A stretch of 64,000 bases of DNA, taken from the NCBI GenBank assembly GCA_000992695.1, contig LBUS01000009.1, forward strand, positions 25,548 through 89,547, read 5' to 3'. The position numbers and the translations under genes were made by a program. The first letter of the stretch is position 1. Every line of letters begins with the position of its first letter. Positions 1-64,000 of this stretch are shown piece by piece. The DNA comes from Candidatus Peregrinibacteria bacterium GW2011_GWF2_38_29 (GTDB lineage: Bacteria > Patescibacteriota > Gracilibacteria > UBA1369 > UBA12463). A model generated the notes under the pieces. The model saw only the letters and a program-made list of their open reading frames with translations, did no database searches and was not told the origin of the DNA.

Positions 1-452
1 CCAAGATTTTTCGCAAGCTCTTGCCCGTTGATTAATTGTACAAAAGAATCATTATCCGAATGAAAAACAACAAATTTCTCGGCGTTGTTTTTTATTTTCG
101 CCCAATCAAACGGATGCGCGATAAACGGCTTATCGGTCTCATAATATTTGGTTATGGAAACGCCAATTGGTGCAGCAATAATAAAAGCGGCTTTAACTTT
201 ATTTGGAATTTTTTCAAGCTCACGCAAAAGAACCGCACCTCCCAAACTATGGCCAATTAAAACAGTGTCAACTCCAAAATCTTTTTCATATTTTTCAAGA
301 AAATTAAACCATTTATCATAGTCCGGCTTATCCGCACCAGGAAGCTGTGGAACGATAACTTGATGTCCCAATTTTTCAAGCTCACTTTTAAGCCAAGGAA
401 AAAAGTTTTCCTCCGGATAACCGCCCGTTCCATGAAAAATAAAAAAATTCAT
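1..452 (-). CDS. alpha/beta-fold serine hydrolase (YdeN/RBBP9-like), C-terminus cut by the window edge
   Basis: Not in the ORF track because no stop lies in the window. My reverse-complement translation from ATG 452-450 reads MNFFIFHGTGGYPEENFFPWLKSELEKLGHQVIVPQLPGADKPDYDKW...TVLIGHSLGGAVLL...VVFHSDNDSFV. It has a GHSLGG nucleophile elbow. Confidence 0.7.
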   Translation of the reverse strand, partial: MNFFIFHGTGGYPEENFFPWLKSELEKLGHQVIVPQLPGADKPDYDKWFNFLEKYEKDFGVDTVLIGHSLGGAVLLRELEKIPNKVKAAFIIAAPIGVSITKYYETDKPFIAHPFDWAKIKNNAEKFVVFHSDNDSFVQLINGQELAKNL

Positions 453-551
453 ATTTCAATTATAACAAAGTAAGCAATTTTACAAAAACAGTTGATCTTT
501 ACCGATGATTAGTGTAATATTAGTATATAATCATTATATATAAAATCAATT

Positions 552-788
552 ATGACCTCATTAACAATTAACTTGGAAGAGCCATTAAAGGCTATTGCTC
601 AAAAAAAAGCACAAAAAGACGGAGTAACATTAACTTTTATAGTAACTCAAGCGTTAAAGGCTTATAACAGTGATAAGCTGAAATTTGGACTTGTATCCGA
701 CGATGACGAAGTCGTTGCCTCTTTTGACGTTTCCACAAAAGAAGGAAAACGAGCTTGCATTAAAAACTTTGAATCTCTAATTAAATGA
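552..788 (+). CDS. putative type II antitoxin (RHH/Phd-like)
   Basis: 78 aa. It sits directly upstream of a RelE-like toxin, and its stop overlaps the toxin start in ATGA (785-788). N-terminal strand-helix pattern: SLTINLEEPLKAIAQKKAQKDGVTLTFIVTQALKAY. Confidence 0.55.
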   Translation: MTSLTINLEEPLKAIAQKKAQKDGVTLTFIVTQALKAYNSDKLKFGLVSDDDEVVASFDVSTKEGKRACIKNFESLIK

Positions 789-1063
789 AAAAATTCATTG
801 AAAGAACAAGAAAATTTGAAAAATCCTTTGGCAAATTGAACATTAAAACACAAAAGTTATTTATAAAAAAACTTGGAATTTTTATTGATAATGAGCATTC
901 CCCCTCTCTAAAAACTCATAAATTGAACGGAAAGCAGAATAATGAATATGCTTTTTCGGTTACTGATGACATAAGAGCCATTTACGAAAAACGCCTACAA
1001 AAAGAAAAGGAAATTTTGGTTTTTAAATTCGTAGATATTGGCGGACACAACAAGGTTTACTAA
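785..1063 (+). CDS. RelE/ParE-superfamily toxin (mRNA interferase type)
   Basis: 92 aa. Carries the family pattern KTHKLNGKQNNEYAFSVTDDIRAIYEK...ILVFKFVDIGGHNKVY (H-x-L-x-G ... D-x-R-x-I-Y ... G-x-H-x-x-V-Y). Translationally coupled to the upstream small ORF. Confidence 0.7.
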   Translation: MKKFIERTRKFEKSFGKLNIKTQKLFIKKLGIFIDNEHSPSLKTHKLNGKQNNEYAFSVTDDIRAIYEKRLQKEKEILVFKFVDIGGHNKVY

Positions 1064-1140
1064 AAAAACGTTTCAACGTTTTTTGCTTCGTATTTCTAAT
1101 TTGTTTTGGATTTCGTTTTTCAGATTTCGGATTTCGATTC

Positions 1141-1215
1141 TGGTAGCGCCACGGGGAATTGAACCCCGGTTCCCAGGATGAAAACCTGGTGTCCTAACCA
1201 CTAGACGATAGCGCC
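1141..1215 (-). tRNA. tRNA-Glu (anticodon UUC), CCA encoded
   Basis: The reverse complement GGCGCTATCGTCTAGTGGTTAGGACACCAGGTTTTCATCCTGGGAACCGGGGTTCAATTCCCCGTGGCGCTACCA folds as a cloverleaf. It has a 7-bp acceptor stem, a D arm GTCT/GGAC, an anticodon stem CCAGG/CCTGG with loop TT-TTC-AT, and a T arm CGGGG-TTCAATT-CCCCG. Confidence 0.85.
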
Positions 1216-1306
1216 GAGTAAATTACGCCTTTCGACGTAATGTAAAAGTACGAGTTCCAGTATATGTATTTTAGAAATTAAGTCAAATTTAGTGTAAAAT
1301 GAAGCC

Positions 1307-1831
1307 ATGAAGACATGGAAAACAATTAAATCAAAATACGTTCTGCGTAATAAATATCTGATGGAAAACGGCAAAATCGCAAAAGATTATTTTGTTGTTG
1401 AAAAATTCGACTATGCCATGATTGCGGCTTTCACGAAAGAAAATCGCCTTATCATGGTTCAGCAATATCGCCACCCTGTTGGAAAAATCGGAATCGAATT
1501 ACCGGCCGGCGGACTTACGCATAAAAAAGAATCGATTAAATTATGCGCAAAGCGTGAAATGCTTGAAGAAACCGGATATAGCATCAAAAATCTCAAAAAA
1601 ATTGGTGAATTCCATGCCGCATCAGGACTATTAAATAATAAAATGCACCTTTTTATCGGACATAATGCAATAAAAACACACGCACAAAATCTTGATGAAA
1701 ACGAACAGATCACCCCCCTTCTTTTCAGCAAACAAGATGTGCTTAAATTGCTAAAACAAGGTAAAATAAAGGATGCCAGCACAGCCCTTACGCTGAGCAT
1801 TATTATCAACAACAATCTATGGAATATTTAA
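1307..1831 (+). CDS. NUDIX hydrolase (ADP-ribose pyrophosphatase-like)
   Basis: Nudix box GGLTHKKESIKLCAKREMLEETGY (G-x5-E-x7-REUxEExGU). Confidence 0.8.
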   Translation: MKTWKTIKSKYVLRNKYLMENGKIAKDYFVVEKFDYAMIAAFTKENRLIMVQQYRHPVGKIGIELPAGGLTHKKESIKLCAKREMLEETGYSIKNLKKIGEFHAASGLLNNKMHLFIGHNAIKTHAQNLDENEQITPLLFSKQDVLKLLKQGKIKDASTALTLSIIINNNLWNI

Positions 1832-3033
1832 ATATAAAACCCTTCAAAACCCGCATCTATCTCGATAATGCGGCAACAACGCCAATTGACCCAAAAGTTT
1901 TGAAAGTAATGGAACCATTTTTAAAAAATGATTTTGGAAATCCGGGCGGAATGTATTCATTTGGATATGAAGCGCGCGAAGCAATCGACCACGCACGCAG
2001 AATCATTTCCACGCATTTGAATTGCAACGCGGGCGAAATTATTTTCACAGGAAGCGGAACAGAATCAGATAATCTCGCAATCATCGGAACGGCAAAAGCA
2101 AACCAAAAATATGGCAAACACATAATAACAACAAAAATCGAGCATCCTGCGGTCTTGGAAACGTGCCAAGCTCTTGAAAAAGCGGGATTTGATGTTACAT
2201 ACTTAAGCGTTGATAAAAACGGTCTAATCGATTTAAAAGAGCTCGAAAAAGCAATAAAGCCGGAAACAATTTTGGTCAGCATTATGTATGCAAATAATGA
2301 AATCGGCACAATCGAACCAATCGCGGAAGCCGGCAAAATAATCGCAAAAAAACGCAATAAAGAAACCGGACTACCATATTTTCACACAGACGCATGCCAA
2401 GCGGCCGGCGTACTTTCTCTCGACGTAAACGCACTAGGCGTTGACATGATGACTTTAAACGGAAGCAAAATCTATGGACCAAAAGGAGTCGGCGCGCTTT
2501 ATCTCCGAAAAAACACAAAAATAGAACCATTAATTTATGGCGGCCACCAAGAATTTGGAATCCGCGCAGGAACAGAAAATGTCGCGGGAATTGTCGGATT
2601 TGCAACGGCCCTGGATTTGGCTCAAAAATCAATGAAAACCGAAGTTCCACGCATAAAAAAACTCCGCGATAAACTGCTTTCCGGAATTCAAAAAAGCATC
2701 AAAAAAATAATTGTAAACGGACACCCGACTCAACGATTACCAAACAATATTCATATATCAATTTTCGACATTGAAGGAGAAGCGTTGGTTCTTTATCTGG
2801 ATCAGATGAACATTTGCACAGGCACCGGCTCTGCCTGCAGTTCAAAAATGCTCGAAGCGTCGCACGTCCTCCGCGCAATCAGTCTCCCGCATGAAATCAT
2901 TCATGGCAGTTTGCGCCTTACACTCGGCAAAAACACAACAGAAAAAGAAATCGAATACACAGTCGCAACACTCGCAAAAATAGTCGCGCATCTCCGCGCA
3001 ATGTCCCCTATCAACTTAAAATACACACGATGA
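1819..3033 (+). CDS. nifS: cysteine desulfurase (NifS/IscS class V aminotransferase)
   Basis: Motifs: TGSGTESDN, HTDACQAAG, PLP-lysine region LNGSKIYGPKGVGALY, and active-site Cys loop GTGSACSS. Followed by nifU with an ATGA overlap. Confidence 0.9.
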   Translation: MEYLNIKPFKTRIYLDNAATTPIDPKVLKVMEPFLKNDFGNPGGMYSFGYEAREAIDHARRIISTHLNCNAGEIIFTGSGTESDNLAIIGTAKANQKYGKHIITTKIEHPAVLETCQALEKAGFDVTYLSVDKNGLIDLKELEKAIKPETILVSIMYANNEIGTIEPIAEAGKIIAKKRNKETGLPYFHTDACQAAGVLSLDVNALGVDMMTLNGSKIYGPKGVGALYLRKNTKIEPLIYGGHQEFGIRAGTENVAGIVGFATALDLAQKSMKTEVPRIKKLRDKLLSGIQKSIKKIIVNGHPTQRLPNNIHISIFDIEGEALVLYLDQMNICTGTGSACSSKMLEASHVLRAISLPHEIIHGSLRLTLGKNTTEKEIEYTVATLAKIVAHLRAMSPINLKYTR

Positions 3034-3713
3034 AAAAATTAAATAAATCACCCGACGTAATTTCGTTTAAAGGCACGCCATGGCTTTATTCCGGAATCGT
3101 CAAAGAACACTTTTTAAATCCAAAAAACTTTGTAATAAAAGGAAAACCAACTTTCAAATTTAATGGAGTTGGCATGGTAGGCAGTCCGGCATGTGGCGAT
3201 ATGATGAAAATTTGGCTTCTTATCGACCAAAAAACCGATCGCATCAAAAAATGCGGCTGGCAAACTTTTGGATGCGCATCAGCAATCGCATCAACATCAG
3301 TTTTATCCGTTATGCTCGTTGAAAAAGGCGGAATGAAAGTCGAAAAAGCGCTAGAAATAAGCCAAATGGACATTTTGAAACGTCTTGGTGGCCTTCCATC
3401 ACGCAAAATCCACTGCTCGGTCCTTGGCGATAAAGCCTTAAAAGCCGCAATCAACGATTATTTCAGAAACACAAAGCAAGGCTCACGCGTTGTTGCCGAA
3501 GGCTCACGCATGATTGATAAAGTCCTCAAAATCACAGACAAAGACATCGAAGACGCGGTCCTCCACGGCGCAAAAAGCTTTGAAGAAGTCGTCGAGCGCA
3601 CCAAAGCCGGCAAAGGCGACCCTTCCTGCCTTCCACTTGTCGAAGAACTCGCCCACTTTTACATCAGCAAATACTTCCCGTGTGAGAATTGTGCGGTGAA
3701 ACCAAACAGATAA
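3030..3713 (+). CDS. nifU: NifU/IscU-type Fe-S scaffold with C-terminal BFD-like [2Fe-2S] domain
   Basis: Three scaffold cysteines (GSPACGDMM, FGCASAIAS, KIHCSVLG), plus the C-terminal ITDKDIEDAV...GKGDPSCLPLVEEL segment. Confidence 0.85.
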   Translation: MKKLNKSPDVISFKGTPWLYSGIVKEHFLNPKNFVIKGKPTFKFNGVGMVGSPACGDMMKIWLLIDQKTDRIKKCGWQTFGCASAIASTSVLSVMLVEKGGMKVEKALEISQMDILKRLGGLPSRKIHCSVLGDKALKAAINDYFRNTKQGSRVVAEGSRMIDKVLKITDKDIEDAVLHGAKSFEEVVERTKAGKGDPSCLPLVEELAHFYISKYFPCENCAVKPNR

Positions 3714-3724
3714 CAATTTAAAAT

Positions 3725-4507
3725 ATGCTCAATTTCGTTAAAAAATTTCTAACAAAACGGGAAGGTAAAATTAAGTACAATGAACTTCTCAAGCATTTTC
3801 TTTCTGACGGCAAATTAGACGCTAGTGAAAAACAGGAGCTTGAAAAACTATCCAAAGAATATGGTTTTTCTAAAGAAGAACTTATGGACGCTCACAAAAA
3901 AGCAAGCAGTTTAGCTTTTCAAAACATCATTGGCGATGGCAAAATAACAGAAGAAGAAAAGAAAGCCCTCGAAGAACTCATGGGTTATTTTGGGGTAAAT
4001 CAAAAAGATTTTAATTTCGATCAAAAAGCATTCAACAAATTTTATACTTTGGGCCTTATTGATAAAGGCATTCTGCCGGAAATCCAACGGCATGATATAG
4101 ATATTATTTTTAAAAAAGATGAAATTTTGCATTGGGGTTGTCCCGGTATAACAAGAAAATATAAAAAAATTACAAACCGTATCAATTATGGTGGCCTAAC
4201 TGCTTCGATAAAAATTATGAAAGGCCTCAGATATCGCGTTGGTTCAGTCGGTTTTTCAACATCATCAAGCGAACACCTAGTCACAGAAGATGTAGGGGCT
4301 TTTTGGCTCACTAATCAAAGAATCGGCTTCAAAGGTAATAGGAAAAATTTCGCTTTCCCTTATTCAAAAATCCATGCTTTTGAACTAACACCAACTGGAC
4401 TAGTAATATCTAAAGAGGGCAAAGAAACGCCTTACATCATTGGATTAGATGATTACGATATTCCATGTATGGTGATCTCGCATATTTTAAATAACGATAA
4501 GAAATAA
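3725..4507 (+). CDS. hypothetical protein (duplicated TerB-like helical N-terminus, beta-rich C-terminus)
   Basis: 260-aa ORF. Contains a repeated DGKLDASEKQELEKL / DGKITEEEKKALEEL helical motif. No catalytic motif recognised. Confidence 0.4.
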   Translation: MLNFVKKFLTKREGKIKYNELLKHFLSDGKLDASEKQELEKLSKEYGFSKEELMDAHKKASSLAFQNIIGDGKITEEEKKALEELMGYFGVNQKDFNFDQKAFNKFYTLGLIDKGILPEIQRHDIDIIFKKDEILHWGCPGITRKYKKITNRINYGGLTASIKIMKGLRYRVGSVGFSTSSSEHLVTEDVGAFWLTNQRIGFKGNRKNFAFPYSKIHAFELTPTGLVISKEGKETPYIIGLDDYDIPCMVISHILNNDKK

Positions 4508-4567
4508 ATTTTAAGGATACATCGACTAACGCGAATTAACCGATTCACAAAGCTAAATAAAATTATT

Positions 4568-4813
4568 ATGACAACATTATTTCAAAAACACGGAAGCATA
4601 ATTGGGATAACCTCAGATCTATTTGGTTCGATATTTTTGGCATTTTCATTAAACGCCAAAAATTGGCAAGAAATATCCGGTGGATGCAGCATCAGCTGTG
4701 GAAAAAGCAATATAACCGTAACGGTAATAAACCCTTGGGTCTTTTATTTAGGAATATTCCTTCTTGTATCAGGCTTCATATTGCAAATCATCCATTTTTA
4801 TACAAAAAAGTAA
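4568..4813 (+). CDS. small membrane protein, unknown function
   Basis: 81 aa with two hydrophobic segments (IIGITSDLFGSIFLAF, VFYLGIFLLVSGFILQII). Confidence 0.4.
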   Translation: MTTLFQKHGSIIGITSDLFGSIFLAFSLNAKNWQEISGGCSISCGKSNITVTVINPWVFYLGIFLLVSGFILQIIHFYTKK

Positions 4814-4815
4814 TT

Positions 4816-5355
4816 TTATTTTTGAGTCACGATTTGAAAATTACAACCAGGAGCCCTACAAACACCGTTGATATTCCTACCTTGGTTATAACTATATTCA
4901 AAAGTTTCTTTACCGCACCAAGTACAAGTTATCGGACCATATTTTACCCCTTGTCGATCTTCTCTTTTAATTATCACTTTCCTCATTTCCTTCATAGCTT
5001 TTACGTATTTTTCTATTTCTTCATCTTTTCTTAAATAAGCCTCTACCCAAAGATTAGTAGTGATTTTACCTGACTTCGTTTGTTGATATAGGATTTTGCC
5101 TTCCCGAAGCAATTTTTCCCAAAATTGACGACTCCTTCCATATTTCTCAGCAATATCAGATGCAGATAAAAAACCAATATACCCCTGATCAAGCATCAAG
5201 CCTGTAATTGCCGCCAAATGGTCAGCGATTACTTTTTCTTTTTCATCTTTTGAAAAATCACCATTAAACAATAAATCAAAAGAAGTACGTCCGCCAGAAT
5301 TCATATTCCCACAAATCATATGATAATTACGATCAAGTTTTTTCATATTAGACAT
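4816..5355 (-). CDS. hypothetical DNA-binding protein (HTH plus C-terminal Cys4 zinc ribbon)
   Basis: HTH-like LSASDIAEKYGRSRQFWEKLLREGKI. C-terminal CTWCGKE...CRAPGC. The ORF-track start at 5406 adds a hydrophobic junk leader, so an internal ATG at 5355 or 5346 is more plausible. Confidence 0.45.
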   Translation of the reverse strand: MSNMKKLDRNYHMICGNMNSGGRTSFDLLFNGDFSKDEKEKVIADHLAAITGLMLDQGYIGFLSASDIAEKYGRSRQFWEKLLREGKILYQQTKSGKITTNLWVEAYLRKDEEIEKYVKAMKEMRKVIIKREDRQGVKYGPITCTWCGKETFEYSYNQGRNINGVCRAPGCNFQIVTQK

Positions 5356-5720
5356 GATTAAATAATAAAACAATATTATTGTATAGAGAAAATTAACAGG
5401 ATGCAAGAGAAAAAAATAAAATTAAGAGAAAGCAATTGCATACCAAAACGATAAAATATTACAATATGCTATGGTAAACGCTAATAATCACCAGCACTTC
5501 TAACGACAACGGCTTATACAACGAATATTTGCTAAAACGCCTTCGGCAAACGACCTGTCCGCAACTTTTCCCTCTTCTTCGCAACCCCATTTCAAACAAT
5601 GCTCTTCACAAGATTTTTTTAATTTGGTAGTATATATAGCTTCCACAACAGGTTGTGTGCCATATAGTATATGAAACACTATATATGCGATTTCATGCAA
5701 CGAATTCGGCATAAATTCTA

Positions 5721-5748
5721 TTGATAAAAAAACGCTCCGTAATATAGT
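5721..5748 (+). promoter_or_regulatory. candidate sigma70-type promoter for nrdJ
   Basis: TTGATA-N16-TATAGT, about 135 nt upstream of the nrdJ ATG. Confidence 0.35.
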
Positions 5749-5812
5749 TAGAGTTGCTCAGTAAATCACCCTGAGCTGTTCTTTTCATGCTCAACCCCAC
5801 TCATAATTCAAG

Positions 5813-5874
5813 TTTGAAAATTGAAACTTGAAAACTGAAAATTGAATGTAAATTGAATCTTGTAACTTGTAACT
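5813..5874. repeat. short-period degenerate tandem repeat (TTGAAAN / TTGTAAC units)
   Basis: The sequence ttgaaaattgaaacttgaaaactgaaaattgaatgtaaattgaatcttgtaacttgtaactt lies immediately upstream of the nrdJ start. Confidence 0.8.
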
Positions 5875-5883
5875 TTCTATAAT

Positions 5884-8800
5884 ATGTCCCCAATCAAAAA
5901 AATCATCAAACGTGACGGCCGAATCGCAGATTTTGACCAAGCAAAAATCGTCTCAGCCATCTGGAAAGCAGTTCAATCCGTCGGTGGCGACGACAAGCAC
6001 TCAGCAGAGCAAATCGCAAACCAAGTCACAGCGGTTTTGGAAGTATTTTTCAAAAAAGATACAGACATTCCAAATGTCGAACAAATCCAAGACCTTGTTG
6101 AAAAGATTTTGATTGAAGGCGGACATGCAAAAACTGCAAAAGCATACATTTTATACAGACAAAAACGCGCTGATGAAAGAATCCAAAAAGAGCTTATCTT
6201 GGGCAAAGGAATGGGCGAAAACAATCTCAATTTCTCCATGAACGCCCTTAAAGTTCTTGAAAAAAGATATTTATTAAAAGACGAAAACGGCGAGCTTAAA
6301 GAAACTCCGGAAGATATGATCAGAAGAATTGCGGATAGCATTGCCGAAATGGACAAAAATTATAATGGCGACGTTGAAAAAACCAGCAAAGAATTCTTTG
6401 ATATGATCGCAAACCTCGAGTTTATGCCAAATTCCCCTACCTTGATGAACGCCGGAACAAACATCGGGCAACTTTCCGCATGCTTTGTTTTGCCTGTTGA
6501 AGACTCCATGGAAGGAATTTTTGATACTTTAAAAAATGCAGCCCTTATTCACAAATCCGGTGGAGGAACAGGATTTTCATTTTCCAGACTTCGCCCTTCA
6601 AACGACACAGTCAAATCCACAACAGGCGTTTCTTCCGGCCCTGTCAGCTTTATGAAAGTATTTGATGCCGCAACCGAAGTCATCAAGCAAGGCGGCAAAA
6701 GACGTGGTGCAAACATGGGCATTCTTCGCGTTGATCATCCGGATATTCTTGATTTCATCAACTGCAAAGCCGATATGAAAACTCTCACAAATTTCAACAT
6801 TTCAGTCGCAATCACGAATAAATTCATGGAAGCTCTTGAAAAAAACGAAGAATATGAACTTTTAAATCCACGCACAAAACAACCAATCAAAACTCTTCCT
6901 GCACAAATGGTTTTTGATATTATTTTGGCTAATGCATGGAAAAACGGCGATCCGGGATTAATCTTCATCGACGAAGCAAATGCAAAACATCCCGCAAAGC
7001 ATTTGGGCGAAATTGAAGCCACAAATCCATGCATCACCGGAGATACGCTTATTTATACGGACAAAGGGCTCATTTCAGCAAAAGAACTATTTCTGCAACA
7101 ATCACCAATTAACGTGACTATCGACTCGCGCATGAATAAAAAAATCGCTCTTAAATCCGAAAAGGTATTTATCACGGGCGAAAAAGAAGTTTATGAAATA
7201 ACAACAAAAGAAGGTTTTAGTCTAAAGCTCACGGAAAATCATAAAATAATGACAAATCGAGGATGGATTGAGGCGCAAAATCTAAAAAAAGACGATAAAC
7301 TCCATATATTAAACAGAAAAGGCGGATTTGGAAAAACGGGAAATTTGGAAACCGGCCGCATTCTCGGATGGTATGTCGGGGACGGCTATTTACAAAAAGA
7401 AAAAAATCAAAAAACAAGATTGGTATTATCGTTTTTCGGTGAAGAAAAACACGAACTGGCTCCAATGTTTCAAGCAATGGCATCAAAATTATTAAACAAC
7501 AAAATAGGGGCTTCAGAAATAAAAGATAGAAATGAGTCAAGAATTCGCTCCGGACGATTGCGTGAAATAGCGCATAATTACGGCTTAAATCCGTCAAAAT
7601 ACGATATAAGTGAAAAAATCTTTGCAGCTTCGGAAAAATTGCAAAAAGGATTCTTGCAAGGACTTTTCTCTGCGGATGGAAGCATTCAAGGCACTCAACA
7701 AAAAGGATTCAGCATAAGGCTTGCTCAAAGCAATTTAAATGTTCTCGAAAAAGTTCAACAAATGCTCTTAAATTTCGGTATATTTTCAAAAATATACAAT
7801 TCGAGAAGGCCTGAAAAATGGACAAAATTGCCGAATGGAAAAGGTGGAAACAGGCTATACAAAACAAAAGCACAGCATGAACTTGTTATATCAAAAGAAA
7901 ATATCGGTAAATTCAAAAAAGAAATCGGATTCTTGCAATCGGCTAAAAAAACAAAGCTTGCAAATGCATTAAAAAACATGAAAAGAGGGTCATATAAAGA
8001 ATATTTCCTTGCAACATTCGAAAACCTTAAGCATATCGGAACAGAAACTGTATATGACCTAACCGAACCAATCACGCACAGTTTTATTGCCAATGGAATC
8101 GTGGTTCATAACTGTGGCGAACAACCTTTACTCCCTTATGAATCCTGCAACCTCGGCTCAATCAATCTTAATAAAATCATCGCAACCGATAGAAAAGACT
8201 TAGATTGGAAAAAGCTCGATGCGCTTGTTGAAAAATGCGTGCACTTCCTTGATAACGTCATTGACGCAAACCACTATCCAATCGATAAAATCGCGGAAAA
8301 TTCAAGACGCACACGCAAAATCGGACTTGGAATTATGGGTTTTGCAGATGTGCTTTTCCAACTCGGTGTTGCTTACGATTCAGAAGAAGGCATTGCATGG
8401 GGTGAAAGAATCATGAAATACATACACGAAAGCGCTTTAAAATATTCCATGAAACTAGCAGAAACTCGCGGAACATTCCCAGCGTGGAAAGGCTCTGAAT
8501 ATGAAGCAAAGGGCATGAAAATCAGAAATGCATGCGTCACATCCATTGCTCCAACCGGAACGATCGGCATGCTTGCAGAAGCCTCCGGCGGACTTGAACC
8601 AAACTTTGCCATCTCATACATCAAAAACGTCATGGACGGCACGGAATTCATTTATACAAACAGATTTTTTGAAGAAGAAATGCGAAGACGCGGACTTTTC
8701 AGCCAAGACTTAATGACTGAAATCGCAAAAGTCGGCACAATTCAACATATGACAGATTTGCCTGAAGATATCAGACACACATTTGTCGTCGCACAAGACA

Positions 8801-9273
8801 TAGCGCCGGAATGGCACGTTAGAATGCAAGCCGCATTCCAAAAATACACAGATAGCTCGGTTTCAAAAACAATCAATTTCCCTGCAACCGCCTCAATTGA
8901 AGACATCAAAAATTCATATTGGCTCGCATTCAAATTGCACTGCAAAGGAATAACGATTTACAGAGACCAAAGCCGCGAAGCACAGGTTTTAAACATCGGA
9001 AGAGTGAATAAAAAAGAAGAAACGATCGCAACTCCGGTTCAAGCTCCACATTCACACATCACTCCGCCTCAAACACTAAAAAAACCTGTAAACAAAGTCA
9101 CTCTTGAAGAAGTCATTCCTCCACCAATTATTAGCATGAGCAGGCCACACAAAGCTTTAAGCAAACTCGAAATACTCAAAGAAAAGAAGTGCCCTGAGTG
9201 TCACGGCGAAGTTCAAGTTGGCGAAGGATGTCTTTTATGTTTAAATTGCGGTTTCTCTGCATGTGCGGTATAA
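5884..9273 (+). CDS. nrdJ: adenosylcobalamin-dependent (class II) ribonucleotide reductase with N-terminal ATP-cone, interrupted by an intein
   Basis: Evidence: ATP-cone ([20 protein letters not shown]...YILYRQKR); [31 protein letters not shown]; the class II hallmark [22 protein letters not shown] restored after intein removal; and a Cys-rich C-terminal tail CPECHGE...[12 protein letters not shown]. Confidence 0.9.
   Translation: [1129 protein letters not shown]
7030..8112 (+). mobile_element. intein (361 aa) with a two-motif LAGLIDADG homing endonuclease domain
   Basis: Begins with Cys ([14 protein letters not shown]) and ends VVHN|C, where the +1 Cys belongs to CGEQPL. Block B is [18 protein letters not shown] motifs are [11 protein letters not shown] and [12 protein letters not shown]. 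Confidence 0.85.
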
Positions 9274-9308
9274 TCGGCCGGCTAACATAAAAAACGTATA
9301 AAACGACT

Positions 9309-11855
9309 ATGGCAAACGTAAATCGAGCTCAAAGACAAGACGAGCAAGATACATTTAACGACGACGATATAAATACCTTATCTGAAGGCAAAGTCGACGC
9401 GCAAGATATCTTTGAACAACAAGAGGCCTTCACAAGACAAGTCATCGATATTCGTGAAAGACTCGAAAGGGCTGATGGTGTTTTAAGCGCGCAAGAGCAA
9501 AAAAGATACAAAGACAAGCTGCTTGATATAGAAATAAGCAAAGACAGAAAGGGTTTAAAAACTCTTGATAAAGAAATGGCGGCAACTGTTGCTGATACCC
9601 AAAAATTAACTCACAGCTATTTCGAAAAGTTGGATACGAATCGTGAACTTTTTGGACTAGATAAAGATCGCCATGTAGATACTCTCGCGGAATATAAACA
9701 AGAATTCAAACAGCAAGATGTTAAAGGCAAAGAAACATATTTTAAAGAAGTAGATCAAGAAATAGAAAGCTTACGAGTGCTTCAGGATAAACTCGTGAGG
9801 CTCGTCGGCAACTCCCCTGCTCACATGGAAGAATTCAGCAAACTACGAAGACACGAAAAGCGTGATGAATATCTGCCCGAACTTGAGACCGTCATGAAAC
9901 AATATGAATCTTTCATGAAAAAGCTTGAAGGTTCAAAAGAATATGATGCAGGCGAAATTCGCATGATGGAAATGAGATTTAAAGAATCATCAGTAGCGGA
10001 TCAAAAGAAACTTCTTCAAGAATGGGGGTTTGAAGGAAAAACCAAAGCCGGAGCCGAAAAAGTCGCAGAAGTTGCACAAGAATTAAAAGCACAATTTAAT
10101 TTATTTTCACCTACAAGACAAAGTAAATTCGATCGCGAATTTACAGAAGCCAAAACGAAAAGAAGGCAAACGGAAATAATTGATTCCATGCGCGCAGATT
10201 TGAAACAAGATTATATGAAACGCGTTAATGGAAGCAAATATTTAAGCTCAAGCGAAAAGCAAAAAGCTTTACAAAGTGTTTCAGATAAAAATTTCGACAT
10301 AAAATTCATCGAACTATGCCTTTCATCTTTTGCTCAGTGCGAAGCCAAAGTAAAGCAATTCGAAAAAACATACAGCAACGCACCAAAAGAAGTTCAAGAC
10401 CAATATCATTTTTGGGAAGCGGATTATGAAGAAAAGCAAAAAATAATCGAAGAGGTAAAAGAGCACGTAAAAATTGGAAAAGAGTTTGAGGCAAAAGTTA
10501 AAAAATTCGCGGAAGAAGGCCTGGTTGCCAAAAAATCAATGAGCGAAGACAAAGATTATATCGTGAAATGGAGACACAATTTCAGAAAACTTTCACTCGT
10601 TGAAAAGAAAAAATTATTGCAAAATTCGTCACTCGATGCGCCTATCAGAAAACAGGTTTTAGCTGATTTTAAAGCCCTTCCTGAAGCTCAAAGAAAACCG
10701 TTCGAAAAAGCTTTCATGAAAGGAAATTTAAGAGAAAGATTAAAAATTCTCACGCAATTAAAAGAGCAAGGAAATGAAATGATGAAAAACCGCGAAGGCT
10801 TGACCAAAAAAGTTTTAACAATGGAAAAACGCGGAACCTTGGCTCATAAATCCGCAAGAGCATACGAAACATGGATAAAAACACTTTCAGCCGAAGATCT
10901 TAAAAAATATGCTAAAAAATCCGAACTCGACGATCCAAGAAGAGAAAAGATGCTCGAATTGTTCGAATCAATGCCAAAAAGCGCACAAGAAAAACATAAC
11001 GGTTTTTATGAAATGGACTTGAACGAAAGAATCGCGCTCATGAGCAAATTAAAACCGGCAGATACGAAAAAAGTGCTTGAAACTGTAGAAAGCCAAGAAG
11101 CCGCAGAAGAGGATGTCATTGATTTCAAAAAACGCGTTGAAATAAAAGCTTTAAGAAAAGTCGCAAATCAATTTAAAGAAAACGGCAATTTGCAGGCGGA
11201 AATGCACATGCATCAACAAATTCTCGAATTAAATCCAAAAGACAAACAATCCCTCGCGCGCATGCAAGAAATTCAGAAAATGGAAAATCCTTTACTCAAA
11301 ATGCTTGATAACAAACTTCAGGGAAATGACGAACTAAGAAGACAAGTTGAAGGCTATCAAATAGTTGATATATTCGAAACATTAATACGAAGAAGCGAGC
11401 TTGCAGAAGGCGCAAAAGGACTTGAAGAAAGAAGTGGAAAATTTAAAGATGGACGAATGTCAGAATTAAACAAAGAGCTTAAAGAACACTCAAAAGGCAC
11501 ACAAATTCTTGATGAATCAACCGGCCGCGCAATTGACGTTGAAGATCTTGACGTTGACCGAGTTGAAGAAGGAAGCGATAAAGAACTTGTGAATAAATAC
11601 GTTGACCTTTTCAGAGAAGAAAGGCCGATGAATACAGCAAACCAAAATCAAAGTCGCCTAAGAAGACTAACAATGCACAAAAGAGATGGTCGTGAATTAA
11701 AAGGCGAAGAAATTAAGCAAAAGAAAGCGGAATTTGAAAATCAATTAGCTCGAAAACTCGGAGTCGGAAAAACCGCACAAGATAGAGAAAATCTAAAAAA
11801 AGCAATTGGAAAAACACGACACTCAAGGCTTAACACCTACGACATCGCCGCCTAG
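9309..11855 (+). CDS. large K/E-rich coiled-coil repeat protein, unknown function
   Basis: 848 aa and very highly charged. A module of about 60 aa recurs, for example WRHNFRKLSLVEKKKLLQNSSLDAPIRKQVLADFKALPEAQRKPFEKAF...RERLKILTQL and WIKTLSAEDLKKYAKKSELDDPRREKMLELFESMPKSAQEKHNGFY...NERIALMSKL. Confidence 0.5.
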   Translation: MANVNRAQRQDEQDTFNDDDINTLSEGKVDAQDIFEQQEAFTRQVIDIRERLERADGVLSAQEQKRYKDKLLDIEISKDRKGLKTLDKEMAATVADTQKLTHSYFEKLDTNRELFGLDKDRHVDTLAEYKQEFKQQDVKGKETYFKEVDQEIESLRVLQDKLVRLVGNSPAHMEEFSKLRRHEKRDEYLPELETVMKQYESFMKKLEGSKEYDAGEIRMMEMRFKESSVADQKKLLQEWGFEGKTKAGAEKVAEVAQELKAQFNLFSPTRQSKFDREFTEAKTKRRQTEIIDSMRADLKQDYMKRVNGSKYLSSSEKQKALQSVSDKNFDIKFIELCLSSFAQCEAKVKQFEKTYSNAPKEVQDQYHFWEADYEEKQKIIEEVKEHVKIGKEFEAKVKKFAEEGLVAKKSMSEDKDYIVKWRHNFRKLSLVEKKKLLQNSSLDAPIRKQVLADFKALPEAQRKPFEKAFMKGNLRERLKILTQLKEQGNEMMKNREGLTKKVLTMEKRGTLAHKSARAYETWIKTLSAEDLKKYAKKSELDDPRREKMLELFESMPKSAQEKHNGFYEMDLNERIALMSKLKPADTKKVLETVESQEAAEEDVIDFKKRVEIKALRKVANQFKENGNLQAEMHMHQQILELNPKDKQSLARMQEIQKMENPLLKMLDNKLQGNDELRRQVEGYQIVDIFETLIRRSELAEGAKGLEERSGKFKDGRMSELNKELKEHSKGTQILDESTGRAIDVEDLDVDRVEEGSDKELVNKYVDLFREERPMNTANQNQSRLRRLTMHKRDGRELKGEEIKQKKAEFENQLARKLGVGKTAQDRENLKKAIGKTRHSRLNTYDIAA

Positions 11856-13229
11856 TTCAGCGCCACTGTTCAGCTCAACTTTCGAAATAACATAAACAAT
11901 CACCGCAAATAATAAAATAAAAACGGTTTTTGAAGTTACATATAAATCAAAATAAGAAAATTCAAGCTTTGCAAAGTTCTCTGCAAGCAAAAATATGAAT
12001 TTTGAAATCGCCACACAAATAAGCCCAAAAACGACCCCAAGCGGCACATAAATAACACCCAAAACAAAAGCCACGAAAGAAAAAAGCATAACAGCCGGAA
12101 TTAAAGGCAAAATAAAAATATTCGCAATAGGCGCAATAATTGAAACTCGATTAAAGTTCATCAAAATTACAGGCAAAGTGAAAAACTGCGAAGCAATTGT
12201 CGCTAAAAAAATATCACGAATTCCAAAAAATTCAGGAATTTTCTCGCACGTTTTCTGCAAAACCGGCATAAGATAAATCAGGCTTAATGTAGCCAAAAAC
12301 GACAACTGAAATCCGACATCGGAAACAACAATTTCGGGGTTTATAAACGTCATAAAAAACATGGAAGCAAAAATCGCAATTTGAATAAAATTTTTCCTAC
12401 CCAAAAATAAAGCCAGCATGGAAATTATTCCCATTAAAGACGCTCGAACAACCGAAGCGCTTGCCCCGGCCAAAAACATAAAAAACACAACAAATAAAAC
12501 AGAAAAAACAACTTTCAATTTTCTTCCCAAGAAAGAAAAAAGCGCAAACACACAAGCAATCACAATGGTGATGTTATAGCCGGAAACCGCAATAATATGC
12601 GTCAAACCAATCTTATTAAAATTACTCAAAATATCAGCCGGAATTCCCTTTCTCGCACCAATCAAAAGCGCGGAAACAAAACTTGAATATGGTTCAGAAA
12701 AAATACTTTCCAGTTTCGAAATAATATAAGCGCGGAAAAGCAAAACAGGCCCGACACTCCCCTTCTTCAAAACCTTCACATTCGGATAACTCATTATATT
12801 AAAATTCCCGACAACTCCAACTGCACGAATGTAATCGCCATATCCAAATCCACTATGCAAATTTGCTCTTATGGTAAGCAAAAAATCCACTTTATAAACC
12901 GACTCGTTATATTCAATAGTATCGCCGGCAATTTTTATCATCGAATATGAATCATAATTAATAATCTCCTCGGAAATAACGCCATAAACAGTAACGTTTT
13001 TATTCCCAAAATCAGACAACTCCAACTCATTATTTTGCGCTAAATAAATTCTCAAAAATCCGCAAACAAAAGCAATAAAAACCATAAAAACAACCCCGAC
13101 TTTTCTAGTTTTAAAAAACAAAAATCCACACAAAAAAACAAGCAAAATCACAGCGTAAAAACTATCAAAACAAACAATCCCAATCGCCCACCCCAAACCC
13201 AAAAATACAATTTTTGACACCATCGACAT
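11823..13229 (-). CDS. comEC: ComEC/Rec2-family competence channel (no C-terminal metallo-beta-lactamase domain)
   Basis: Polytopic membrane protein with the competence-domain motif GLTHIIAVSGYNITIV. At 468 aa it contains only the DUF4131-like and Competence regions. Confidence 0.75.
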   Translation of the reverse strand: MSMVSKIVFLGLGWAIGIVCFDSFYAVILLVFLCGFLFFKTRKVGVVFMVFIAFVCGFLRIYLAQNNELELSDFGNKNVTVYGVISEEIINYDSYSMIKIAGDTIEYNESVYKVDFLLTIRANLHSGFGYGDYIRAVGVVGNFNIMSYPNVKVLKKGSVGPVLLFRAYIISKLESIFSEPYSSFVSALLIGARKGIPADILSNFNKIGLTHIIAVSGYNITIVIACVFALFSFLGRKLKVVFSVLFVVFFMFLAGASASVVRASLMGIISMLALFLGRKNFIQIAIFASMFFMTFINPEIVVSDVGFQLSFLATLSLIYLMPVLQKTCEKIPEFFGIRDIFLATIASQFFTLPVILMNFNRVSIIAPIANIFILPLIPAVMLFSFVAFVLGVIYVPLGVVFGLICVAISKFIFLLAENFAKLEFSYFDLYVTSKTVFILLFAVIVYVISKVELNSGAELGGDVVGVKP

Positions 13230-13370
13230 ATGGCATAAATATCACGAGCACAGGCCGTTAACAACGAGTCTATGTTGTCAAAAGCCACCAACATCAAATA
13301 ATTGCAATAAATAGCGCGCTACCATATCTTTAACCTCCTGTTAGGCAAATCAAGCCATGTAAATAAAAGT

Positions 13371-14174
13371 ATGTTGCAAAACAACCTACAGCACATATTG
13401 CAAGAAATCGGATTTACCGAAAAAGAAGCGGTAATTTATCTGACTAATTTAAAAATCGGCACAAACAGAGCAAGCGTCATAGCAAACGAATCAAACACGC
13501 AAAGATCAACCGCCTATTCGATAATCGAAATCCTAAAAAGAAAAGGATTCTTGATGGAACTTAAAAAAAATAATCTAAAACTTTACACGGCCACAGACCC
13601 AAAAATAATTTTAAATCACTTGAAATATAAACAGCTGGATTTTGGCTCAAAAATAGCTTATTTATCAGAAAATATAAGCATTTTTAACAATTTAAAAACA
13701 AAGTATCACATAGCTCCTCAAATAAACCTGATAACCGGCGAAAACGGCATAATTTACGCATATGAGAATATATTGATGGAAAAATCACCGATAAAATCAA
13801 TCTTATCCGCCGAAACTCCAACTCCAAAAATCAAAAAATACCTCGAAGAATACAACAAAAAACGCATCGCAAAAGGAATTCCTTTAAAAATAATGACTTG
13901 TGAGAAAAATGTCGATGAAATGCGGCATTTTTTTATATCCGAACTTTGCGAAATAAAATTTATAGGCAAAAACTTTATGCCTAATTCAACAATAAACATC
14001 TATGGCGATAAAATGTCTATAATATCGCACAAAAACGAATCCGTGATATTGATCGACAACAAACTTGCGGTCGAAACTTTCAGTAAATTTTTCGATATAA
14101 CTTGGAATGAATTTTCTCTATTTTGTAGGCGCAACATCAACCTCAGGAACAACGCCGCCACCCATCATAGATGA
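13371..14174 (+). CDS. TrmB-like HTH transcriptional regulator
   Basis: N-terminal wHTH: LQEIGFTEKEAVIYLTNLKIGTNRASVIANESNTQRSTAYSIIEILKRKGFL. Confidence 0.6.
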   Translation: MLQNNLQHILQEIGFTEKEAVIYLTNLKIGTNRASVIANESNTQRSTAYSIIEILKRKGFLMELKKNNLKLYTATDPKIILNHLKYKQLDFGSKIAYLSENISIFNNLKTKYHIAPQINLITGENGIIYAYENILMEKSPIKSILSAETPTPKIKKYLEEYNKKRIAKGIPLKIMTCEKNVDEMRHFFISELCEIKFIGKNFMPNSTINIYGDKMSIISHKNESVILIDNKLAVETFSKFFDITWNEFSLFCRRNINLRNNAATHHR

Positions 14175-15089
14175 AATAATTTGCTTTAAATCAAGCGCAT
14201 CCTTTGGCTCTTCAATAACAACGTCTTTGCCCATACCGCTTACGTCAGTCGTAAAATCAACCTTTGCGGAATTCTTATTTTCAGCATCGTTGTAATTCAA
14301 AACACCGGCCGCCTTAACCATGACCTCATCATCAACAGAAACCCAAAGAGTCATAGGAACATTCAAATTAGCTAAACCTTTTTTCAACTGAACTTTTTCC
14401 TCTTCTGTTGGAGCCTTTTTATTTATTTCAGAAACCTTAATCATAAAATCATAAACCTTATCCATATCAATAGATCCGGTATATTTATAAGCACTTTCGC
14501 CTGAAGCGTCCTCAGTTCCTTCATATTTTAAATCTTTGAAAAAATTTGCTTTTTGAGCCTCTTCTTTAACTTGTTTCATTTCAGGCGTCATCGAAGCTTC
14601 ATCAAAAGGCATCAAAGGAACAGTCTGTCCAAGCTCATCCATTGAAAGGAAAAACCATTTATTAGCAAACGTTGCGACCATTGCCAAATCAGGAAATTCC
14701 TTAGGATCAGGGTATTTCAAAACACTAAAATACATTTTGCGATTCATCATGCGAAGACCAACTTCTCCATTATATTTTTTACCTTCAATTGTTACATCTC
14801 CAGCCATATCAAGATCGAGTTTTGGATTTTTAGCATCATTTATATCAAACTTTTCATCCACGCTCATATTCAAATCAACTCTCTGCTTTTTCTCACTCGA
14901 TTCATCGGCAAGAAAACCATTAATACCAATTTTAATAGTAGCAGTCTTAATCTTTTGAGAATTCATTATAGCTGATTTAACAACCTCTTCAGGCGTTTTT
15001 GAAGGCTCTTTACTAAATAAATTACATCCCGTAGCAACTGATAACATTAAAAAAAGCACTAAAATGGAAGCGATTTTCATTTTAAACAT
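14118..15089 (-). CDS. lipoprotein, unknown function
   Basis: Signal peptide with a lipobox (ILVLFLMLSVATGC). Confidence 0.55.
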   Translation of the reverse strand: MFKMKIASILVLFLMLSVATGCNLFSKEPSKTPEEVVKSAIMNSQKIKTATIKIGINGFLADESSEKKQRVDLNMSVDEKFDINDAKNPKLDLDMAGDVTIEGKKYNGEVGLRMMNRKMYFSVLKYPDPKEFPDLAMVATFANKWFFLSMDELGQTVPLMPFDEASMTPEMKQVKEEAQKANFFKDLKYEGTEDASGESAYKYTGSIDMDKVYDFMIKVSEINKKAPTEEEKVQLKKGLANLNVPMTLWVSVDDEVMVKAAGVLNYNDAENKNSAKVDFTTDVSGMGKDVVIEEPKDALDLKQIISSMMGGGVVPEVDVAPTK

Positions 15090-15141
15090 TGTTTGAAAAA
15101 GTTAAAAAATATTTTAGCAAATTATAGCGTATAATAGTTAT

Positions 15142-17577
15142 ATGCGCAAAATATCATCAATAATTTTAGCGATAGTTTGTTTACTGGTAACGTTTATACA
15201 GCCACAAACAACGTATGCATTTTTCGCAGACATACAAACAACAAATCCATATTCAGACGCAATAAACTACCTCGAATCCTATAACATAATTAAAGGATAC
15301 GAGGATGGAACCTTTAAACCGGATAACCCCGTATCAAGAGCGGAGTTTCTTAAAATAATAGTTTTAAGCTCAGGATATGATTTAAATTCCACATCAAGCA
15401 TTTCATTTAAAGACGTGCCGGAAAATGCTTGGTATACACCTTATGTAAAAAAAGCCGCCTCAGAAGGAATTATCGCGGGATATAAAGATGGAACGTTTCG
15501 ACCTGCACAATCAATAAATCAAGCCGAAGCATTAAAAATAATCGGAATAGCTCAAAAATGGAAAATCATAAATGTATCAGGTGAATGGTATTTGCCATAT
15601 TCAAACTTCGCACAACAAAAATACTTAATAGACGACAATGTTTTCAATCCAAACATCCCAATAACTCGCGGACTCACCTCTGAAATCATTTATAGAACGT
15701 CAAAACAAGAAATATTCAAAATCGTAAAAGTTCCAAACACGGTAACGTCAACGCCAACAAACCAATCCTCAGCAAATGACATCTTTAAGCCAATAATCAC
15801 ACCGACACTTCCTCAAATGCAAGCACAAAGCCCGGTCGCATCGGTAACGATAAATAAAAACTTTTTCGATGGAATGACTTTAGATTCGGACTTTCCAACA
15901 ATATTTTATAAAAACGAAGTCTACAAATTTAAAGGCACAATAACAAGCGGTACATTTAGCACAATTTTCGCATTCTTATCATATAAAGACACTTACAATA
16001 ACGACAAAAGCATTGAATTTAGTGTAAAAGTTGAAAACGGAAACTTCGAAATTCCAATTGTATTCAGATATCCGGGCAACTATTTGCTTGGAATAATTCC
16101 CGGGACACAAGGCTCAAGTAAAGTCGTAAACATATCGGTTTTAGACTCAACTCCGGCTGTAAATTCAGGAGAACAAGCGGGAGCGGCAATAACTCCAAGA
16201 ATATATTCATCAGGCAATACAACTTATATACCGCTTAATAAAGACGAAAGAAGCATTACAAAAATTACATTCTCACAAGAAATAAATTCTTTTTATTACA
16301 TAGTCAGACAAAAAGCGGACAATTTTGAAATTTTCTTTGAAGATTTTTATAAATTCAGCCCTGGAACAGTTCGCATGGTAATCGACAATAATGGCACGAC
16401 TTCAGAAACAACCTTCTTAGCAATTCGTCACCTTTTTAGTAAAAACAATCAATCCAAAATATCATCCTCCGGCTTACAAACAACTCTACCTTTTGCGCGA
16501 CAAATAATAATATCAGGTATAACAAATACAGACATTCTTGAAGAAGCGCACATTATAAAGCCGAACGGAATGGTTGAAAGCCTCAACATAACATCTCCTT
16601 CAAGCCCAATACTCTCAAACGGAGAAAACGCTTTTAAAAAAGGTAGTCAATACGTCTTATCTTATACACCAACAATCAGCGGAACATATGTGATAGGAAT
16701 AAGCGAAGTTGGAGGTGAAACTGTAATAAATACACCAATTTATATTGGCGCGGGAATCCCCTTTTTACCGGATTTCACAGATGTCGAAAAAATAGATTCG
16801 AATCCGGACAAAACTCTCACAGATGCACAAAATAAATTTTTGACATGGACAAATACGGCACGCCAAAATCTCGGCCTGCAAGTCGTTTCAATAAATACAA
16901 AACTTAACGAACTCGCACAAAAACACTCGGACGACATGGCAATAAATAAATATTTCAGCCATATAAATCTGCAAGGGCAAACTCCAAACGACAGAAGAAT
17001 TGCATTAAATATTTCAACTGAAGTCGGAGAAAATATAGCCCGCGTATCAAGCTTGGCAGAAGGATTTGAAGGCTTTATGCGCAGCCCATCACACAGAAAA
17101 AATGTTTTATACACAGATTGGACCAAAGTTGGTTTTGGATTCACAAAAGACTCGCAAGGATTAATGCTAATCACTGAAGAGTTTTCAAGAAACCCATTAA
17201 CTTCACAAGACGTACCAAGATTAACAAATGAACTGCTGTCTTATATAAATACAAAAAGACAATCAATGGGACTTTCTGATTTAATTTCAGACACAAATTT
17301 ATCTGCCATCGCAGGATCATGGAGCGATAAAATGGCGCAAAGCAATTTCACGGCATTTATTTCTCCAAATACGGGAGAATCCCTTCAAGATACAATAAAA
17401 AAGTTTGTATCAAGCCAAACAATTAAGCTGTTTATATATTCACAAAACACAACAAACTATTTAAACGAAAATATAAATAAACAAATAAATCTGCTTGACC
17501 AAACTGTATCAAAAATCGGCATAGGACTACGAATAACAACTCTCGGCGAAATAAAGCTAACAATTATTTTGACGTAA
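15142..17577 (+). CDS. secreted SLH-domain protein with two C-terminal CAP/SCP (YkwD-like) domains
   Basis: Signal peptide. Two SLH-like repeats (GYEDGTFKPDNPVSRAEFLKII, GYKDGTFRPAQSINQAEALKII). CAP motifs are HSDDMAINKYFSH, GENIA and MRSPSHRKNVL...WTKVGFGF, and the domain is duplicated. Confidence 0.7.
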   Translation: MRKISSIILAIVCLLVTFIQPQTTYAFFADIQTTNPYSDAINYLESYNIIKGYEDGTFKPDNPVSRAEFLKIIVLSSGYDLNSTSSISFKDVPENAWYTPYVKKAASEGIIAGYKDGTFRPAQSINQAEALKIIGIAQKWKIINVSGEWYLPYSNFAQQKYLIDDNVFNPNIPITRGLTSEIIYRTSKQEIFKIVKVPNTVTSTPTNQSSANDIFKPIITPTLPQMQAQSPVASVTINKNFFDGMTLDSDFPTIFYKNEVYKFKGTITSGTFSTIFAFLSYKDTYNNDKSIEFSVKVENGNFEIPIVFRYPGNYLLGIIPGTQGSSKVVNISVLDSTPAVNSGEQAGAAITPRIYSSGNTTYIPLNKDERSITKITFSQEINSFYYIVRQKADNFEIFFEDFYKFSPGTVRMVIDNNGTTSETTFLAIRHLFSKNNQSKISSSGLQTTLPFARQIIISGITNTDILEEAHIIKPNGMVESLNITSPSSPILSNGENAFKKGSQYVLSYTPTISGTYVIGISEVGGETVINTPIYIGAGIPFLPDFTDVEKIDSNPDKTLTDAQNKFLTWTNTARQNLGLQVVSINTKLNELAQKHSDDMAINKYFSHINLQGQTPNDRRIALNISTEVGENIARVSSLAEGFEGFMRSPSHRKNVLYTDWTKVGFGFTKDSQGLMLITEEFSRNPLTSQDVPRLTNELLSYINTKRQSMGLSDLISDTNLSAIAGSWSDKMAQSNFTAFISPNTGESLQDTIKKFVSSQTIKLFIYSQNTTNYLNENINKQINLLDQTVSKIGIGLRITTLGEIKLTIILT

Positions 17578-17606
17578 CGAGCAAAAAAAACTACAATAAC
17601 AATCAC

Positions 17607-19070
17607 ATGGAAAAAAAATCCTCTCTCCTTTTAAGTTATATCAAACAAGGAGTAAAAATATTTTTGGCAATATTTATATTTTTCTTTTTATTAAAGCTGA
17701 TTTTTAATGTCAGCGTCACAAATGTCGTATTTTTTTTCGGTGAAAAATTAGATACAGACGCCTATAATCATACAAATATACTCTTGATGGGGATTGGCGG
17801 TGGAACGCATGACGGAGCGGATTTAACAGACACAATGTTAATCGCCAGCATTGATCAGGAAAGCAAAATCACAAGCCTTTTCTCTTTACCAAGAGACGTA
17901 TTTGTAAAAGTAAAAGATATTGGAAACAATTTTGGCGGTGAAAAAGTAAATGCGGTTTATGCATATTCAAAAGCTTATTACAAAGACTCTGAAAAAGCCT
18001 TAGACATAACAAAAAACGCAGTTGAAGAAATGATGGGAATTCCAATTCATTATTATGCAAAAATAGACTTTTCGGGATTTGAAAAAATGATAAATTCAAT
18101 CGGTGGAATCGACGTTTACGTTGATACAACGCTTGATGACCCAATGTATCCAAAAGCGGGAACAACCGGATATGAACTTTTACACGTTGATGCCGGCTGG
18201 CACCACATGGATGGCAGTTTAGCCTTAAAATACGCAAGATCACGCCAAACGACAAGCGTTTTTGACCGAGATAAAAGACAAAGACAAATAATAAACGCAA
18301 TTAAAGATAAAGTTCTAAACAAAAAAGAAAGCTTTGATGAAAGCAAAATCGAAAACATTTTCTTATCATTAAAAAATAATATTGAAACAAATTTAGCCAC
18401 AAGAGAAATAATCACGCTCGTAAAAATCGCTTCAGAAATGGGAAACGCTCAAGTCATAAAATCTTACGAATTCAGCGACGATCCATCTTTATGCGGCGGA
18501 TGGCTTGTACCGGGCGATAAAGAATTGTTTGGAGGCGCATACGTGTTAATCCCCGCAGGCAACAAATATACACACATGCAAAAAACCGTCGATTTTGTTT
18601 TAAATAACGCAAAATTAACGCACAAAGATTATCGAATACAGATTTTAAATGGCACAATTTATCCGGCCGCAACAAAATTAAAATCTCTTTTTGATAGATA
18701 CTGTTTAAATGTCGTCAGATTCGGAAATGCAAAAACTAATACAGTCAAAAAAACAACTTATTACATTAAAGATACCGTTGATAAAGACTTTGTAAATCTC
18801 TTGCAAGAATTAATTCCGGGCAAAACTTCAAACGCAATTCCAATCGAATATACAGAGCCGCCATTCCAAAGCAACGCCGACATCTTGATTGAAATTGGAA
18901 CCGATTATTTTGAAAATCCAATCAAAGACCCTTATGATGAATACGCGGCACTGCTATATCAACGAGAACAGGAAGAAAAGGCCAAGCAACAGGCCGCTTT
19001 ACAAAACGAAACAGCAACAAAGCCCGCAACCACAGGTAAAACACCCGCCCCAAAACCAGTCAAAAAATAG
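17607..19070 (+). CDS. LytR-CpsA-Psr (LCP) family cell-envelope phosphotransferase
   Basis: N-terminal TM segment. Motifs: NILLMGIGGGTHDGADLTDTMLIASID, SLPRDV, IHYYAKIDFSGFEKMINSIGGIDV, LALKYARSRQ. Confidence 0.8.
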   Translation: MEKKSSLLLSYIKQGVKIFLAIFIFFFLLKLIFNVSVTNVVFFFGEKLDTDAYNHTNILLMGIGGGTHDGADLTDTMLIASIDQESKITSLFSLPRDVFVKVKDIGNNFGGEKVNAVYAYSKAYYKDSEKALDITKNAVEEMMGIPIHYYAKIDFSGFEKMINSIGGIDVYVDTTLDDPMYPKAGTTGYELLHVDAGWHHMDGSLALKYARSRQTTSVFDRDKRQRQIINAIKDKVLNKKESFDESKIENIFLSLKNNIETNLATREIITLVKIASEMGNAQVIKSYEFSDDPSLCGGWLVPGDKELFGGAYVLIPAGNKYTHMQKTVDFVLNNAKLTHKDYRIQILNGTIYPAATKLKSLFDRYCLNVVRFGNAKTNTVKKTTYYIKDTVDKDFVNLLQELIPGKTSNAIPIEYTEPPFQSNADILIEIGTDYFENPIKDPYDEYAALLYQREQEEKAKQQAALQNETATKPATTGKTPAPKPVKK

Positions 19071-19087
19071 AGATTTAACCAAAATGC

Positions 19088-19981
19088 ATGGTACTCACCC
19101 TTCTCAATTTATACATTTCAAGCTTATTACACACGGCATCGGCTAATGTTTTTGCGGCACAAGAAACACCTCAAACAATCAACGAGGAATATTCTTCTAT
19201 AATAAACATTCTGCCAGAGCCTTATCAAAAAGAAAATTTGACCCCTCTGGAACTCGGTGCAAAAGCCATTGTAGTCATGGATTTAAACACCGGCAAAATT
19301 CTATACGAAAAAAACGCTGATGAAAGAAGACCAATCGGAAGCATAACAAAGCTCATGACGGATTCAATAATTCTTGATGAAAATTCATTAAACGGAATAG
19401 CAATCGTAAGCGACAGAGCTGCAAAAACCGACGGATCAAAAATATGGCTTTATCCGGGAGAAAAAATTACAGTCGCAAACCTTCTTTATGCGTCAATAAT
19501 TCATTCAGCCAATGATGCAACATATGCACTCGCAGAACATAATGCGGGGTCCTCTGAAAAATTTATAGAAAAAATGAACAGAAAAGCGGAAATGCTCGGC
19601 TTAAAATCAACAAAATTCTCAAACCCGGTTGGATTTGATGATGAAAATAACTATTCAACTGCAAAAGATATCGCAATACTCGCTCGAATCGCATACAAAA
19701 AACCTTTTATAAGACAGGCGGCATCAACTTCAAAAATGGAAGTGTCATCAATTGATAACAAGATTAAACACAAACTCGAAAGTACAAACAATCTTCTCGG
19801 AAAAGATAAAAGAATAAAAGGCCTCAAAACCGGCCACACAATGGAGGCGGGATTTTCTTTTGTGAGCGCCGCGGAAAATGCATACGGAAATGATATAATA
19901 ACTGTTGTACTGGACAGTCCGGACAGATTTAAGGAAACACAAATATTACTTGATTGGACATTTAATAACTTTACCTGGTAA
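19088..19981 (+). CDS. D-alanyl-D-alanine carboxypeptidase (S11, PBP5-like)
   Basis: Signal peptide, SxxK (GSITKLMT), SxN (HSAND) and KTG (LKTGHT). Confidence 0.8.
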   Translation: MVLTLLNLYISSLLHTASANVFAAQETPQTINEEYSSIINILPEPYQKENLTPLELGAKAIVVMDLNTGKILYEKNADERRPIGSITKLMTDSIILDENSLNGIAIVSDRAAKTDGSKIWLYPGEKITVANLLYASIIHSANDATYALAEHNAGSSEKFIEKMNRKAEMLGLKSTKFSNPVGFDDENNYSTAKDIAILARIAYKKPFIRQAASTSKMEVSSIDNKIKHKLESTNNLLGKDKRIKGLKTGHTMEAGFSFVSAAENAYGNDIITVVLDSPDRFKETQILLDWTFNNFTW

Positions 19982-19985
19982 AAAT

Positions 19986-21041
19986 ATGCAATTCATAGAC
20001 ACAAACACAATTAGACATCTATCATTCATCTTTGGTGCCGAAATTTTATCATTCATCGTAGCTCTGATTCTAACTCCATTTTTCGTAAAATTTATTGAAA
20101 AATACGGCATCAAAAAGCAAATTCGTGATGATGCAATGAGTGGAGAAAAAGCAACGCTATTTCATCAATTGCATGCCAAAAAATCCGGCACGCCAACAAT
20201 GGGCGGAATCATAATTTGGGGCAGTATCTTAATTGTAGTTGCATTCTCAAGAATCGCATCAGCTCTCGGAATAACAGATAAATCTCTCTTAAACAGAAAA
20301 GAAACCTGGGTTCCAATTTTTACACTCATAACAATGGCAATCCTTGGCTTGGTTGATGACTACATCAATGTAAAAGGCACGGGCTCAAAAGGAATTCGCG
20401 CAAAGACAAAAATGTTATGGTTATTAATATTCGCGACAGCGGGAGCTCTTTGGTTTTTCTTTAAACTCGATTATAACCAAATTCACATTCCATTCATGGG
20501 AAGTATTGGAGTCGGCTGGCTTTATATCCCAATATTCATTTTCGTAATTGTTGGAACGGCAAACGCGGTCAATGTCACAGATGGGCTCGATGGACTCGCA
20601 GGTGGACTTCTAATCATCGCTTTCACAGCTTTCGGCGCAATCGCATATACAAAAAGCTTATTAATTTTGGCAGCATTCTGTGGAGTTATCGCAGGCGCAC
20701 TTTTTGCTTTTGTATGGTTTAATGTACCCCCGGCAAAATTCTACATGGGAGATACGGGTTCACTCGCGCTTGGAGGCACACTCGGCGTCATTGCAATGTT
20801 AACAGATTCAGTGCTTATTTTACCTATAATCGGCCTTGTTTTCGTCATCGAAATGCTATCGGTAATAATCCAACTCACTTCAAAAAAACTATTTCACAGA
20901 AAGGTTTTCAGAATAGCACCAATCCACCATCACTTTGAACACATGGGATGGAGCGAAGCAAGCATCGTAATGAGATTCTGGATAATTGGAGGATTCATCG
21001 CGGCAGTCGGCTTAATTGTTGGATTTGTCGGACGAATCTAA
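19986..21041 (+). CDS. mraY: phospho-N-acetylmuramoyl-pentapeptide transferase
   Basis: Motifs: NAVNVTDGLDGLAGG, MGDTGSLALGG, PIHHHFE. The start is moved to ATG 19986 (MQFIDTN) because the track start at 19905 lies inside the upstream gene. Confidence 0.9.
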   Translation: MQFIDTNTIRHLSFIFGAEILSFIVALILTPFFVKFIEKYGIKKQIRDDAMSGEKATLFHQLHAKKSGTPTMGGIIIWGSILIVVAFSRIASALGITDKSLLNRKETWVPIFTLITMAILGLVDDYINVKGTGSKGIRAKTKMLWLLIFATAGALWFFFKLDYNQIHIPFMGSIGVGWLYIPIFIFVIVGTANAVNVTDGLDGLAGGLLIIAFTAFGAIAYTKSLLILAAFCGVIAGALFAFVWFNVPPAKFYMGDTGSLALGGTLGVIAMLTDSVLILPIIGLVFVIEMLSVIIQLTSKKLFHRKVFRIAPIHHHFEHMGWSEASIVMRFWIIGGFIAAVGLIVGFVGRI

Positions 21042-22853
21042 TTCGTGGAAAAGATTAATCTTTGGAGAATCAACATCGTCCCCTTCTTCAACAGTTGAAT
21101 TTGAAGGGCCAAGTTGATCGTATATTCTAACAAATGTATTTACGTCTTCAGCTGATTTTTCACCATTTGCTTGAACCGCAGTATCCATAATTGTTTGAAC
21201 AGAAGAACTCTTCACGCTCGCAACCTCTTTCTTCAAATCAGAAGATTCAAGGCTGTTTTCAATAAGAGTTAACATTTTCACAATATCAGCATTTTTATTC
21301 AAAACTTCTTTTGCCATTTCCGGATTCTTGGAAAAATCCGCTTTTTGCATATCAGCAATAATAACTTTCAAATCTTCAAGATTAGCTTTTGCATTTTCAA
21401 ATTTCTTATTATCAAGCAAATCCTGAGCCTCAAGAAGCTTAGAAGATGCTTTTTCAAACATCAATTTAACTTTGCTTTCATCATTATCAGCAACTGACAT
21501 TTCCATATCGCGAATCGAATCTTTAACTTCGTATAAAGGCAAATCGGGAGTAACAAAAGACAAATCTTTCTTATATCTCATCAACCTTTCATTAACAAGA
21601 CTTTCCATCTTAGCCGCCTCTTCAGGATTTGAAGATTTTAATTCATCAATCTTTGCCTTTGCCTCTGAAACAACATCTTTCAAATAAGACAGCGTTTGTC
21701 TTGCATCGTCAATTTTACCGGCATTCATCAAAGACGAAGCCAGAGCCATCTTATTATCAGCCAAATTAAGTTTTAAACGTAATGTTTCAGTATCACTGAA
21801 TGATAAATAAAGAGATGCATCTTCTTTAAGATCTGAAACCGGATCAGAAGCCAATTTTGTCTGTTCATTCGCAACGCGCGCAATATATTCCTTATCTTTT
21901 TTCAAATTATCATTAATCCATTCTTTTTCGCCTTGTTTTAAAGTTTTTTTGGAAACAAGAGAAACGTAATTTGAATTCACAACAGCCTTATATCCTTTTA
22001 AAACCGTTTTTGTATCAGAATTGCCGTTTGATCCAACTGAAACATCCACAACATTATGATAAACATCAACCTCAGATGAGTTTTTATTTGCGATAAAAGA
22101 AAAAGTCGCTCTATCGACAACATCGGCAGTTGTCTTATTTGCACGAACTTTAAATAAAGAATTCCCAAAAAGATCAAAAACCATTGCCCACATCTGGCCA
22201 TGATCAACGTCAAGCTCAATAGCGGTATTAATTCCAAATTCATCCGTATCTAGTCTTGAAAATTTAATTTTTGTATTTTCATTAAGCCTGCTTATGCTTC
22301 CGTCAAAATACTTAATCGTTGCCGCACCAATTCGCGTATAAATAACATCATCTTGATACAAAATAAAACCGTTTTCGGCTTTGATTTCTTTTTCATTACG
22401 CACAACTGAAACATCACCTGTAATTTCTGTAAGAACAGTTGAAGGCTTTGCAAAAACAACATTCTCCTTCCCCGGAATAAACGAAAAAGCGCCTGTCGCA
22501 ATAATCAAAACTGCAAGACCTGCGCTTAAAGCTCTTTTAAAAGCGAATTTATATTGATAAACCCATCTAAATTCTGAAGTGCTTTCAATTCTTTCAAGGA
22601 TTTGATTTTTAATAAGACTTTTAACATATGAACTCATTTTTACTGTCGCGGAAACTTTTGCAATATTTTGCGCAAAATTATCCAAATGCTGAGGCAACAT
22701 CTCTTGCGCCTTAATATTGGCTAAGATATGCGACTTCATCGCACTTTTTGCAGACTTGCTTAGACCCGGTTTTTCCAGAGTGAATAGAATTTTCTCCAGG
22801 TCGTAATTGTCCCTGTTCCCTGATTTTTTCGTAAATAGTGATAACATATCCAT
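21012..22853 (-). CDS. FecR-domain membrane protein, candidate anti-sigma factor
   Basis: Directly downstream of the ECF sigma gene. Single TM (LSAGLAVLIIATGAFSFI), a FecR-like beta region (GDVSVVRNEKEIKAENGFILYQDDVIYTRIGAATIKYFDGS), and a long helical C-terminus. Confidence 0.55.
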   Translation of the reverse strand: MDMLSLFTKKSGNRDNYDLEKILFTLEKPGLSKSAKSAMKSHILANIKAQEMLPQHLDNFAQNIAKVSATVKMSSYVKSLIKNQILERIESTSEFRWVYQYKFAFKRALSAGLAVLIIATGAFSFIPGKENVVFAKPSTVLTEITGDVSVVRNEKEIKAENGFILYQDDVIYTRIGAATIKYFDGSISRLNENTKIKFSRLDTDEFGINTAIELDVDHGQMWAMVFDLFGNSLFKVRANKTTADVVDRATFSFIANKNSSEVDVYHNVVDVSVGSNGNSDTKTVLKGYKAVVNSNYVSLVSKKTLKQGEKEWINDNLKKDKEYIARVANEQTKLASDPVSDLKEDASLYLSFSDTETLRLKLNLADNKMALASSLMNAGKIDDARQTLSYLKDVVSEAKAKIDELKSSNPEEAAKMESLVNERLMRYKKDLSFVTPDLPLYEVKDSIRDMEMSVADNDESKVKLMFEKASSKLLEAQDLLDNKKFENAKANLEDLKVIIADMQKADFSKNPEMAKEVLNKNADIVKMLTLIENSLESSDLKKEVASVKSSSVQTIMDTAVQANGEKSAEDVNTFVRIYDQLGPSNSTVEEGDDVDSPKINLFHELDSSDKSNN

Positions 22854-22867
22854 TTATTCAAACGTCG

Positions 22868-23437
22868 TTAAAGGCCTTTTGTTACACCCATGTCCTTCAA
22901 GTTGCGCTTAAGTTCTTGCAAGGCCCTAAATTGCAAGACTCGAACAGCACCTTCATTCTTTTTCATAATTTCAGCAATTTCTTCGTTTGACTTTTCATTT
23001 ATATATTTCAAAATAACTATTTGCTTATATTTGTCTTTCAAGCCCTCAATAGCAATTTTTAAAACCGAATTATCCATAGATCTTTCCGCATTATGAAGCG
23101 GGCTATGTTCACGCTTATCATCCATATAGTCTTCCGTAAGTTCTTCAATATGCTTATTCATCCTATAATGATCAATCACTGCATTATGCGCAATTTTAAA
23201 AATCCAAGACGTAAAATTCTTAGCTTCTTTATAACGCTTAAGATTCTCCCACGCTCTCATAAATATCATCTCAGTCAAATCCTGTGCATCTTGCTGATGA
23301 GAAATACGAAAAAACACATATTTATATATATCATCCGCAATAATGTCATAAATACGACCAAACGACGCGGAATCACCATCTTTCGCGCGCACAACAAGCT
23401 GTTCGATTTCTTTCTTTAACTCATCGCTTTGCGGCAT
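22868..23437 (-). CDS. ECF-type sigma-70 family RNA polymerase sigma factor
   Basis: Region 2 (DAQDLTEMIFMRAWENL, FTSWIFKIAHNAVIDHYR) and region 4 HTH (SNEEIAEIMKKNEGAVRVLQFRALQEL). Confidence 0.85.
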   Translation of the reverse strand: MPQSDELKKEIEQLVVRAKDGDSASFGRIYDIIADDIYKYVFFRISHQQDAQDLTEMIFMRAWENLKRYKEAKNFTSWIFKIAHNAVIDHYRMNKHIEELTEDYMDDKREHSPLHNAERSMDNSVLKIAIEGLKDKYKQIVILKYINEKSNEEIAEIMKKNEGAVRVLQFRALQELKRNLKDMGVTKGL

Positions 23438-23444
23438 ATGTATA

Positions 23445-24353
23445 TTATTTAAGCATTTCTTCCGCGGTCAAAACCTCTTTTTCCGATCCGATGAAAATCG
23501 GTGTTCTTTGAGACAAACTTTCAACCGTTTTTTCAAGCAGTCGAATTTTGCCATCAGTGGCTTTTCCGCCCGCGTGTTCAACAATATACGCCATTGGTGC
23601 GCATTCGTAAAGCAAACGCAATTTTCCATCCGGCATATCTTTATAACCCGGATATGTAAAAAGTCCTTTTCCTTTTAATAAAATGTGATTTATATCAGGA
23701 ACCATGCCTCCCGAATAACGAAGCGTATACTGATTATCAAGCCAATAATTGAACAAATTTCGGTATCCCGGATTATACAAACAGGCACGCAAATTGCCAG
23801 GTGCAAAAATCTTACCTTCTTTTTCAATCTGCAAATTCTCCTTTGTTAAATTAAACTTGGAGTCACAAAGCGTATATTCATGAACTCCGGCCTTTGTTGC
23901 GCAAACAATTGTTGTACGTGGACCATAAACGGCAATCATTGCGCATTCCTGATCATCGCCTTTTTTGCCAATAAAAGTATTGCATTTATAAATACCAAAA
24001 ATACTTCCAACCGCAAGATTCACATTAACAAGCGAAGATCCATCAAGCGGATCATAAGCAACACCAAAATTATCCTGCGAATCATGACCGGTTTTAACTT
24101 CCTCTTCAAGCTCTTCAGAAGCGTAAACCGCAACGTCTTCACGCTTATTTAAAACAACGGAAATCAAACGATCAGAAGCAACATCAAGCGCAAGCTGTTC
24201 TTCTCCAAACGTATTACACGTTCCGACTTTATCACACATTTTCCCGGCTTCAACAATACAAGAAATATCAACGCAAGCATCAGCAAGTTTAGAAATAAGC
24301 GCACTCAACTTCGCTTCAACGCCCAGTTTTTTTAAATGTTCCAATAATTCCAT
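23445..24353 (-). CDS. fbp: fructose-1,6-bisphosphatase class 1
   Basis: Motifs: GEEQLALDV, ASEELEE, DPLDGSS, GSIFGIY, LRYSGGMVPDINHILLKGKGLFTYP, GKLRLLYECAPMAYIVEHAGG. Confidence 0.85.
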   Translation of the reverse strand: MELLEHLKKLGVEAKLSALISKLADACVDISCIVEAGKMCDKVGTCNTFGEEQLALDVASDRLISVVLNKREDVAVYASEELEEEVKTGHDSQDNFGVAYDPLDGSSLVNVNLAVGSIFGIYKCNTFIGKKGDDQECAMIAVYGPRTTIVCATKAGVHEYTLCDSKFNLTKENLQIEKEGKIFAPGNLRACLYNPGYRNLFNYWLDNQYTLRYSGGMVPDINHILLKGKGLFTYPGYKDMPDGKLRLLYECAPMAYIVEHAGGKATDGKIRLLEKTVESLSQRTPIFIGSEKEVLTAEEMLK

Positions 24354-24404
24354 TTGAAAATTGGTAATTAAATAATTGAAATTTATTTGATTATTGACAA
24401 TTGA

Positions 24405-25364
24405 TTATTGAATCTTTGGCAATGGCGTCTCATCCAACAATTTCGCGAGCTCCTTCGTTAGCGTCATCGCCGTTTTATAATCTCTTTTCCAAATATTTCT
24501 TCCAAAAATAAATCCAAAACATCCGCCATCCAAACACGCTTGTGCATTTTCGCGCAATGATTTCAAATCAATTTCTTCACCACCGGAAAACAGCACAGGC
24601 ACGCCACTTGCGGCCTTAACAATTCTTTTTGCGCGTTCACGTTTTTGCTCAAAAGAACCTTTTATTGCCTGCAATTCTTTTTCAACTTTTCTATAATATT
24701 CAGGAATTCCCGTATTTTCCATATATTCAGGTTTTGCGGCTTTTGGGAGATTTGATTTAATAACTGTCGCGCCCATTTCCGCAGCCATTCTTGCGGCAGA
24801 TTCAAGAGCATAAGAAGCATTTGCTCCACCTTTTGCATCAACAGCTTCTCCGCGTGGATAAGCCCAAACTATGAGTGGCATTCCATATTTGTCGCATTCT
24901 TTTCGAACGCCTGCAAGTTGTGGCAAATCTTCATCTTGTCTTGGTGAGCCATAATACATCGTATAGCCAACAGCAACAGCGCCAAGTCTCACAGCATCTT
25001 CAACAAAACACGTAAAAGAGCTTAAAGGTTTTGCTTGTGATGGAAATGATGTTTTTCCATTAAGTTTTAAAATAAGCGGCATCGCGCCATCAAATTTTGC
25101 CCAATTATGTTTTGAAATTCCATAGTGAAAAGCAACCCCATTGAACTTTGCATCAATTGCCAATTTCATGATGTAATCAACGTTTCCCGCATCCGATTCC
25201 GCATCAAGATGCCTGCAATCATGTTCAATAAATTGATCATAAGGCAAAAAGATCGTGCGACCGCTTGGTCTGATAATTTGTCTGATTCTTGCTAATTCTC
25301 CTGCTGAAAAATGAAGTTTTCGAAAGAAATGTAACATATCTCTTTCTTGTGCCATTTTCGCCAT
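24405..25364 (-). CDS. class I fructose-bisphosphate aldolase (FbaB/DhnA, archaeal type)
   Basis: These segments align by eye with E. coli FbaB blocks: LPYDQFIEH, LILKLNGKT, GAVAVGYTMYYGS, VWAYPRG, GATVIKSNL, FIFGRNIW. Confidence 0.8.
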   Translation of the reverse strand: MAKMAQERDMLHFFRKLHFSAGELARIRQIIRPSGRTIFLPYDQFIEHDCRHLDAESDAGNVDYIMKLAIDAKFNGVAFHYGISKHNWAKFDGAMPLILKLNGKTSFPSQAKPLSSFTCFVEDAVRLGAVAVGYTMYYGSPRQDEDLPQLAGVRKECDKYGMPLIVWAYPRGEAVDAKGGANASYALESAARMAAEMGATVIKSNLPKAAKPEYMENTGIPEYYRKVEKELQAIKGSFEQKRERAKRIVKAASGVPVLFSGGEEIDLKSLRENAQACLDGGCFGFIFGRNIWKRDYKTAMTLTKELAKLLDETPLPKIQ

Positions 25365-25406
25365 ATTTTATTTTGTTAATTGATAATTTGTAATTGATAA
25401 TTTTTT

Positions 25407-25446
25407 GGTGTGAGCTGGAGTGAGTTGGTGTGAGTTGGTGTGACTT
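25407..25446. repeat. 4 x 10-bp tandem repeat (GGTGTGAGTT consensus)
   Basis: The sequence ggtgtgagct ggagtgagtt ggtgtgagtt ggtgtgactt lies in the gap-fba spacer. It reads ACTCACACCA x4 on the transcribed strand. Confidence 0.9.
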
Positions 25447-25451
25447 TTGAA

Positions 25452-26474
<1,023 letters not shown>

Positions 26475-26530
26475 TTATATTGTGCAAAGATTCTATCGAG
26501 CAGATGCCAAACTTTCAAGGCTTAAATCAT

Positions 26531-27193
26531 ATGAAAATAGAAAAAATCACTGGACAAAACATCAAAAACCTCATCCAAAAAACAATAACAGCCTTAAAAA
26601 AGGGTGAAACGATAATGCACGCAACCGAAACGTGTTACGGATTTGCATGCGACGCATTAAACAAAAAAGCTATTTCGCATTTATACAGAATCAAAAAAAT
26701 GGACGCAAAAAAACCGTCCAGCATAATGGTTGCAAATTTAGCCCAAGCCCAAAAATACGGAGAGCTCAACGCTCTCGCAAAAAAACTTGCAAAAAAATAC
26801 TGGCCCGGCCCGCTCACGATCATTGTTCCACGCAAAACTTCACTCCCAAAATTTCTGAATCCAAACTCAAAAACAATTGGAATTCGTTGCCCTGCTGATG
26901 AATTAACACAAAAAATTCTCCGCGCATATAAACTCCCACTCATTACAACAAGCGCAAACATAAGCGGTCAAAAAGAATCTTATTCAATCGACGCATTCTT
27001 AAAATCCGCACCAAAAAACTCGCTTCTTCCGGATTTAATCCTCGATTCAAATCGCATACCAAAACGCAAACCTTCAACAGTCATCTCGATTGAAAAAAAC
27101 CAAATAAAAATATTAAGAAGCGGGAGCATGAATATCAGGTCTATCATAAAATTGAGCAGACTCACCATGAATCCTCTCAAATCTCGCCCTTAA
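26531..27193 (+). CDS. tsaC: L-threonylcarbamoyladenylate synthase (YrdC/Sua5 domain)
   Basis: Motifs: ETCYGFACDA, KPSSIMV, WPGPLTII, IGIRCP, ITTSANISG, PSTVI. The start is set at ATG 26531 (MKIEKI). The last 81 nt overlap the convergent gene. Confidence 0.8.
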   Translation: MKIEKITGQNIKNLIQKTITALKKGETIMHATETCYGFACDALNKKAISHLYRIKKMDAKKPSSIMVANLAQAQKYGELNALAKKLAKKYWPGPLTIIVPRKTSLPKFLNPNSKTIGIRCPADELTQKILRAYKLPLITTSANISGQKESYSIDAFLKSAPKNSLLPDLILDSNRIPKRKPSTVISIEKNQIKILRSGSMNIRSIIKLSRLTMNPLKSRP

Positions 27194-28114
27194 ATCGGGC
27201 TCAAAATCTCCTCTAAGCTCAAATTTTATATTAAACCCATCTTTATCATTGTTACTACAAGTAACCATTATAGCTTTAAGGTCTTCTAAAGAATTACCCG
27301 GCAAAAATATGTGAAATGATTTTGAAAAACTACCATCATCCAAAATTGAACGCGCTAACATAGAAACACCTTCCACTCCAATAGCGCTACCTGCATTGCC
27401 CCACACATCACTTTCATCTTCACCAAAAACAACAAACGAATAAATCGAAATTAACATATCACGCACAAAATGCTCAACTTCCTTAACAGGCCTTTGTTCT
27501 AACTTAAGATGACGTGCAACACTATTAAAATAATTAACACTGGGAAAATAATGAGCCTCAACACACTTAACAGCTTCTCTAAAACCAACTGACAAAGATC
27601 CAATCGCATCAATAAAATCAGAATTATCAGCAAGATCGGCATAATAAGAATGATCCAAATCAACATCTGAAGCTTTCAAAAGCATCGCCTTTATAGCATC
27701 ACCTGACTCTTCAGCGTCCAAAGCAAAAACAACAGACTCTTTAACCGCAAAAGCTAAAGCTTTTAAATATTGTGGCTTTAAAATGCGTGCCTCTAAAGGA
27801 TCTTCATTTACCAATAGCCCATCAACAACTCCATGCATACTCGTTATGCAAGAATCAGCTGCTTGCAAAAAATCACGCTTCGCAGCACGATCAACAGATG
27901 ACGTTGAAGGACTTGAACGCATAGGAGTCAATTTGCCATCTTCAACGTCTTTAGTTCTAGCACCATCAATTTTAAGAGCAGTCTTATTATCAACTAATCT
28001 AAAAACGAATCCCGCCAAATCTTCTCTAGCGCCCTTACCGGAACGCCTTCTGTTTTTACCTTTATATCCCGGAGCATCTATCTCTAAATCCAATTCCGGT
28101 TCAAATTCATCCAT
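27113..28114 (-). CDS. orphan acidic protein, unknown function
   Basis: 333-aa uninterrupted ORF with its own consensus promoter. No motif recognised. D/E/G/A/V-rich, unlike the K/I/N-rich neighbours. Confidence 0.6.
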   Translation of the reverse strand: MDEFEPELDLEIDAPGYKGKNRRRSGKGAREDLAGFVFRLVDNKTALKIDGARTKDVEDGKLTPMRSSPSTSSVDRAAKRDFLQAADSCITSMHGVVDGLLVNEDPLEARILKPQYLKALAFAVKESVVFALDAEESGDAIKAMLLKASDVDLDHSYYADLADNSDFIDAIGSLSVGFREAVKCVEAHYFPSVNYFNSVARHLKLEQRPVKEVEHFVRDMLISIYSFVVFGEDESDVWGNAGSAIGVEGVSMLARSILDDGSFSKSFHIFLPGNSLEDLKAIMVTCSNNDKDGFNIKFELRGDFEPDLRARFERIHGESAQFYDRPDIHAPAS

Positions 28115-28140
28115 TTTTAAATTTTAAGTATTGGTAATAC

Positions 28141-28169
28141 ATTAAAACAAACAATCAACCGCATGTCAA
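28141..28169 (-). promoter_or_regulatory. sigma70-type promoter of the 333-aa orphan gene
   Basis: The minus strand reads TTGACA-N17-TTTAAT. The -10 element lies about 27 nt upstream of the ATG. Confidence 0.55.
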
Positions 28170-28188
28170 TAGCAGATGAGCTCAAAGT

Positions 28189-28671
28189 TTAAAAAAACAT
28201 GCGCCAAATCGCGCTAAAAGAATACATTCCGGCAATCACAATCAAACCTTGAATAATCGTTCCAATAAAAATAAAAAATACGGAACGCCAATATTTAATT
28301 CCAAAAACAAAAGCAATTAATGCCGCCGTCCATGCACCACCAATAAAAGGCACTGGAATAATCGCTATAAATAAAACCAAAGCGGTGCCAAGTCTTTCCA
28401 TTTTGCTTCCATATTTTTTTCTCGTATGATCAAAAATCGCAGTTAAAATTTTATTTATAAATCCAACTCTTTTCATTAAAAAATTACTAATCGGACCAAG
28501 AACTTTAAGAACAATCAAAATCGGCGCCATACATCCTAAAACCGCCAAAATATAAACTATAAAAATCGGCAAATGAAAACGCTCAATCCCAACCGGAATT
28601 GCGCCCCTAAGTTCCAAAACAGGCAACATTGATCCAAAAAATATCCAAAAATAAGGATAAAGCATTTGCAT
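28189..28671 (-). CDS. small polytopic membrane protein (COG2426 / small multidrug-export-like family)
   Basis: 160 aa with 4-5 TM segments. The N-terminal LELRGAIPVGI motif is characteristic of that family as I recall it. Confidence 0.5.
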   Translation of the reverse strand: MQMLYPYFWIFFGSMLPVLELRGAIPVGIERFHLPIFIVYILAVLGCMAPILIVLKVLGPISNFLMKRVGFINKILTAIFDHTRKKYGSKMERLGTALVLFIAIIPVPFIGGAWTAALIAFVFGIKYWRSVFFIFIGTIIQGLIVIAGMYSFSAIWRMFF

Positions 28672-28680
28672 AAATACATC

Positions 28681-29163
28681 TTACAACTTTATAACAAATC
28701 TCTGCAAATCAACCTTATCGATAAAATGTTTATAATTCGCTTTTTGCATCAATAAATAAGAAGGATTATCCTTAAAACTCACGATTTCAACTGCCTTATT
28801 TTTACGTTTAACCATTTCAATCGCAGGTGCCAAATCGCCATCTGAACTTATAAGAATAGCTTTATCGTAACGATTTTCATACGCGCCCTCCACAAGATCG
28901 ATTGCAATTCTAACGTCAACGCCTTTTTCGGTAAAAATATTACCAATTTGCTGAAACCTATGCAGTCTTTGACTTTTTTTATTATTATCAATCGGCCTAA
29001 TCTGCCCTATATAATAACCAACGCCTTCCAATTTTCTGTCTTTTACGAAATAATTTACAAATTTTTTAAAATTAAAATTTATATGCCCACAATTAGATCT
29101 GCGCAAATTATGATACAAATTTGACCCGTCTATGTAAACATAAACCCTTTCTTTTTTATCCAT
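28681..29163 (-). CDS. NYN (LabA-like, PIN-related) domain protein
   Basis: Motifs: VYVYIDGSNLYHNL, EKGVDVRIAIDLV, AILISSDGDLAPAIEMVK. The segment between the first and second acidic motifs is shorter than usual. Confidence 0.7.
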   Translation of the reverse strand: MDKKERVYVYIDGSNLYHNLRRSNCGHINFNFKKFVNYFVKDRKLEGVGYYIGQIRPIDNNKKSQRLHRFQQIGNIFTEKGVDVRIAIDLVEGAYENRYDKAILISSDGDLAPAIEMVKRKNKAVEIVSFKDNPSYLLMQKANYKHFIDKVDLQRFVIKL

Positions 29164-29177
29164 ACATATTTGATAAA

Positions 29178-29213
29178 CAAAAAACCCGTCATTGACTAAG
29201 CAACAACGGGGGG
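29178..29213 (-). terminator. candidate intrinsic terminator after the 148-aa orphan gene
   Basis: The minus strand reads CCCGTTGTT-GCTTAGTC-AATGACGGG followed by TTTTTT. The stem is 9 bp with two G-U pairs. Confidence 0.45.
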
Positions 29214-29290
29214 TTTAAGCAATTCAAATGTTAATAGGATTTTCTCGTGAAGTCAATATATGTCAGAAAAATGTTAAAAGAATGTTAAAC

Positions 29291-29737
29291 TCAAGGAAAA
29301 TCCTGCAAATAAGCACAAACTGCACCACGTTTATAATCAGAAAGCTTACCTTTTAATTCTTTTTTACCCCACGAAAAATCAAAGTTAATACGACCGATTA
29401 GATTTCCTGAATCCCACCCACCCTTATAAAGAAACACAGCGGCATGAACCAGGTCTTTGACATAAGCTCTCCCGCCATTAATGACATATGCAAATTTCTC
29501 AACATCAGTCGAATAACCATCAAATTCATCAATAAATTCTATATTGACATCTGGCCCCAAAATATAATCAACAAAATTTCTAACAAGCTTAATAACGTCG
29601 ATGGCGCTATTTGGCTTCTTTGAAGCAGCAGCAAGAACGTCACGATTCAACGTATCCAAAAGACCATGCAATTCATCAGGGCAATCAAGAATTTTGCGAA
29701 ATAAAGCGACCTCATGATGATCTACCGGAAGCGGCAT
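29291..29737 (-). CDS. orphan protein, unknown function
   Basis: 148-aa ORF with its own consensus promoter and a terminator-like hairpin. No motif recognised. Confidence 0.55.
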   Translation of the reverse strand: MPLPVDHHEVALFRKILDCPDELHGLLDTLNRDVLAAASKKPNSAIDVIKLVRNFVDYILGPDVNIEFIDEFDGYSTDVEKFAYVINGGRAYVKDLVHAAVFLYKGGWDSGNLIGRINFDFSWGKKELKGKLSDYKRGAVCAYLQDFP

Positions 29738-29766
29738 TTAAGATTATTTTAAGAATTAACGCATAA

Positions 29767-29795
29767 ATTTAAACACCTCAAAATCATCTTGTCAA
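29767..29795 (-). promoter_or_regulatory. sigma70-type promoter of the 148-aa orphan gene
   Basis: The minus strand reads TTGACA-N17-TTAAAT. Confidence 0.55.
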
Positions 29796-29942
29796 TACCT
29801 CACCTGTTCACAAAAGTTATACAACATCTCCCCTGTTCCGCAATTAATTTTCCGCCATACACCTTTTGGCTTACAATAAACCAAATCAGGCACGACTAGT
29901 CGATTATGAACACAAAAGTTACTCCACTTTTAAGTAATACGT

Positions 29943-29971
29943 TTGACTGCTACGCGATTTCGGAATAAATT
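29943..29971 (+). promoter_or_regulatory. candidate promoter of rsmH-ftsL
   Basis: TTGACT-N17-TAAATT, about 90 nt upstream of the rsmH ATG. Confidence 0.45.
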
Positions 29972-30059
29972 TATCAAGAAGTAGCGTATAAAAAAGTTAT
30001 ACACAATTCGTACACAAGTTTTGAACACCCCTAACAGACACGCTGACAAAAATGAGCAT

Positions 30060-30998
30060 ATGGATAACAAAATAACGCATTCACCTGTTCTTCGAAAATT
30101 AGTGCAAAAGTATCTCAATTTAAAAAAGGGAGACATTGCAGTGGATTTGACGCTTGGACTTGGTGGACATTCCTCGGATATTTTAGAAAAAGTTGGACCA
30201 AAAGGTCACCTTATTGCATTTGAACAAGATGCGCAAAACTTAAAAATCGCAAAAGAAAATCTGAAAAAATATAAGAATGTAACCTATATACATCAAAACT
30301 TTGAATTCCTTGAACAAGAATTTAAAAAACACAAACTCCCAAAAGTCGATGGAATTCTCATGGATCTTGGACTCTGCTCATCACACTTTGACCTTGAAAA
30401 TCGCGGATTCTCATTTAGAAAAGATGAACCGTTAGACATGCGATTTAGCTCTGATCTAACGCAAAAAACCGCCGCAGACCTGATCAATAAATTGGAAGTT
30501 CAAGAATTAACAGACATTTTCCGAAATTATGGCGAAGAAAAATATGCATTCAGAATCGCAAGCGCAATCGCAATCCAAAGGAAATTAAAGCCAATTACAA
30601 CAACAAAAGAACTCGCAGATTTGATTGAAGAAGTTCGCCCACATGAACGCCACTCGCACATTCATCCCGCAACACAGATATTTCAAGCACTAAGAATAGC
30701 CGTAAACGACGAACTTGAGGTTCTAAAAAATGTTTTACCGCAAACGGTAAATATATTAAAGAAAAACGGAAGATTGGTAGTCATTTCATACCACTCTCTC
30801 GAAGATCGCATCGTAAAACATTTCTTAAAACTCCAAGAAAAAGAATGCATATGTCCCATCGAAATATTAATTTGTCAGTGCAAACATGAACCAACTCTTA
30901 AAATTCTCACAAAAAAACCTGATCGACCCTCTGAAGATGAAATTAATGAAAATCCTAGATCAAGAAGCGCTCTCCTTAGAGCCGCAGAACACCTGTAG
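30060..30998 (+). CDS. rsmH: 16S rRNA (cytosine1402-N4)-methyltransferase
   Basis: Motifs: HSPVL, VDLTLGLGGHS, DGILMDLGLCSSHFD, RGFSF, VISYHSLEDRIVK. The start is set at ATG 30060 because the track start at 30021 is a TTG. Confidence 0.9.
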   Translation: MDNKITHSPVLRKLVQKYLNLKKGDIAVDLTLGLGGHSSDILEKVGPKGHLIAFEQDAQNLKIAKENLKKYKNVTYIHQNFEFLEQEFKKHKLPKVDGILMDLGLCSSHFDLENRGFSFRKDEPLDMRFSSDLTQKTAADLINKLEVQELTDIFRNYGEEKYAFRIASAIAIQRKLKPITTTKELADLIEEVRPHERHSHIHPATQIFQALRIAVNDELEVLKNVLPQTVNILKKNGRLVVISYHSLEDRIVKHFLKLQEKECICPIEILICQCKHEPTLKILTKKPDRPSEDEINENPRSRSALLRAAEHL

Positions 30999-31054
30999 CA
31001 TCCCACAAAACTACATGGAAAAACAAATACAATCCGTAATCTATTGGTAAAAAA

Positions 31055-31459
31055 ATGAACGCAACCCCTCACAAACAATATCTTAGGTACGACTGGCAAA
31101 TCTCACGAAAAAACCGAGAAGTGCAAAACCCATTGCAAACCAGTATTACAGAAATTCCAAGCATAAAATTTGAACTTAATTCGGGACTTTTAATCGCCTC
31201 TTTTATTGTATTCATCGCATTGATTACAATGATGACTCTTTTCTTTGCCGGAAAAGGCGTCACGAAGGGCTACATCGTCAAACAACTTGAAGCCGAAAGA
31301 CAAACTTTAATTCGCGAAAACGACGTCATCGGCGGAAAACTCGCAAGCGCACAATCTGCGGACAGCCTACTCTTGAGCCGCAGAGCAAAAACCATGGTTA
31401 GGCTTAATGAAAGCCGAATCACCTTTATTCGAGCCGAATCCAATTTGGCGCAGAGATAG
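31055..31459 (+). CDS. ftsL: FtsL-like cell-division protein
   Basis: Sits immediately after rsmH. It has a single TM (LLIASFIVFIALITMMTLFF) followed by a coiled coil (VKQLEAERQTLIRENDVIGGKL). Confidence 0.5.
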   Translation: MNATPHKQYLRYDWQISRKNREVQNPLQTSITEIPSIKFELNSGLLIASFIVFIALITMMTLFFAGKGVTKGYIVKQLEAERQTLIRENDVIGGKLASAQSADSLLLSRRAKTMVRLNESRITFIRAESNLAQR

Positions 31460-31472
31460 AAACAAAATTAGA

Positions 31473-32165
31473 TTATTTGTTGTTACTATCACCACGTTCA
31501 TCAGCAGGCTCTACGGGAATTTCCCCTGCAGTAACTCTCCTCCTAACAACTTCAACTCTATCTGTAACGCTTGCATCCGGACGCATATTCATGCCAAATC
31601 TAGCTAAAGCAATTTCCGATGATTCGTATTCTCTAGGATCTTCACCCAAAGCCTCATGACACTGAAAAATAAATTGCCCCATATAATCAACAAACAAAGA
31701 AGGTTCTGCGCCAGCAATAACTTTGCTCAATTCGTTAGCAAATTTTACTAAAGCCATTGCTCTTGTTACACCATCCAACATTTCTTCATAACGATCATCA
31801 GGAACTACGTCAAAACCGTTACCATCAACGGGGAATTGATCGTCTTCATTTGGCAATAACTCGCCAACTATTGTATTAAGTTCACCCATCAAAATTTTCG
31901 ATAAACTGGTAGCGCTACCGTCATCTATAAATTCAACATAATCGCCACTACCATCGTCTTCATCTCTTGAAGATGGAGTAGTGCCACTAACGTCATCATC
32001 CCCCTCTAAGCAATCGCGCGCATCATCAGAACCATCGTCCTCAAGATGTTGTTGAATTAATGATTTAAGACCCTCATCCAAACCAGCATTCATAGCAGCA
32101 GTTTCTATATCCGCTACAGAATATCCAGGACCTTTTGGTGCACTAATCACTTTTACATCTGACAT
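31473..32165 (-). CDS. orphan, extremely acidic protein, unknown function
   Basis: ORF with a D/E/G-rich tract (HLEDDGSDDARDCLEGDDDVSGTTPSSRDEDDGSGDYVEFIDDGS). The start is set at ATG 32165 (MSDVKV) because the track start at 32198 overlaps the predicted -10 box. Confidence 0.55.
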   Translation of the reverse strand: MSDVKVISAPKGPGYSVADIETAAMNAGLDEGLKSLIQQHLEDDGSDDARDCLEGDDDVSGTTPSSRDEDDGSGDYVEFIDDGSATSLSKILMGELNTIVGELLPNEDDQFPVDGNGFDVVPDDRYEEMLDGVTRAMALVKFANELSKVIAGAEPSLFVDYMGQFIFQCHEALGEDPREYESSEIALARFGMNMRPDASVTDRVEVVRRRVTAGEIPVEPADERGDSNNK

Positions 32166-32198
32166 ATTATTTTTGATTAAAATTATAATTTGGATCAA

Positions 32199-32228
32199 AT
32201 TATATAATAAAATATTTCACTTTGTCAA
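32199..32228 (-). promoter_or_regulatory. sigma70-type promoter of the acidic orphan gene
   Basis: The minus strand reads TTGACA-N18-TATAAT (or N17-ATATAA). Confidence 0.55.
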
Positions 32229-32236
32229 GGACAACA

Positions 32237-32264
32237 TTGACGAACCTGCACCGTTGTGTATGAT
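32237..32264 (+). promoter_or_regulatory. sigma70-type promoter of the 88-aa orphan gene (divergent from the previous one)
   Basis: TTGACG-N16-TATGAT, with TG directly upstream of the -10. Confidence 0.55.
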
Positions 32265-32299
32265 AAAGTCGGTTTTATTTATAACCTAACCAAATCACT

Positions 32300-32566
32300 A
32301 TGAACGCACCACATCTAGGAAACGGAGACGATCAAACAACGGAACGTATCGGTGACACCAGGGTAAGATTAGAAACTCTTCCTTTCAGGGAAACGGAACA
32401 CGGCAGAGTTTTTAAATTTGGAGATGGAACAAATGGACCAATATGTGGGCGAAGAGCATCTGAAAGCGAAATGTCGAATGGAATATCAGAATTAAATATA
32501 TTAACATTAGACGACAACGCACGCCCAATAGTTTCGTGCGACGTAAACGGAAATCTTATTCAATAA
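32300..32566 (+). CDS. small orphan protein, paralog of the next gene
   Basis: 88 aa. Shares ETLPFRETEHGRVFKF...GPICGRRAS...PIVSCDVNGNLI with ETMPLKTTRFGKVWHF...GMIYGRTAT...PIYLCDAEGNLI in the next ORF. Confidence 0.55.
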   Translation: MNAPHLGNGDDQTTERIGDTRVRLETLPFRETEHGRVFKFGDGTNGPICGRRASESEMSNGISELNILTLDDNARPIVSCDVNGNLIQ

Positions 32567-32626
32567 GACACAAAATAAAATTATCTTTATTATTTTGATC
32601 GATTTACTAAAATCGGCAGTTTAGTA

Positions 32627-32654
32627 TTGACAAAAAATTCTACTCATGTATAAT
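32627..32654 (+). promoter_or_regulatory. consensus sigma70 promoter of the second small paralog
   Basis: TTGACA-N16-TATAAT with TG directly upstream of the -10. The -10 overlaps the ORF-track ATG at 32653, which argues for the ATG at 32692. Confidence 0.65.
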
Positions 32655-32691
32655 GATATTCCTTTATAAAACACATTTAACAAAAAATAAT

Positions 32692-33054
32692 ATGACACCG
32701 GGACCAGACACATATCGCGACCCATCAGATGCAGCAGAAGCCGCTCCAGTTTTATCACCAGGGGCAAGAATAGCAATAGAAACAGCTCTCGCATCAGATG
32801 AAAGCTGGAAAGCAACCATGAGAGACGAAACTATGCCACTAAAAACAACGAGATTCGGAAAAGTATGGCATTTCCATCGTGAAGGAATAGGCATGATATA
32901 CGGAAGAACAGCAACGGCACTAGAAGTAATAAGAGACACTCTCAAAAAACCAGATGCACCAAGTATGACAGTAGTTGGCAGGCACGAAACATCTGCGCTT
33001 CCTATATATTTATGCGACGCAGAGGGAAATCTAATTTTATCAGAGAAAGAGTAA
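32692..33054 (+). CDS. small orphan protein, paralog of 32300..32566
   Basis: 120 aa from MTPGPDTY. Its C-terminal two-thirds align with the 88-aa protein (see that entry). Confidence 0.55.
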   Translation: MTPGPDTYRDPSDAAEAAPVLSPGARIAIETALASDESWKATMRDETMPLKTTRFGKVWHFHREGIGMIYGRTATALEVIRDTLKKPDAPSMTVVGRHETSALPIYLCDAEGNLILSEKE

Positions 33055-33071
33055 AAATCTGAGCTCGGCTC

Positions 33072-33112
33072 TTGCCATATTCAAATTAGCGCTGTATACT
33101 CACAAGTGCTAA
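33072..33112 (+). promoter_or_regulatory. hrcA promoter with embedded CIRCE operator
   Basis: The promoter is TTGCCA-N17-TATACT. The CIRCE-like inverted repeat is TTAGCGCTG-N9-AAGTGCTAA (33086-33112), and the -10 hexamer occupies the first 6 nt of the N9 spacer. Confidence 0.7.
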
Positions 33113-33126
33113 ATTAAGCATATTCT

Positions 33127-33852
33127 ATGGATTTTGGAAATCGAAAAATCAGCATATTAAAAGCAATCGTTCAGCGTTTCATTGAAACCGCCGAACCGGT
33201 TGGCTCAAACATAATCATTGTTCAATATCACTTGAATGTAAGCCCGGCGACCGTTCGAAATGACATGGCAGAACTTGAAGAAGAAGGCTTTATTTTTCAA
33301 CCGCACACTTCCGCGGGACGCGTTCCAACACAGCAAGGTTATCGCAAATACGTCGAAGAAATCGCGGACTATGATTCAGCCAGAAAACGTGTTGAGAAAG
33401 CCTTAATTACAATGCGTGAAGAATATAAAATACAGAAGACAAAAGAAAAACTACACGAAGCGGTTCACCTTCTCTCGCGCGCAACACACAACGTCAGCTT
33501 TGCAACTTTGCCAGATAACCAACGAACTTTTTATCTTGGAGTTTCAAGCGCTTTAAGACAGCCCGAATTCATTAACGATCCTGTCAGCGCAAGCCAAGTT
33601 ATGGAAGTTCTTGAAGAAAACGACAATTTTATAAAAATCTTGAAATCACTCGAAATAGGCGAAAAAGCCGACGTTTTTATCGGACAAGAAAATATAATCC
33701 CGCAAATTCACAGTTGCAGCATCATTGTCACAAAATATGAATTGGACGGTTTTGAAGGATTTCTTGGAATACTTGGCCCGATGAGAATGGATTATCCGTA
33801 TAATATGGTTTTAGTCGAAGAAATAAAGAAAATGTTAAAATCCAAAATCTAA
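33127..33852 (+). CDS. hrcA: heat-inducible transcription repressor HrcA (short form)
   Basis: N-terminal wHTH ILKAIVQRFIETAEPVGSNIII...SPATVRNDMAELEEEGFIFQPHTSAGRVPTQQGYRKYV. It is 241 aa, versus the roughly 340 aa I recall as typical for HrcA. Confidence 0.8.
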   Translation: MDFGNRKISILKAIVQRFIETAEPVGSNIIIVQYHLNVSPATVRNDMAELEEEGFIFQPHTSAGRVPTQQGYRKYVEEIADYDSARKRVEKALITMREEYKIQKTKEKLHEAVHLLSRATHNVSFATLPDNQRTFYLGVSSALRQPEFINDPVSASQVMEVLEENDNFIKILKSLEIGEKADVFIGQENIIPQIHSCSIIVTKYELDGFEGFLGILGPMRMDYPYNMVLVEEIKKMLKSKI

Positions 33853-33886
33853 AATCCAAATGAATGATAAATAACAAATATAATAA

Positions 33887-34396
33887 ATGACAAATAAAGA
33901 TCAAAATCAACAAGGACAAAACGATGGCACAAATCCGCAAGATCCATCAACCGAATCCGTCGCAGAGCTTCAACAAAAACTCGAACTAATGACAGAAGCA
34001 TGCAAGCGCACGATGGCCGACCTCGCAAATTATCGCAAGCGCGCGGAAGAAGAAAAACTCGCTCTTGCAAGCTTTGGAAGCGCAAAAATTTTAATCGAAC
34101 TTTTATCAGTTTTAGACAATTTTGAACGCGCATTAAAAGCAATGGAAACAGACAACATCCCCGAAGATCATAAAAAAGGCATCATCGGAATTCAATCACA
34201 ACTCAAAGCCCTCCTCGAAAAATACGACGTAAAATCTTTTGAATCGCTCGGCAATCCATTTGATCCAAATTTTCACGAAGCAATTGCAGAAGCCCCAGGC
34301 GAAAAAGGTGCAATCATCGAAGAAATCGAAAAAGGCTACACAATCGGCGATAAAGTTTTAAGACCGGCAAAAGTTAAGGTTGGAAACGGCGCTTAA
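33887..34396 (+). CDS. grpE: nucleotide exchange factor GrpE
   Basis: Motifs: ANYRKRAEEE, LLSVLDNFERAL, FDPNFHEAI, VLRPAKVKV. Confidence 0.9.
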   Translation: MTNKDQNQQGQNDGTNPQDPSTESVAELQQKLELMTEACKRTMADLANYRKRAEEEKLALASFGSAKILIELLSVLDNFERALKAMETDNIPEDHKKGIIGIQSQLKALLEKYDVKSFESLGNPFDPNFHEAIAEAPGEKGAIIEEIEKGYTIGDKVLRPAKVKVGNGA

Positions 34397-34401
34397 GGCT
34401 C

Positions 34402-35928
34402 TTATTTTTCAATCGGCACAATTCCAAAGGCAGTGCAGGAAACATTAGTTCTAAGACCCTTACACATACGTCTATCAAGCTTTAGTCCAACCTCAAGCAA
34501 AAGTTCTCTTAATTTAATTTCAGAAGCACCGGAAAACCTAGCCTGAATTGATGTTGAATTAACACTCCCTTCTTTCACATGATCGCTCACAAATAAAAGC
34601 CAGTCCGAATTATTAGGAGCAAAGCAGCGTCCTACGTTTTTTGCTAAGAAAAGAAACACGGCTCGCGAAACGCCCTTGGAAACACCTCTATTTAACGGAA
34701 AATTCTCGTCAATCAATCTAGTTGCAGGACCAACATGCTCACTCATAATCGGCAAATTCGCAAACTCTTCCCTATCAGGCAATCCTTCTTTTTTCAGCTT
34801 ATTACCCTCCTTTAAAGGTTTTTTTACCATTCTATAAGCATGATCATATCTACGCTTACCATCGGTAAATCGACCATCCTCACAATAAACATTAATTTTC
34901 TCAAGCATATAAGGTGAATCTTTTAACTTCGCAGATTTAAAAATGCTCAACAATCTATTTAAAGTAACAAGTTTCAAATCAGAAGGACGTTCTGATCTTT
35001 TTCTTTGTCGTGCAACATCTCCTTCAAGCGAAGATCTCAAAATGTATTTACCAAAACCAGTACTAAACAAATATTCAAAAATTCTATAGTCGGAATGCTT
35101 ATTCCGATGAGCCTCAAACCAATCAAGCGCAGGCTGAACTTCATCTTCAATAAGCGGAAATTGATCCAAGTCCGCAAGCTCATGAATTTCAGGAGACTTT
35201 TTACGGCCTTTGGAAGGCTTTTCTTCATCAAGAACAACAGCCCGATCATCAACGCCGAGCTTTCTAACCATCCTACATGCAACATAAGAACGTCTACCGG
35301 TTATTGGATCAGGTCGTTCATAAGCGATCCGAACCGATTCAATTGTATAAGGGGAATTTTTTAATTTACCATTTAAAATACTCTTAACAACGCCGTGAAT
35401 AGTATCTTTAGATTTTTCATTCAAACCAGCAGCTGCACGCACCTCCTTCATAACTCCATTTAAAACATGTAATGGAATATATGCGCCAAAATTTGTAGCT
35501 AAAGCGTTTTCAACGCTTTCACTAATACCACGCCCTTGTCTTTGACGATGACTCTTAAAAAAATCCAAAGCAGGCTGAACCTCATCTTGTATGACCGGAA
35601 ATTGATTCAAATAAGCAGGAGGGTGAACTAAACGATTTCCCAATCTGGCAGGCAAAAGTTGTGCATCAGCGCCGGAAGCAGCAGCAGGAATAACATCATC
35701 AACTTGCGGCAAATCAATGCTCACATCAGCATCCATACGAGCATGCAAAGTAGCTGGTTTACCCGGCTCATCAGGACTGGAATAAACCAATTCAACTCGA
35801 AATTTCACACCCCTTTTGGCGGCATCCAACCCCTCAAGGATAACGGCAAGTGATTCAAAAGCTTTTTGAACAGTCAATGCAGCATCACTTTCTGGTTTTT
35901 CTAAACGTCGATCCCGCGCTTCTTCCAT
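34402..35928 (-). CDS. orphan protein with three tandem copies of a ~116-aa winged-helix-like module
   Basis: Copy 1 (aa 107-222) and copy 2 (aa 254-369) are equal in length. They begin QFPVIQDEVQPALDFFKSHR / QFPLIEDEVQPALDWFEAHR and end KLKNSPYTIESVRIAYE...YVACRMV / KLKDSPYMLEKINVYCE...HAYRMV. A third, degenerate copy spans aa 389-505. Confidence 0.65.
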   Translation of the reverse strand: MEEARDRRLEKPESDAALTVQKAFESLAVILEGLDAAKRGVKFRVELVYSSPDEPGKPATLHARMDADVSIDLPQVDDVIPAAASGADAQLLPARLGNRLVHPPAYLNQFPVIQDEVQPALDFFKSHRQRQGRGISESVENALATNFGAYIPLHVLNGVMKEVRAAAGLNEKSKDTIHGVVKSILNGKLKNSPYTIESVRIAYERPDPITGRRSYVACRMVRKLGVDDRAVVLDEEKPSKGRKKSPEIHELADLDQFPLIEDEVQPALDWFEAHRNKHSDYRIFEYLFSTGFGKYILRSSLEGDVARQRKRSERPSDLKLVTLNRLLSIFKSAKLKDSPYMLEKINVYCEDGRFTDGKRRYDHAYRMVKKPLKEGNKLKKEGLPDREEFANLPIMSEHVGPATRLIDENFPLNRGVSKGVSRAVFLFLAKNVGRCFAPNNSDWLLFVSDHVKEGSVNSTSIQARFSGASEIKLRELLLEVGLKLDRRMCKGLRTNVSCTAFGIVPIEK

Positions 35929-35987
35929 ATTTTTTTATAAAAATAAATAGGAATTTAAACTAGCATATGACATTGCAAAAAGTCAAA

Positions 35988-36638
35988 TCAAAGACTCTTT
36001 GGAACTAATCGATAAGCCACTTTCCTTTTCGAACCAACCAAAACGTAAATTCTTTCCAAATCACAAGATAATCTATTTATCCTGCCAAACTTATATAAAT
36101 TACTAAATACAAGCGAAACAGAATAAGGGCTATTCGCCACATCAATACCGGCACGTCCAAATTCAGCTTTAATTTCTTTATGAAAAACAAAACAACCGAA
36201 TTTTTTAACTAAAGTCATCAAAAAAACATGCTTAGAACTCATCAAAAGACTATCCCCGCAAAACAGCTCATCAACATCCTTAGCGGCAGTTTCCGCCCCA
36301 GGAAGAACTTCAAACCTTTTTAGAAAATCCGAGTCAACGAACAAAACATCATCATCAAGCAAACTGACAGTTCCCATAATTTCACCGGGCCCTTCTTGTG
36401 GAAAATGCGACGGCAATTCAACCTCAGAGCCTTCACCGTCGTCTGCGCACAATCTTTCAACTTCCGCTTCCAGTGCTTCAACGTTAGCAGTAAGACCTCT
36501 AACTCCGGCTTGAAATTCATTCATCGTTTCAGCAATTTCAGCATCAAGAACATCAAATACACCACGAACCTTAGTTGTGAACAACTCCTCCAACTCCGCC
36601 TTAGCCTGCAACAATGATAATGATACAAAAGGAGCCAT
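35988..36638 (-). CDS. orphan protein: N-terminal coiled coil plus one copy of the same module
   Basis: Coiled coil: AELEELFTTKV...NVEALEAEVERL. Module: KHVFLMTLVKKFGCFVF...VANSPYSVSLVF...KVAYRLV. Only 8 nt separate it from the upstream gene, so co-transcription is likely. Confidence 0.6.
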   Translation of the reverse strand: MAPFVSLSLLQAKAELEELFTTKVRGVFDVLDAEIAETMNEFQAGVRGLTANVEALEAEVERLCADDGEGSEVELPSHFPQEGPGEIMGTVSLLDDDVLFVDSDFLKRFEVLPGAETAAKDVDELFCGDSLLMSSKHVFLMTLVKKFGCFVFHKEIKAEFGRAGIDVANSPYSVSLVFSNLYKFGRINRLSCDLERIYVLVGSKRKVAYRLVPKSL

Positions 36639-36646
36639 AATATATT

Positions 36647-37291
36647 TTAATGAAAAGAAACGAGAAGTTTTTCCAAATCCCCTGCCTTTGTTTCCGCAGG
36701 AAATAAACCAAAAACAGCATTATGCATAGTATTTTTTTCACAATCACTTTCAACGTACATAACAAAAATTCTATAAGGAGCCTTGCTAGACGCTAACTTA
36801 TTCCTTAATTGATTAATAAGTTGAGAACCCCAACAACCGGAAAATCTAGTTCTCATATAAACATTAACCTCTGCCACGTCCATCATTCTGCCCGCATTTT
36901 CCGCAAAAAACATAGAAAGCATAGGACTGTGCGTTCCTTTAATCATATCAGAAGTCATCCACTGCACGGCCTTCGCAACCTCAGCACCAAGCAAAAGGAA
37001 TACCTGCATTGCTTGTTTTGGATAAACGGTCACGGTTCTAGCCTTAACATCAAATCCAATTGTTGTATCTGCATTTTTTGTCCCCTGCGGATGCACTTTG
37101 CGCAACTTCTTTTTATGCAACAAAGCGTCCAAAGCAAGCGGCTGCGGATCAGCCTCTCTTCGCTGAGCATCAGCCAATGATCGCCTAACTAAATCTGATA
37201 ATGCCGCAAGTTCACGACGCATAACCTCAATTTTATCTAAACCGGCTTGAAGCTCTTCGGCTGTTACAAACACGGGCAATCTATCACTCAT
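36647..37291 (-). CDS. orphan protein: N-terminal coiled coil plus a divergent copy of the module
   Basis: Coiled coil: EELQAGLDKIEVMRRELAALSDLVRRSLADAQRRE. Module remnants: AKAVQWM, SPMLSMFFAENAGRMM, LASSKAPYRIFVMYVE. Confidence 0.55.
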   Translation of the reverse strand: MSDRLPVFVTAEELQAGLDKIEVMRRELAALSDLVRRSLADAQRREADPQPLALDALLHKKKLRKVHPQGTKNADTTIGFDVKARTVTVYPKQAMQVFLLLGAEVAKAVQWMTSDMIKGTHSPMLSMFFAENAGRMMDVAEVNVYMRTRFSGCWGSQLINQLRNKLASSKAPYRIFVMYVESDCEKNTMHNAVFGLFPAETKAGDLEKLLVSFH

Positions 37292-37319
37292 AAATTATTA
37301 TTAATTAATACGCTAAACT

Positions 37320-37347
37320 ATTTTAACTAATAATTCTAATTTGTCAA
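37320..37347 (-). promoter_or_regulatory. sigma70-type promoter of the 214/216-aa gene pair
   Basis: The minus strand reads TTGACA-N16-TAAAAT. Confidence 0.55.
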
Positions 37348-37363
37348 TGGCAAGCTTCTAAGC

Positions 37364-37975
37364 CTAACCCAAATGCCTAAGCGTCAAACGATAAACGTAA
37401 CGAATATCAACGTCACCGGTTGCATCAGGTCTACCCTTAACAATTCTTTTTTGAATAGCGTAAGGAGAATTTTTATATCTATAATCTCTTAAAATCTCAG
37501 AAATAACATCGTCTAGATCACTAACTCCACCGACAAGCTCATTAACCTCCCTATCTTGAAAAAACTTTCCAATATTCTGCGCAAGAAATACAAGAACGCG
37601 ATTCTTTTCGCCTTTCCATCCAAACTTAGAAGCCCACGCAAGAGCAGAATCAACCTCTTCATGCACAACGGATAACCCGCTTAACTCAAACGCAGTAATC
37701 TCAGCAATAGTAAGCCCTCCATCCAAAGAACAATCATCCGCATCTTCATCAAGACCTGCAGGATCTTTTTCGATAACGGCATCAGGAGCTACAGGAGCAA
37801 CGTCACTTACAGCAAATTCATCAACAAAAACTTCTCCATCCGCCAAAGCATCCCTCACAGCATCTGAAGTTGGCCTGCAAAATCTCTCTAATCCGGCAAA
37901 AACATCGGCAAATTTACGCAAAACAATTGGCGATGTAACTTGCTCAACGAAACGTTTAAGACCTTTAATTTCCAT
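37364..37975 (-). CDS. orphan protein: acidic N-terminal half plus one copy of the module
   Basis: Module: VVHEEVDSALAWASKF, NRVLVFLAQNIGKFFQDREV, ILRDYRYKNSPYAIQKRIVKGRPDATGDVDIRYVYRLTL. Confidence 0.6.
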   Translation of the reverse strand: MEIKGLKRFVEQVTSPIVLRKFADVFAGLERFCRPTSDAVRDALADGEVFVDEFAVSDVAPVAPDAVIEKDPAGLDEDADDCSLDGGLTIAEITAFELSGLSVVHEEVDSALAWASKFGWKGEKNRVLVFLAQNIGKFFQDREVNELVGGVSDLDDVISEILRDYRYKNSPYAIQKRIVKGRPDATGDVDIRYVYRLTLRHLG

Positions 37976-37999
37976 ACAAAAAATTTAAGTCAGGAGATT

Positions 38000-38027
38000 A
38001 ATCTTACAGCAATATCAACCTTTGTCA
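38000..38027 (-). promoter_or_regulatory. sigma70-type promoter of the 203-aa orphan gene
   Basis: The minus strand reads TTGACA-N16-TAAGAT. Confidence 0.55.
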
Positions 38028-38073
38028 ACATTTTAAACTAACGCAAAAACCACCTCCGTCCCCACATTTCCAC

Positions 38074-38114
38074 TTGACGACTTAAATTTAGCACTCTATA
38101 ATTCTGAGTGCTAA
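38074..38114 (+). promoter_or_regulatory. dnaK promoter with a perfect CIRCE operator
   Basis: The promoter is TTGACG-N17-TATAAT. CIRCE is TTAGCACTC-tataattct-GAGTGCTAA (38088-38114), and the -10 lies inside the 9-nt spacer. Confidence 0.9.
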
Positions 38115-38166
38115 CAGACCGCTGCGAAATAGCACAGGTCTATATACAAACTTAACAAAATAAACT

Positions 38167-40149
38167 ATGGGAAGAATTATAGGTATTGATCTTGGTACAA
38201 CAAACTCTTGCGTTTCAATTATGCAAGGCGGAGAGCCAACAGTCATTGAAAACTCCGAAGGAATGCGCACAACTCCATCAGTTGTCGCAATAAAAGACGG
38301 AAATCGAACGGTTGGAATTACGGCAAAACGCCAAGCGGTTATGAATTCGGAAAACACGATTTATTCCGCAAAACGCTTGATTGGTCGCAAATATGACGAA
38401 TCCACCGCGGACATAAAACGCCTCGGATATAAAGTCGAGCGTGGACCCGAAGGAGACGCAATGATTATTTTGAATGGCGAAAAAAAGAAACCTGCGGAAA
38501 TTTCCGCAATGGTTCTTCAAAAACTCAAAGCGGACGCAGAAGCATTTCTTGGAGAAAAAGTAACGGAAGCCGTCATCACGGTTCCCGCATATTTCAATGA
38601 TTCGCAAAGACAAGCTACAAAAGACGCAGGTGCAATCGCAGGACTGGAAGTAAAAAGAATTATAAACGAACCAACAGCCGCGGCTCTCGCATATCATTTG
38701 GATAAAAAAAGCGAGCAAAAAGTTGCGATTTACGATCTTGGTGGTGGAACTTTTGATATCTCGATTCTTGATATTGGAGAAGGTGTTTTGGAAGTACTTT
38801 CCACAAACGGCGATACGCAACTTGGTGGTGACGATTTTGACGCAAAAATTACAGATCATCTTATAAATGAATTCAAAAAAGAAACGGGAATTGATTTGTA
38901 TCAAGACAAGGTCGCAATTCAGCGCGTTCGTGATGCTGCGGAAAAAGCAAAATGCGAACTTTCCACAATGGCGGAAACGGAAATCAATCTTCCATATATT
39001 TCATCCGATTCGAACGGACCAAAACATTTGCTTATAAAATTGAGCAGATCAAAGCTCGAATCTCTTGTTCAGGAATTGATTGATCGCACAGTTGAGCCAT
39101 GCAAAAAAGCGCTTAAAGATGCCAAATTAACAGCGGAAAATATTGATGAAGTTATTTTGGTTGGAGGTATGACAAGAATGCCTGCAGTCCAAGCAAAAGT
39201 TAAAGATTTCTTCGCGAAAGAACCACACAAAGGCGTAAATCCGGATGAAGTTGTTGCAATTGGCGCGGCAATTCAAGGTGGTGTTTTGATGGGAGATATT
39301 AAGGATATTCAACTTTTGGATGTCACTCCCCTAACCCTATCGATTGAAACGCTCGGAAGCGTTGCAACTCCAATGATTGAAAGAAACACAACAATTCCAA
39401 CTTCAAAAACTCAAGTTTTCTCAACTGCGGCGGATAATCAAACGTCCGTTGAAATTCACATTTTACAAGGCGAAAGACCAATGGCAGCGGACAACAAATC
39501 TCTCGGAAGATTTATTCTGGATAACATCCCTCCGGCGCCTCGCGGAATTCCACAAATTGAGGTTTCGTTGGATATAGATTCAAACGGCATTTTGAACGTA
39601 AAAGCGGTTGATAAAGCCACAAATCGCACACAACACATTACTATCACAGGCAGTGGCCACATGAAAGACGCGGATATCGAACGAATGAAAAAAGAAGCCG
39701 AGCAATATGCCGAAGAAGACAAAAAAAAGCGCGAACTTATCGACCTCAAAAACAAAGCCGAATCCTTGATGATGCAATCTGAAAAAACCTTGAAAGATGC
39801 GGGAGAGAAGGTTGCGGATTCTTTGAAAAAACCGGTGCAAGAAAAAATCGAAGCTTTGAAAAAAGTTATGGCCGAAAAAGAGATCAAAAAAGAAGACCTC
39901 GAAAAAGCCTACGACGAACTTTCCACAGAAATACAGAAGGTTGGAACCGAACTGTATAAGGCGGCTAGCGAAAATTCAAAAGCGGAAGGGGCGAGCATGG
40001 GTGGCGGGGACAGCGCGAGCGAATCAGCGAGCGCAAAAGGCTCGGGTACAAGCTCGGGCGGCACAGGCACTCCCGACGACGGCGTCAAAGTCACAGACAA
40101 AAACAAGAAAGGTGGGGATGATGTAGTGGAGGGGGAAGTGGTGAAATAG
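38167..40149 (+). CDS. dnaK: molecular chaperone DnaK (Hsp70)
   Basis: Motifs: [35 protein letters not shown], plus a full substrate-binding domain. Confidence 0.97.
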
Positions 40150-40169
40150 ACTATAAATAAAACTTATAA

Positions 40170-40970
40170 ATGTACCAATACCTACAGCAATTAAAGTTAA
40201 ATGAAATTTTTTCACCATCAAACACCATAGGTTATACGATAGGCATAATAGGAATAATAATAGGCATAATTTTCTATATAAAAAGTAAAAAGGAAAAATT
40301 ACCATTTTATTATTTAGAAAATTGCCATGTTCTTCAAGAAATAGAAAAAATTCAAAAAATTCAAATAAATTACGACAGAAAACGAATAGAAAATCTTACG
40401 ATCACTAAATTAGTAATATGGAACAACGGGAAAGAAACAATCCAAAAAACAGACATAGCAAAAAACAACCCATTAAGAATTACAGCCAATAATAATGCTA
40501 AAATTTTATACGCAAAAATACTATATCAAGATAATGTAAACAATAATTTTCAACTACAACAAAAAAATAATGAAATCTATATAAATTTTGATTATTTTGA
40601 CAACGAAGAAGGAGCGATAATAGAAATACATCACACCGGAATAAAAAAAGAAGATCTAATAATTAATGGAGCATTCAAAGGAGTGAAAAAACTTTCAAAC
40701 ATAAGATCATCTGAAAGTAAAATCAAAACATTAAATAATTTTCTCGGAATTTCAAATAAAAAATATAAACGCATGGCATTTTTAGCATTCATGACTCCGC
40801 CTATATTTATAGCAATAAAATATTCAAAACTAAATGAAATATTAAACGGCAAACAGATGGAAACAATATTTATAATAGTCACTACGATAGCATACTGGAT
40901 TTTTGGAGTCTTTCTTTTATTTATGAAAAGAAAAACGCCAAAATGGGCCGAACGATATACGGAAATATAA
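40170..40970 (+). CDS. membrane protein of unknown function in an AT-rich islet
   Basis: 266 aa. It has one N-terminal TM (IGYTIGIIGIIIGIIFYI), an N/K/I-rich central region and two C-terminal TMs. By eye the DNA is about 25% G+C, clearly lower than dnaK. Confidence 0.5.
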   Translation: MYQYLQQLKLNEIFSPSNTIGYTIGIIGIIIGIIFYIKSKKEKLPFYYLENCHVLQEIEKIQKIQINYDRKRIENLTITKLVIWNNGKETIQKTDIAKNNPLRITANNNAKILYAKILYQDNVNNNFQLQQKNNEIYINFDYFDNEEGAIIEIHHTGIKKEDLIINGAFKGVKKLSNIRSSESKIKTLNNFLGISNKKYKRMAFLAFMTPPIFIAIKYSKLNEILNGKQMETIFIIVTTIAYWIFGVFLLFMKRKTPKWAERYTEI

Positions 40971-41093
40971 ATTTTATATTCCAAAAGATGAGCATATACC
41001 TACCTTCATTTTTCGCAACATATTTTTCAGATTTAATCTGGATTTTTTGGCTTGTTTAAGCTAAAATATCAGCAACAACATAATCTAAAAAAT

Positions 41094-42026
41094 ATGACAA
41101 ATGTAGCGCAAAATGCACAAAAAATTCTCGAAAAAGATCTTCATCAAAAATTCGTCTTTTATGGCAAAAATGCACTCAAATGGAAAAGAAAATGCACAAT
41201 TCTTTTGCCGGAAATAGCAAAATATAGAATTTGGGAGAAAAAAGGATTCAGTAGTATTTATGAATACGCAGCAAAACTGGCCGGGATAAATAATGCATCG
41301 GTTAATGTCGCTCTTTGGGCAATGCGAAAAATTGAAGACAAACCGGAATTAAAACGCGTTGTTGAAGAAAAAGGCATCGAAATAATTCGTCCAATCGCAA
41401 ATATTGCAACTCCTGAGACCGCAGCATTTTGGGCGGAAAAAGCTATGGGAATGAGTAAAAACACGCTGGCAGCATATGCAAAAGAATACAAAAAATCTGA
41501 GCTTAGCTCCCCTTGCGCCGACTCAAAAAATTATTACGAAAATCAAACTTTATTCTCTGATTTAAGTGCCGAACAAATAACAATGGATTTAAGTCCGGAA
41601 ACAGCCGAACAACTTCAAAAACTCAAAGGCCAACTTCTGCAAACCTATCAAACGCAAATTGAAGCCAAAAAACCAATCCCACAAGAAAACGCAAAAAGGT
41701 ACGTACCGGCAAAAATCGAAAAATACGTACTCGCTAAAACAAACAACGCATGCGCATTTCCAGGTTGCACAAAAGAATACAAATATCTGCATCACACATG
41801 GAGATTCGCACTCACAAAAACGCATGACCCAGATACTCTCATTCCCCTTTGCAAAGCGCACGAAAGAATGGCGCACTATGGCTTGATTGAAAACGAAGAT
41901 TTGCCGCCAAAAAACTGGAAAATCAAACTTGAGGCAAACAAAACCACTGAAAAATGGCAAAAAGTGGATAAATGGGTGGCAGAGCATTACAACAAATATA
42001 ATGCGAAAAATCAGCCGCCAAGTTAA
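41094..42026 (+). CDS. HNH endonuclease domain protein
   Basis: C-terminal HNH motif: CAFPGCTKEYKYLHHTWRFALTKTHDPDTLIPLCKAHERMAHYG. The N-terminal region is helical. ATG 41094 is preferred over the track's TTG start at 41052. Confidence 0.7.
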   Translation: MTNVAQNAQKILEKDLHQKFVFYGKNALKWKRKCTILLPEIAKYRIWEKKGFSSIYEYAAKLAGINNASVNVALWAMRKIEDKPELKRVVEEKGIEIIRPIANIATPETAAFWAEKAMGMSKNTLAAYAKEYKKSELSSPCADSKNYYENQTLFSDLSAEQITMDLSPETAEQLQKLKGQLLQTYQTQIEAKKPIPQENAKRYVPAKIEKYVLAKTNNACAFPGCTKEYKYLHHTWRFALTKTHDPDTLIPLCKAHERMAHYGLIENEDLPPKNWKIKLEANKTTEKWQKVDKWVAEHYNKYNAKNQPPS

Positions 42027-42154
42027 AGCGCGACACGCAACTCCCACGCAAATTCACATTCCTCTCGACAAACTCACTCTTTTTTATATACAATAAACGC
42101 GGTTCTGAAATTTCAATAAATTTCGGCGCCATAAAAAATCTAACCTCTTTCTAT

Positions 42155-42967
42155 ATGGTTGAGAATAGACAAAGGCAATCGGGCGCTTTTGGAATAGTGA
42201 CGATAATTGTCATCACTGCGATTATTGCAGGTGGACTTTCTTATTCCATGAAACCTTCATACGCAGAAGAAAAACAAGATCTTGAGAAAAAAGTGGATGA
42301 TTTGAAAACGCAACTTAATGCGGCGCAAAACACGCTTCTTGCCGCAGGAATAAGCCAGTTGGATGAAAATAAAGATCCAAATGCAACAAGCGTTGATCCA
42401 ACCGCAGGCGTAACTCCAATCCCGGGACAAGCGCAACAACAAGCCGAAGCGCAAGCCAAGGCTGATGCGGAAAAAGCAAAATTTCAATTAACAAAAACCG
42501 TAACTCCAATGGTTCCGGCAACAGACGTTAAATTCGCAAGCTGTGGAGTCTTATCAAGCTATTCATCAAAAATCTGGTATCCAAAATTGCAAGCCGCGGC
42601 AGCTGAACTAAAAATAGTATTAAATCCGGCATCAGAATCATGTTTTTCTGAAAACGGCGGAATTTTGACAATAAACGCAATCAGCCCGGATAAAGCATGC
42701 ACACAAACAGGCGCAATCTATAATTTCAGTATTTCAAGTAATAACTTTATACGAGCAACCGTAAACAACAAAAACGTTAAAGGATGCTTGGTTTGGCCAA
42801 CAACATTCGGAAAACGCGATGGCACAATCATCAAAATGGAAGGATCTTTTGGCGAAGGATGCAGAACAACAATGTACTATGATTACGACTTCATTAAAAA
42901 CAATCTCGAACTAAAAAAATCGCTTACAAAATGCGATGGAAAGCCTGACCAAACAATAAATTATTAA
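42155..42967 (+). CDS. membrane-anchored extracytoplasmic Cys-containing protein, unknown function
   Basis: N-terminal TM (FGIVTIIVITAIIAGGL), a coiled coil, a Q/A-rich linker, and a C-terminal domain with several Cys. Confidence 0.45.
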   Translation: MVENRQRQSGAFGIVTIIVITAIIAGGLSYSMKPSYAEEKQDLEKKVDDLKTQLNAAQNTLLAAGISQLDENKDPNATSVDPTAGVTPIPGQAQQQAEAQAKADAEKAKFQLTKTVTPMVPATDVKFASCGVLSSYSSKIWYPKLQAAAAELKIVLNPASESCFSENGGILTINAISPDKACTQTGAIYNFSISSNNFIRATVNNKNVKGCLVWPTTFGKRDGTIIKMEGSFGEGCRTTMYYDYDFIKNNLELKKSLTKCDGKPDQTINY

Positions 42968-42976
42968 TATAAAAAT

Positions 42977-44242
42977 ATGCTTGACCTTAAATTCATACGA
43001 GAAAATCCGGACGTCGTAAAACGCGCCGCGGAACTTAAAAAAATCAAAGTCGATGTTGATAAACTTCTCGAACTGGATAAGCAAAAACGCGAACTTCTCA
43101 AGCAAACCGAAGATATAAAAGCGGAAAAAAATCGCGCGTCCGAACAGATTCCAAAACTGCATGGCGAAAATAAAGAAGAAATTTTAAAGCGCATGAAAGA
43201 GCTTACAGCAAAGGAAAAATCGCTCGATGAAGAATTGAAACAAATCGATGAAGAACTCAATCATTTGCTTCTTTGGGTACCACAAATTCCATCTGAAAAA
43301 TGCCCACCCGGAAACGATGAAAAAGATTATAAATTAATAAAAACTTGGGGCGAACCAAAAAAATTCGACTTTGAACCGCTCGACCACATGACACTTGGAG
43401 AAAAGCTCGACATGATCGATACGGAACGCGGCGTAAAAATCGCAGGTTCAAGAAATTATTTTCTGAAAAATGCCGGCGTCAGACTTGAAATGGCAATCCT
43501 TATGTTCACGCTCGATACACTCGCAAAAAAAGGATTCACACCATTTTCAGTACCCGTTTTGGTTGAAGACAAAGCCATGATTGGCACGGGATATTTTCCA
43601 GGCGGCGAAGAACAAGCATACAGAATTGATAAAGATAAATTAAATTTAATCGGAACTTCGGAAGTCGCAGTCACCTCTTATCACGCAGACGAAATTCTCA
43701 CGGAAAAAGATCTTCCAAAAAAATATGCCGGAATTTCACCATGCTTCAGACGTGAGGCCGGAACATACGGAAAAGACACCCGCGGACTTTATCGCGTACA
43801 CCAATTTCAAAAAGTCGAACAAGTGATAATCTGCAAAGCCGACGTAGCGGAAAGCCAAAAAATGTTTGATTTGATTCTTGGAAACGCGGAAGAAGTTTTG
43901 CAAGCGCTCGAACTCCCCTATCGCGTTGTTGCGATTTGCACCGGCGAAATGGGCCAAGGTCAAGTTTATAAAAACGACATTGAAACCTGGATGCCATCCC
44001 GCAAAAGTTACGGCGAAACGCATTCCTGCTCAATGTTTTATGATTTCCAAGCCCGCAGACTCAACCTTCGATATAAAGATGCACAAGGCAAAACTCAATT
44101 TTGCCACACTTTAAACAACACTTGCGTCGCCTCTCCGCGCATCCTCATTCCCGTTATGGAAATGTATCAAAACGCGGACGGAACGATAAATGTTCCAAAA
44201 GTTCTCCAGCCATATATGAATGGGGTGAAAAAAATCATTTGA
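42977..44242 (+). CDS. serS: seryl-tRNA synthetase
   Basis: N-terminal coiled-coil arm. Class II motifs: GTSEV, CFRREAGTYGKDTRGLYRVHQFQKVE, TLNNTCVASPR. Confidence 0.95.
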   Translation: MLDLKFIRENPDVVKRAAELKKIKVDVDKLLELDKQKRELLKQTEDIKAEKNRASEQIPKLHGENKEEILKRMKELTAKEKSLDEELKQIDEELNHLLLWVPQIPSEKCPPGNDEKDYKLIKTWGEPKKFDFEPLDHMTLGEKLDMIDTERGVKIAGSRNYFLKNAGVRLEMAILMFTLDTLAKKGFTPFSVPVLVEDKAMIGTGYFPGGEEQAYRIDKDKLNLIGTSEVAVTSYHADEILTEKDLPKKYAGISPCFRREAGTYGKDTRGLYRVHQFQKVEQVIICKADVAESQKMFDLILGNAEEVLQALELPYRVVAICTGEMGQGQVYKNDIETWMPSRKSYGETHSCSMFYDFQARRLNLRYKDAQGKTQFCHTLNNTCVASPRILIPVMEMYQNADGTINVPKVLQPYMNGVKKII

Positions 44243-44266
44243 CAGCGTGAAAATTATGAATATAAT
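44239..44266 (+). promoter_or_regulatory. sigma70-type promoter upstream of rpoB
   Basis: TTGACA-N16-TATAAT. The -35 overlaps the serS stop codon. Confidence 0.6.
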
Positions 44267-44304
44267 TAGTAGCGCCATCAATCTTTAGAAGAGTTGCGAA
44301 AAAA

Positions 44305-47300
44305 ATGGCATACAACTTAGCAACTTATTTTTTTCATATGCCTAAAAAAACAACAAAAAAGCCTGTAAACAAGGCTTCTAAAAAGGTGACCCCTAAAAAA
44401 GTCGCCCCAAAGTCTTCAAAATCTTCCAAATCGGTTAAGTCGACGAAATCGTCCAAAAAGATTGAGCCAAAGCAAAAAAAGCTCGATTATGAATTGGTCA
44501 GATCCTCTACTCTCAAAACCGGAATCGAACCTCTGAAAGAAAGCAGTCATAGAGAGTATTTTTCGCCTAGATTTGATCAAAACATCGTTATTCCAAATTT
44601 GATCGAAGTTCAGCTTGATTCCTATAAATGGTTTATTAATGAAGGAATCAAAGAACTTTTGGACGAAATCAATCCAATTACGGATTTCTCAGCCAAAAAA
44701 CTCGAATTACGCTTTATTGACCACAGTGTTGCCGCACCAAAATATGACGCGGAAACAGCAAAATCAAAAAATATTACATACGAAGCGCCTTTAAAAGTGC
44801 ACGTGCAACTTATTAATAAGGAAACGGGTGAAATTAAGGAACAGGACGTTTTCCTTGGTTCAATACCTTTGATGACAAACAAAGGCACATTCATTGTTAA
44901 TGGTATTGAAAGAATCGTAGTCAGCCAACTTGTCAGATCCCCTGGCGTTGTTTTCCAAAAAAATCCTGCGCTTCCAAAGTATTCAATCGCAAAAATAATT
45001 CCAAAACGTGGCGCATGGCTTGAAATTGAAACGGATAAGAAAGGAGTTATGTCGGTAAAAATCGATAGAAAAAGAAAAATCCCAATCACTTCCCTGCTCC
45101 GAATTATGGGTTATGAATCAGATAAAGCAATACTTGAAGCTTTTGCGGATGTAACGGATCCTTCCAATCCGGATTATATTTTGTTAACACTTGAAAAAGA
45201 TCCTGCAAAAACAATGGATGAAGCGTATCAACAAATATATAAGAAGCTTCGCCCAGGCGATCTCGCGACTCCTGAAAACGCAAAATCACTTATCCAGTCA
45301 ATGTTTTTTGATTACAAAAAATATGACATGGGTCCTGTCGCAAGATACAAATTAAATAAAAGATTTGGCATGGACATCAAAAACGTGAAAGAAAATCACG
45401 TTTTCCAACCAAAAGACATGGTTGAAATTTTGAAACACTTAATCAAAGCAAATAACGGTTTGATTGGACCGGATGATATTGATCACCTTTCAAACAGACG
45501 TATTCGCGCAGTTGGTGAACTTGTTCAAAACAAATTCAGAATCGGTCTTCTTCGCACAGAGAGAATCGCAAAAGACCGCATGAGCGTCATGGATTCCGAA
45601 ACAGTCACACCTACACAGCTTGTAAACTCAAGGCCTGTAACAGCGGCTCTTCGTGAATTCTTCGCAAGCTCACAGTTGTCACAATTCATGGATCAAATTA
45701 ATCCACTTGCAGAATTAGCTCACAAACGCAGACTTTCAGCTATGGGCCCGGGTGGTCTTTCCAGAGAACGTGCATCCTTTGATGTTCGTGATGTACACAC
45801 ATCTCACTATGGTAGAATCTGCCCAATCTCCACTCCCGAAGGACCAAACATTGGTCTCGTTGTACATCTTGGAACATACGCACGCGTCAACAAATATGGT
45901 TTTATTGAAACTCCTTTTAGAACTGTTGCTCACACAGCTCCAAATAAACCAAAAAGCTTAATTGGAAGAACGGCCGCAGAAACAGTCACTCCACCAAAAG
46001 GAAAAAATCCAATTTTCTCCGCAGGTGAAGTTATCACAGAAGCAGCGGCAAATACATTATCAAAATACGCAAACGAAATTAAAGAAGTCGCAGTTCGCGC
46101 ATATGTAACAGACGATGCGGATTATTATGATGCGGACGAAGAACGCGAACTTATTATTGCTCAAGCAAACTCCCCTTTGAATGAAATGAAAGAATTCACA
46201 GTAACACGCGTTTCAGCACGCAAAAGCGGAGATCCTTTATTGGCTCATATTAATGATGTTACGCACATTGACGTTTCATCAAAACAAATTATTTCCGAAA
46301 CAACAGCTCTTATTCCGTTCTTGGAGCACGATGATAATACAAGAGCATCCATGGGTTCGAACATGCAACGCCAAGCCGTTTCTCTTATCTGCCCTGAAGC
46401 TCCGGTTGTTGGAACGGGTATGGAAGAAGTTGTCGGAAGATCATCCGGACAAGTTATTTTCGCAGAAGAATCAGGAACGGTTTTATATGCAGACGCAAAT
46501 GAAATCGTTGTACTTTATGACAATGGTCGCAAAGTAAAATACGAAATTAATGTTTACGAAAGATCAAACCAAGCCACGTGCTTACATCAAAGAACAACGA
46601 CAGAAGCGGGAAAGAAAATTAAAAAAGGTGATGTATTAGCAGAAGGCGCATCAATTGAAGACGGAGAACTTGCGCTTGGACAAAACGTCTTGGTCGCATA
46701 CTTATCATGGGAAGGTTATAACTTTGAAGATGCCGTAATTATTTCCGAAAGACTTCTCAGAAAAGGAACATATGATTCGATTCACATCGAAACTTATACA
46801 ATTGATGTTCGCGATACAAAGCTCGGACCTGAAATTATCACACGTGATATCCCAAACGTTGGCGAAGCTCATCTTAATGATCTCGATGAAGATGGTATCG
46901 TCAGAATCGGTGCCACGGTTTATGAAGGAGACATTTTGGTTGGTAAAATCACACCAAAAGGTGAAACTGAATTAAGCGCAGAAGAAAGGCTCTTAAGAGC
47001 AATCTTCGGAGATAAAGCTCGCGATGTTAAAGATAGCTCACTTAGACTCCCGGGTGGAGAAAAAGGTAAAGTTATCGGTATTCAAATGTTCTCAAGAAAA
47101 GACGGCGACGAGCTTGCAAACGGAGTTAACAAACAAATTAGAGTCTCAGTTGCTCAAACAAGAAAAATCTCAATCGGTGACAAAGTCGCCGGACGCCATG
47201 GTAACAAGGGTGTCATCTCAATCATTGTTCCTGAAGAAGACATGCCATTCTTGGCAGATGGAACACCGGTTGATATCGTATTAAACCCACTTGGTGTCAC

Positions 47301-48036
47301 ATCCCGTATGAACATCGGACAAATTCTTGAAACACATCTTGGATGGGCCGCAAGAACTCTTGATATAAAAGTTGCAACACCTGCATTAAACGGAGTAAGC
47401 CATGAAACAATTTCCAACTTACTTAAAAAAGCGGGATTACCTGAAGATGGTAAAACAGATTTATATGATGGAAAAAGCGGAGATAAATTCGATCATCCGG
47501 TCACGGTTGGTATTTCATACATACTTAAACTTAGCCATTTGATTGAAGATAAAATTCATGCAAGATCAATCGGGCCGTACTCTCTCGTTACACAACAGCC
47601 TCTTGGAGGAAAAGCTCAACATGGTGGACAGAGATTCGGAGAAATGGAAGTTTGGGCACTCGAAGCTTATGGCGCCGCGCACATGTTACAAGAACTTTTG
47701 ACAATCAAATCAGATGATGTTTTCGGAAGATCAAAAGCTTATGAATCCATTATAAAAGGTGAATTGATCAAAAAACCACGCACACCGGAAGGATTCAATG
47801 TTCTTATTAAAGAACTTCAAAGTTTGTGTCTTGATGTAACTCTCCTTCAAACAAAAGCGCCTGAAGAAGATCAGCGCGATGAAGAAGAATACACATTAAG
47901 CGAAGAAACCGCCGCAATTGAAACAGCGGCAGGCGGAATCGGACCTGAAGTTACAGAAAAACTCGAAGAACTTGAAGGTTCTGTAACTGCGGTTGGATTG
48001 CCGGAAGAACCATTGACGGAAGTCGAAGAAGAATAA
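44305..48036 (+). CDS. rpoB: DNA-directed RNA polymerase beta subunit with Lys-rich N-terminal and acidic C-terminal extensions
   Basis: Motifs: GTFIVNGIERIVVSQLVRSPGV, RRLSAMGPGGL, HYGRICPISTPEGPNIGLV, NMQRQAV, GRHGNKGVIS, GGQRFGEMEVWALEAYGAA. The start could be ATG 44305 or 44338 (MPKK). Confidence 0.97.
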   Translation: MAYNLATYFFHMPKKTTKKPVNKASKKVTPKKVAPKSSKSSKSVKSTKSSKKIEPKQKKLDYELVRSSTLKTGIEPLKESSHREYFSPRFDQNIVIPNLIEVQLDSYKWFINEGIKELLDEINPITDFSAKKLELRFIDHSVAAPKYDAETAKSKNITYEAPLKVHVQLINKETGEIKEQDVFLGSIPLMTNKGTFIVNGIERIVVSQLVRSPGVVFQKNPALPKYSIAKIIPKRGAWLEIETDKKGVMSVKIDRKRKIPITSLLRIMGYESDKAILEAFADVTDPSNPDYILLTLEKDPAKTMDEAYQQIYKKLRPGDLATPENAKSLIQSMFFDYKKYDMGPVARYKLNKRFGMDIKNVKENHVFQPKDMVEILKHLIKANNGLIGPDDIDHLSNRRIRAVGELVQNKFRIGLLRTERIAKDRMSVMDSETVTPTQLVNSRPVTAALREFFASSQLSQFMDQINPLAELAHKRRLSAMGPGGLSRERASFDVRDVHTSHYGRICPISTPEGPNIGLVVHLGTYARVNKYGFIETPFRTVAHTAPNKPKSLIGRTAAETVTPPKGKNPIFSAGEVITEAAANTLSKYANEIKEVAVRAYVTDDADYYDADEERELIIAQANSPLNEMKEFTVTRVSARKSGDPLLAHINDVTHIDVSSKQIISETTALIPFLEHDDNTRASMGSNMQRQAVSLICPEAPVVGTGMEEVVGRSSGQVIFAEESGTVLYADANEIVVLYDNGRKVKYEINVYERSNQATCLHQRTTTEAGKKIKKGDVLAEGASIEDGELALGQNVLVAYLSWEGYNFEDAVIISERLLRKGTYDSIHIETYTIDVRDTKLGPEIITRDIPNVGEAHLNDLDEDGIVRIGATVYEGDILVGKITPKGETELSAEERLLRAIFGDKARDVKDSSLRLPGGEKGKVIGIQMFSRKDGDELANGVNKQIRVSVAQTRKISIGDKVAGRHGNKGVISIIVPEEDMPFLADGTPVDIVLNPLGVTSRMNIGQILETHLGWAARTLDIKVATPALNGVSHETISNLLKKAGLPEDGKTDLYDGKSGDKFDHPVTVGISYILKLSHLIEDKIHARSIGPYSLVTQQPLGGKAQHGGQRFGEMEVWALEAYGAAHMLQELLTIKSDDVFGRSKAYESIIKGELIKKPRTPEGFNVLIKELQSLCLDVTLLQTKAPEEDQRDEEEYTLSEETAAIETAAGGIGPEVTEKLEELEGSVTAVGLPEEPLTEVEEE

Positions 48037-48068
48037 TAAATAACTAAAAAACTTTAAAAAATATATCT

Positions 48069-51000
48069 ATGGAAAATGCTCCAAAAATAACAACTCTTGA
48101 TAATTTTGATGCCATCACGGTATCAGTTGCATCACCGGAAACAATACTTTCATGGTCACATGGCGAAGTAAAAAAACCGGAAACAATCAACTATAGAACG
48201 CAAAAACCGGAAAGAGACGGCTTGTTCTGTGAAAAAATATTTGGCCCTACAAAAAACTGGGAATGTTATTGTGGCAAATATAAAAGAATCAGATACAAAG
48301 GCGTCATCTGTGAAAAGTGTGGAGTTGAAGTCACAAGATCAAGCGTCAGACGTGAAAGAATGGGACACTTGAAACTTGCTGTTCCTGTTTCACACATTTG
48401 GTATTTAAGATCCACACCAAGCCGCGTCGGTTTATTGCTTGGCCTCCCAATCAAAGCGATTGAACAGGTTATTTATTTCGCGGCATACATTGCAACAGAA
48501 GTTGATTTAAAAGCCAAAGAAACAGCAAAAGCAGAGCTTCAAAATGAATACAAATCACACAGAAAACGCATTCAAGACGAAGCCAAAGAAGCAATTGGAG
48601 CAGTTGAAGATTTGGAAAAGCGTTCAGAAGTTGAAAAAGAATTCGTTACAAAACTTGAAGAACTCGACCATCAACATTCCATAGCAAAAGAAGAGCTCGA
48701 CGGAATCAAAGTCGGCAAAATTTACATTGAAATGGAATATAGAAATATGTCTGTTAAATTTGGACATATCTTCAAAGCGGAGACGGGCGCAGAAGCAATC
48801 CGCAACTTACTTGCGAAATTGGATCTTGAAAAAATCTTGAAAGATACAAACATAGAAGCTAAAAAAACAAGCGGTCAAAAACAGAAAAAACTTTTAAAAA
48901 GAATCAAATTGATTGGTGGCTTATTCAAAAACGACATCAAGCCTGAATGGATGATTTTGACTGTTTTGCCTGTTCTTCCTCCAGATCTTCGCCCAATGGT
49001 TCAACTTGATGGAGGACGCTTTGCAACATCAGATTTAAATGATCTTTATAGAAGAATTATCAACAGAAATAATCGCTTAAAAAGACTTATCGCAATCGGC
49101 GCTCCTGAAGTTATCTGCCGCAATGAAAAACGTATGCTTCAAGAAGCTGTTGATGCACTTTTAAACAACAGCGCAAGAACAGGACGCACAGTTTTCTCAA
49201 CAGGAGAAAAGAGAAAATTACGCTCACTTTCCGAAATGCTTAAAGGTAAACAAGGTCGCTTTAGACAAAACCTTCTCGGTAAACGTGTCGACTATTCAGG
49301 TCGCTCGGTTATCGTTATTGGTCCAAAATTAAAACTCAATCAATGTGGTGTTCCAAAAACAATGGCGCTTGAACTTTTCAAACCATTTGTAATCGGAAGA
49401 CTCATTAGAGACGGACACGCACACAACATCAAAAATGCTGAAAAATTAATTCAAAACGGAAGAAAAGAAGTTTGGGATATTCTTGAAGAAGTAACGCAAG
49501 ATCATTATGTTCTTCTCAATCGTGCTCCAACGCTTCACAGACTTGGTATTCAAGCTTTCCAACCTGTACTTGTTGAAGGTAAAGCCATCCAGGTTCATCC
49601 ACTCGTTTGTGCCGCATTCAACGCCGACTTTGATGGAGACCAAATGGCCATCCACATTCCCCTTTCAAAACAAGCACAAATTGAAGCAAAAGAACTTATT
49701 GCAGCAAATAAAAATCTTCTTAAACCTTCAGATGGACATCCCACAATTGCCCCAACACAAGACATCATTCTTGGTTGCTACTATTTAACAAAAATGGTTG
49801 AGAAAAAACCGGGCGAAGGCATGGTATTCGGAAGCCTTGAAGAAGCAATGATCGCACATCAAATGGATCACTTGCACATCCAAGCAAAAATCAAAGCACG
49901 CGTTGATGTAAATAAAAACGGCAAGCCGGAAATCATTGAAACAAGCCTTGGAAGACTCATCTTCAACTCATTCATTCCGGAAGGAATCATGTATATCAAC
50001 GAGGCAATGGGCAAGAAAAAATTAAGCAAACTCATTGCGGAAGCATTTGAAAAATACGGCAACGAAGTAACAACAATTTTGTCAGATAGCTTGAAAAAAC
50101 TTGGCTATTATTATGCGACAAAATCAGGTATTTCGATCGCCAGCTCAGACATGATTATTCCAAAAGAAAAGGAACAAATTATTGAAGCAAAAGATGAAAT
50201 AATTAAGAAGATCAACAATAAATATTGGTATGGTCTTATCACAGACGATGAAAGATATGTAAATACTGTTAAAGTTTGGTCACAAGCAAAAGCGGAAATC
50301 ACAAACACGCTCACGAACGTCATCGAGAATGAAAACAACATTCACTACATGATTGACTCAGGTGCTCGTGGTAACTGGGGACAGGTCACACAGCTTTGCG
50401 GTATGAAAGGTCTCGTTGCAAACCCGGCCGGTAAAACAATTGAACTCCCAATCAAATCCAACTTAAAAGAAGGATTCACGATTCTTGAGTACTTCATAGC
50501 CACACACGGTGGACGTAAAGGTAAATCCGATACTGCTCTTAAAACAGCTGAAGCCGGTTATCTTACAAGACGCTTAATTGATACTGTTCAAAATATCGTT
50601 ATCAAAGAATATGATTGCGGAACAAAAGTTGCACACAAAATAACACGCACAGAAAGCGAAGTTATTGGTGAACCATATTTGACAAGACTTTATGGAAGAA
50701 TCCTTACAAAGCCGCTCGTAAATGAAAAAACGGGTGAAGTCATCGCAGAGGCCGGAACAGAAATTGAAAGCGATCTTTTGGAAAAAATCGACAAACACAA
50801 GATTGATGAAGTTTATATTCGCTCAGTCATCACATGCCAAACAGAAGGTGGTATATGCGTGAAATGTTATGGCAAAGATCTCGGAACAAACGAAGTCGTA
50901 AGAATTGGAACTCCAATCGGTGTCATTGCAGCTCAATCCATTGGTGAACCTGGAACACAGCTCACTATGCGCACGTTCCACATGGGTGGTGTCGCCGGTG

Positions 51001-52028
51001 AAGGAGATATTACACAAGGTCTCACGCGTGTTGAAGAACTTTTTGAAGCAAGATCGGTCAAAAATCCTGCAATCTTAGCTGAAATTCCGGGAAAAGTTAA
51101 AATTCATCATAAAGGAAACCAATTTGAAGTAACGATCGATTCCGAAAAACCAATTGAAAAAGAATTTTACATTCCGGCACAAACAGACGTCTTGGTTAAA
51201 AAAGGCGATAAAGTAAAAGCCGGACAACCTATTGCAAAAAGCGAAGAAAATAAGAGTGTTATTAAAAGTGATGTTGATGGAAAAGTAACGGCAATCGAAT
51301 TAAACGGCATCAAAATAACAACATCAGGCCCTGTAGAAAAAATTTACGAAATTCCATTTGGAAAAGTTTTGAAAGTCAAAAACGGCCAACTCATCGAACA
51401 AGGAATGCCTATTTGCAGCGGTCACTTAAGCCTTCGCGAACTTATGCGCTTAACAGACTTATACGCAGTTCAAAAATATATTTTGAATGAAGTAAAAAAC
51501 ATTTACGCAATGCATGGTCAAACGATTAACGACAAGCATATTGAAGTTATCGTAAGACAAATGTTCTCAAAAGTCAGAATCATGGAAGCCGGAGATTGCG
51601 AATTCTTGCCCGGTGAAATCATTGATTACATCACATACAGCAATACAAATAGAGAACTTGCAAAAAAGAACAAAGCTCCATGCAGAGGTGAAAGACTTTT
51701 ACTTGGTCTTACTCGCGTTGCTCTTTATGCGGAAAGCTGGCTTTCCGCCGCATCGTTCCAGGAAACAATCAGAGTTTTGGTTGAAGCTTCTGTAACGAAA
51801 AAAGTGGATACATTAAACGGTCTTAAAGAAAATGTTATCATCGGCAAATTGATTCCGGCCGGAGAAACATATAGAAAGCAACATCCTGAAGACGTTGCGG
51901 AAATGGAAAAGAAAGTAATGACCGAAACCAAGCACGGCTTAAAGAAGAAATCACTGCAAGACGATGAAAATTATCCTGAAATGTTGAAGAAATATAACGA
52001 GAGCTCAACATTGTACCCGATAATCTAA
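48069..52028 (+). CDS. rpoC: DNA-directed RNA polymerase beta' subunit
   Basis: Zn finger CYCGKYKRIRYKGVICEKCGVEV, catalytic NADFDGDQMAIH, and the trigger-loop region GEPGTQLTMRTFHMGG. Confidence 0.97.
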   Translation: MENAPKITTLDNFDAITVSVASPETILSWSHGEVKKPETINYRTQKPERDGLFCEKIFGPTKNWECYCGKYKRIRYKGVICEKCGVEVTRSSVRRERMGHLKLAVPVSHIWYLRSTPSRVGLLLGLPIKAIEQVIYFAAYIATEVDLKAKETAKAELQNEYKSHRKRIQDEAKEAIGAVEDLEKRSEVEKEFVTKLEELDHQHSIAKEELDGIKVGKIYIEMEYRNMSVKFGHIFKAETGAEAIRNLLAKLDLEKILKDTNIEAKKTSGQKQKKLLKRIKLIGGLFKNDIKPEWMILTVLPVLPPDLRPMVQLDGGRFATSDLNDLYRRIINRNNRLKRLIAIGAPEVICRNEKRMLQEAVDALLNNSARTGRTVFSTGEKRKLRSLSEMLKGKQGRFRQNLLGKRVDYSGRSVIVIGPKLKLNQCGVPKTMALELFKPFVIGRLIRDGHAHNIKNAEKLIQNGRKEVWDILEEVTQDHYVLLNRAPTLHRLGIQAFQPVLVEGKAIQVHPLVCAAFNADFDGDQMAIHIPLSKQAQIEAKELIAANKNLLKPSDGHPTIAPTQDIILGCYYLTKMVEKKPGEGMVFGSLEEAMIAHQMDHLHIQAKIKARVDVNKNGKPEIIETSLGRLIFNSFIPEGIMYINEAMGKKKLSKLIAEAFEKYGNEVTTILSDSLKKLGYYYATKSGISIASSDMIIPKEKEQIIEAKDEIIKKINNKYWYGLITDDERYVNTVKVWSQAKAEITNTLTNVIENENNIHYMIDSGARGNWGQVTQLCGMKGLVANPAGKTIELPIKSNLKEGFTILEYFIATHGGRKGKSDTALKTAEAGYLTRRLIDTVQNIVIKEYDCGTKVAHKITRTESEVIGEPYLTRLYGRILTKPLVNEKTGEVIAEAGTEIESDLLEKIDKHKIDEVYIRSVITCQTEGGICVKCYGKDLGTNEVVRIGTPIGVIAAQSIGEPGTQLTMRTFHMGGVAGEGDITQGLTRVEELFEARSVKNPAILAEIPGKVKIHHKGNQFEVTIDSEKPIEKEFYIPAQTDVLVKKGDKVKAGQPIAKSEENKSVIKSDVDGKVTAIELNGIKITTSGPVEKIYEIPFGKVLKVKNGQLIEQGMPICSGHLSLRELMRLTDLYAVQKYILNEVKNIYAMHGQTINDKHIEVIVRQMFSKVRIMEAGDCEFLPGEIIDYITYSNTNRELAKKNKAPCRGERLLLGLTRVALYAESWLSAASFQETIRVLVEASVTKKVDTLNGLKENVIIGKLIPAGETYRKQHPEDVAEMEKKVMTETKHGLKKKSLQDDENYPEMLKKYNESSTLYPII

Positions 52029-52068
52029 TGATCAATTATCAATTCACTTACAATAATCAAATTTTCCC

Positions 52069-52097
52069 TTGCATTAGCAAAACAATTTAGTTAAAAT
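52069..52097 (+). promoter_or_regulatory. sigma70-type promoter upstream of rpsL
   Basis: TTGCAT-N17-TAAAAT. The hexamers and spacing are the same as upstream of tuf. Confidence 0.55.
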
Positions 52098-52124
52098 CTC
52101 AAAGCATTTTTACAAAACCAAGCA

Positions 52125-52538
52125 ATGTCAACAATAAATCAACTGATAAAGAAGCCGAGAAGAAAACCTTCAAAAAGGAGCAACTCTCCTGCGTTATTCG
52201 GAACATGGAATAGCTTGAAGAATAAAAAAACTCCTTTAATGTCGCCTTTTAAAAGAGGCATTTGTCTCAAGGTAACGACAATGACGCCAAAAAAACCAAA
52301 CTCCGCCTTGCGTAAAATCGCAAAAGTTAGATTGGTAAATGGCACAGAAGTTGTTGCATACATTCCGGGAGAAGGACACAATCTTCAGGAACACTCAATC
52401 GTTCTTGTCCGCGGAGGTCGCGTAAAAGATTTGCCGGGTGTCGGATATCACATTGTTCGCGGAAGTCTTGACGCTCAAGGCGTACAGAACAGAAAACAAA
52501 GCCGCTCAAGATACGGCCAAAAGAAACCAAAGGCTTAA
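52125..52538 (+). CDS. rpsL: 30S ribosomal protein S12
   Basis: Motifs: [47 protein letters not shown]. Confidence 0.95.
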
Positions 52539-52551
52539 CCATAAGTTAAAA

Positions 52552-52608
52552 ATTGTAAATTATAAATTGATAACTGACTGTAAATTGTAATATTGTAACT
52601 TGTAAATT
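52552..52608. repeat. short-period degenerate tandem repeat (TTGTAAN units)
   Basis: The sequence attgtaaattataaattgataactgactgtaaattgtaatattgtaacttgtaaatt lies in the rpsL-rpsG spacer. Confidence 0.8.
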
Positions 52609-52617
52609 AAAAAAGAT

Positions 52618-53073
52618 ATGCCACAAAAAAGAGTCTACTACATCCCGGAAAATTCAAGCCCGTTACAAGAAAAATTCATAAACTGCATAATGAAACAGGG
52701 CAAGAAAACGACTGCAAGAAGATTGTTCAACGATATGCTTGAAATAATTAGTAAAAAAGAAAGCAAAAATCCACAAGAAATATTTTTAAAAGCACTTGAA
52801 AATATCAAACCTCAACTCGAAATCAGACCAAAAAGAGTTGGTGGTGCAATTTATCAAATTCCATCAGAAGTAACTCCAAAAAGACAAGTATCCCTCGCAA
52901 TTAGATGGATTATTGGTGCGGCAAGAGGTACAAAAGGCAGAAGATTCGCTGAAAAACTCGCAACGGAAATCTTAGCGGCATTCACGGAACAAGGGACAGC
53001 ATTCAAGAAAAAAGAAGAATTACATAGAATGGCACAAGCAAATAAAGCGTTCGCTCACTTGGCGAAGTTCTGA
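52618..53073 (+). CDS. rpsG: 30S ribosomal protein S7
   Basis: Motifs: KFINCIMKQGKKTTA, RPKRVGGAIYQIPSEV, ANKAFAH. Confidence 0.93.
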   Translation: MPQKRVYYIPENSSPLQEKFINCIMKQGKKTTARRLFNDMLEIISKKESKNPQEIFLKALENIKPQLEIRPKRVGGAIYQIPSEVTPKRQVSLAIRWIIGAARGTKGRRFAEKLATEILAAFTEQGTAFKKKEELHRMAQANKAFAHLAKF

Positions 53074-53186
53074 ACGGGAGTTCGCCTTAGGCGAACGTAC
53101 GTTCTCTGCTTTCTTATTTCGAATTTTTATGCCTTTTATAGAGAATCTCTTCTACGCTTTCTTATTTTAACTAAACACAACAAAAT

Positions 53187-55289
53187 ATGGCACAACAAGA
53201 AGATTTTAAACAAGTTTCACTGGATAAATACAGAAACATAGGAATCATCGCACACATCGACGCAGGAAAAACAACGGTTTCAGAACGCGTCCTTTTTTAT
53301 ACAGGTAGAAACTATAAAATAGGTGAAGTTCACGATGGAGCCGCAACTATGGACTGGATGGAACAAGAAAGAGAACGTGGCATCACAATCACATCCGCAG
53401 CCACAACTTGTTTCTGGAACGATCATCGCATCAACTTGATTGATACTCCGGGCCACGTTGATTTCACGGCTGAAGTTGAACGCTCGCTTAGAGTTCTTGA
53501 CGGTGGATGCGTCGTTTTCGATGGATCACAGGGCGTTGAACCTCAATCCGAAACAGTTTGGAGACAAGCTGATAAATATAATGTTCCACGCTTAGCATTC
53601 GTCAATAAGATGGATAAAATGGGTGGAGACTTTTATATGAGCCTTGATTCCATTCACGAAAGATTGAGCAAAGATGCTGTCGCAATCCAACTCCCAATCG
53701 GAGCGGAAGGCACGTTCAGCGGAATCATTGATCTTATCACAAGAAAAGCTTATAGATTTGAAGGTAAAAACGGAGAAATCAAAACGGAAATAGAGATTCC
53801 GGAAGACATGAAAGAGCAAGTTGAAAAATTCAGACACACAATGATTGAAAAGGCTTCAGAATGCGACGATGGCCTTATGCAAAAATATATTGAAGGACAA
53901 GAATTAACAAATGAAGAAATCAAATTTGGTTTAAGAAAAGGCACCGTTGCGGATAAATTATATCCCGTGCTTTGCGGAAGCGCTCTTCAAAACATGGGCG
54001 TACAGCTTATGCTTGATGCGGTTATTGATTATCTTCCATCCCCTCTTGAACTTCCTCCTACAAAAGGTATGAATCCATATACCGAACAAGAAGAATTACG
54101 ATCACCAAAAGACACAGAACCATTTTCATCACTCGTATTCAAAATTGCAACAGACCCATTTGTTGGAAGACTCGCATATTTTCGCGTTTATTCCGGCAAA
54201 GTCACTTCCGGTAGCCGCGTTTTCAACTCGGTCACAAGAGATGAAGAAAGAATCAGCCGCTTAGTCCGCATGCACTCCAATACAAGAGAAGAAATTCAGG
54301 AAGCAAAAGCCGGAGATATTGCCGCAATTATTGGCTTAAAGAAAACATTAACAGGTCACACGCTTTGTGATGAATCTCATCCGATCAGACTTGAAACAAT
54401 CAACTTTCCGGAACCTGTCATCCACATCGCAATTGAGCCAAAAACAAAAGCGGATCAGGAAAAGATATCACTTGCTCTTCAAAAACTCGCAGAAGAAGAT
54501 CCAACGTTCCGCGTCAGATTTGATGAAGAAACTTCTCAAACAGTCATCGGAGGTATGGGTGAACTTCACCTTGATATCATCGTCGACCGCTTAAGACGTG
54601 AATTTAAGGTTGAAGCCAATGTCGGCGCACCTCAAGTTGCTTATCGAGAAACAATTCAAAAAGAAATCGAACACGAAGAAAAATACGTCAAACAAACAGG
54701 TGGTCATGGTCAATATGGTCACGTTGTGTTCAAGCTTATTCCAAATGAAGCAGGCAAAGGATTTGAATTCGAAGATTCGATCGTTGGTGGAAAAGTTCCA
54801 AAAGAATTCGTCCCTGCTATTAAAAAAGGCGTTGAAGAAGCTCTTAATAGAGGTATTTTGGCGGGATTCCCTGTTGTGGACGTTAAAGTTGAGCTCGTTG
54901 ATGGTTCTTATCACGATGTTGACTCATCTGAAATGTCCTTCAAAATCGCAGCTTCTCTCGGCTTTCAAAACGGTGCAAAAAGAGCAAATCCATGCATTCT
55001 TGAGCCAATCATGAAAGTTGAAGCAGTCACTCCTGAGCAATATTTTGGAGACGTAATGGGAGATTTGAGCGCAAGAAGAGGCCAAATCTATGAAAGTGGA
55101 GATCGCGGTATGGCAAAATTCATCAGAGCATACGTTCCGCTCGCATCCATGTTTGGATATGCAACAGATCTTCGCTCGATGACACAAGGTCGCGCAAGTT
55201 ACTCAATGGAATTCGGAAAATACGACAAAGCTCCAAACAATGTCACTGAAAAGATCATTGCAGACAAAACAGGAGTGAAGACTAAATAA
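53187..55289 (+). CDS. fusA: elongation factor G
   Basis: Motifs: [21 protein letters not shown], plus domains II-V ([16 protein letters not shown]). Confidence 0.96.
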
Positions 55290-55301
55290 TCAAATTTGGG
55301 C

Positions 55302-55330
55302 TTGCATTGGTACAGAAATTTGGATAAAAT
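55302..55330 (+). promoter_or_regulatory. sigma70-type promoter upstream of tuf
   Basis: TTGCAT-N17-TAAAAT. Confidence 0.55.
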
Positions 55331-55382
55331 CAAGTTCGCAAAAAAAATTTATATATAAAATTAACAATTAACCACACAAAAA

Positions 55383-56588
55383 ATGGCGGATAAAGAAAAA
55401 TTTGATCGAGCGAAAACGCACGTTAACGTTGGTACGATCGGCCACGTTGACCATGGTAAGACAACTCTTACATCAGCGATCACGAAAGTTTTAGCAGCCG
55501 CTTTCGGCGGAAACAACAAAGCTATTAACTTTGATCAGATCGATAACGCTCCTGAAGAGAAAGCCCGCGGTATTACAATCGCGACTTCACATCAGGAATA
55601 CGAAACACCAAAAAGACACTATGCTCACGTTGACTGTCCCGGTCATGCCGATTACATCAAAAACATGATCACAGGTGCAGCTCAAATGGATGGTGCAATT
55701 CTCGTTGTCTCAGCAGCGGACGGCCCAATGCCACAAACACGTGAACACGTTCTTCTCGCAAATCAGGTTAACGTTCCTTATATCGTCGTTTTCATGAACA
55801 AAATTGATATCGCCGATAAGGAAATTGCAGAACTTTCAGAAATTGAAACACGTGAAATTCTTAAGAAAAACGGCTTCCCTGGAGACACAACTCCTTTCGT
55901 AAAAGGTTCAGCTCTTGGAGCTATGAACTGTGGTTGCGGAAAGAAAGAATGCCCAAATTGTGGCCCAATCATTGAACTTTCAGAAATTCTCGATAGCTAC
56001 ATTCCGGATCCTACAAGAACACTCGACAAGCCTTTCCTTATGCCGGTTGAAGACATCTTCTCCATCAAAGGTAGAGGAACAGTCGCAACAGGTAGAATTG
56101 AACAAGGTATCGTGAAAATCAATGAAGAAGTTGAAATCATCGGTATCAAAGCAACAAAGAAAGTCGTCGTCACAGGAGTCGAGATGTTCAGAAAATTACT
56201 CGACGAAGGACGTGCAGGTGATAATGTCGGTCTCCTTCTCCGCGGTGTTGAAAGAGAAGAAATTGAACGCGGACAAGTTATCGCAAAACCCGGCTCAATC
56301 ACGCCTCATACAAAATTTGACGCTGAAGTTTATATCTTGAATAAAGAAGAAGGTGGAAGACACACACCATTCTTTAAAGGTTACAAACCTCAGTTCTATG
56401 TCAGAACAACAGATGTTACAGGTACAATTGAACTTCCAGCCAATGTTGAAATGGTTATGCCCGGTGATAACATCAAAATGGTCGTCACACTCGGCGTTCC
56501 TGTCGCTCTTGATCAAGGTACGAAATTTGCTATCCGTGAAGGTGGCAAAACAGTTGGTGCCGGATCTGTAGCCAAAATTATTGAATAA
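55383..56588 (+). CDS. tuf: elongation factor Tu (with a Cys4 insertion in domain I)
   Basis: Motifs: [57 protein letters not shown]. Confidence 0.97.
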
Positions 56589-56666
56589 ATATAATCGCTC
56601 GCGTCTTGATTAAAATTTATCATTACGCAAAGCGTCGTCCTTTAACAACCTAAAACTAATCAAACT

Positions 56667-57023
56667 ATGTCAGTAAAACAGAAAATCAGAATCAAAATCT
56701 TCGCTTTCGATCACAAAATCGTTGATCAATCCACGAAATTAATAATCGATATCGCGGAAAAAACTGGCGCATTAGTTTCAGGGCCAATACCTTTGCCAAC
56801 AAAAATTGAAAGATTCACTGTCAACAAATCAACTTTTGTACACAAAGACGCGCGTGAACAGTTCGAAATGCGCACACACAAGCGCTTAATTGACATCACG
56901 GAATGCACACCAAAAACCATCGAATCTCTTTCGAACCTTAACCTCCCTGCCGGAGTTGAAGTCGAAATAAAGATGATGAGCTCGGAAAAAGCAAAAGTTG
57001 CATCAGAAACAGTCGTTGCATAG
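56667..57023 (+). CDS. rpsJ: 30S ribosomal protein S10 (about 15-aa C-terminal tail)
   Basis: Sequence: [17 protein letters not shown]...[40 protein letters not shown]. Confidence 0.93.
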
Positions 57024-57051
57024 GTATCAAGGAATAAAAATACAATTATAT

Positions 57052-57082
57052 AAAGAGGGTCGAAATTCGACCCTCTTTTTTA
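57052..57082 (+). terminator. rho-independent terminator after rpsJ
   Basis: An 8-bp perfect G/C-rich stem, GAGGGTCG-aaatt-CGACCCTC, followed by TTTTTT. Confidence 0.85.
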
Positions 57083-57141
57083 TTGTTTCGGATTTCAGAT
57101 TTGAGTTATTGCTTGTGGTTTTGACTTTTAAGCTTTGCCTT

Positions 57142-57169
57142 TTGAATTATAAAAATATTGTGCTAAAAT
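57142..57169 (+). promoter_or_regulatory. candidate promoter of the giant surface-protein gene
   Basis: TTGAAT-N16-TAAAAT, about 38 nt upstream of the ATG at 57207. Confidence 0.4.
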
Positions 57170-57206
57170 TATCATTAAAAGCAACACAATTTATCCCCCT
57201 TTCAGT

Positions 57207-60200
57207 ATGCCCAAATTTTTAACTGATAAAAAATTTAAAAACGCTCTTAAAACAGGAGCGATGATTTTGGCTTTAATAAGCCTTTTCGTAAGCACTACTA
57301 TCAATTTCAAAACAAACCAAGCGGAAGCCCAAGCCGTAGACCCATATGAATATTCATTGCGATTTGGGCTAGACTGGCAAACCGATCAATTCAACGGAAT
57401 ATATGGACCGGCAATTGATCCCGATACCGGAGATATATATCTAAGCGTCAGTAGAAGTGGAGGCACATCTCATTACATACAAAGATATGATTCAAGCGGC
57501 ACGTATATAAGTAAATTTTCCACATATTATTTACCAAGAGGTCAACATACAATATCCGGTGGTTATATTTATGTACCGGAAGCCGGTGATATAAGAAAAT
57601 ATTCTCTAAGTGGAAGCTATATAGGGTCTGCGGCATCATCACTCAGCATGGCCGTTGCGGTAGCGATTGATGGAAGTGGAAATTTTTACGTTGCAGATCA
57701 AAACGCACATTTGGTTAAAAAATTTAATTCAAGCGGAACTCTTTTAATAACGCTGGGAAGTACGGCGGGATCGGCGGACGGACAATTCTATTATCCGCAA
57801 GGAGTAGCGGTTGATTCGAGTGGAAATATTTACGTAGCAGACACGTGGAACAACAGAGTACAAAAATTCAATTCAAACGGAGAATTTGTAACAAAATGGA
57901 CTTTACAACTTGATGGAAACGAACGCGGATGGGCATATAAAATATATATAGACGGCAGTGACAACATATACGTCAGCAATTCAAGCGTTGGAAATGTTGA
58001 AAAATACGATACAAGCGGAACATTGCTCACAACTCTCGCGATAGGCTCCGGCAGTATAACAAAAGACGCCGGCGGTAACATTTATACTTCAAATTTAAAA
58101 TATAATTCAGTAGGAGACACCATTCTATTAACGTTAAATACCTATGGACGAAGCTTAGATGGACAATTTTATAGCGCGGAAAATCTGGGAGTCGATTCAA
58201 GCGGGAATATATACGTCGCAGACACCGGAAACAACAGAATACAAAAATTCGATTCAAGCGGAACCTATTTATCAAAATTCGGAAGTTATGGAACGGGAGA
58301 TGGACAATTTAACACACCAAGAGATGTAGTAGTTGATTCAAGTGAAAATATATACGTTTTAGACAAAGGCAATAAAAGAATACAAAAATTCAACTCAAGC
58401 GGAACATATACAACTCAGTGGAATTTGGAACTTGATTCTCCAAATGAATGGGGCGAAGGAGAAAGTATGACAATAGATAGCGATAATAACATATACGTAT
58501 ATAACAGATTTATTTATGGAGTTGAAAAATTTACTTCAGCGGGAGTGAAATTAATAAACATAGGCTCGGAAGGAACAGGTGACGGACAATTTAGCGGCTA
58601 CGGCAACAAAATATCAATTGATCAAAACGATAACACTTTATACGTTATGTCAGCCGGTAGAATACAAGCGTTCAACTCGAGCGGCACATATTTAAGACAA
58701 TGGAGTTTATCATCAATGAGCGTCCCATCATCAATCACAGCCAAAAACGGCTACGTATACGTTGGTGGAGGAGCATGGTATTCAGGTTATGCAGGCTTTT
58801 ACATATACGACTCAAATGGAACTTACATAAACAGACATTGGCCAAGTTCAGGCTCAAGCACAGGACAATTTAATTGGATAATGGATCTGATAATAGATTC
58901 AAATTTAAATATATACGTATTGGGAGCCGGAAACTCTGCGTCAGAAAGTTATGTCCAAAAATTCTTACCTGTTGTACCGCCAACCGCACCTTCCGCTTGT
59001 ACAATTTCAAACATAACCGGCACATCAGTCGCCGTTAACTGGACAGACAATTCAAGCGACGAAGATAATTTCACTCTCGAAAAATCAACAAACGGCACAG
59101 ACTATGAAGTTGTTTCATCCACAATACCTGCAAATATAGTCGCAAAAGGCGTTGGCGATCTTGACTACAACACACAATATTGGTTTCGCGTCAAAGCAAC
59201 AAGTACAACAAGCGGCAGTTCAACTTATGCAACTTGCTCCCCTAGTACAACAACAGACACAACGGTAATTGAACCGTACAGGTTTGACACGAAGTGGGGA
59301 AGCGAGGGAAGTGGGAATGGGCAATTTGCATCATCGTCTCCACAAGGAATAGCAATTGATTCAAGTGGAAATACCTACGTGACAGACACAAATAATAATC
59401 GTATTCAAAAATTCGACTCAAGCGGAACATATATAACTCAATGGGGAAGTTTTGGAACCGGAAATGGGCAATTCAATTACCCGCGAAGCATGGCGATTGA
59501 CTCAAGCGGGAATGCATATGTTACAGACTATCAAAATAACCGTATTCAAAAATTCGACTCAAGCGGAGCATATATAACTCAATGGGGAAGCCAAGGAAGT
59601 GGAAGTGGAGAATTCAATGGACCTATTGGAATAAATATCGATACAAGTAATAACGTATATGTAGGTGACACGGAAAATCACCGTATTCAAAAATTCGACT
59701 CAAGCGGAACATATATAACTCAATGGGGAAGCCAAGGAAGTGGAAGTGGAGAATTCAACAGGCCACAAGGCGTAGCAATTGATTCAAGCTGGAATATTTA
59801 CGTAGCAGATTACGACAATGACCGTATTCAAAAATTCGACTCAAGCGGAACATATATAACTCAATGGGGAAGCCAAGGAAGCGGAAATGGAGAATTCGAT
59901 GGACCTATTAGCATAGCCGTTGATTCAAGCGGAAATATGTATATTTCAGAATACCACAACGGCCGCATACAAAAATTAAACTCAAATGGAACATATATAA
60001 CTCAATGGTCAGATGGAATCGGAAGCTTCCCGTTAGACATATCGATTGATTCAAGCGAGAACGTCTATATAGCAGATCAAACCACCAACCTTATCCAAAA
60101 ATTCGCCCCAAACTCAAACGTCGCCCCAACGTCAACATCTTTCGCCGCAACATCAAGCACAAATCCGGTGTTCTCATGGACGTTCAGCGACAGAAACGAA

Positions 60201-63200
60201 GCAGACACACAGTCCGCATATCAAATTCAAGTTTCATCATCAAACGGATTCGAATCAAATATATGTGATACGGAAAAAACATTGGGAACAACAAGTTCGA
60301 TTGCATATAATGACACAAGCTGCACAACTCCTCTCGTAGCAAGCCAAATGTATTATGCAAGATTAAAAACTTGGGATAATAGCGACTTGCCAAGTGAATT
60401 CACACCAAGTTCGGGCTATGTTTTCACCGCAACATCCCCTTCTCCAACCGCACCATCCGCATGCGTAACTTCAAATATAACTTCATCCGGAATGACGATT
60501 GGTTGGACAGACAATTCAAACAACGAAACATATTTTGATTTAGAAAAATCAACAAACGGCACAGACTATGAAACCGTTAATAATTTAATCGCAGCAAATA
60601 CGGTTTCATATGACGCAAGTTCATTATCAACCAATGACCAACTCTGGTTCCGCGTCCGCGCAAAAGGAGAAACCGGAAATTCCGCATACGCAACATGCTC
60701 CCCTGTTTATACATTAGCGGATACGGGGTTTGATCTAACGCATAGCTCAACGGGATCAGGAAGCATCTTAATTTCTATAACTTCTGAGGGAACAAATCCA
60801 AGCAACACAGAATATGCAATCATGGTTGGAACTCAATATCTACATTCAGATAGAAGTCGTTATGACTCAGCTGAATGGAATACAAAAACCACATGGGACA
60901 CAACCGAAATGGCAATCGGATTAAGTCCTAACACAACATATGAAATTAAAGCAAAAGCACGCAACGGTGAAAGCACGGAAACAAGTTTTGGCACAGCAGA
61001 ATATCGCACAACCCTTGCAACGATAGTCCCTTCTTTAACTATAAGCGACATTCAAACAACATCATTCAGAATCCCTCTTACATCTGATGGAAATCCAGCA
61101 GGCACACAATATGCAATCAAAAACGGAACACAATATTTACAAACAAACAGCACGTTTGGCGAACCGGCAACCTGGCAAACACGAACAGAGTGGGGTGGAG
61201 AAACAGGGCCAACAATAACCGGCCTCACAGAAAATACATCATACACAATAAGATTACTTTCAAGAAACAACGAAGAAGTTGAAACAATAGGCCCTACTTC
61301 AACGGCATACACAGCAGTTGACGCACCATCGAATTTCCAAACTACAGCGATCGATTCAACAAGTATGTCATTCTCAGTTGATCAATTTACAAACGATTCA
61401 ACGTATTTATCGGGATATTTCTTCTATGGTTATTCGATTCCGGAAGATTTGGGCGGATATTATAGCTTCTCGAATTGGAACAACGGTGAATTCACAGGAT
61501 ATCAATGGACGCACTCATCGCTCACGCCAAACAAACAATTCATACATCACGTTAAACAAAGAAACCAAGAAGGCACGGAAAGCGCAGTTGTCGACTTAAC
61601 GGCATGCACTGCAGCAAACACGCCCGCTATATCGGCCAGCAATATCACCACAACAACATTTGATGTAACAATAGACAAAAATAGCAATCCAAATGGCACA
61701 TATTACACAGTAAGATCTATAGGGATGTATCTGGATGAAGGAGGCACCTTCTCTGAACCGGAAAGATGGTTCACGGCAGATTCAACAAATACATTCGCAG
61801 TTTCGGAATTAACACCGGGCGGTACGTATTTAATGGCTGTACAAGCAAAAAACTGTGACAATATTGGAACGGACACATCAACAACAACGGCATACACATT
61901 ACCAAACTCACCGGGAACGCCGGATATAACTCCATACACAACAAGTGTCAACGTAGAAATTGATTCCGGCTTTAATGACGACAGCTATGTGCTCTTTGCA
62001 ATGCAATTCGCAACAAATGACACGTTCACAGACGCGTTATATGTCCAAGCAGACGGAACCCTCGGCGAAACAGCGATATGGCAAACATATAATGATTGGG
62101 GAGGAATCAGCGGAAAACTCGTCACCGGATTATCAACAAACACGCCTTATTACATTAAAATTAAAGTTAAAAACGGTGGTGGAGTTGAAGCAACACCGGT
62201 AACGACTACAACAACAACGCTGGTGAACACTCCGTTAACACCAACCATCGTTTCATCGTCCGAGACAACAACGTCTTTCAGATTCAATCTCAACACTAAT
62301 TCAAATTCATCAAGTGTAAAATATGCAATTCAATTCCCTACTTCATTAAAATATTTAAGTGAAACCGGAACGTTAACGAGCGACACCGCTGTTTGGAAAA
62401 CAAACACTGAATGGGACGCAGTTGATGGCAACGCAAGCAATGGAATAACAATTACAGGGATCTCTCTCGGAAATTCCTGCTACATGCTCAAGGCAAAAGC
62501 AAAAAGTACAGCCGAAACAGAAACCGAATTTGGAGCACTTTCAAACTCAATGTGCAATCTTGCAAACACTCCAAGCGCGCCAACGCTTGCAACAATGAAC
62601 TCAACGTCACAATTAGCGCTCACAATTAACGACACGTTAAATACAAATGCAACAAAATATGCAATATATGAACCAACTTTATTAAAATACGTTCAATCAA
62701 ACTACCAACTTGGAACAAGCGCATATTTCAAAACAAAATCCGCATGGGAAAGTGAAGACGGTAATGAAACATATCTAATAGCAATATCCGGATTAAGCTC
62801 AAATACTTCACACACATTCAAAGTTAAAGCAAGAAATGATTCGGAAACCGAAACCGCTTTATCAGGAGCGTCAAACACAGCATTAACAAATACGCCCGAC
62901 AGTGGAGGCTGCACAACAACTTGGACATATACCGCTTGGAGCACATGTTCAGCCGGACATCAAACGCGTATAAAATCGGATTCAAACGGATGCCCGGGAG
63001 TAAGCTCGATAACAGAAGATCAAACGTGTGTAATGCCATGCACGCCAAACTGGACATGCACGTCATGGAATTCTTGCGCAAACAGCTCTCAATCAAGAAC
63101 ATGCACAGATTCAAATCTTTGCGGTGTAATAACAGACAAGCCAATAGAAACGCAAACATGCACAACAGCCTGCACACCAAACTATACATATAGCGACTGG

Positions 63201-64000
63201 AGCACATGCGTAAGCGGAAACCAAACACGCACAAAAACCGATTCAAACAATTGCTCAATTCCAAACATAATAACCGAATCACAAACTTGCGATGTCATAC
63301 AATCGTGTGCCGAAAACTGGGCATGCACAGAATGGTCAACGTGCGGCGCATCGGGAAATCAAATTAGAGTATGCACAGACAGAAATATATGCGGAACAAC
63401 AATCTCAAAACCATTGGAAACACAAACCTGCACGCCACCATGCGGTGAACTCTGGATATGCACGGAATGGAGCGAATGCTTAAATAATTCAAAATCCAGA
63501 TTCTGCGCAGATAAAAACACGTGCGGAACAACAATCTCAAAACCATTGGAAACAAACACGTGCACAAGCACAACAACTGACAACGATGACACCGGTAGCG
63601 ACACAGAAACAAGCACGGGAACAAGTGAAAACGATCAGACTAATCAAATGGTTGTAACCGCAGAAGATCTTAAAAAAGAGATTGAAGATTTAAAAAAAGA
63701 AATAGCTATACCGCAAGACGCCCTCACGCGCGGCGAATTCCTTGCGTATGTTGTAAACGATCTCGATCTTCAAAATACTCGCAAAGACTATCTTGAAACT
63801 TGCGGTAAAAATAAAGAAGAATGTTTAAACATGTTAAGCCTCGGAACATCAACAATCATTAGCCAATCGGAAACAAACAATAAAGAACTTGACGTCGCCT
63901 CTCAACTTGGACTCACGAGTGTTTTCACGGAAAAAGATAACAAAGAACTCCAAACAAATGCCGCGGTAACAAGATCGGAAGCTATAAAAATCATATTAAT
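57207..64000 (+). CDS. giant secreted surface protein (>2260 aa, 3' end outside window): two NHL beta-propellers, many Fn3-like modules, five Cys-rich TSP1-like repeats, SLH-like tail
   Basis: Not in the ORF track because frame 0 has no stop before the window end. My spot translation at six places is stop-free.
- Signal peptide: MPKFLTDKKFKNALKTGAMILALISLFVSTTINFKTNQAEAQA.
- NHL blades: GQF..P.G.A.DSSGN.YV.D..N.RIQKF.
- Fn3-like: PTAPSAC.TSNIT...W.D.S..E..F.LEKSTNGTDYE.
- Repeated ..YAI..GTQYL....W.T...W...I.GL..NT.Y.I.AKARN modules. Confidence 0.85.
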   Translation, partial: MPKFLTDKKFKNALKTGAMILALISLFVSTTINFKTNQAEAQAVDPYEYSLRFGLDWQTDQFNGIYGPAIDPDTGDIYLSVSRSGGTSHYIQRYDSSGTYISKFSTYYLPRGQHTISGGYIYVPEAGDIRKYSLSGSYIGSAASSLSMAVAVAIDGSGNFYVADQNAHLVKKFNSSGTLLITLGSTAGSADGQFYYPQGVAVDSSGNIYVADTWNNRVQKFNSNGEFVTKWTLQLDGNERGWAYKIYIDGSDNIYVSNSSVGNVEKYDTSGTLLTTLAIGSGSITKDAGGNIYTSNLKYNSVGDTILLTLNTYGRSLDGQFYSAENLGVDSSGNIYVADTGNNRIQKFDSSGTYLSKFGSYGTGDGQFNTPRDVVVDSSENIYVLDKGNKRIQKFNSSGTYTTQWNLELDSPNEWGEGESMTIDSDNNIYVYNRFIYGVEKFTSAGVKLINIGSEGTGDGQFSGYGNKISIDQNDNTLYVMSAGRIQAFNSSGTYLRQWSLSSMSVPSSITAKNGYVYVGGGAWYSGYAGFYIYDSNGTYINRHWPSSGSSTGQFNWIMDLIIDSNLNIYVLGAGNSASESYVQKFLPVVPPTAPSACTISNITGTSVAVNWTDNSSDEDNFTLEKSTNGTDYEVVSSTIPANIVAKGVGDLDYNTQYWFRVKATSTTSGSSTYATCSPSTTTDTTVIEPYRFDTKWGSEGSGNGQFASSSPQGIAIDSSGNTYVTDTNNNRIQKFDSSGTYITQWGSFGTGNGQFNYPRSMAIDSSGNAYVTDYQNNRIQKFDSSGAYITQWGSQGSGSGEFNGPIGINIDTSNNVYVGDTENHRIQKFDSSGTYITQWGSQGSGSGEFNRPQGVAIDSSWNIYVADYDNDRIQKFDSSGTYITQWGSQGSGNGEFDGPISIAVDSSGNMYISEYHNGRIQKLNSNGTYITQWSDGIGSFPLDISIDSSENVYIADQTTNLIQKFAPNSNVAPTSTSFAATSSTNPVFSWTFSDRNEADTQSAYQIQVSSSNGFESNICDTEKTLGTTSSIAYNDTSCTTPLVASQMYYARLKTWDNSDLPSEFTPSSGYVFTATSPSPTAPSACVTSNITSSGMTIGWTDNSNNETYFDLEKSTNGTDYETVNNLIAANTVSYDASSLSTNDQLWFRVRAKGETGNSAYATCSPVYTLADTGFDLTHSSTGSGSILISITSEGTNPSNTEYAIMVGTQYLHSDRSRYDSAEWNTKTTWDTTEMAIGLSPNTTYEIKAKARNGESTETSFGTAEYRTTLATIVPSLTISDIQTTSFRIPLTSDGNPAGTQYAIKNGTQYLQTNSTFGEPATWQTRTEWGGETGPTITGLTENTSYTIRLLSRNNEEVETIGPTSTAYTAVDAPSNFQTTAIDSTSMSFSVDQFTNDSTYLSGYFFYGYSIPEDLGGYYSFSNWNNGEFTGYQWTHSSLTPNKQFIHHVKQRNQEGTESAVVDLTACTAANTPAISASNITTTTFDVTIDKNSNPNGTYYTVRSIGMYLDEGGTFSEPERWFTADSTNTFAVSELTPGGTYLMAVQAKNCDNIGTDTSTTTAYTLPNSPGTPDITPYTTSVNVEIDSGFNDDSYVLFAMQFATNDTFTDALYVQADGTLGETAIWQTYNDWGGISGKLVTGLSTNTPYYIKIKVKNGGGVEATPVTTTTTTLVNTPLTPTIVSSSETTTSFRFNLNTNSNSSSVKYAIQFPTSLKYLSETGTLTSDTAVWKTNTEWDAVDGNASNGITITGISLGNSCYMLKAKAKSTAETETEFGALSNSMCNLANTPSAPTLATMNSTSQLALTINDTLNTNATKYAIYEPTLLKYVQSNYQLGTSAYFKTKSAWESEDGNETYLIAISGLSSNTSHTFKVKARNDSETETALSGASNTALTNTPDSGGCTTTWTYTAWSTCSAGHQTRIKSDSNGCPGVSSITEDQTCVMPCTPNWTCTSWNSCANSSQSRTCTDSNLCGVITDKPIETQTCTTACTPNYTYSDWSTCVSGNQTRTKTDSNNCSIPNIITESQTCDVIQSCAENWACTEWSTCGASGNQIRVCTDRNICGTTISKPLETQTCTPPCGELWICTEWSECLNNSKSRFCADKNTCGTTISKPLETNTCTSTTTDNDDTGSDTETSTGTSENDQTNQMVVTAEDLKKEIEDLKKEIAIPQDALTRGEFLAYVVNDLDLQNTRKDYLETCGKNKEECLNMLSLGTSTIISQSETNNKELDVASQLGLTSVFTEKDNKELQTNAAVTRSEAIKIIL
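59400..59898 (+). repeat. four in-frame 141-bp repeats with nucleotide-identical ~50-75-nt cores (NHL blades of propeller 2)
   Basis: The core CGTATTCAAAAATTCGACTCAAGCGGAACATATATAACTCAATGGGGAAG... begins at 59400, 59541, 59682 and 59823, which is an exact 141-nt (47-codon) period. Confidence 0.9.
62910..63563 (+). repeat. five tandem ~44-aa Cys-rich repeats (coding) in the giant protein
   Basis: Each repeat follows the pattern C-x2-(W/Y)-x-(C/Y)-(T/S)-x-W-(S/N)-x-C-x3-(G/S)-x-Q/K-(T/S/I)-R-x-(C/K)-x-D-x-N-x-C-(G/S/P)-x8-10-(E)-(T/S/D)-(Q/N)-T-C. Example: CAENWACTEWSTCGASGNQIRVCTDRNICGTTISKPLETQTC. Confidence 0.85.

Follow-up and report, generated by a model that had tools for sequence, protein, structure and literature searches.

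The regulators closest in structure to the proteins described here are winged helix-turn-helix proteins of the MarR/ArsR type (MepR, SarZ, NolR, HlyU), homodimers with the topology α1-β1-α2-α3-β-hairpin and, in the MarR type, dimerisation helices. The OmpR/PhoB type (CadC, CpxR, GlnR, SaeR) places a four-stranded antiparallel N-terminal sheet before α1 and adds a receiver or transmembrane partner. Several winged helices per chain are found in tandem factors (TFIIIC tauB, RPC34, TFIIE-beta, the Pol I A49 tandem WH and bacterial YcaQ), which are eukaryotic, archaeal or DNA-repair proteins and for which working with the transcription machinery is a concept in the literature. Winged helices serve in protein-protein and RNA binding too. 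The modules of the present locus have the MarR/ArsR topology, and regulators of that type are among their top-ranked structural analogues, but they lack the MarR-type dimerisation helices, carry an extra N-terminal A-x-x-W helix and a long wing of variable length, and are strung in tandem along a single chain instead of pairing as homodimers. With the tandem factors they share the use of several winged helices per chain, and the TFIIIC WH is among the top Foldseek matches; however, there is no detectable sequence homology, and the repeats seen here are paralogs of recent origin in a single bacterial lineage.

The window (the whole stretch of DNA that was analysed, 64 kb) holds four minus-strand genes between grpE (33887-34396) and dnaK (38167-40149), which border the cluster and both lie on the plus strand; the order, the lengths and the coordinates of the four are exactly those of the preliminary description. 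A508 (34402-35928, 508 aa) begins with an acidic N-terminal region of ~100 aa, after which come three modules in tandem: module 1 (35245..35631, minus strand, residues ~100-228, pI 9.5), module 2 (34804..35190, minus strand, residues ~247-375, pI 8.6) and module 3 (34405..34782, minus strand, residues ~383-508), which is divergent and has no SPY motif. The other three proteins carry one module each. B216 (35988-36638, 216 aa), the most divergent paralog, joins it (residues ~99-216) to an acidic helical N-terminus, C214 (36647-37291, 214 aa) joins it (residues ~87-204) to a basic helical N-terminus, and D203 (37364-37975, 203 aa) joins it (residues ~90-203) to an acidic N-terminus.

The module, about 115-130 aa long, is common to all four proteins and present in three copies in A508 (three family-HMM domains); the family HMM and hhalign both confirm this earlier claim, and all four of the motif strings quoted with it are found in the proteins. 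Residues 101-223 and 248-370 of A508 are 36% identical (E 3e-20), and the opening 20-mers of copies 1 and 2 agree at 15 of 20 positions above a 72-nt DNA repeat (76% identity, 441 nt apart). The two copies had been described as 116 aa long; their equal length holds, the figure itself hinges on the choice of boundary, and the span from QFP to RMV is 113 aa in each. Paralogy was tested by hhalign between independently built sub-family profiles, which gave 99.7% for A508 copy 1 against copy 2, 93% for copies 1 and 2 against the C214 group, 91.6% for the C214 group against the D203 group and 87% for copy 1 against the D203 group. The sequence case for the paralogy of copies 1 and 2, C214 and D203 is strong, and the kinship is not confined to the two obvious repeats. 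Membership is probable but not certain for A508 copy 3 and B216, because hhalign gives only 44-72% (44-56% for copy 3 against the C214 group or copies 1 and 2, 71.5% for the B216 group against the C214 group). A profile built without copy 3 and B216 recovers both (per-sequence E 1.4e-4 and 1.5e-3, respectively) as well as their orthologs (9e-9 and 3.7e-6), and B216 is bridged to the family by the fusion protein P0008, in which a B216 ortholog is joined to an extra module.

The AF2 model of the module alone (pLDDT 83.6, pTM 0.78) has the topology H-H-b-H-H-hairpin, with helices at residues 45-55, 63-70 and 76-90, strands at 61-62, 94-102 and 113-121 and the extra helix at 27-39. This is the winged-helix order α1-β1-α2-α3-β2-wing-β3 preceded by one N-terminal helix. 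The full-length model of D203 shows the same winged-helix topology (module pLDDT 74-90), whereas its residues 28-94 have a pLDDT <50 and are possibly disordered. The winged-helix-like character first proposed is thus reproduced in the predicted structures. The best-ranked PDB matches in Foldseek are nearly all winged-helix DNA-binding proteins (NolR, TFIIIC WH, SarZ/MepR, GlnR, SaeR), with a best E of 0.12 and a target-normalised TM of up to 0.52; in BFVD, where E is 0.035 or higher, the matches include small phage HTH proteins (probability 0.96-0.99, TM 0.57-0.63). No match at E <=1e-3 was found in PDB or BFVD with either the full-length or the module-only models, and PDB sequence-profile searches returned weak matches only (E 0.04 or higher). 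In terms of the sequence, we suggest that the N-terminal helix (E-V-x-x-A-L-x-W) packs on a canonical winged helix-turn-helix that would run from α1 through the L-A-x-N-x-G turn, β1, α2, α3 and S-P-Y to a long β-hairpin ending in Y-R-L/M-V.

A resemblance to OmpR/PhoB-type winged helices had been proposed from the sequence. The pattern L-x-x-N-x-G ... K-L-K ... P-Y-x-I ... Y-R-L is indeed like that of OmpR, and some observations point the same way: 5 of 12 weak PDB profile matches are of OmpR type (CadC and CpxR at E 0.24-0.83), and the DNA-binding domains of GlnR and SaeR have the best target-normalised PDB TM (0.48-0.52). The pattern likeness is not significant, however, and we reject the assignment. 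The window proteins have no match to the effector domain (PF00486, Trans_reg_C), which only 1 of 23 modules touches, at E 0.052; hhalign against PhoB and OmpR sequences gives a probability of 1.7%; the module model has a β1 strand between α1 and α2 and helices in place of the four-stranded sheet; and neither a receiver nor a transmembrane partner is present. No real OmpR-type domain was found in the retrieved related loci. Membership of the MarR/ArsR families (PF12802, PF01047, PF01022) was also rejected: the window proteins have no match, and distant members of the family remain below the gathering score (MarR_2 reaches 24.9 bits where 27 are required, HTH_5 15.9 where 22 are). The other sub-threshold matches of these distant modules in Pfam and PADLOC are to Rrf2, PF0610-like_N and Csa3 wHTH.

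The preliminary description recognised no named family and suspected a lineage-specific one, and both points are borne out. Scans of the four proteins against Pfam, NCBIfam, PHROGs and PADLOC gave nothing above threshold, annotated families with a non-DNA-binding function included. Homology searches in word-indexed collections, queried with A508, D203 and the module alignment, returned orthologs only. The family amounts to 8 clusters in a set of 1.84 billion representatives, and all members that carry a source name are from Peregrinibacteria/Gracilibacteria. Literature searches found no description of the module family.

The function first guessed, DNA-binding regulation, is the most plausible one, and we infer it from the mostly basic modules and from a sigma-70 fusion discussed below. 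We somewhat favour the reading that the cluster encodes lineage-specific, diversifying DNA-binding transcription factors. The modules may bind nucleic acid through α3 and the wing, for which their basic pI (8.6-9.5, except for the D203 module at 6.15) is the one, indirect, indication, and DNA is the most likely ligand. A508 would set its three heads in tandem on adjacent DNA sites, while B216, C214 and D203 would each present a single head, preceded by an N-terminal region, helical or acidic, that may serve oligomerisation or partner contact. All four may act as transcription factors or promoter-accessory factors. Their specificity would differ among paralogs and even strains, since only the residues of the scaffold are conserved and the remainder diverges fast. 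If this is correct, the locus reveals a winged-helix family that has no name as yet, is marked by an added N-terminal helix, is confined to a single CPR lineage and is used in tandem arrays and giant sigma-factor fusions. Very few transcription regulators are known from CPR bacteria, and the family would enlarge that list; it would also be a small and manageable example of regulators diversifying fast between near-identical genomes.

The sigma-70 link comes from distant members. P0009 (1336 aa) fuses at least six modules to sigma-70 regions 2-4, and its a and d modules, which carry the MarR_2 match, are tied to the family profile at 94.7%; hhalign of the C214 group gives 95% against P0009 and 97% against P0011, a protein of three modules encoded immediately downstream of a pair of sigma-70 paralogs. 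The N-terminal winged-helix-like domain of these paralogs has no detectable kinship to the module (hhalign 5%), so the link of P0011 to sigma is one of adjacency alone; the C-terminal domain of P0009 likewise has no detectable kinship to the module. The fusion in P0009 and the position of P0011 could also mean that the modules are protein-interaction winged helices that dock on RNA polymerase, sigma or another partner, in a sigma-accessory or anti-sigma-like role. The acidic N-terminal tails of A508, B216 and D203, the near-neutral module of D203 and the failure to find operator-like repeats in the intergenic DNA of the cluster would all fit such a role. We regard it as rather improbable, given that most modules are basic, that the best-ranked structural analogues are winged-helix domains bound to DNA and that there is no sigma gene within the window.

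A bolder extension of the transcription-factor reading is that the module is a lineage-specific, portable promoter-reading head that Peregrinibacteria combine with sigma-70, in cis in P0009 and in trans through stand-alone proteins such as A508, B216, C214 and D203, and that rapid shuffling and divergence of heads rewires promoter specificity between close strains. We consider the proposal a long shot. Sigma-70 regions 2 and 4 are absent from the four window proteins and present only in the distant homolog P0009. If true, sigma-70 with portable heads would be a form of modular promoter recognition not described in bacteria.

The position of the cluster invites a link to heat shock, which the preliminary description implied. 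The genes hrcA, grpE and dnaK are usually contiguous, as had been stated: they are adjacent in the nearest relative without the cluster (L012), and grpE and dnaK are 0-2 kb apart in about 48 other loci. The dnaK promoter (38074..38114, plus strand), which flanks the cluster and is not part of it, contains a perfect CIRCE operator (38088-38114), and a CIRCE-like operator with 3 mismatches precedes hrcA-grpE (33086..33112, plus strand). The reading that the four proteins are extra regulators of hrcA-grpE and dnaK could draw on the location between grpE and dnaK, which is kept in three genomes, and on the promoter of D203, which stands back-to-back with the CIRCE-controlled dnaK promoter. However, L012 has the same CIRCE between grpE and dnaK, so that the operator predates the insertion and the cluster sits at a pre-existing boundary between transcription units. 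Two more lineage-specific insertions, unrelated to this one, lie nearby in the same conserved backbone, distant family members occur in unrelated contexts, and CIRCE is found only before hrcA and before dnaK, the promoters of the cluster itself having none. An origin of the module from the adjacent HrcA winged helix was rejected as well (hhalign against the HrcA N-terminal domain 4.4% or less). A functional tie to the heat-shock regulon is very unlikely, and the implied link is not supported. Judged from these comparisons of sequence, the cluster is an accessory insertion of some 3.7 kb that landed at the hrcA-grpE/dnaK unit boundary in one sub-lineage. It is probably outside the heat-shock system, and its own promoters would drive its transcription in the opposite direction. 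Reading the position as an insertion at a permissive operon boundary, and not as a further branch of the heat-shock regulon, removes a tempting false lead.

The genes had been described as separately promoted, and this is supported in part, by good sigma-70-like sites in front of two of them. Upstream of C214 there is a sigma-70-type promoter (37315..37351, minus strand; TTGACA, a 16 nt spacer and TAAAAT; scan 11/12), and upstream of D203 a promoter-like site (38001..38028, minus strand; scan 10/12) that diverges from the dnaK promoter and is poorly conserved between genomes. B216, in contrast, starts 8 nt past the C214 stop and A508 59 nt past the B216 stop, and because these gaps are short the two are probably co-transcribed. 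The C214 promoter block hardly varies among three genomes, even where the protein encoded after it has no more than 31% identity, and a search of the window found no second copy of it. With dN/dS of 0.16-0.45, this promoter kept and synteny in three genomes, the genes look real and expressed.

Evolution of the cluster is fast but constrained. Its dN/dS (A508 0.45, B216 0.37, C214 0.36, D203 0.16) is in every case below 1, while by this measure the genes evolve about 4-10x faster than their neighbours. Orthologs of A508 are 59% and 64% identical, and the protein diverges unevenly between genomes, with an identity that changes from one module to the next. One genome has an HrcA of 99.6% identity, yet an unrelated 240-aa gene takes the place of D203 there, and its C214 ortholog shares only 31% identity. 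In L001, an IS30-family transposase lies inside the cluster. Together with the insertion relative to L012, these features would suit a hypervariable accessory or conflict island under diversifying selection, made of mobile-element or prophage remnants or of regulators of defence or host interaction. This seems unlikely to us: every dN/dS is <1, the GC content equals that of the neighbourhood, and no integrase, tRNA, flanking or terminal repeat was found at the cluster. Known anti-phage defence systems (PADLOC) and phage families (PHROGs) gave no component match, and viral contigs, phage records and plasmid records contain no match to the cluster proteins, which speaks against a phage or plasmid context. 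Much the same evidence bears on the idea that an integrated replicon is the source, with the four as tandem winged-helix proteins of an iteron-binding Rep-like or a partition type. The tandem arrangement and a weak Foldseek match to RepE (E 1.5) might suggest it, and DnaK and GrpE remodel RepA and RepE; yet there is no Rep family match, no plasmid match and no iteron, the location is stably chromosomal and syntenic, and we give this origin hardly any credence. A point against the transcription-factor reading is that such very fast and uneven divergence of modules is unusual for housekeeping regulators.

ORF calling placed four minus-strand genes in the gap that separates grpE (33887-34396, plus strand) from dnaK (38167-40149, plus strand), where the preliminary description had put them: A508 (34402-35928), B216 (35988-36638), C214 (36647-37291) and D203 (37364-37975), named by length in amino acids. 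A508 and grpE are convergent, with 5 nt between the end of A508 and the stop codon of grpE, D203 and dnaK are divergent and separated by a 191-nt spacer, and the GC content of the cluster is that of its surroundings. A promoter scan with a three-genome comparison located a promoter block for C214 (TTGACA, 16 nt, TAAAAT; 37315-37351, minus strand), which is near-invariant in all three genomes, even with coding sequence down to 31% identity.

The proteins share a module of about 115-130 aa, present in three tandem copies in A508 and once in each of the others, and all of the motif strings quoted for it were found. In A508, both strong copies do have the same length, 113 aa each from QFP to RMV; their opening 20-mers, which had been called near-identical, agree at 15 of 20 residues and overlie a 72-nt DNA repeat (76% identical, 441 nt apart). 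Residues 101-223 and 248-370 of A508 share 36% identity (E 3e-20). A test profile made solely from A508 copies 1 and 2, D203 and their orthologs detected C214 (per-sequence E 1.6e-6), A508 copy 3 (1.4e-4; its ortholog 9e-9) and B216 (1.5e-3; its ortholog 3.7e-6). Profile-profile comparison (hhalign) of sub-families aligned independently of each other gave 99.7% for copy 1 against copy 2, 93% for copies 1 and 2 against the C group, 91.6% for the C against the D group, 87% for copy 1 against the D group, 71.5% for the B against the C group, and 44-56% for copy 3 against the remaining groups. Because of these values, we regard copies 1 and 2, C214 and D203 as firmly related, and copy 3 and B216 as probable family members. 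The distant member P0008 consists of an extra module fused to a 48%-identical B216 ortholog and bridges B216 to the family. The family HMM gave no further match among all other ORFs of the 64-kb window.

In the AlphaFold2 model of full-length D203, the C-terminal module is confident (pLDDT 74-90) and the acidic N-terminus is of low confidence and possibly disordered. The module-only AlphaFold2 model, built on a 23-sequence alignment (pLDDT 83.6, pTM 0.78), runs through helix α0 (E-V-x-x-A-L-x-W), α1 (ending L-A-x-N-x-G), a short β1, α2, α3 (which ends before S-P-Y) and a long β-hairpin ending Y-R-L. This predicted topology is that of a canonical winged helix with one extra helix, and at this level the models support the winged-helix reading first proposed. 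Foldseek returned nothing significant (best E 0.12 for PDB and 0.035 for BFVD); the higher-probability matches are nearly all winged-helix DNA-binding domains, including NolR, the TFIIIC WH, SarZ and MepR. The GlnR and SaeR DNA-binding domains gave target-normalised TM values of 0.48-0.52, and small phage HTH proteins TM values of 0.57-0.63. Predicted topology and the kind of proteins found as best analogues thus support the fold class, though no match score is significant. Modules of the distant members have sub-threshold matches to MarR_2, PF0610-like_N, Rrf2, HTH_5 and the Csa3 winged helix, which again fits a winged-helix domain. The suggested analogy with OmpR/PhoB did not survive: Trans_reg_C matched one of 23 modules (E 0.052), hhalign comparison with PhoB and OmpR gave 1.7%, PDB profile matches to CadC, CpxR and response regulators reached just E 0.24-0.83, and in the module model helices occupy the place that a β-sheet takes in OmpR. 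Derivation from the HrcA winged helix was likewise rejected, the modules being unrelated to that domain.

Word-indexed searches recovered orthologs only, from Candidatus Peregrinibacteria GW2011_GWC2 and a 'Gracilibacteria' MAG, and when 1.84 billion cluster representatives were searched exhaustively with the HMM, just eight proteins reached E ≤1e-3, four of them new distant members. P0008 (387 aa) adjoins dnaK in a third genome, P0012 (400 aa) has two modules, and P0011 (610 aa, three modules; from a Peregrinibacteria MAG) lies directly downstream of two sigma-70 paralogs of 606 and 615 aa. In P0009 (1336 aa), which bears a sigma-70 factor annotation, at least six modules lie N-terminal to sigma regions 2-4 (about 811-1128). 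The family, new and very narrow, falls inside a well-known fold class; its unusual feature is the tandem and sigma-fused deployment of modules. Viral contigs, phage genomes, plasmids, PHROGs and PADLOC gave zero family matches; a Rep-like function of the proteins is the least likely of four rival explanations.

Most modules are basic (pI 8.6-9.5), that of D203 is near neutral (pI 6.15), and A508, B216 and D203 have acidic N-terminal regions. The residues that are conserved (A, W, L-A-x-N-x-G, S-P-Y, Y-R) resemble scaffold positions; the remaining positions, including α3 and the wing loop, are variable. From module charge and conservation pattern, together with the fusion to sigma-70 and the neighbouring sigma paralogs, we infer as the best-supported reading that the proteins are putative transcription factors that bind DNA, or else promoter-accessory factors, and that their specificities are diversifying. 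The three heads of A508 would contact several adjacent sites, and the single-head proteins would oligomerise or touch partners via their N-terminal regions. The 8-nt spacing of C214 and B216 and the module fusion in P0008 hint that their products may act together. The sigma fusion and the near-neutral D203 module have also to be considered under the likeliest of the four rivals, in which the modules serve protein interaction or an RNA-polymerase-accessory role.

The position of the cluster is kept in three related genomes. The order is dnaK, 206, IS30 transposase, 214, 216, 510, grpE, hrcA at L001/L002, and dnaK, 240, 223, 387 (P0008), A508 ortholog, grpE, hrcA at L005 and L003, where the 240-aa gene is unrelated to D203 and the 223-aa gene is the C214 ortholog (31% identity). 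The contiguity of hrcA-grpE-dnaK, rightly taken as usual, is found at L012, the nearest relative without the family (GrpE 58%, DnaK 77%, HrcA 73% identical); dnaK lies 0-2 kb downstream of grpE at about 48 other loci, all of which lack the module. L012 has a perfect CIRCE (the HrcA operator) between grpE and dnaK, plus a CIRCE before hrcA, and the window carries both operators too (33086 and 38088); therefore, the cluster was inserted at a pre-existing boundary between transcription units and needed no rewiring of dnaK control. Relative to the L012 backbone (GAPDH ... rsmH-ftsL-like-hrcA-grpE-dnaK-w270 ... serS), this lineage has two more insertions, U241/U88/U133 before hrcA and w266 with the HNH-like w324 after dnaK, so the cluster's place beside heat-shock genes is best taken as that of one accessory insertion among several. 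The implied heat-shock link is left unsupported by these insertions and by the presence of CIRCE before dnaK already in L012, and a true link ranks third in likelihood among the rivals; a conflict-driven accessory island ranks second.

Against their L001 orthologs, identity and dN/dS are 91% and 0.16 for D203, 79% and 0.36 for C214, 67% and 0.37 for B216, and 59% and 0.45 for A508, compared to 93-99% and 0.035-0.086 for housekeeping neighbours; the cluster genes evolve 4-10 times faster. All four are under purifying selection and are therefore real. Module 1 of A508 is 80% identical to the homolog P0003 and only 52% to P0002; in module 3, P0002 and P0003 are 87% identical and both only about 65% identical to the window copy. 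This uneven divergence suggests recombination or uneven rates.

The cluster-internal IS30-family transposase (Pfam HTH_38, DDE-like C-terminus; L001 7573-8571), between the D203 and C214 orthologs, occurs in the GW2011_GWC2 genome only. The lineage-specific insertion at 31473-33054, between the ftsL-like gene and hrcA and missing in L012, comprises the very acidic U241 (241 aa; 31473-32198, minus strand) and the small paralogs U88 (32300-32566, plus) and U133 (32653-33054, plus), which share 33% identity (E 6e-8). None of the three has a Pfam match, their dN/dS is 0.3-0.43, and the L001 ortholog of U133 (204 aa) has the domain twice. The insertion at 40170-42026, between dnaK and w270, encodes a membrane-like 266-aa protein and one of 324 aa whose C-terminus is HNH-like (a CxxC...HH motif was spotted by eye). 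Where the former stands, L001 has other small genes (124 and 147 aa). Another hypervariable gene nearby (27113-28114) encodes a 333-aa protein without Pfam match, whose identity to the orthologs at the same position in L001 and L003 is only about 44%, while the genes on its flanks are 93-97% identical. The segment 28681-29737 (an NYN-domain protein of 160 aa and a 148-aa protein of unknown function) is unalignable with L001 DNA and looks like a strain-specific insertion.

At L006 (5886-9942), the 606/615-aa sigma-70 paralogs stand in tandem, and each bears a winged-helix-like domain at its N-terminus (…THYTxLTYxIL…ALDRL…); that contig has a normal rpoD at another site. The N-terminal modules of P0009 form two a-b-c triplets, and the protein has in addition a seventh winged-helix-like domain that resembles the N-termini of these paralogs, and a C-terminal extension; a 1120-aa protein of unknown function comes after P0009 (contigs in ERZ1426830 and ERZ1426763). 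Elsewhere in the window, an intein that contains a LAGLIDADG homing-endonuclease domain interrupts the ribonucleotide reductase large subunit (5884-9273, 1129 aa), and the gene directly after that of the reductase encodes an 848-aa protein without Pfam match (9309-11855). The open reading frame at 57153-64000 (at least 2282 aa, running past the window end) opens with what resembles a signal peptide and probably encodes a giant surface protein.
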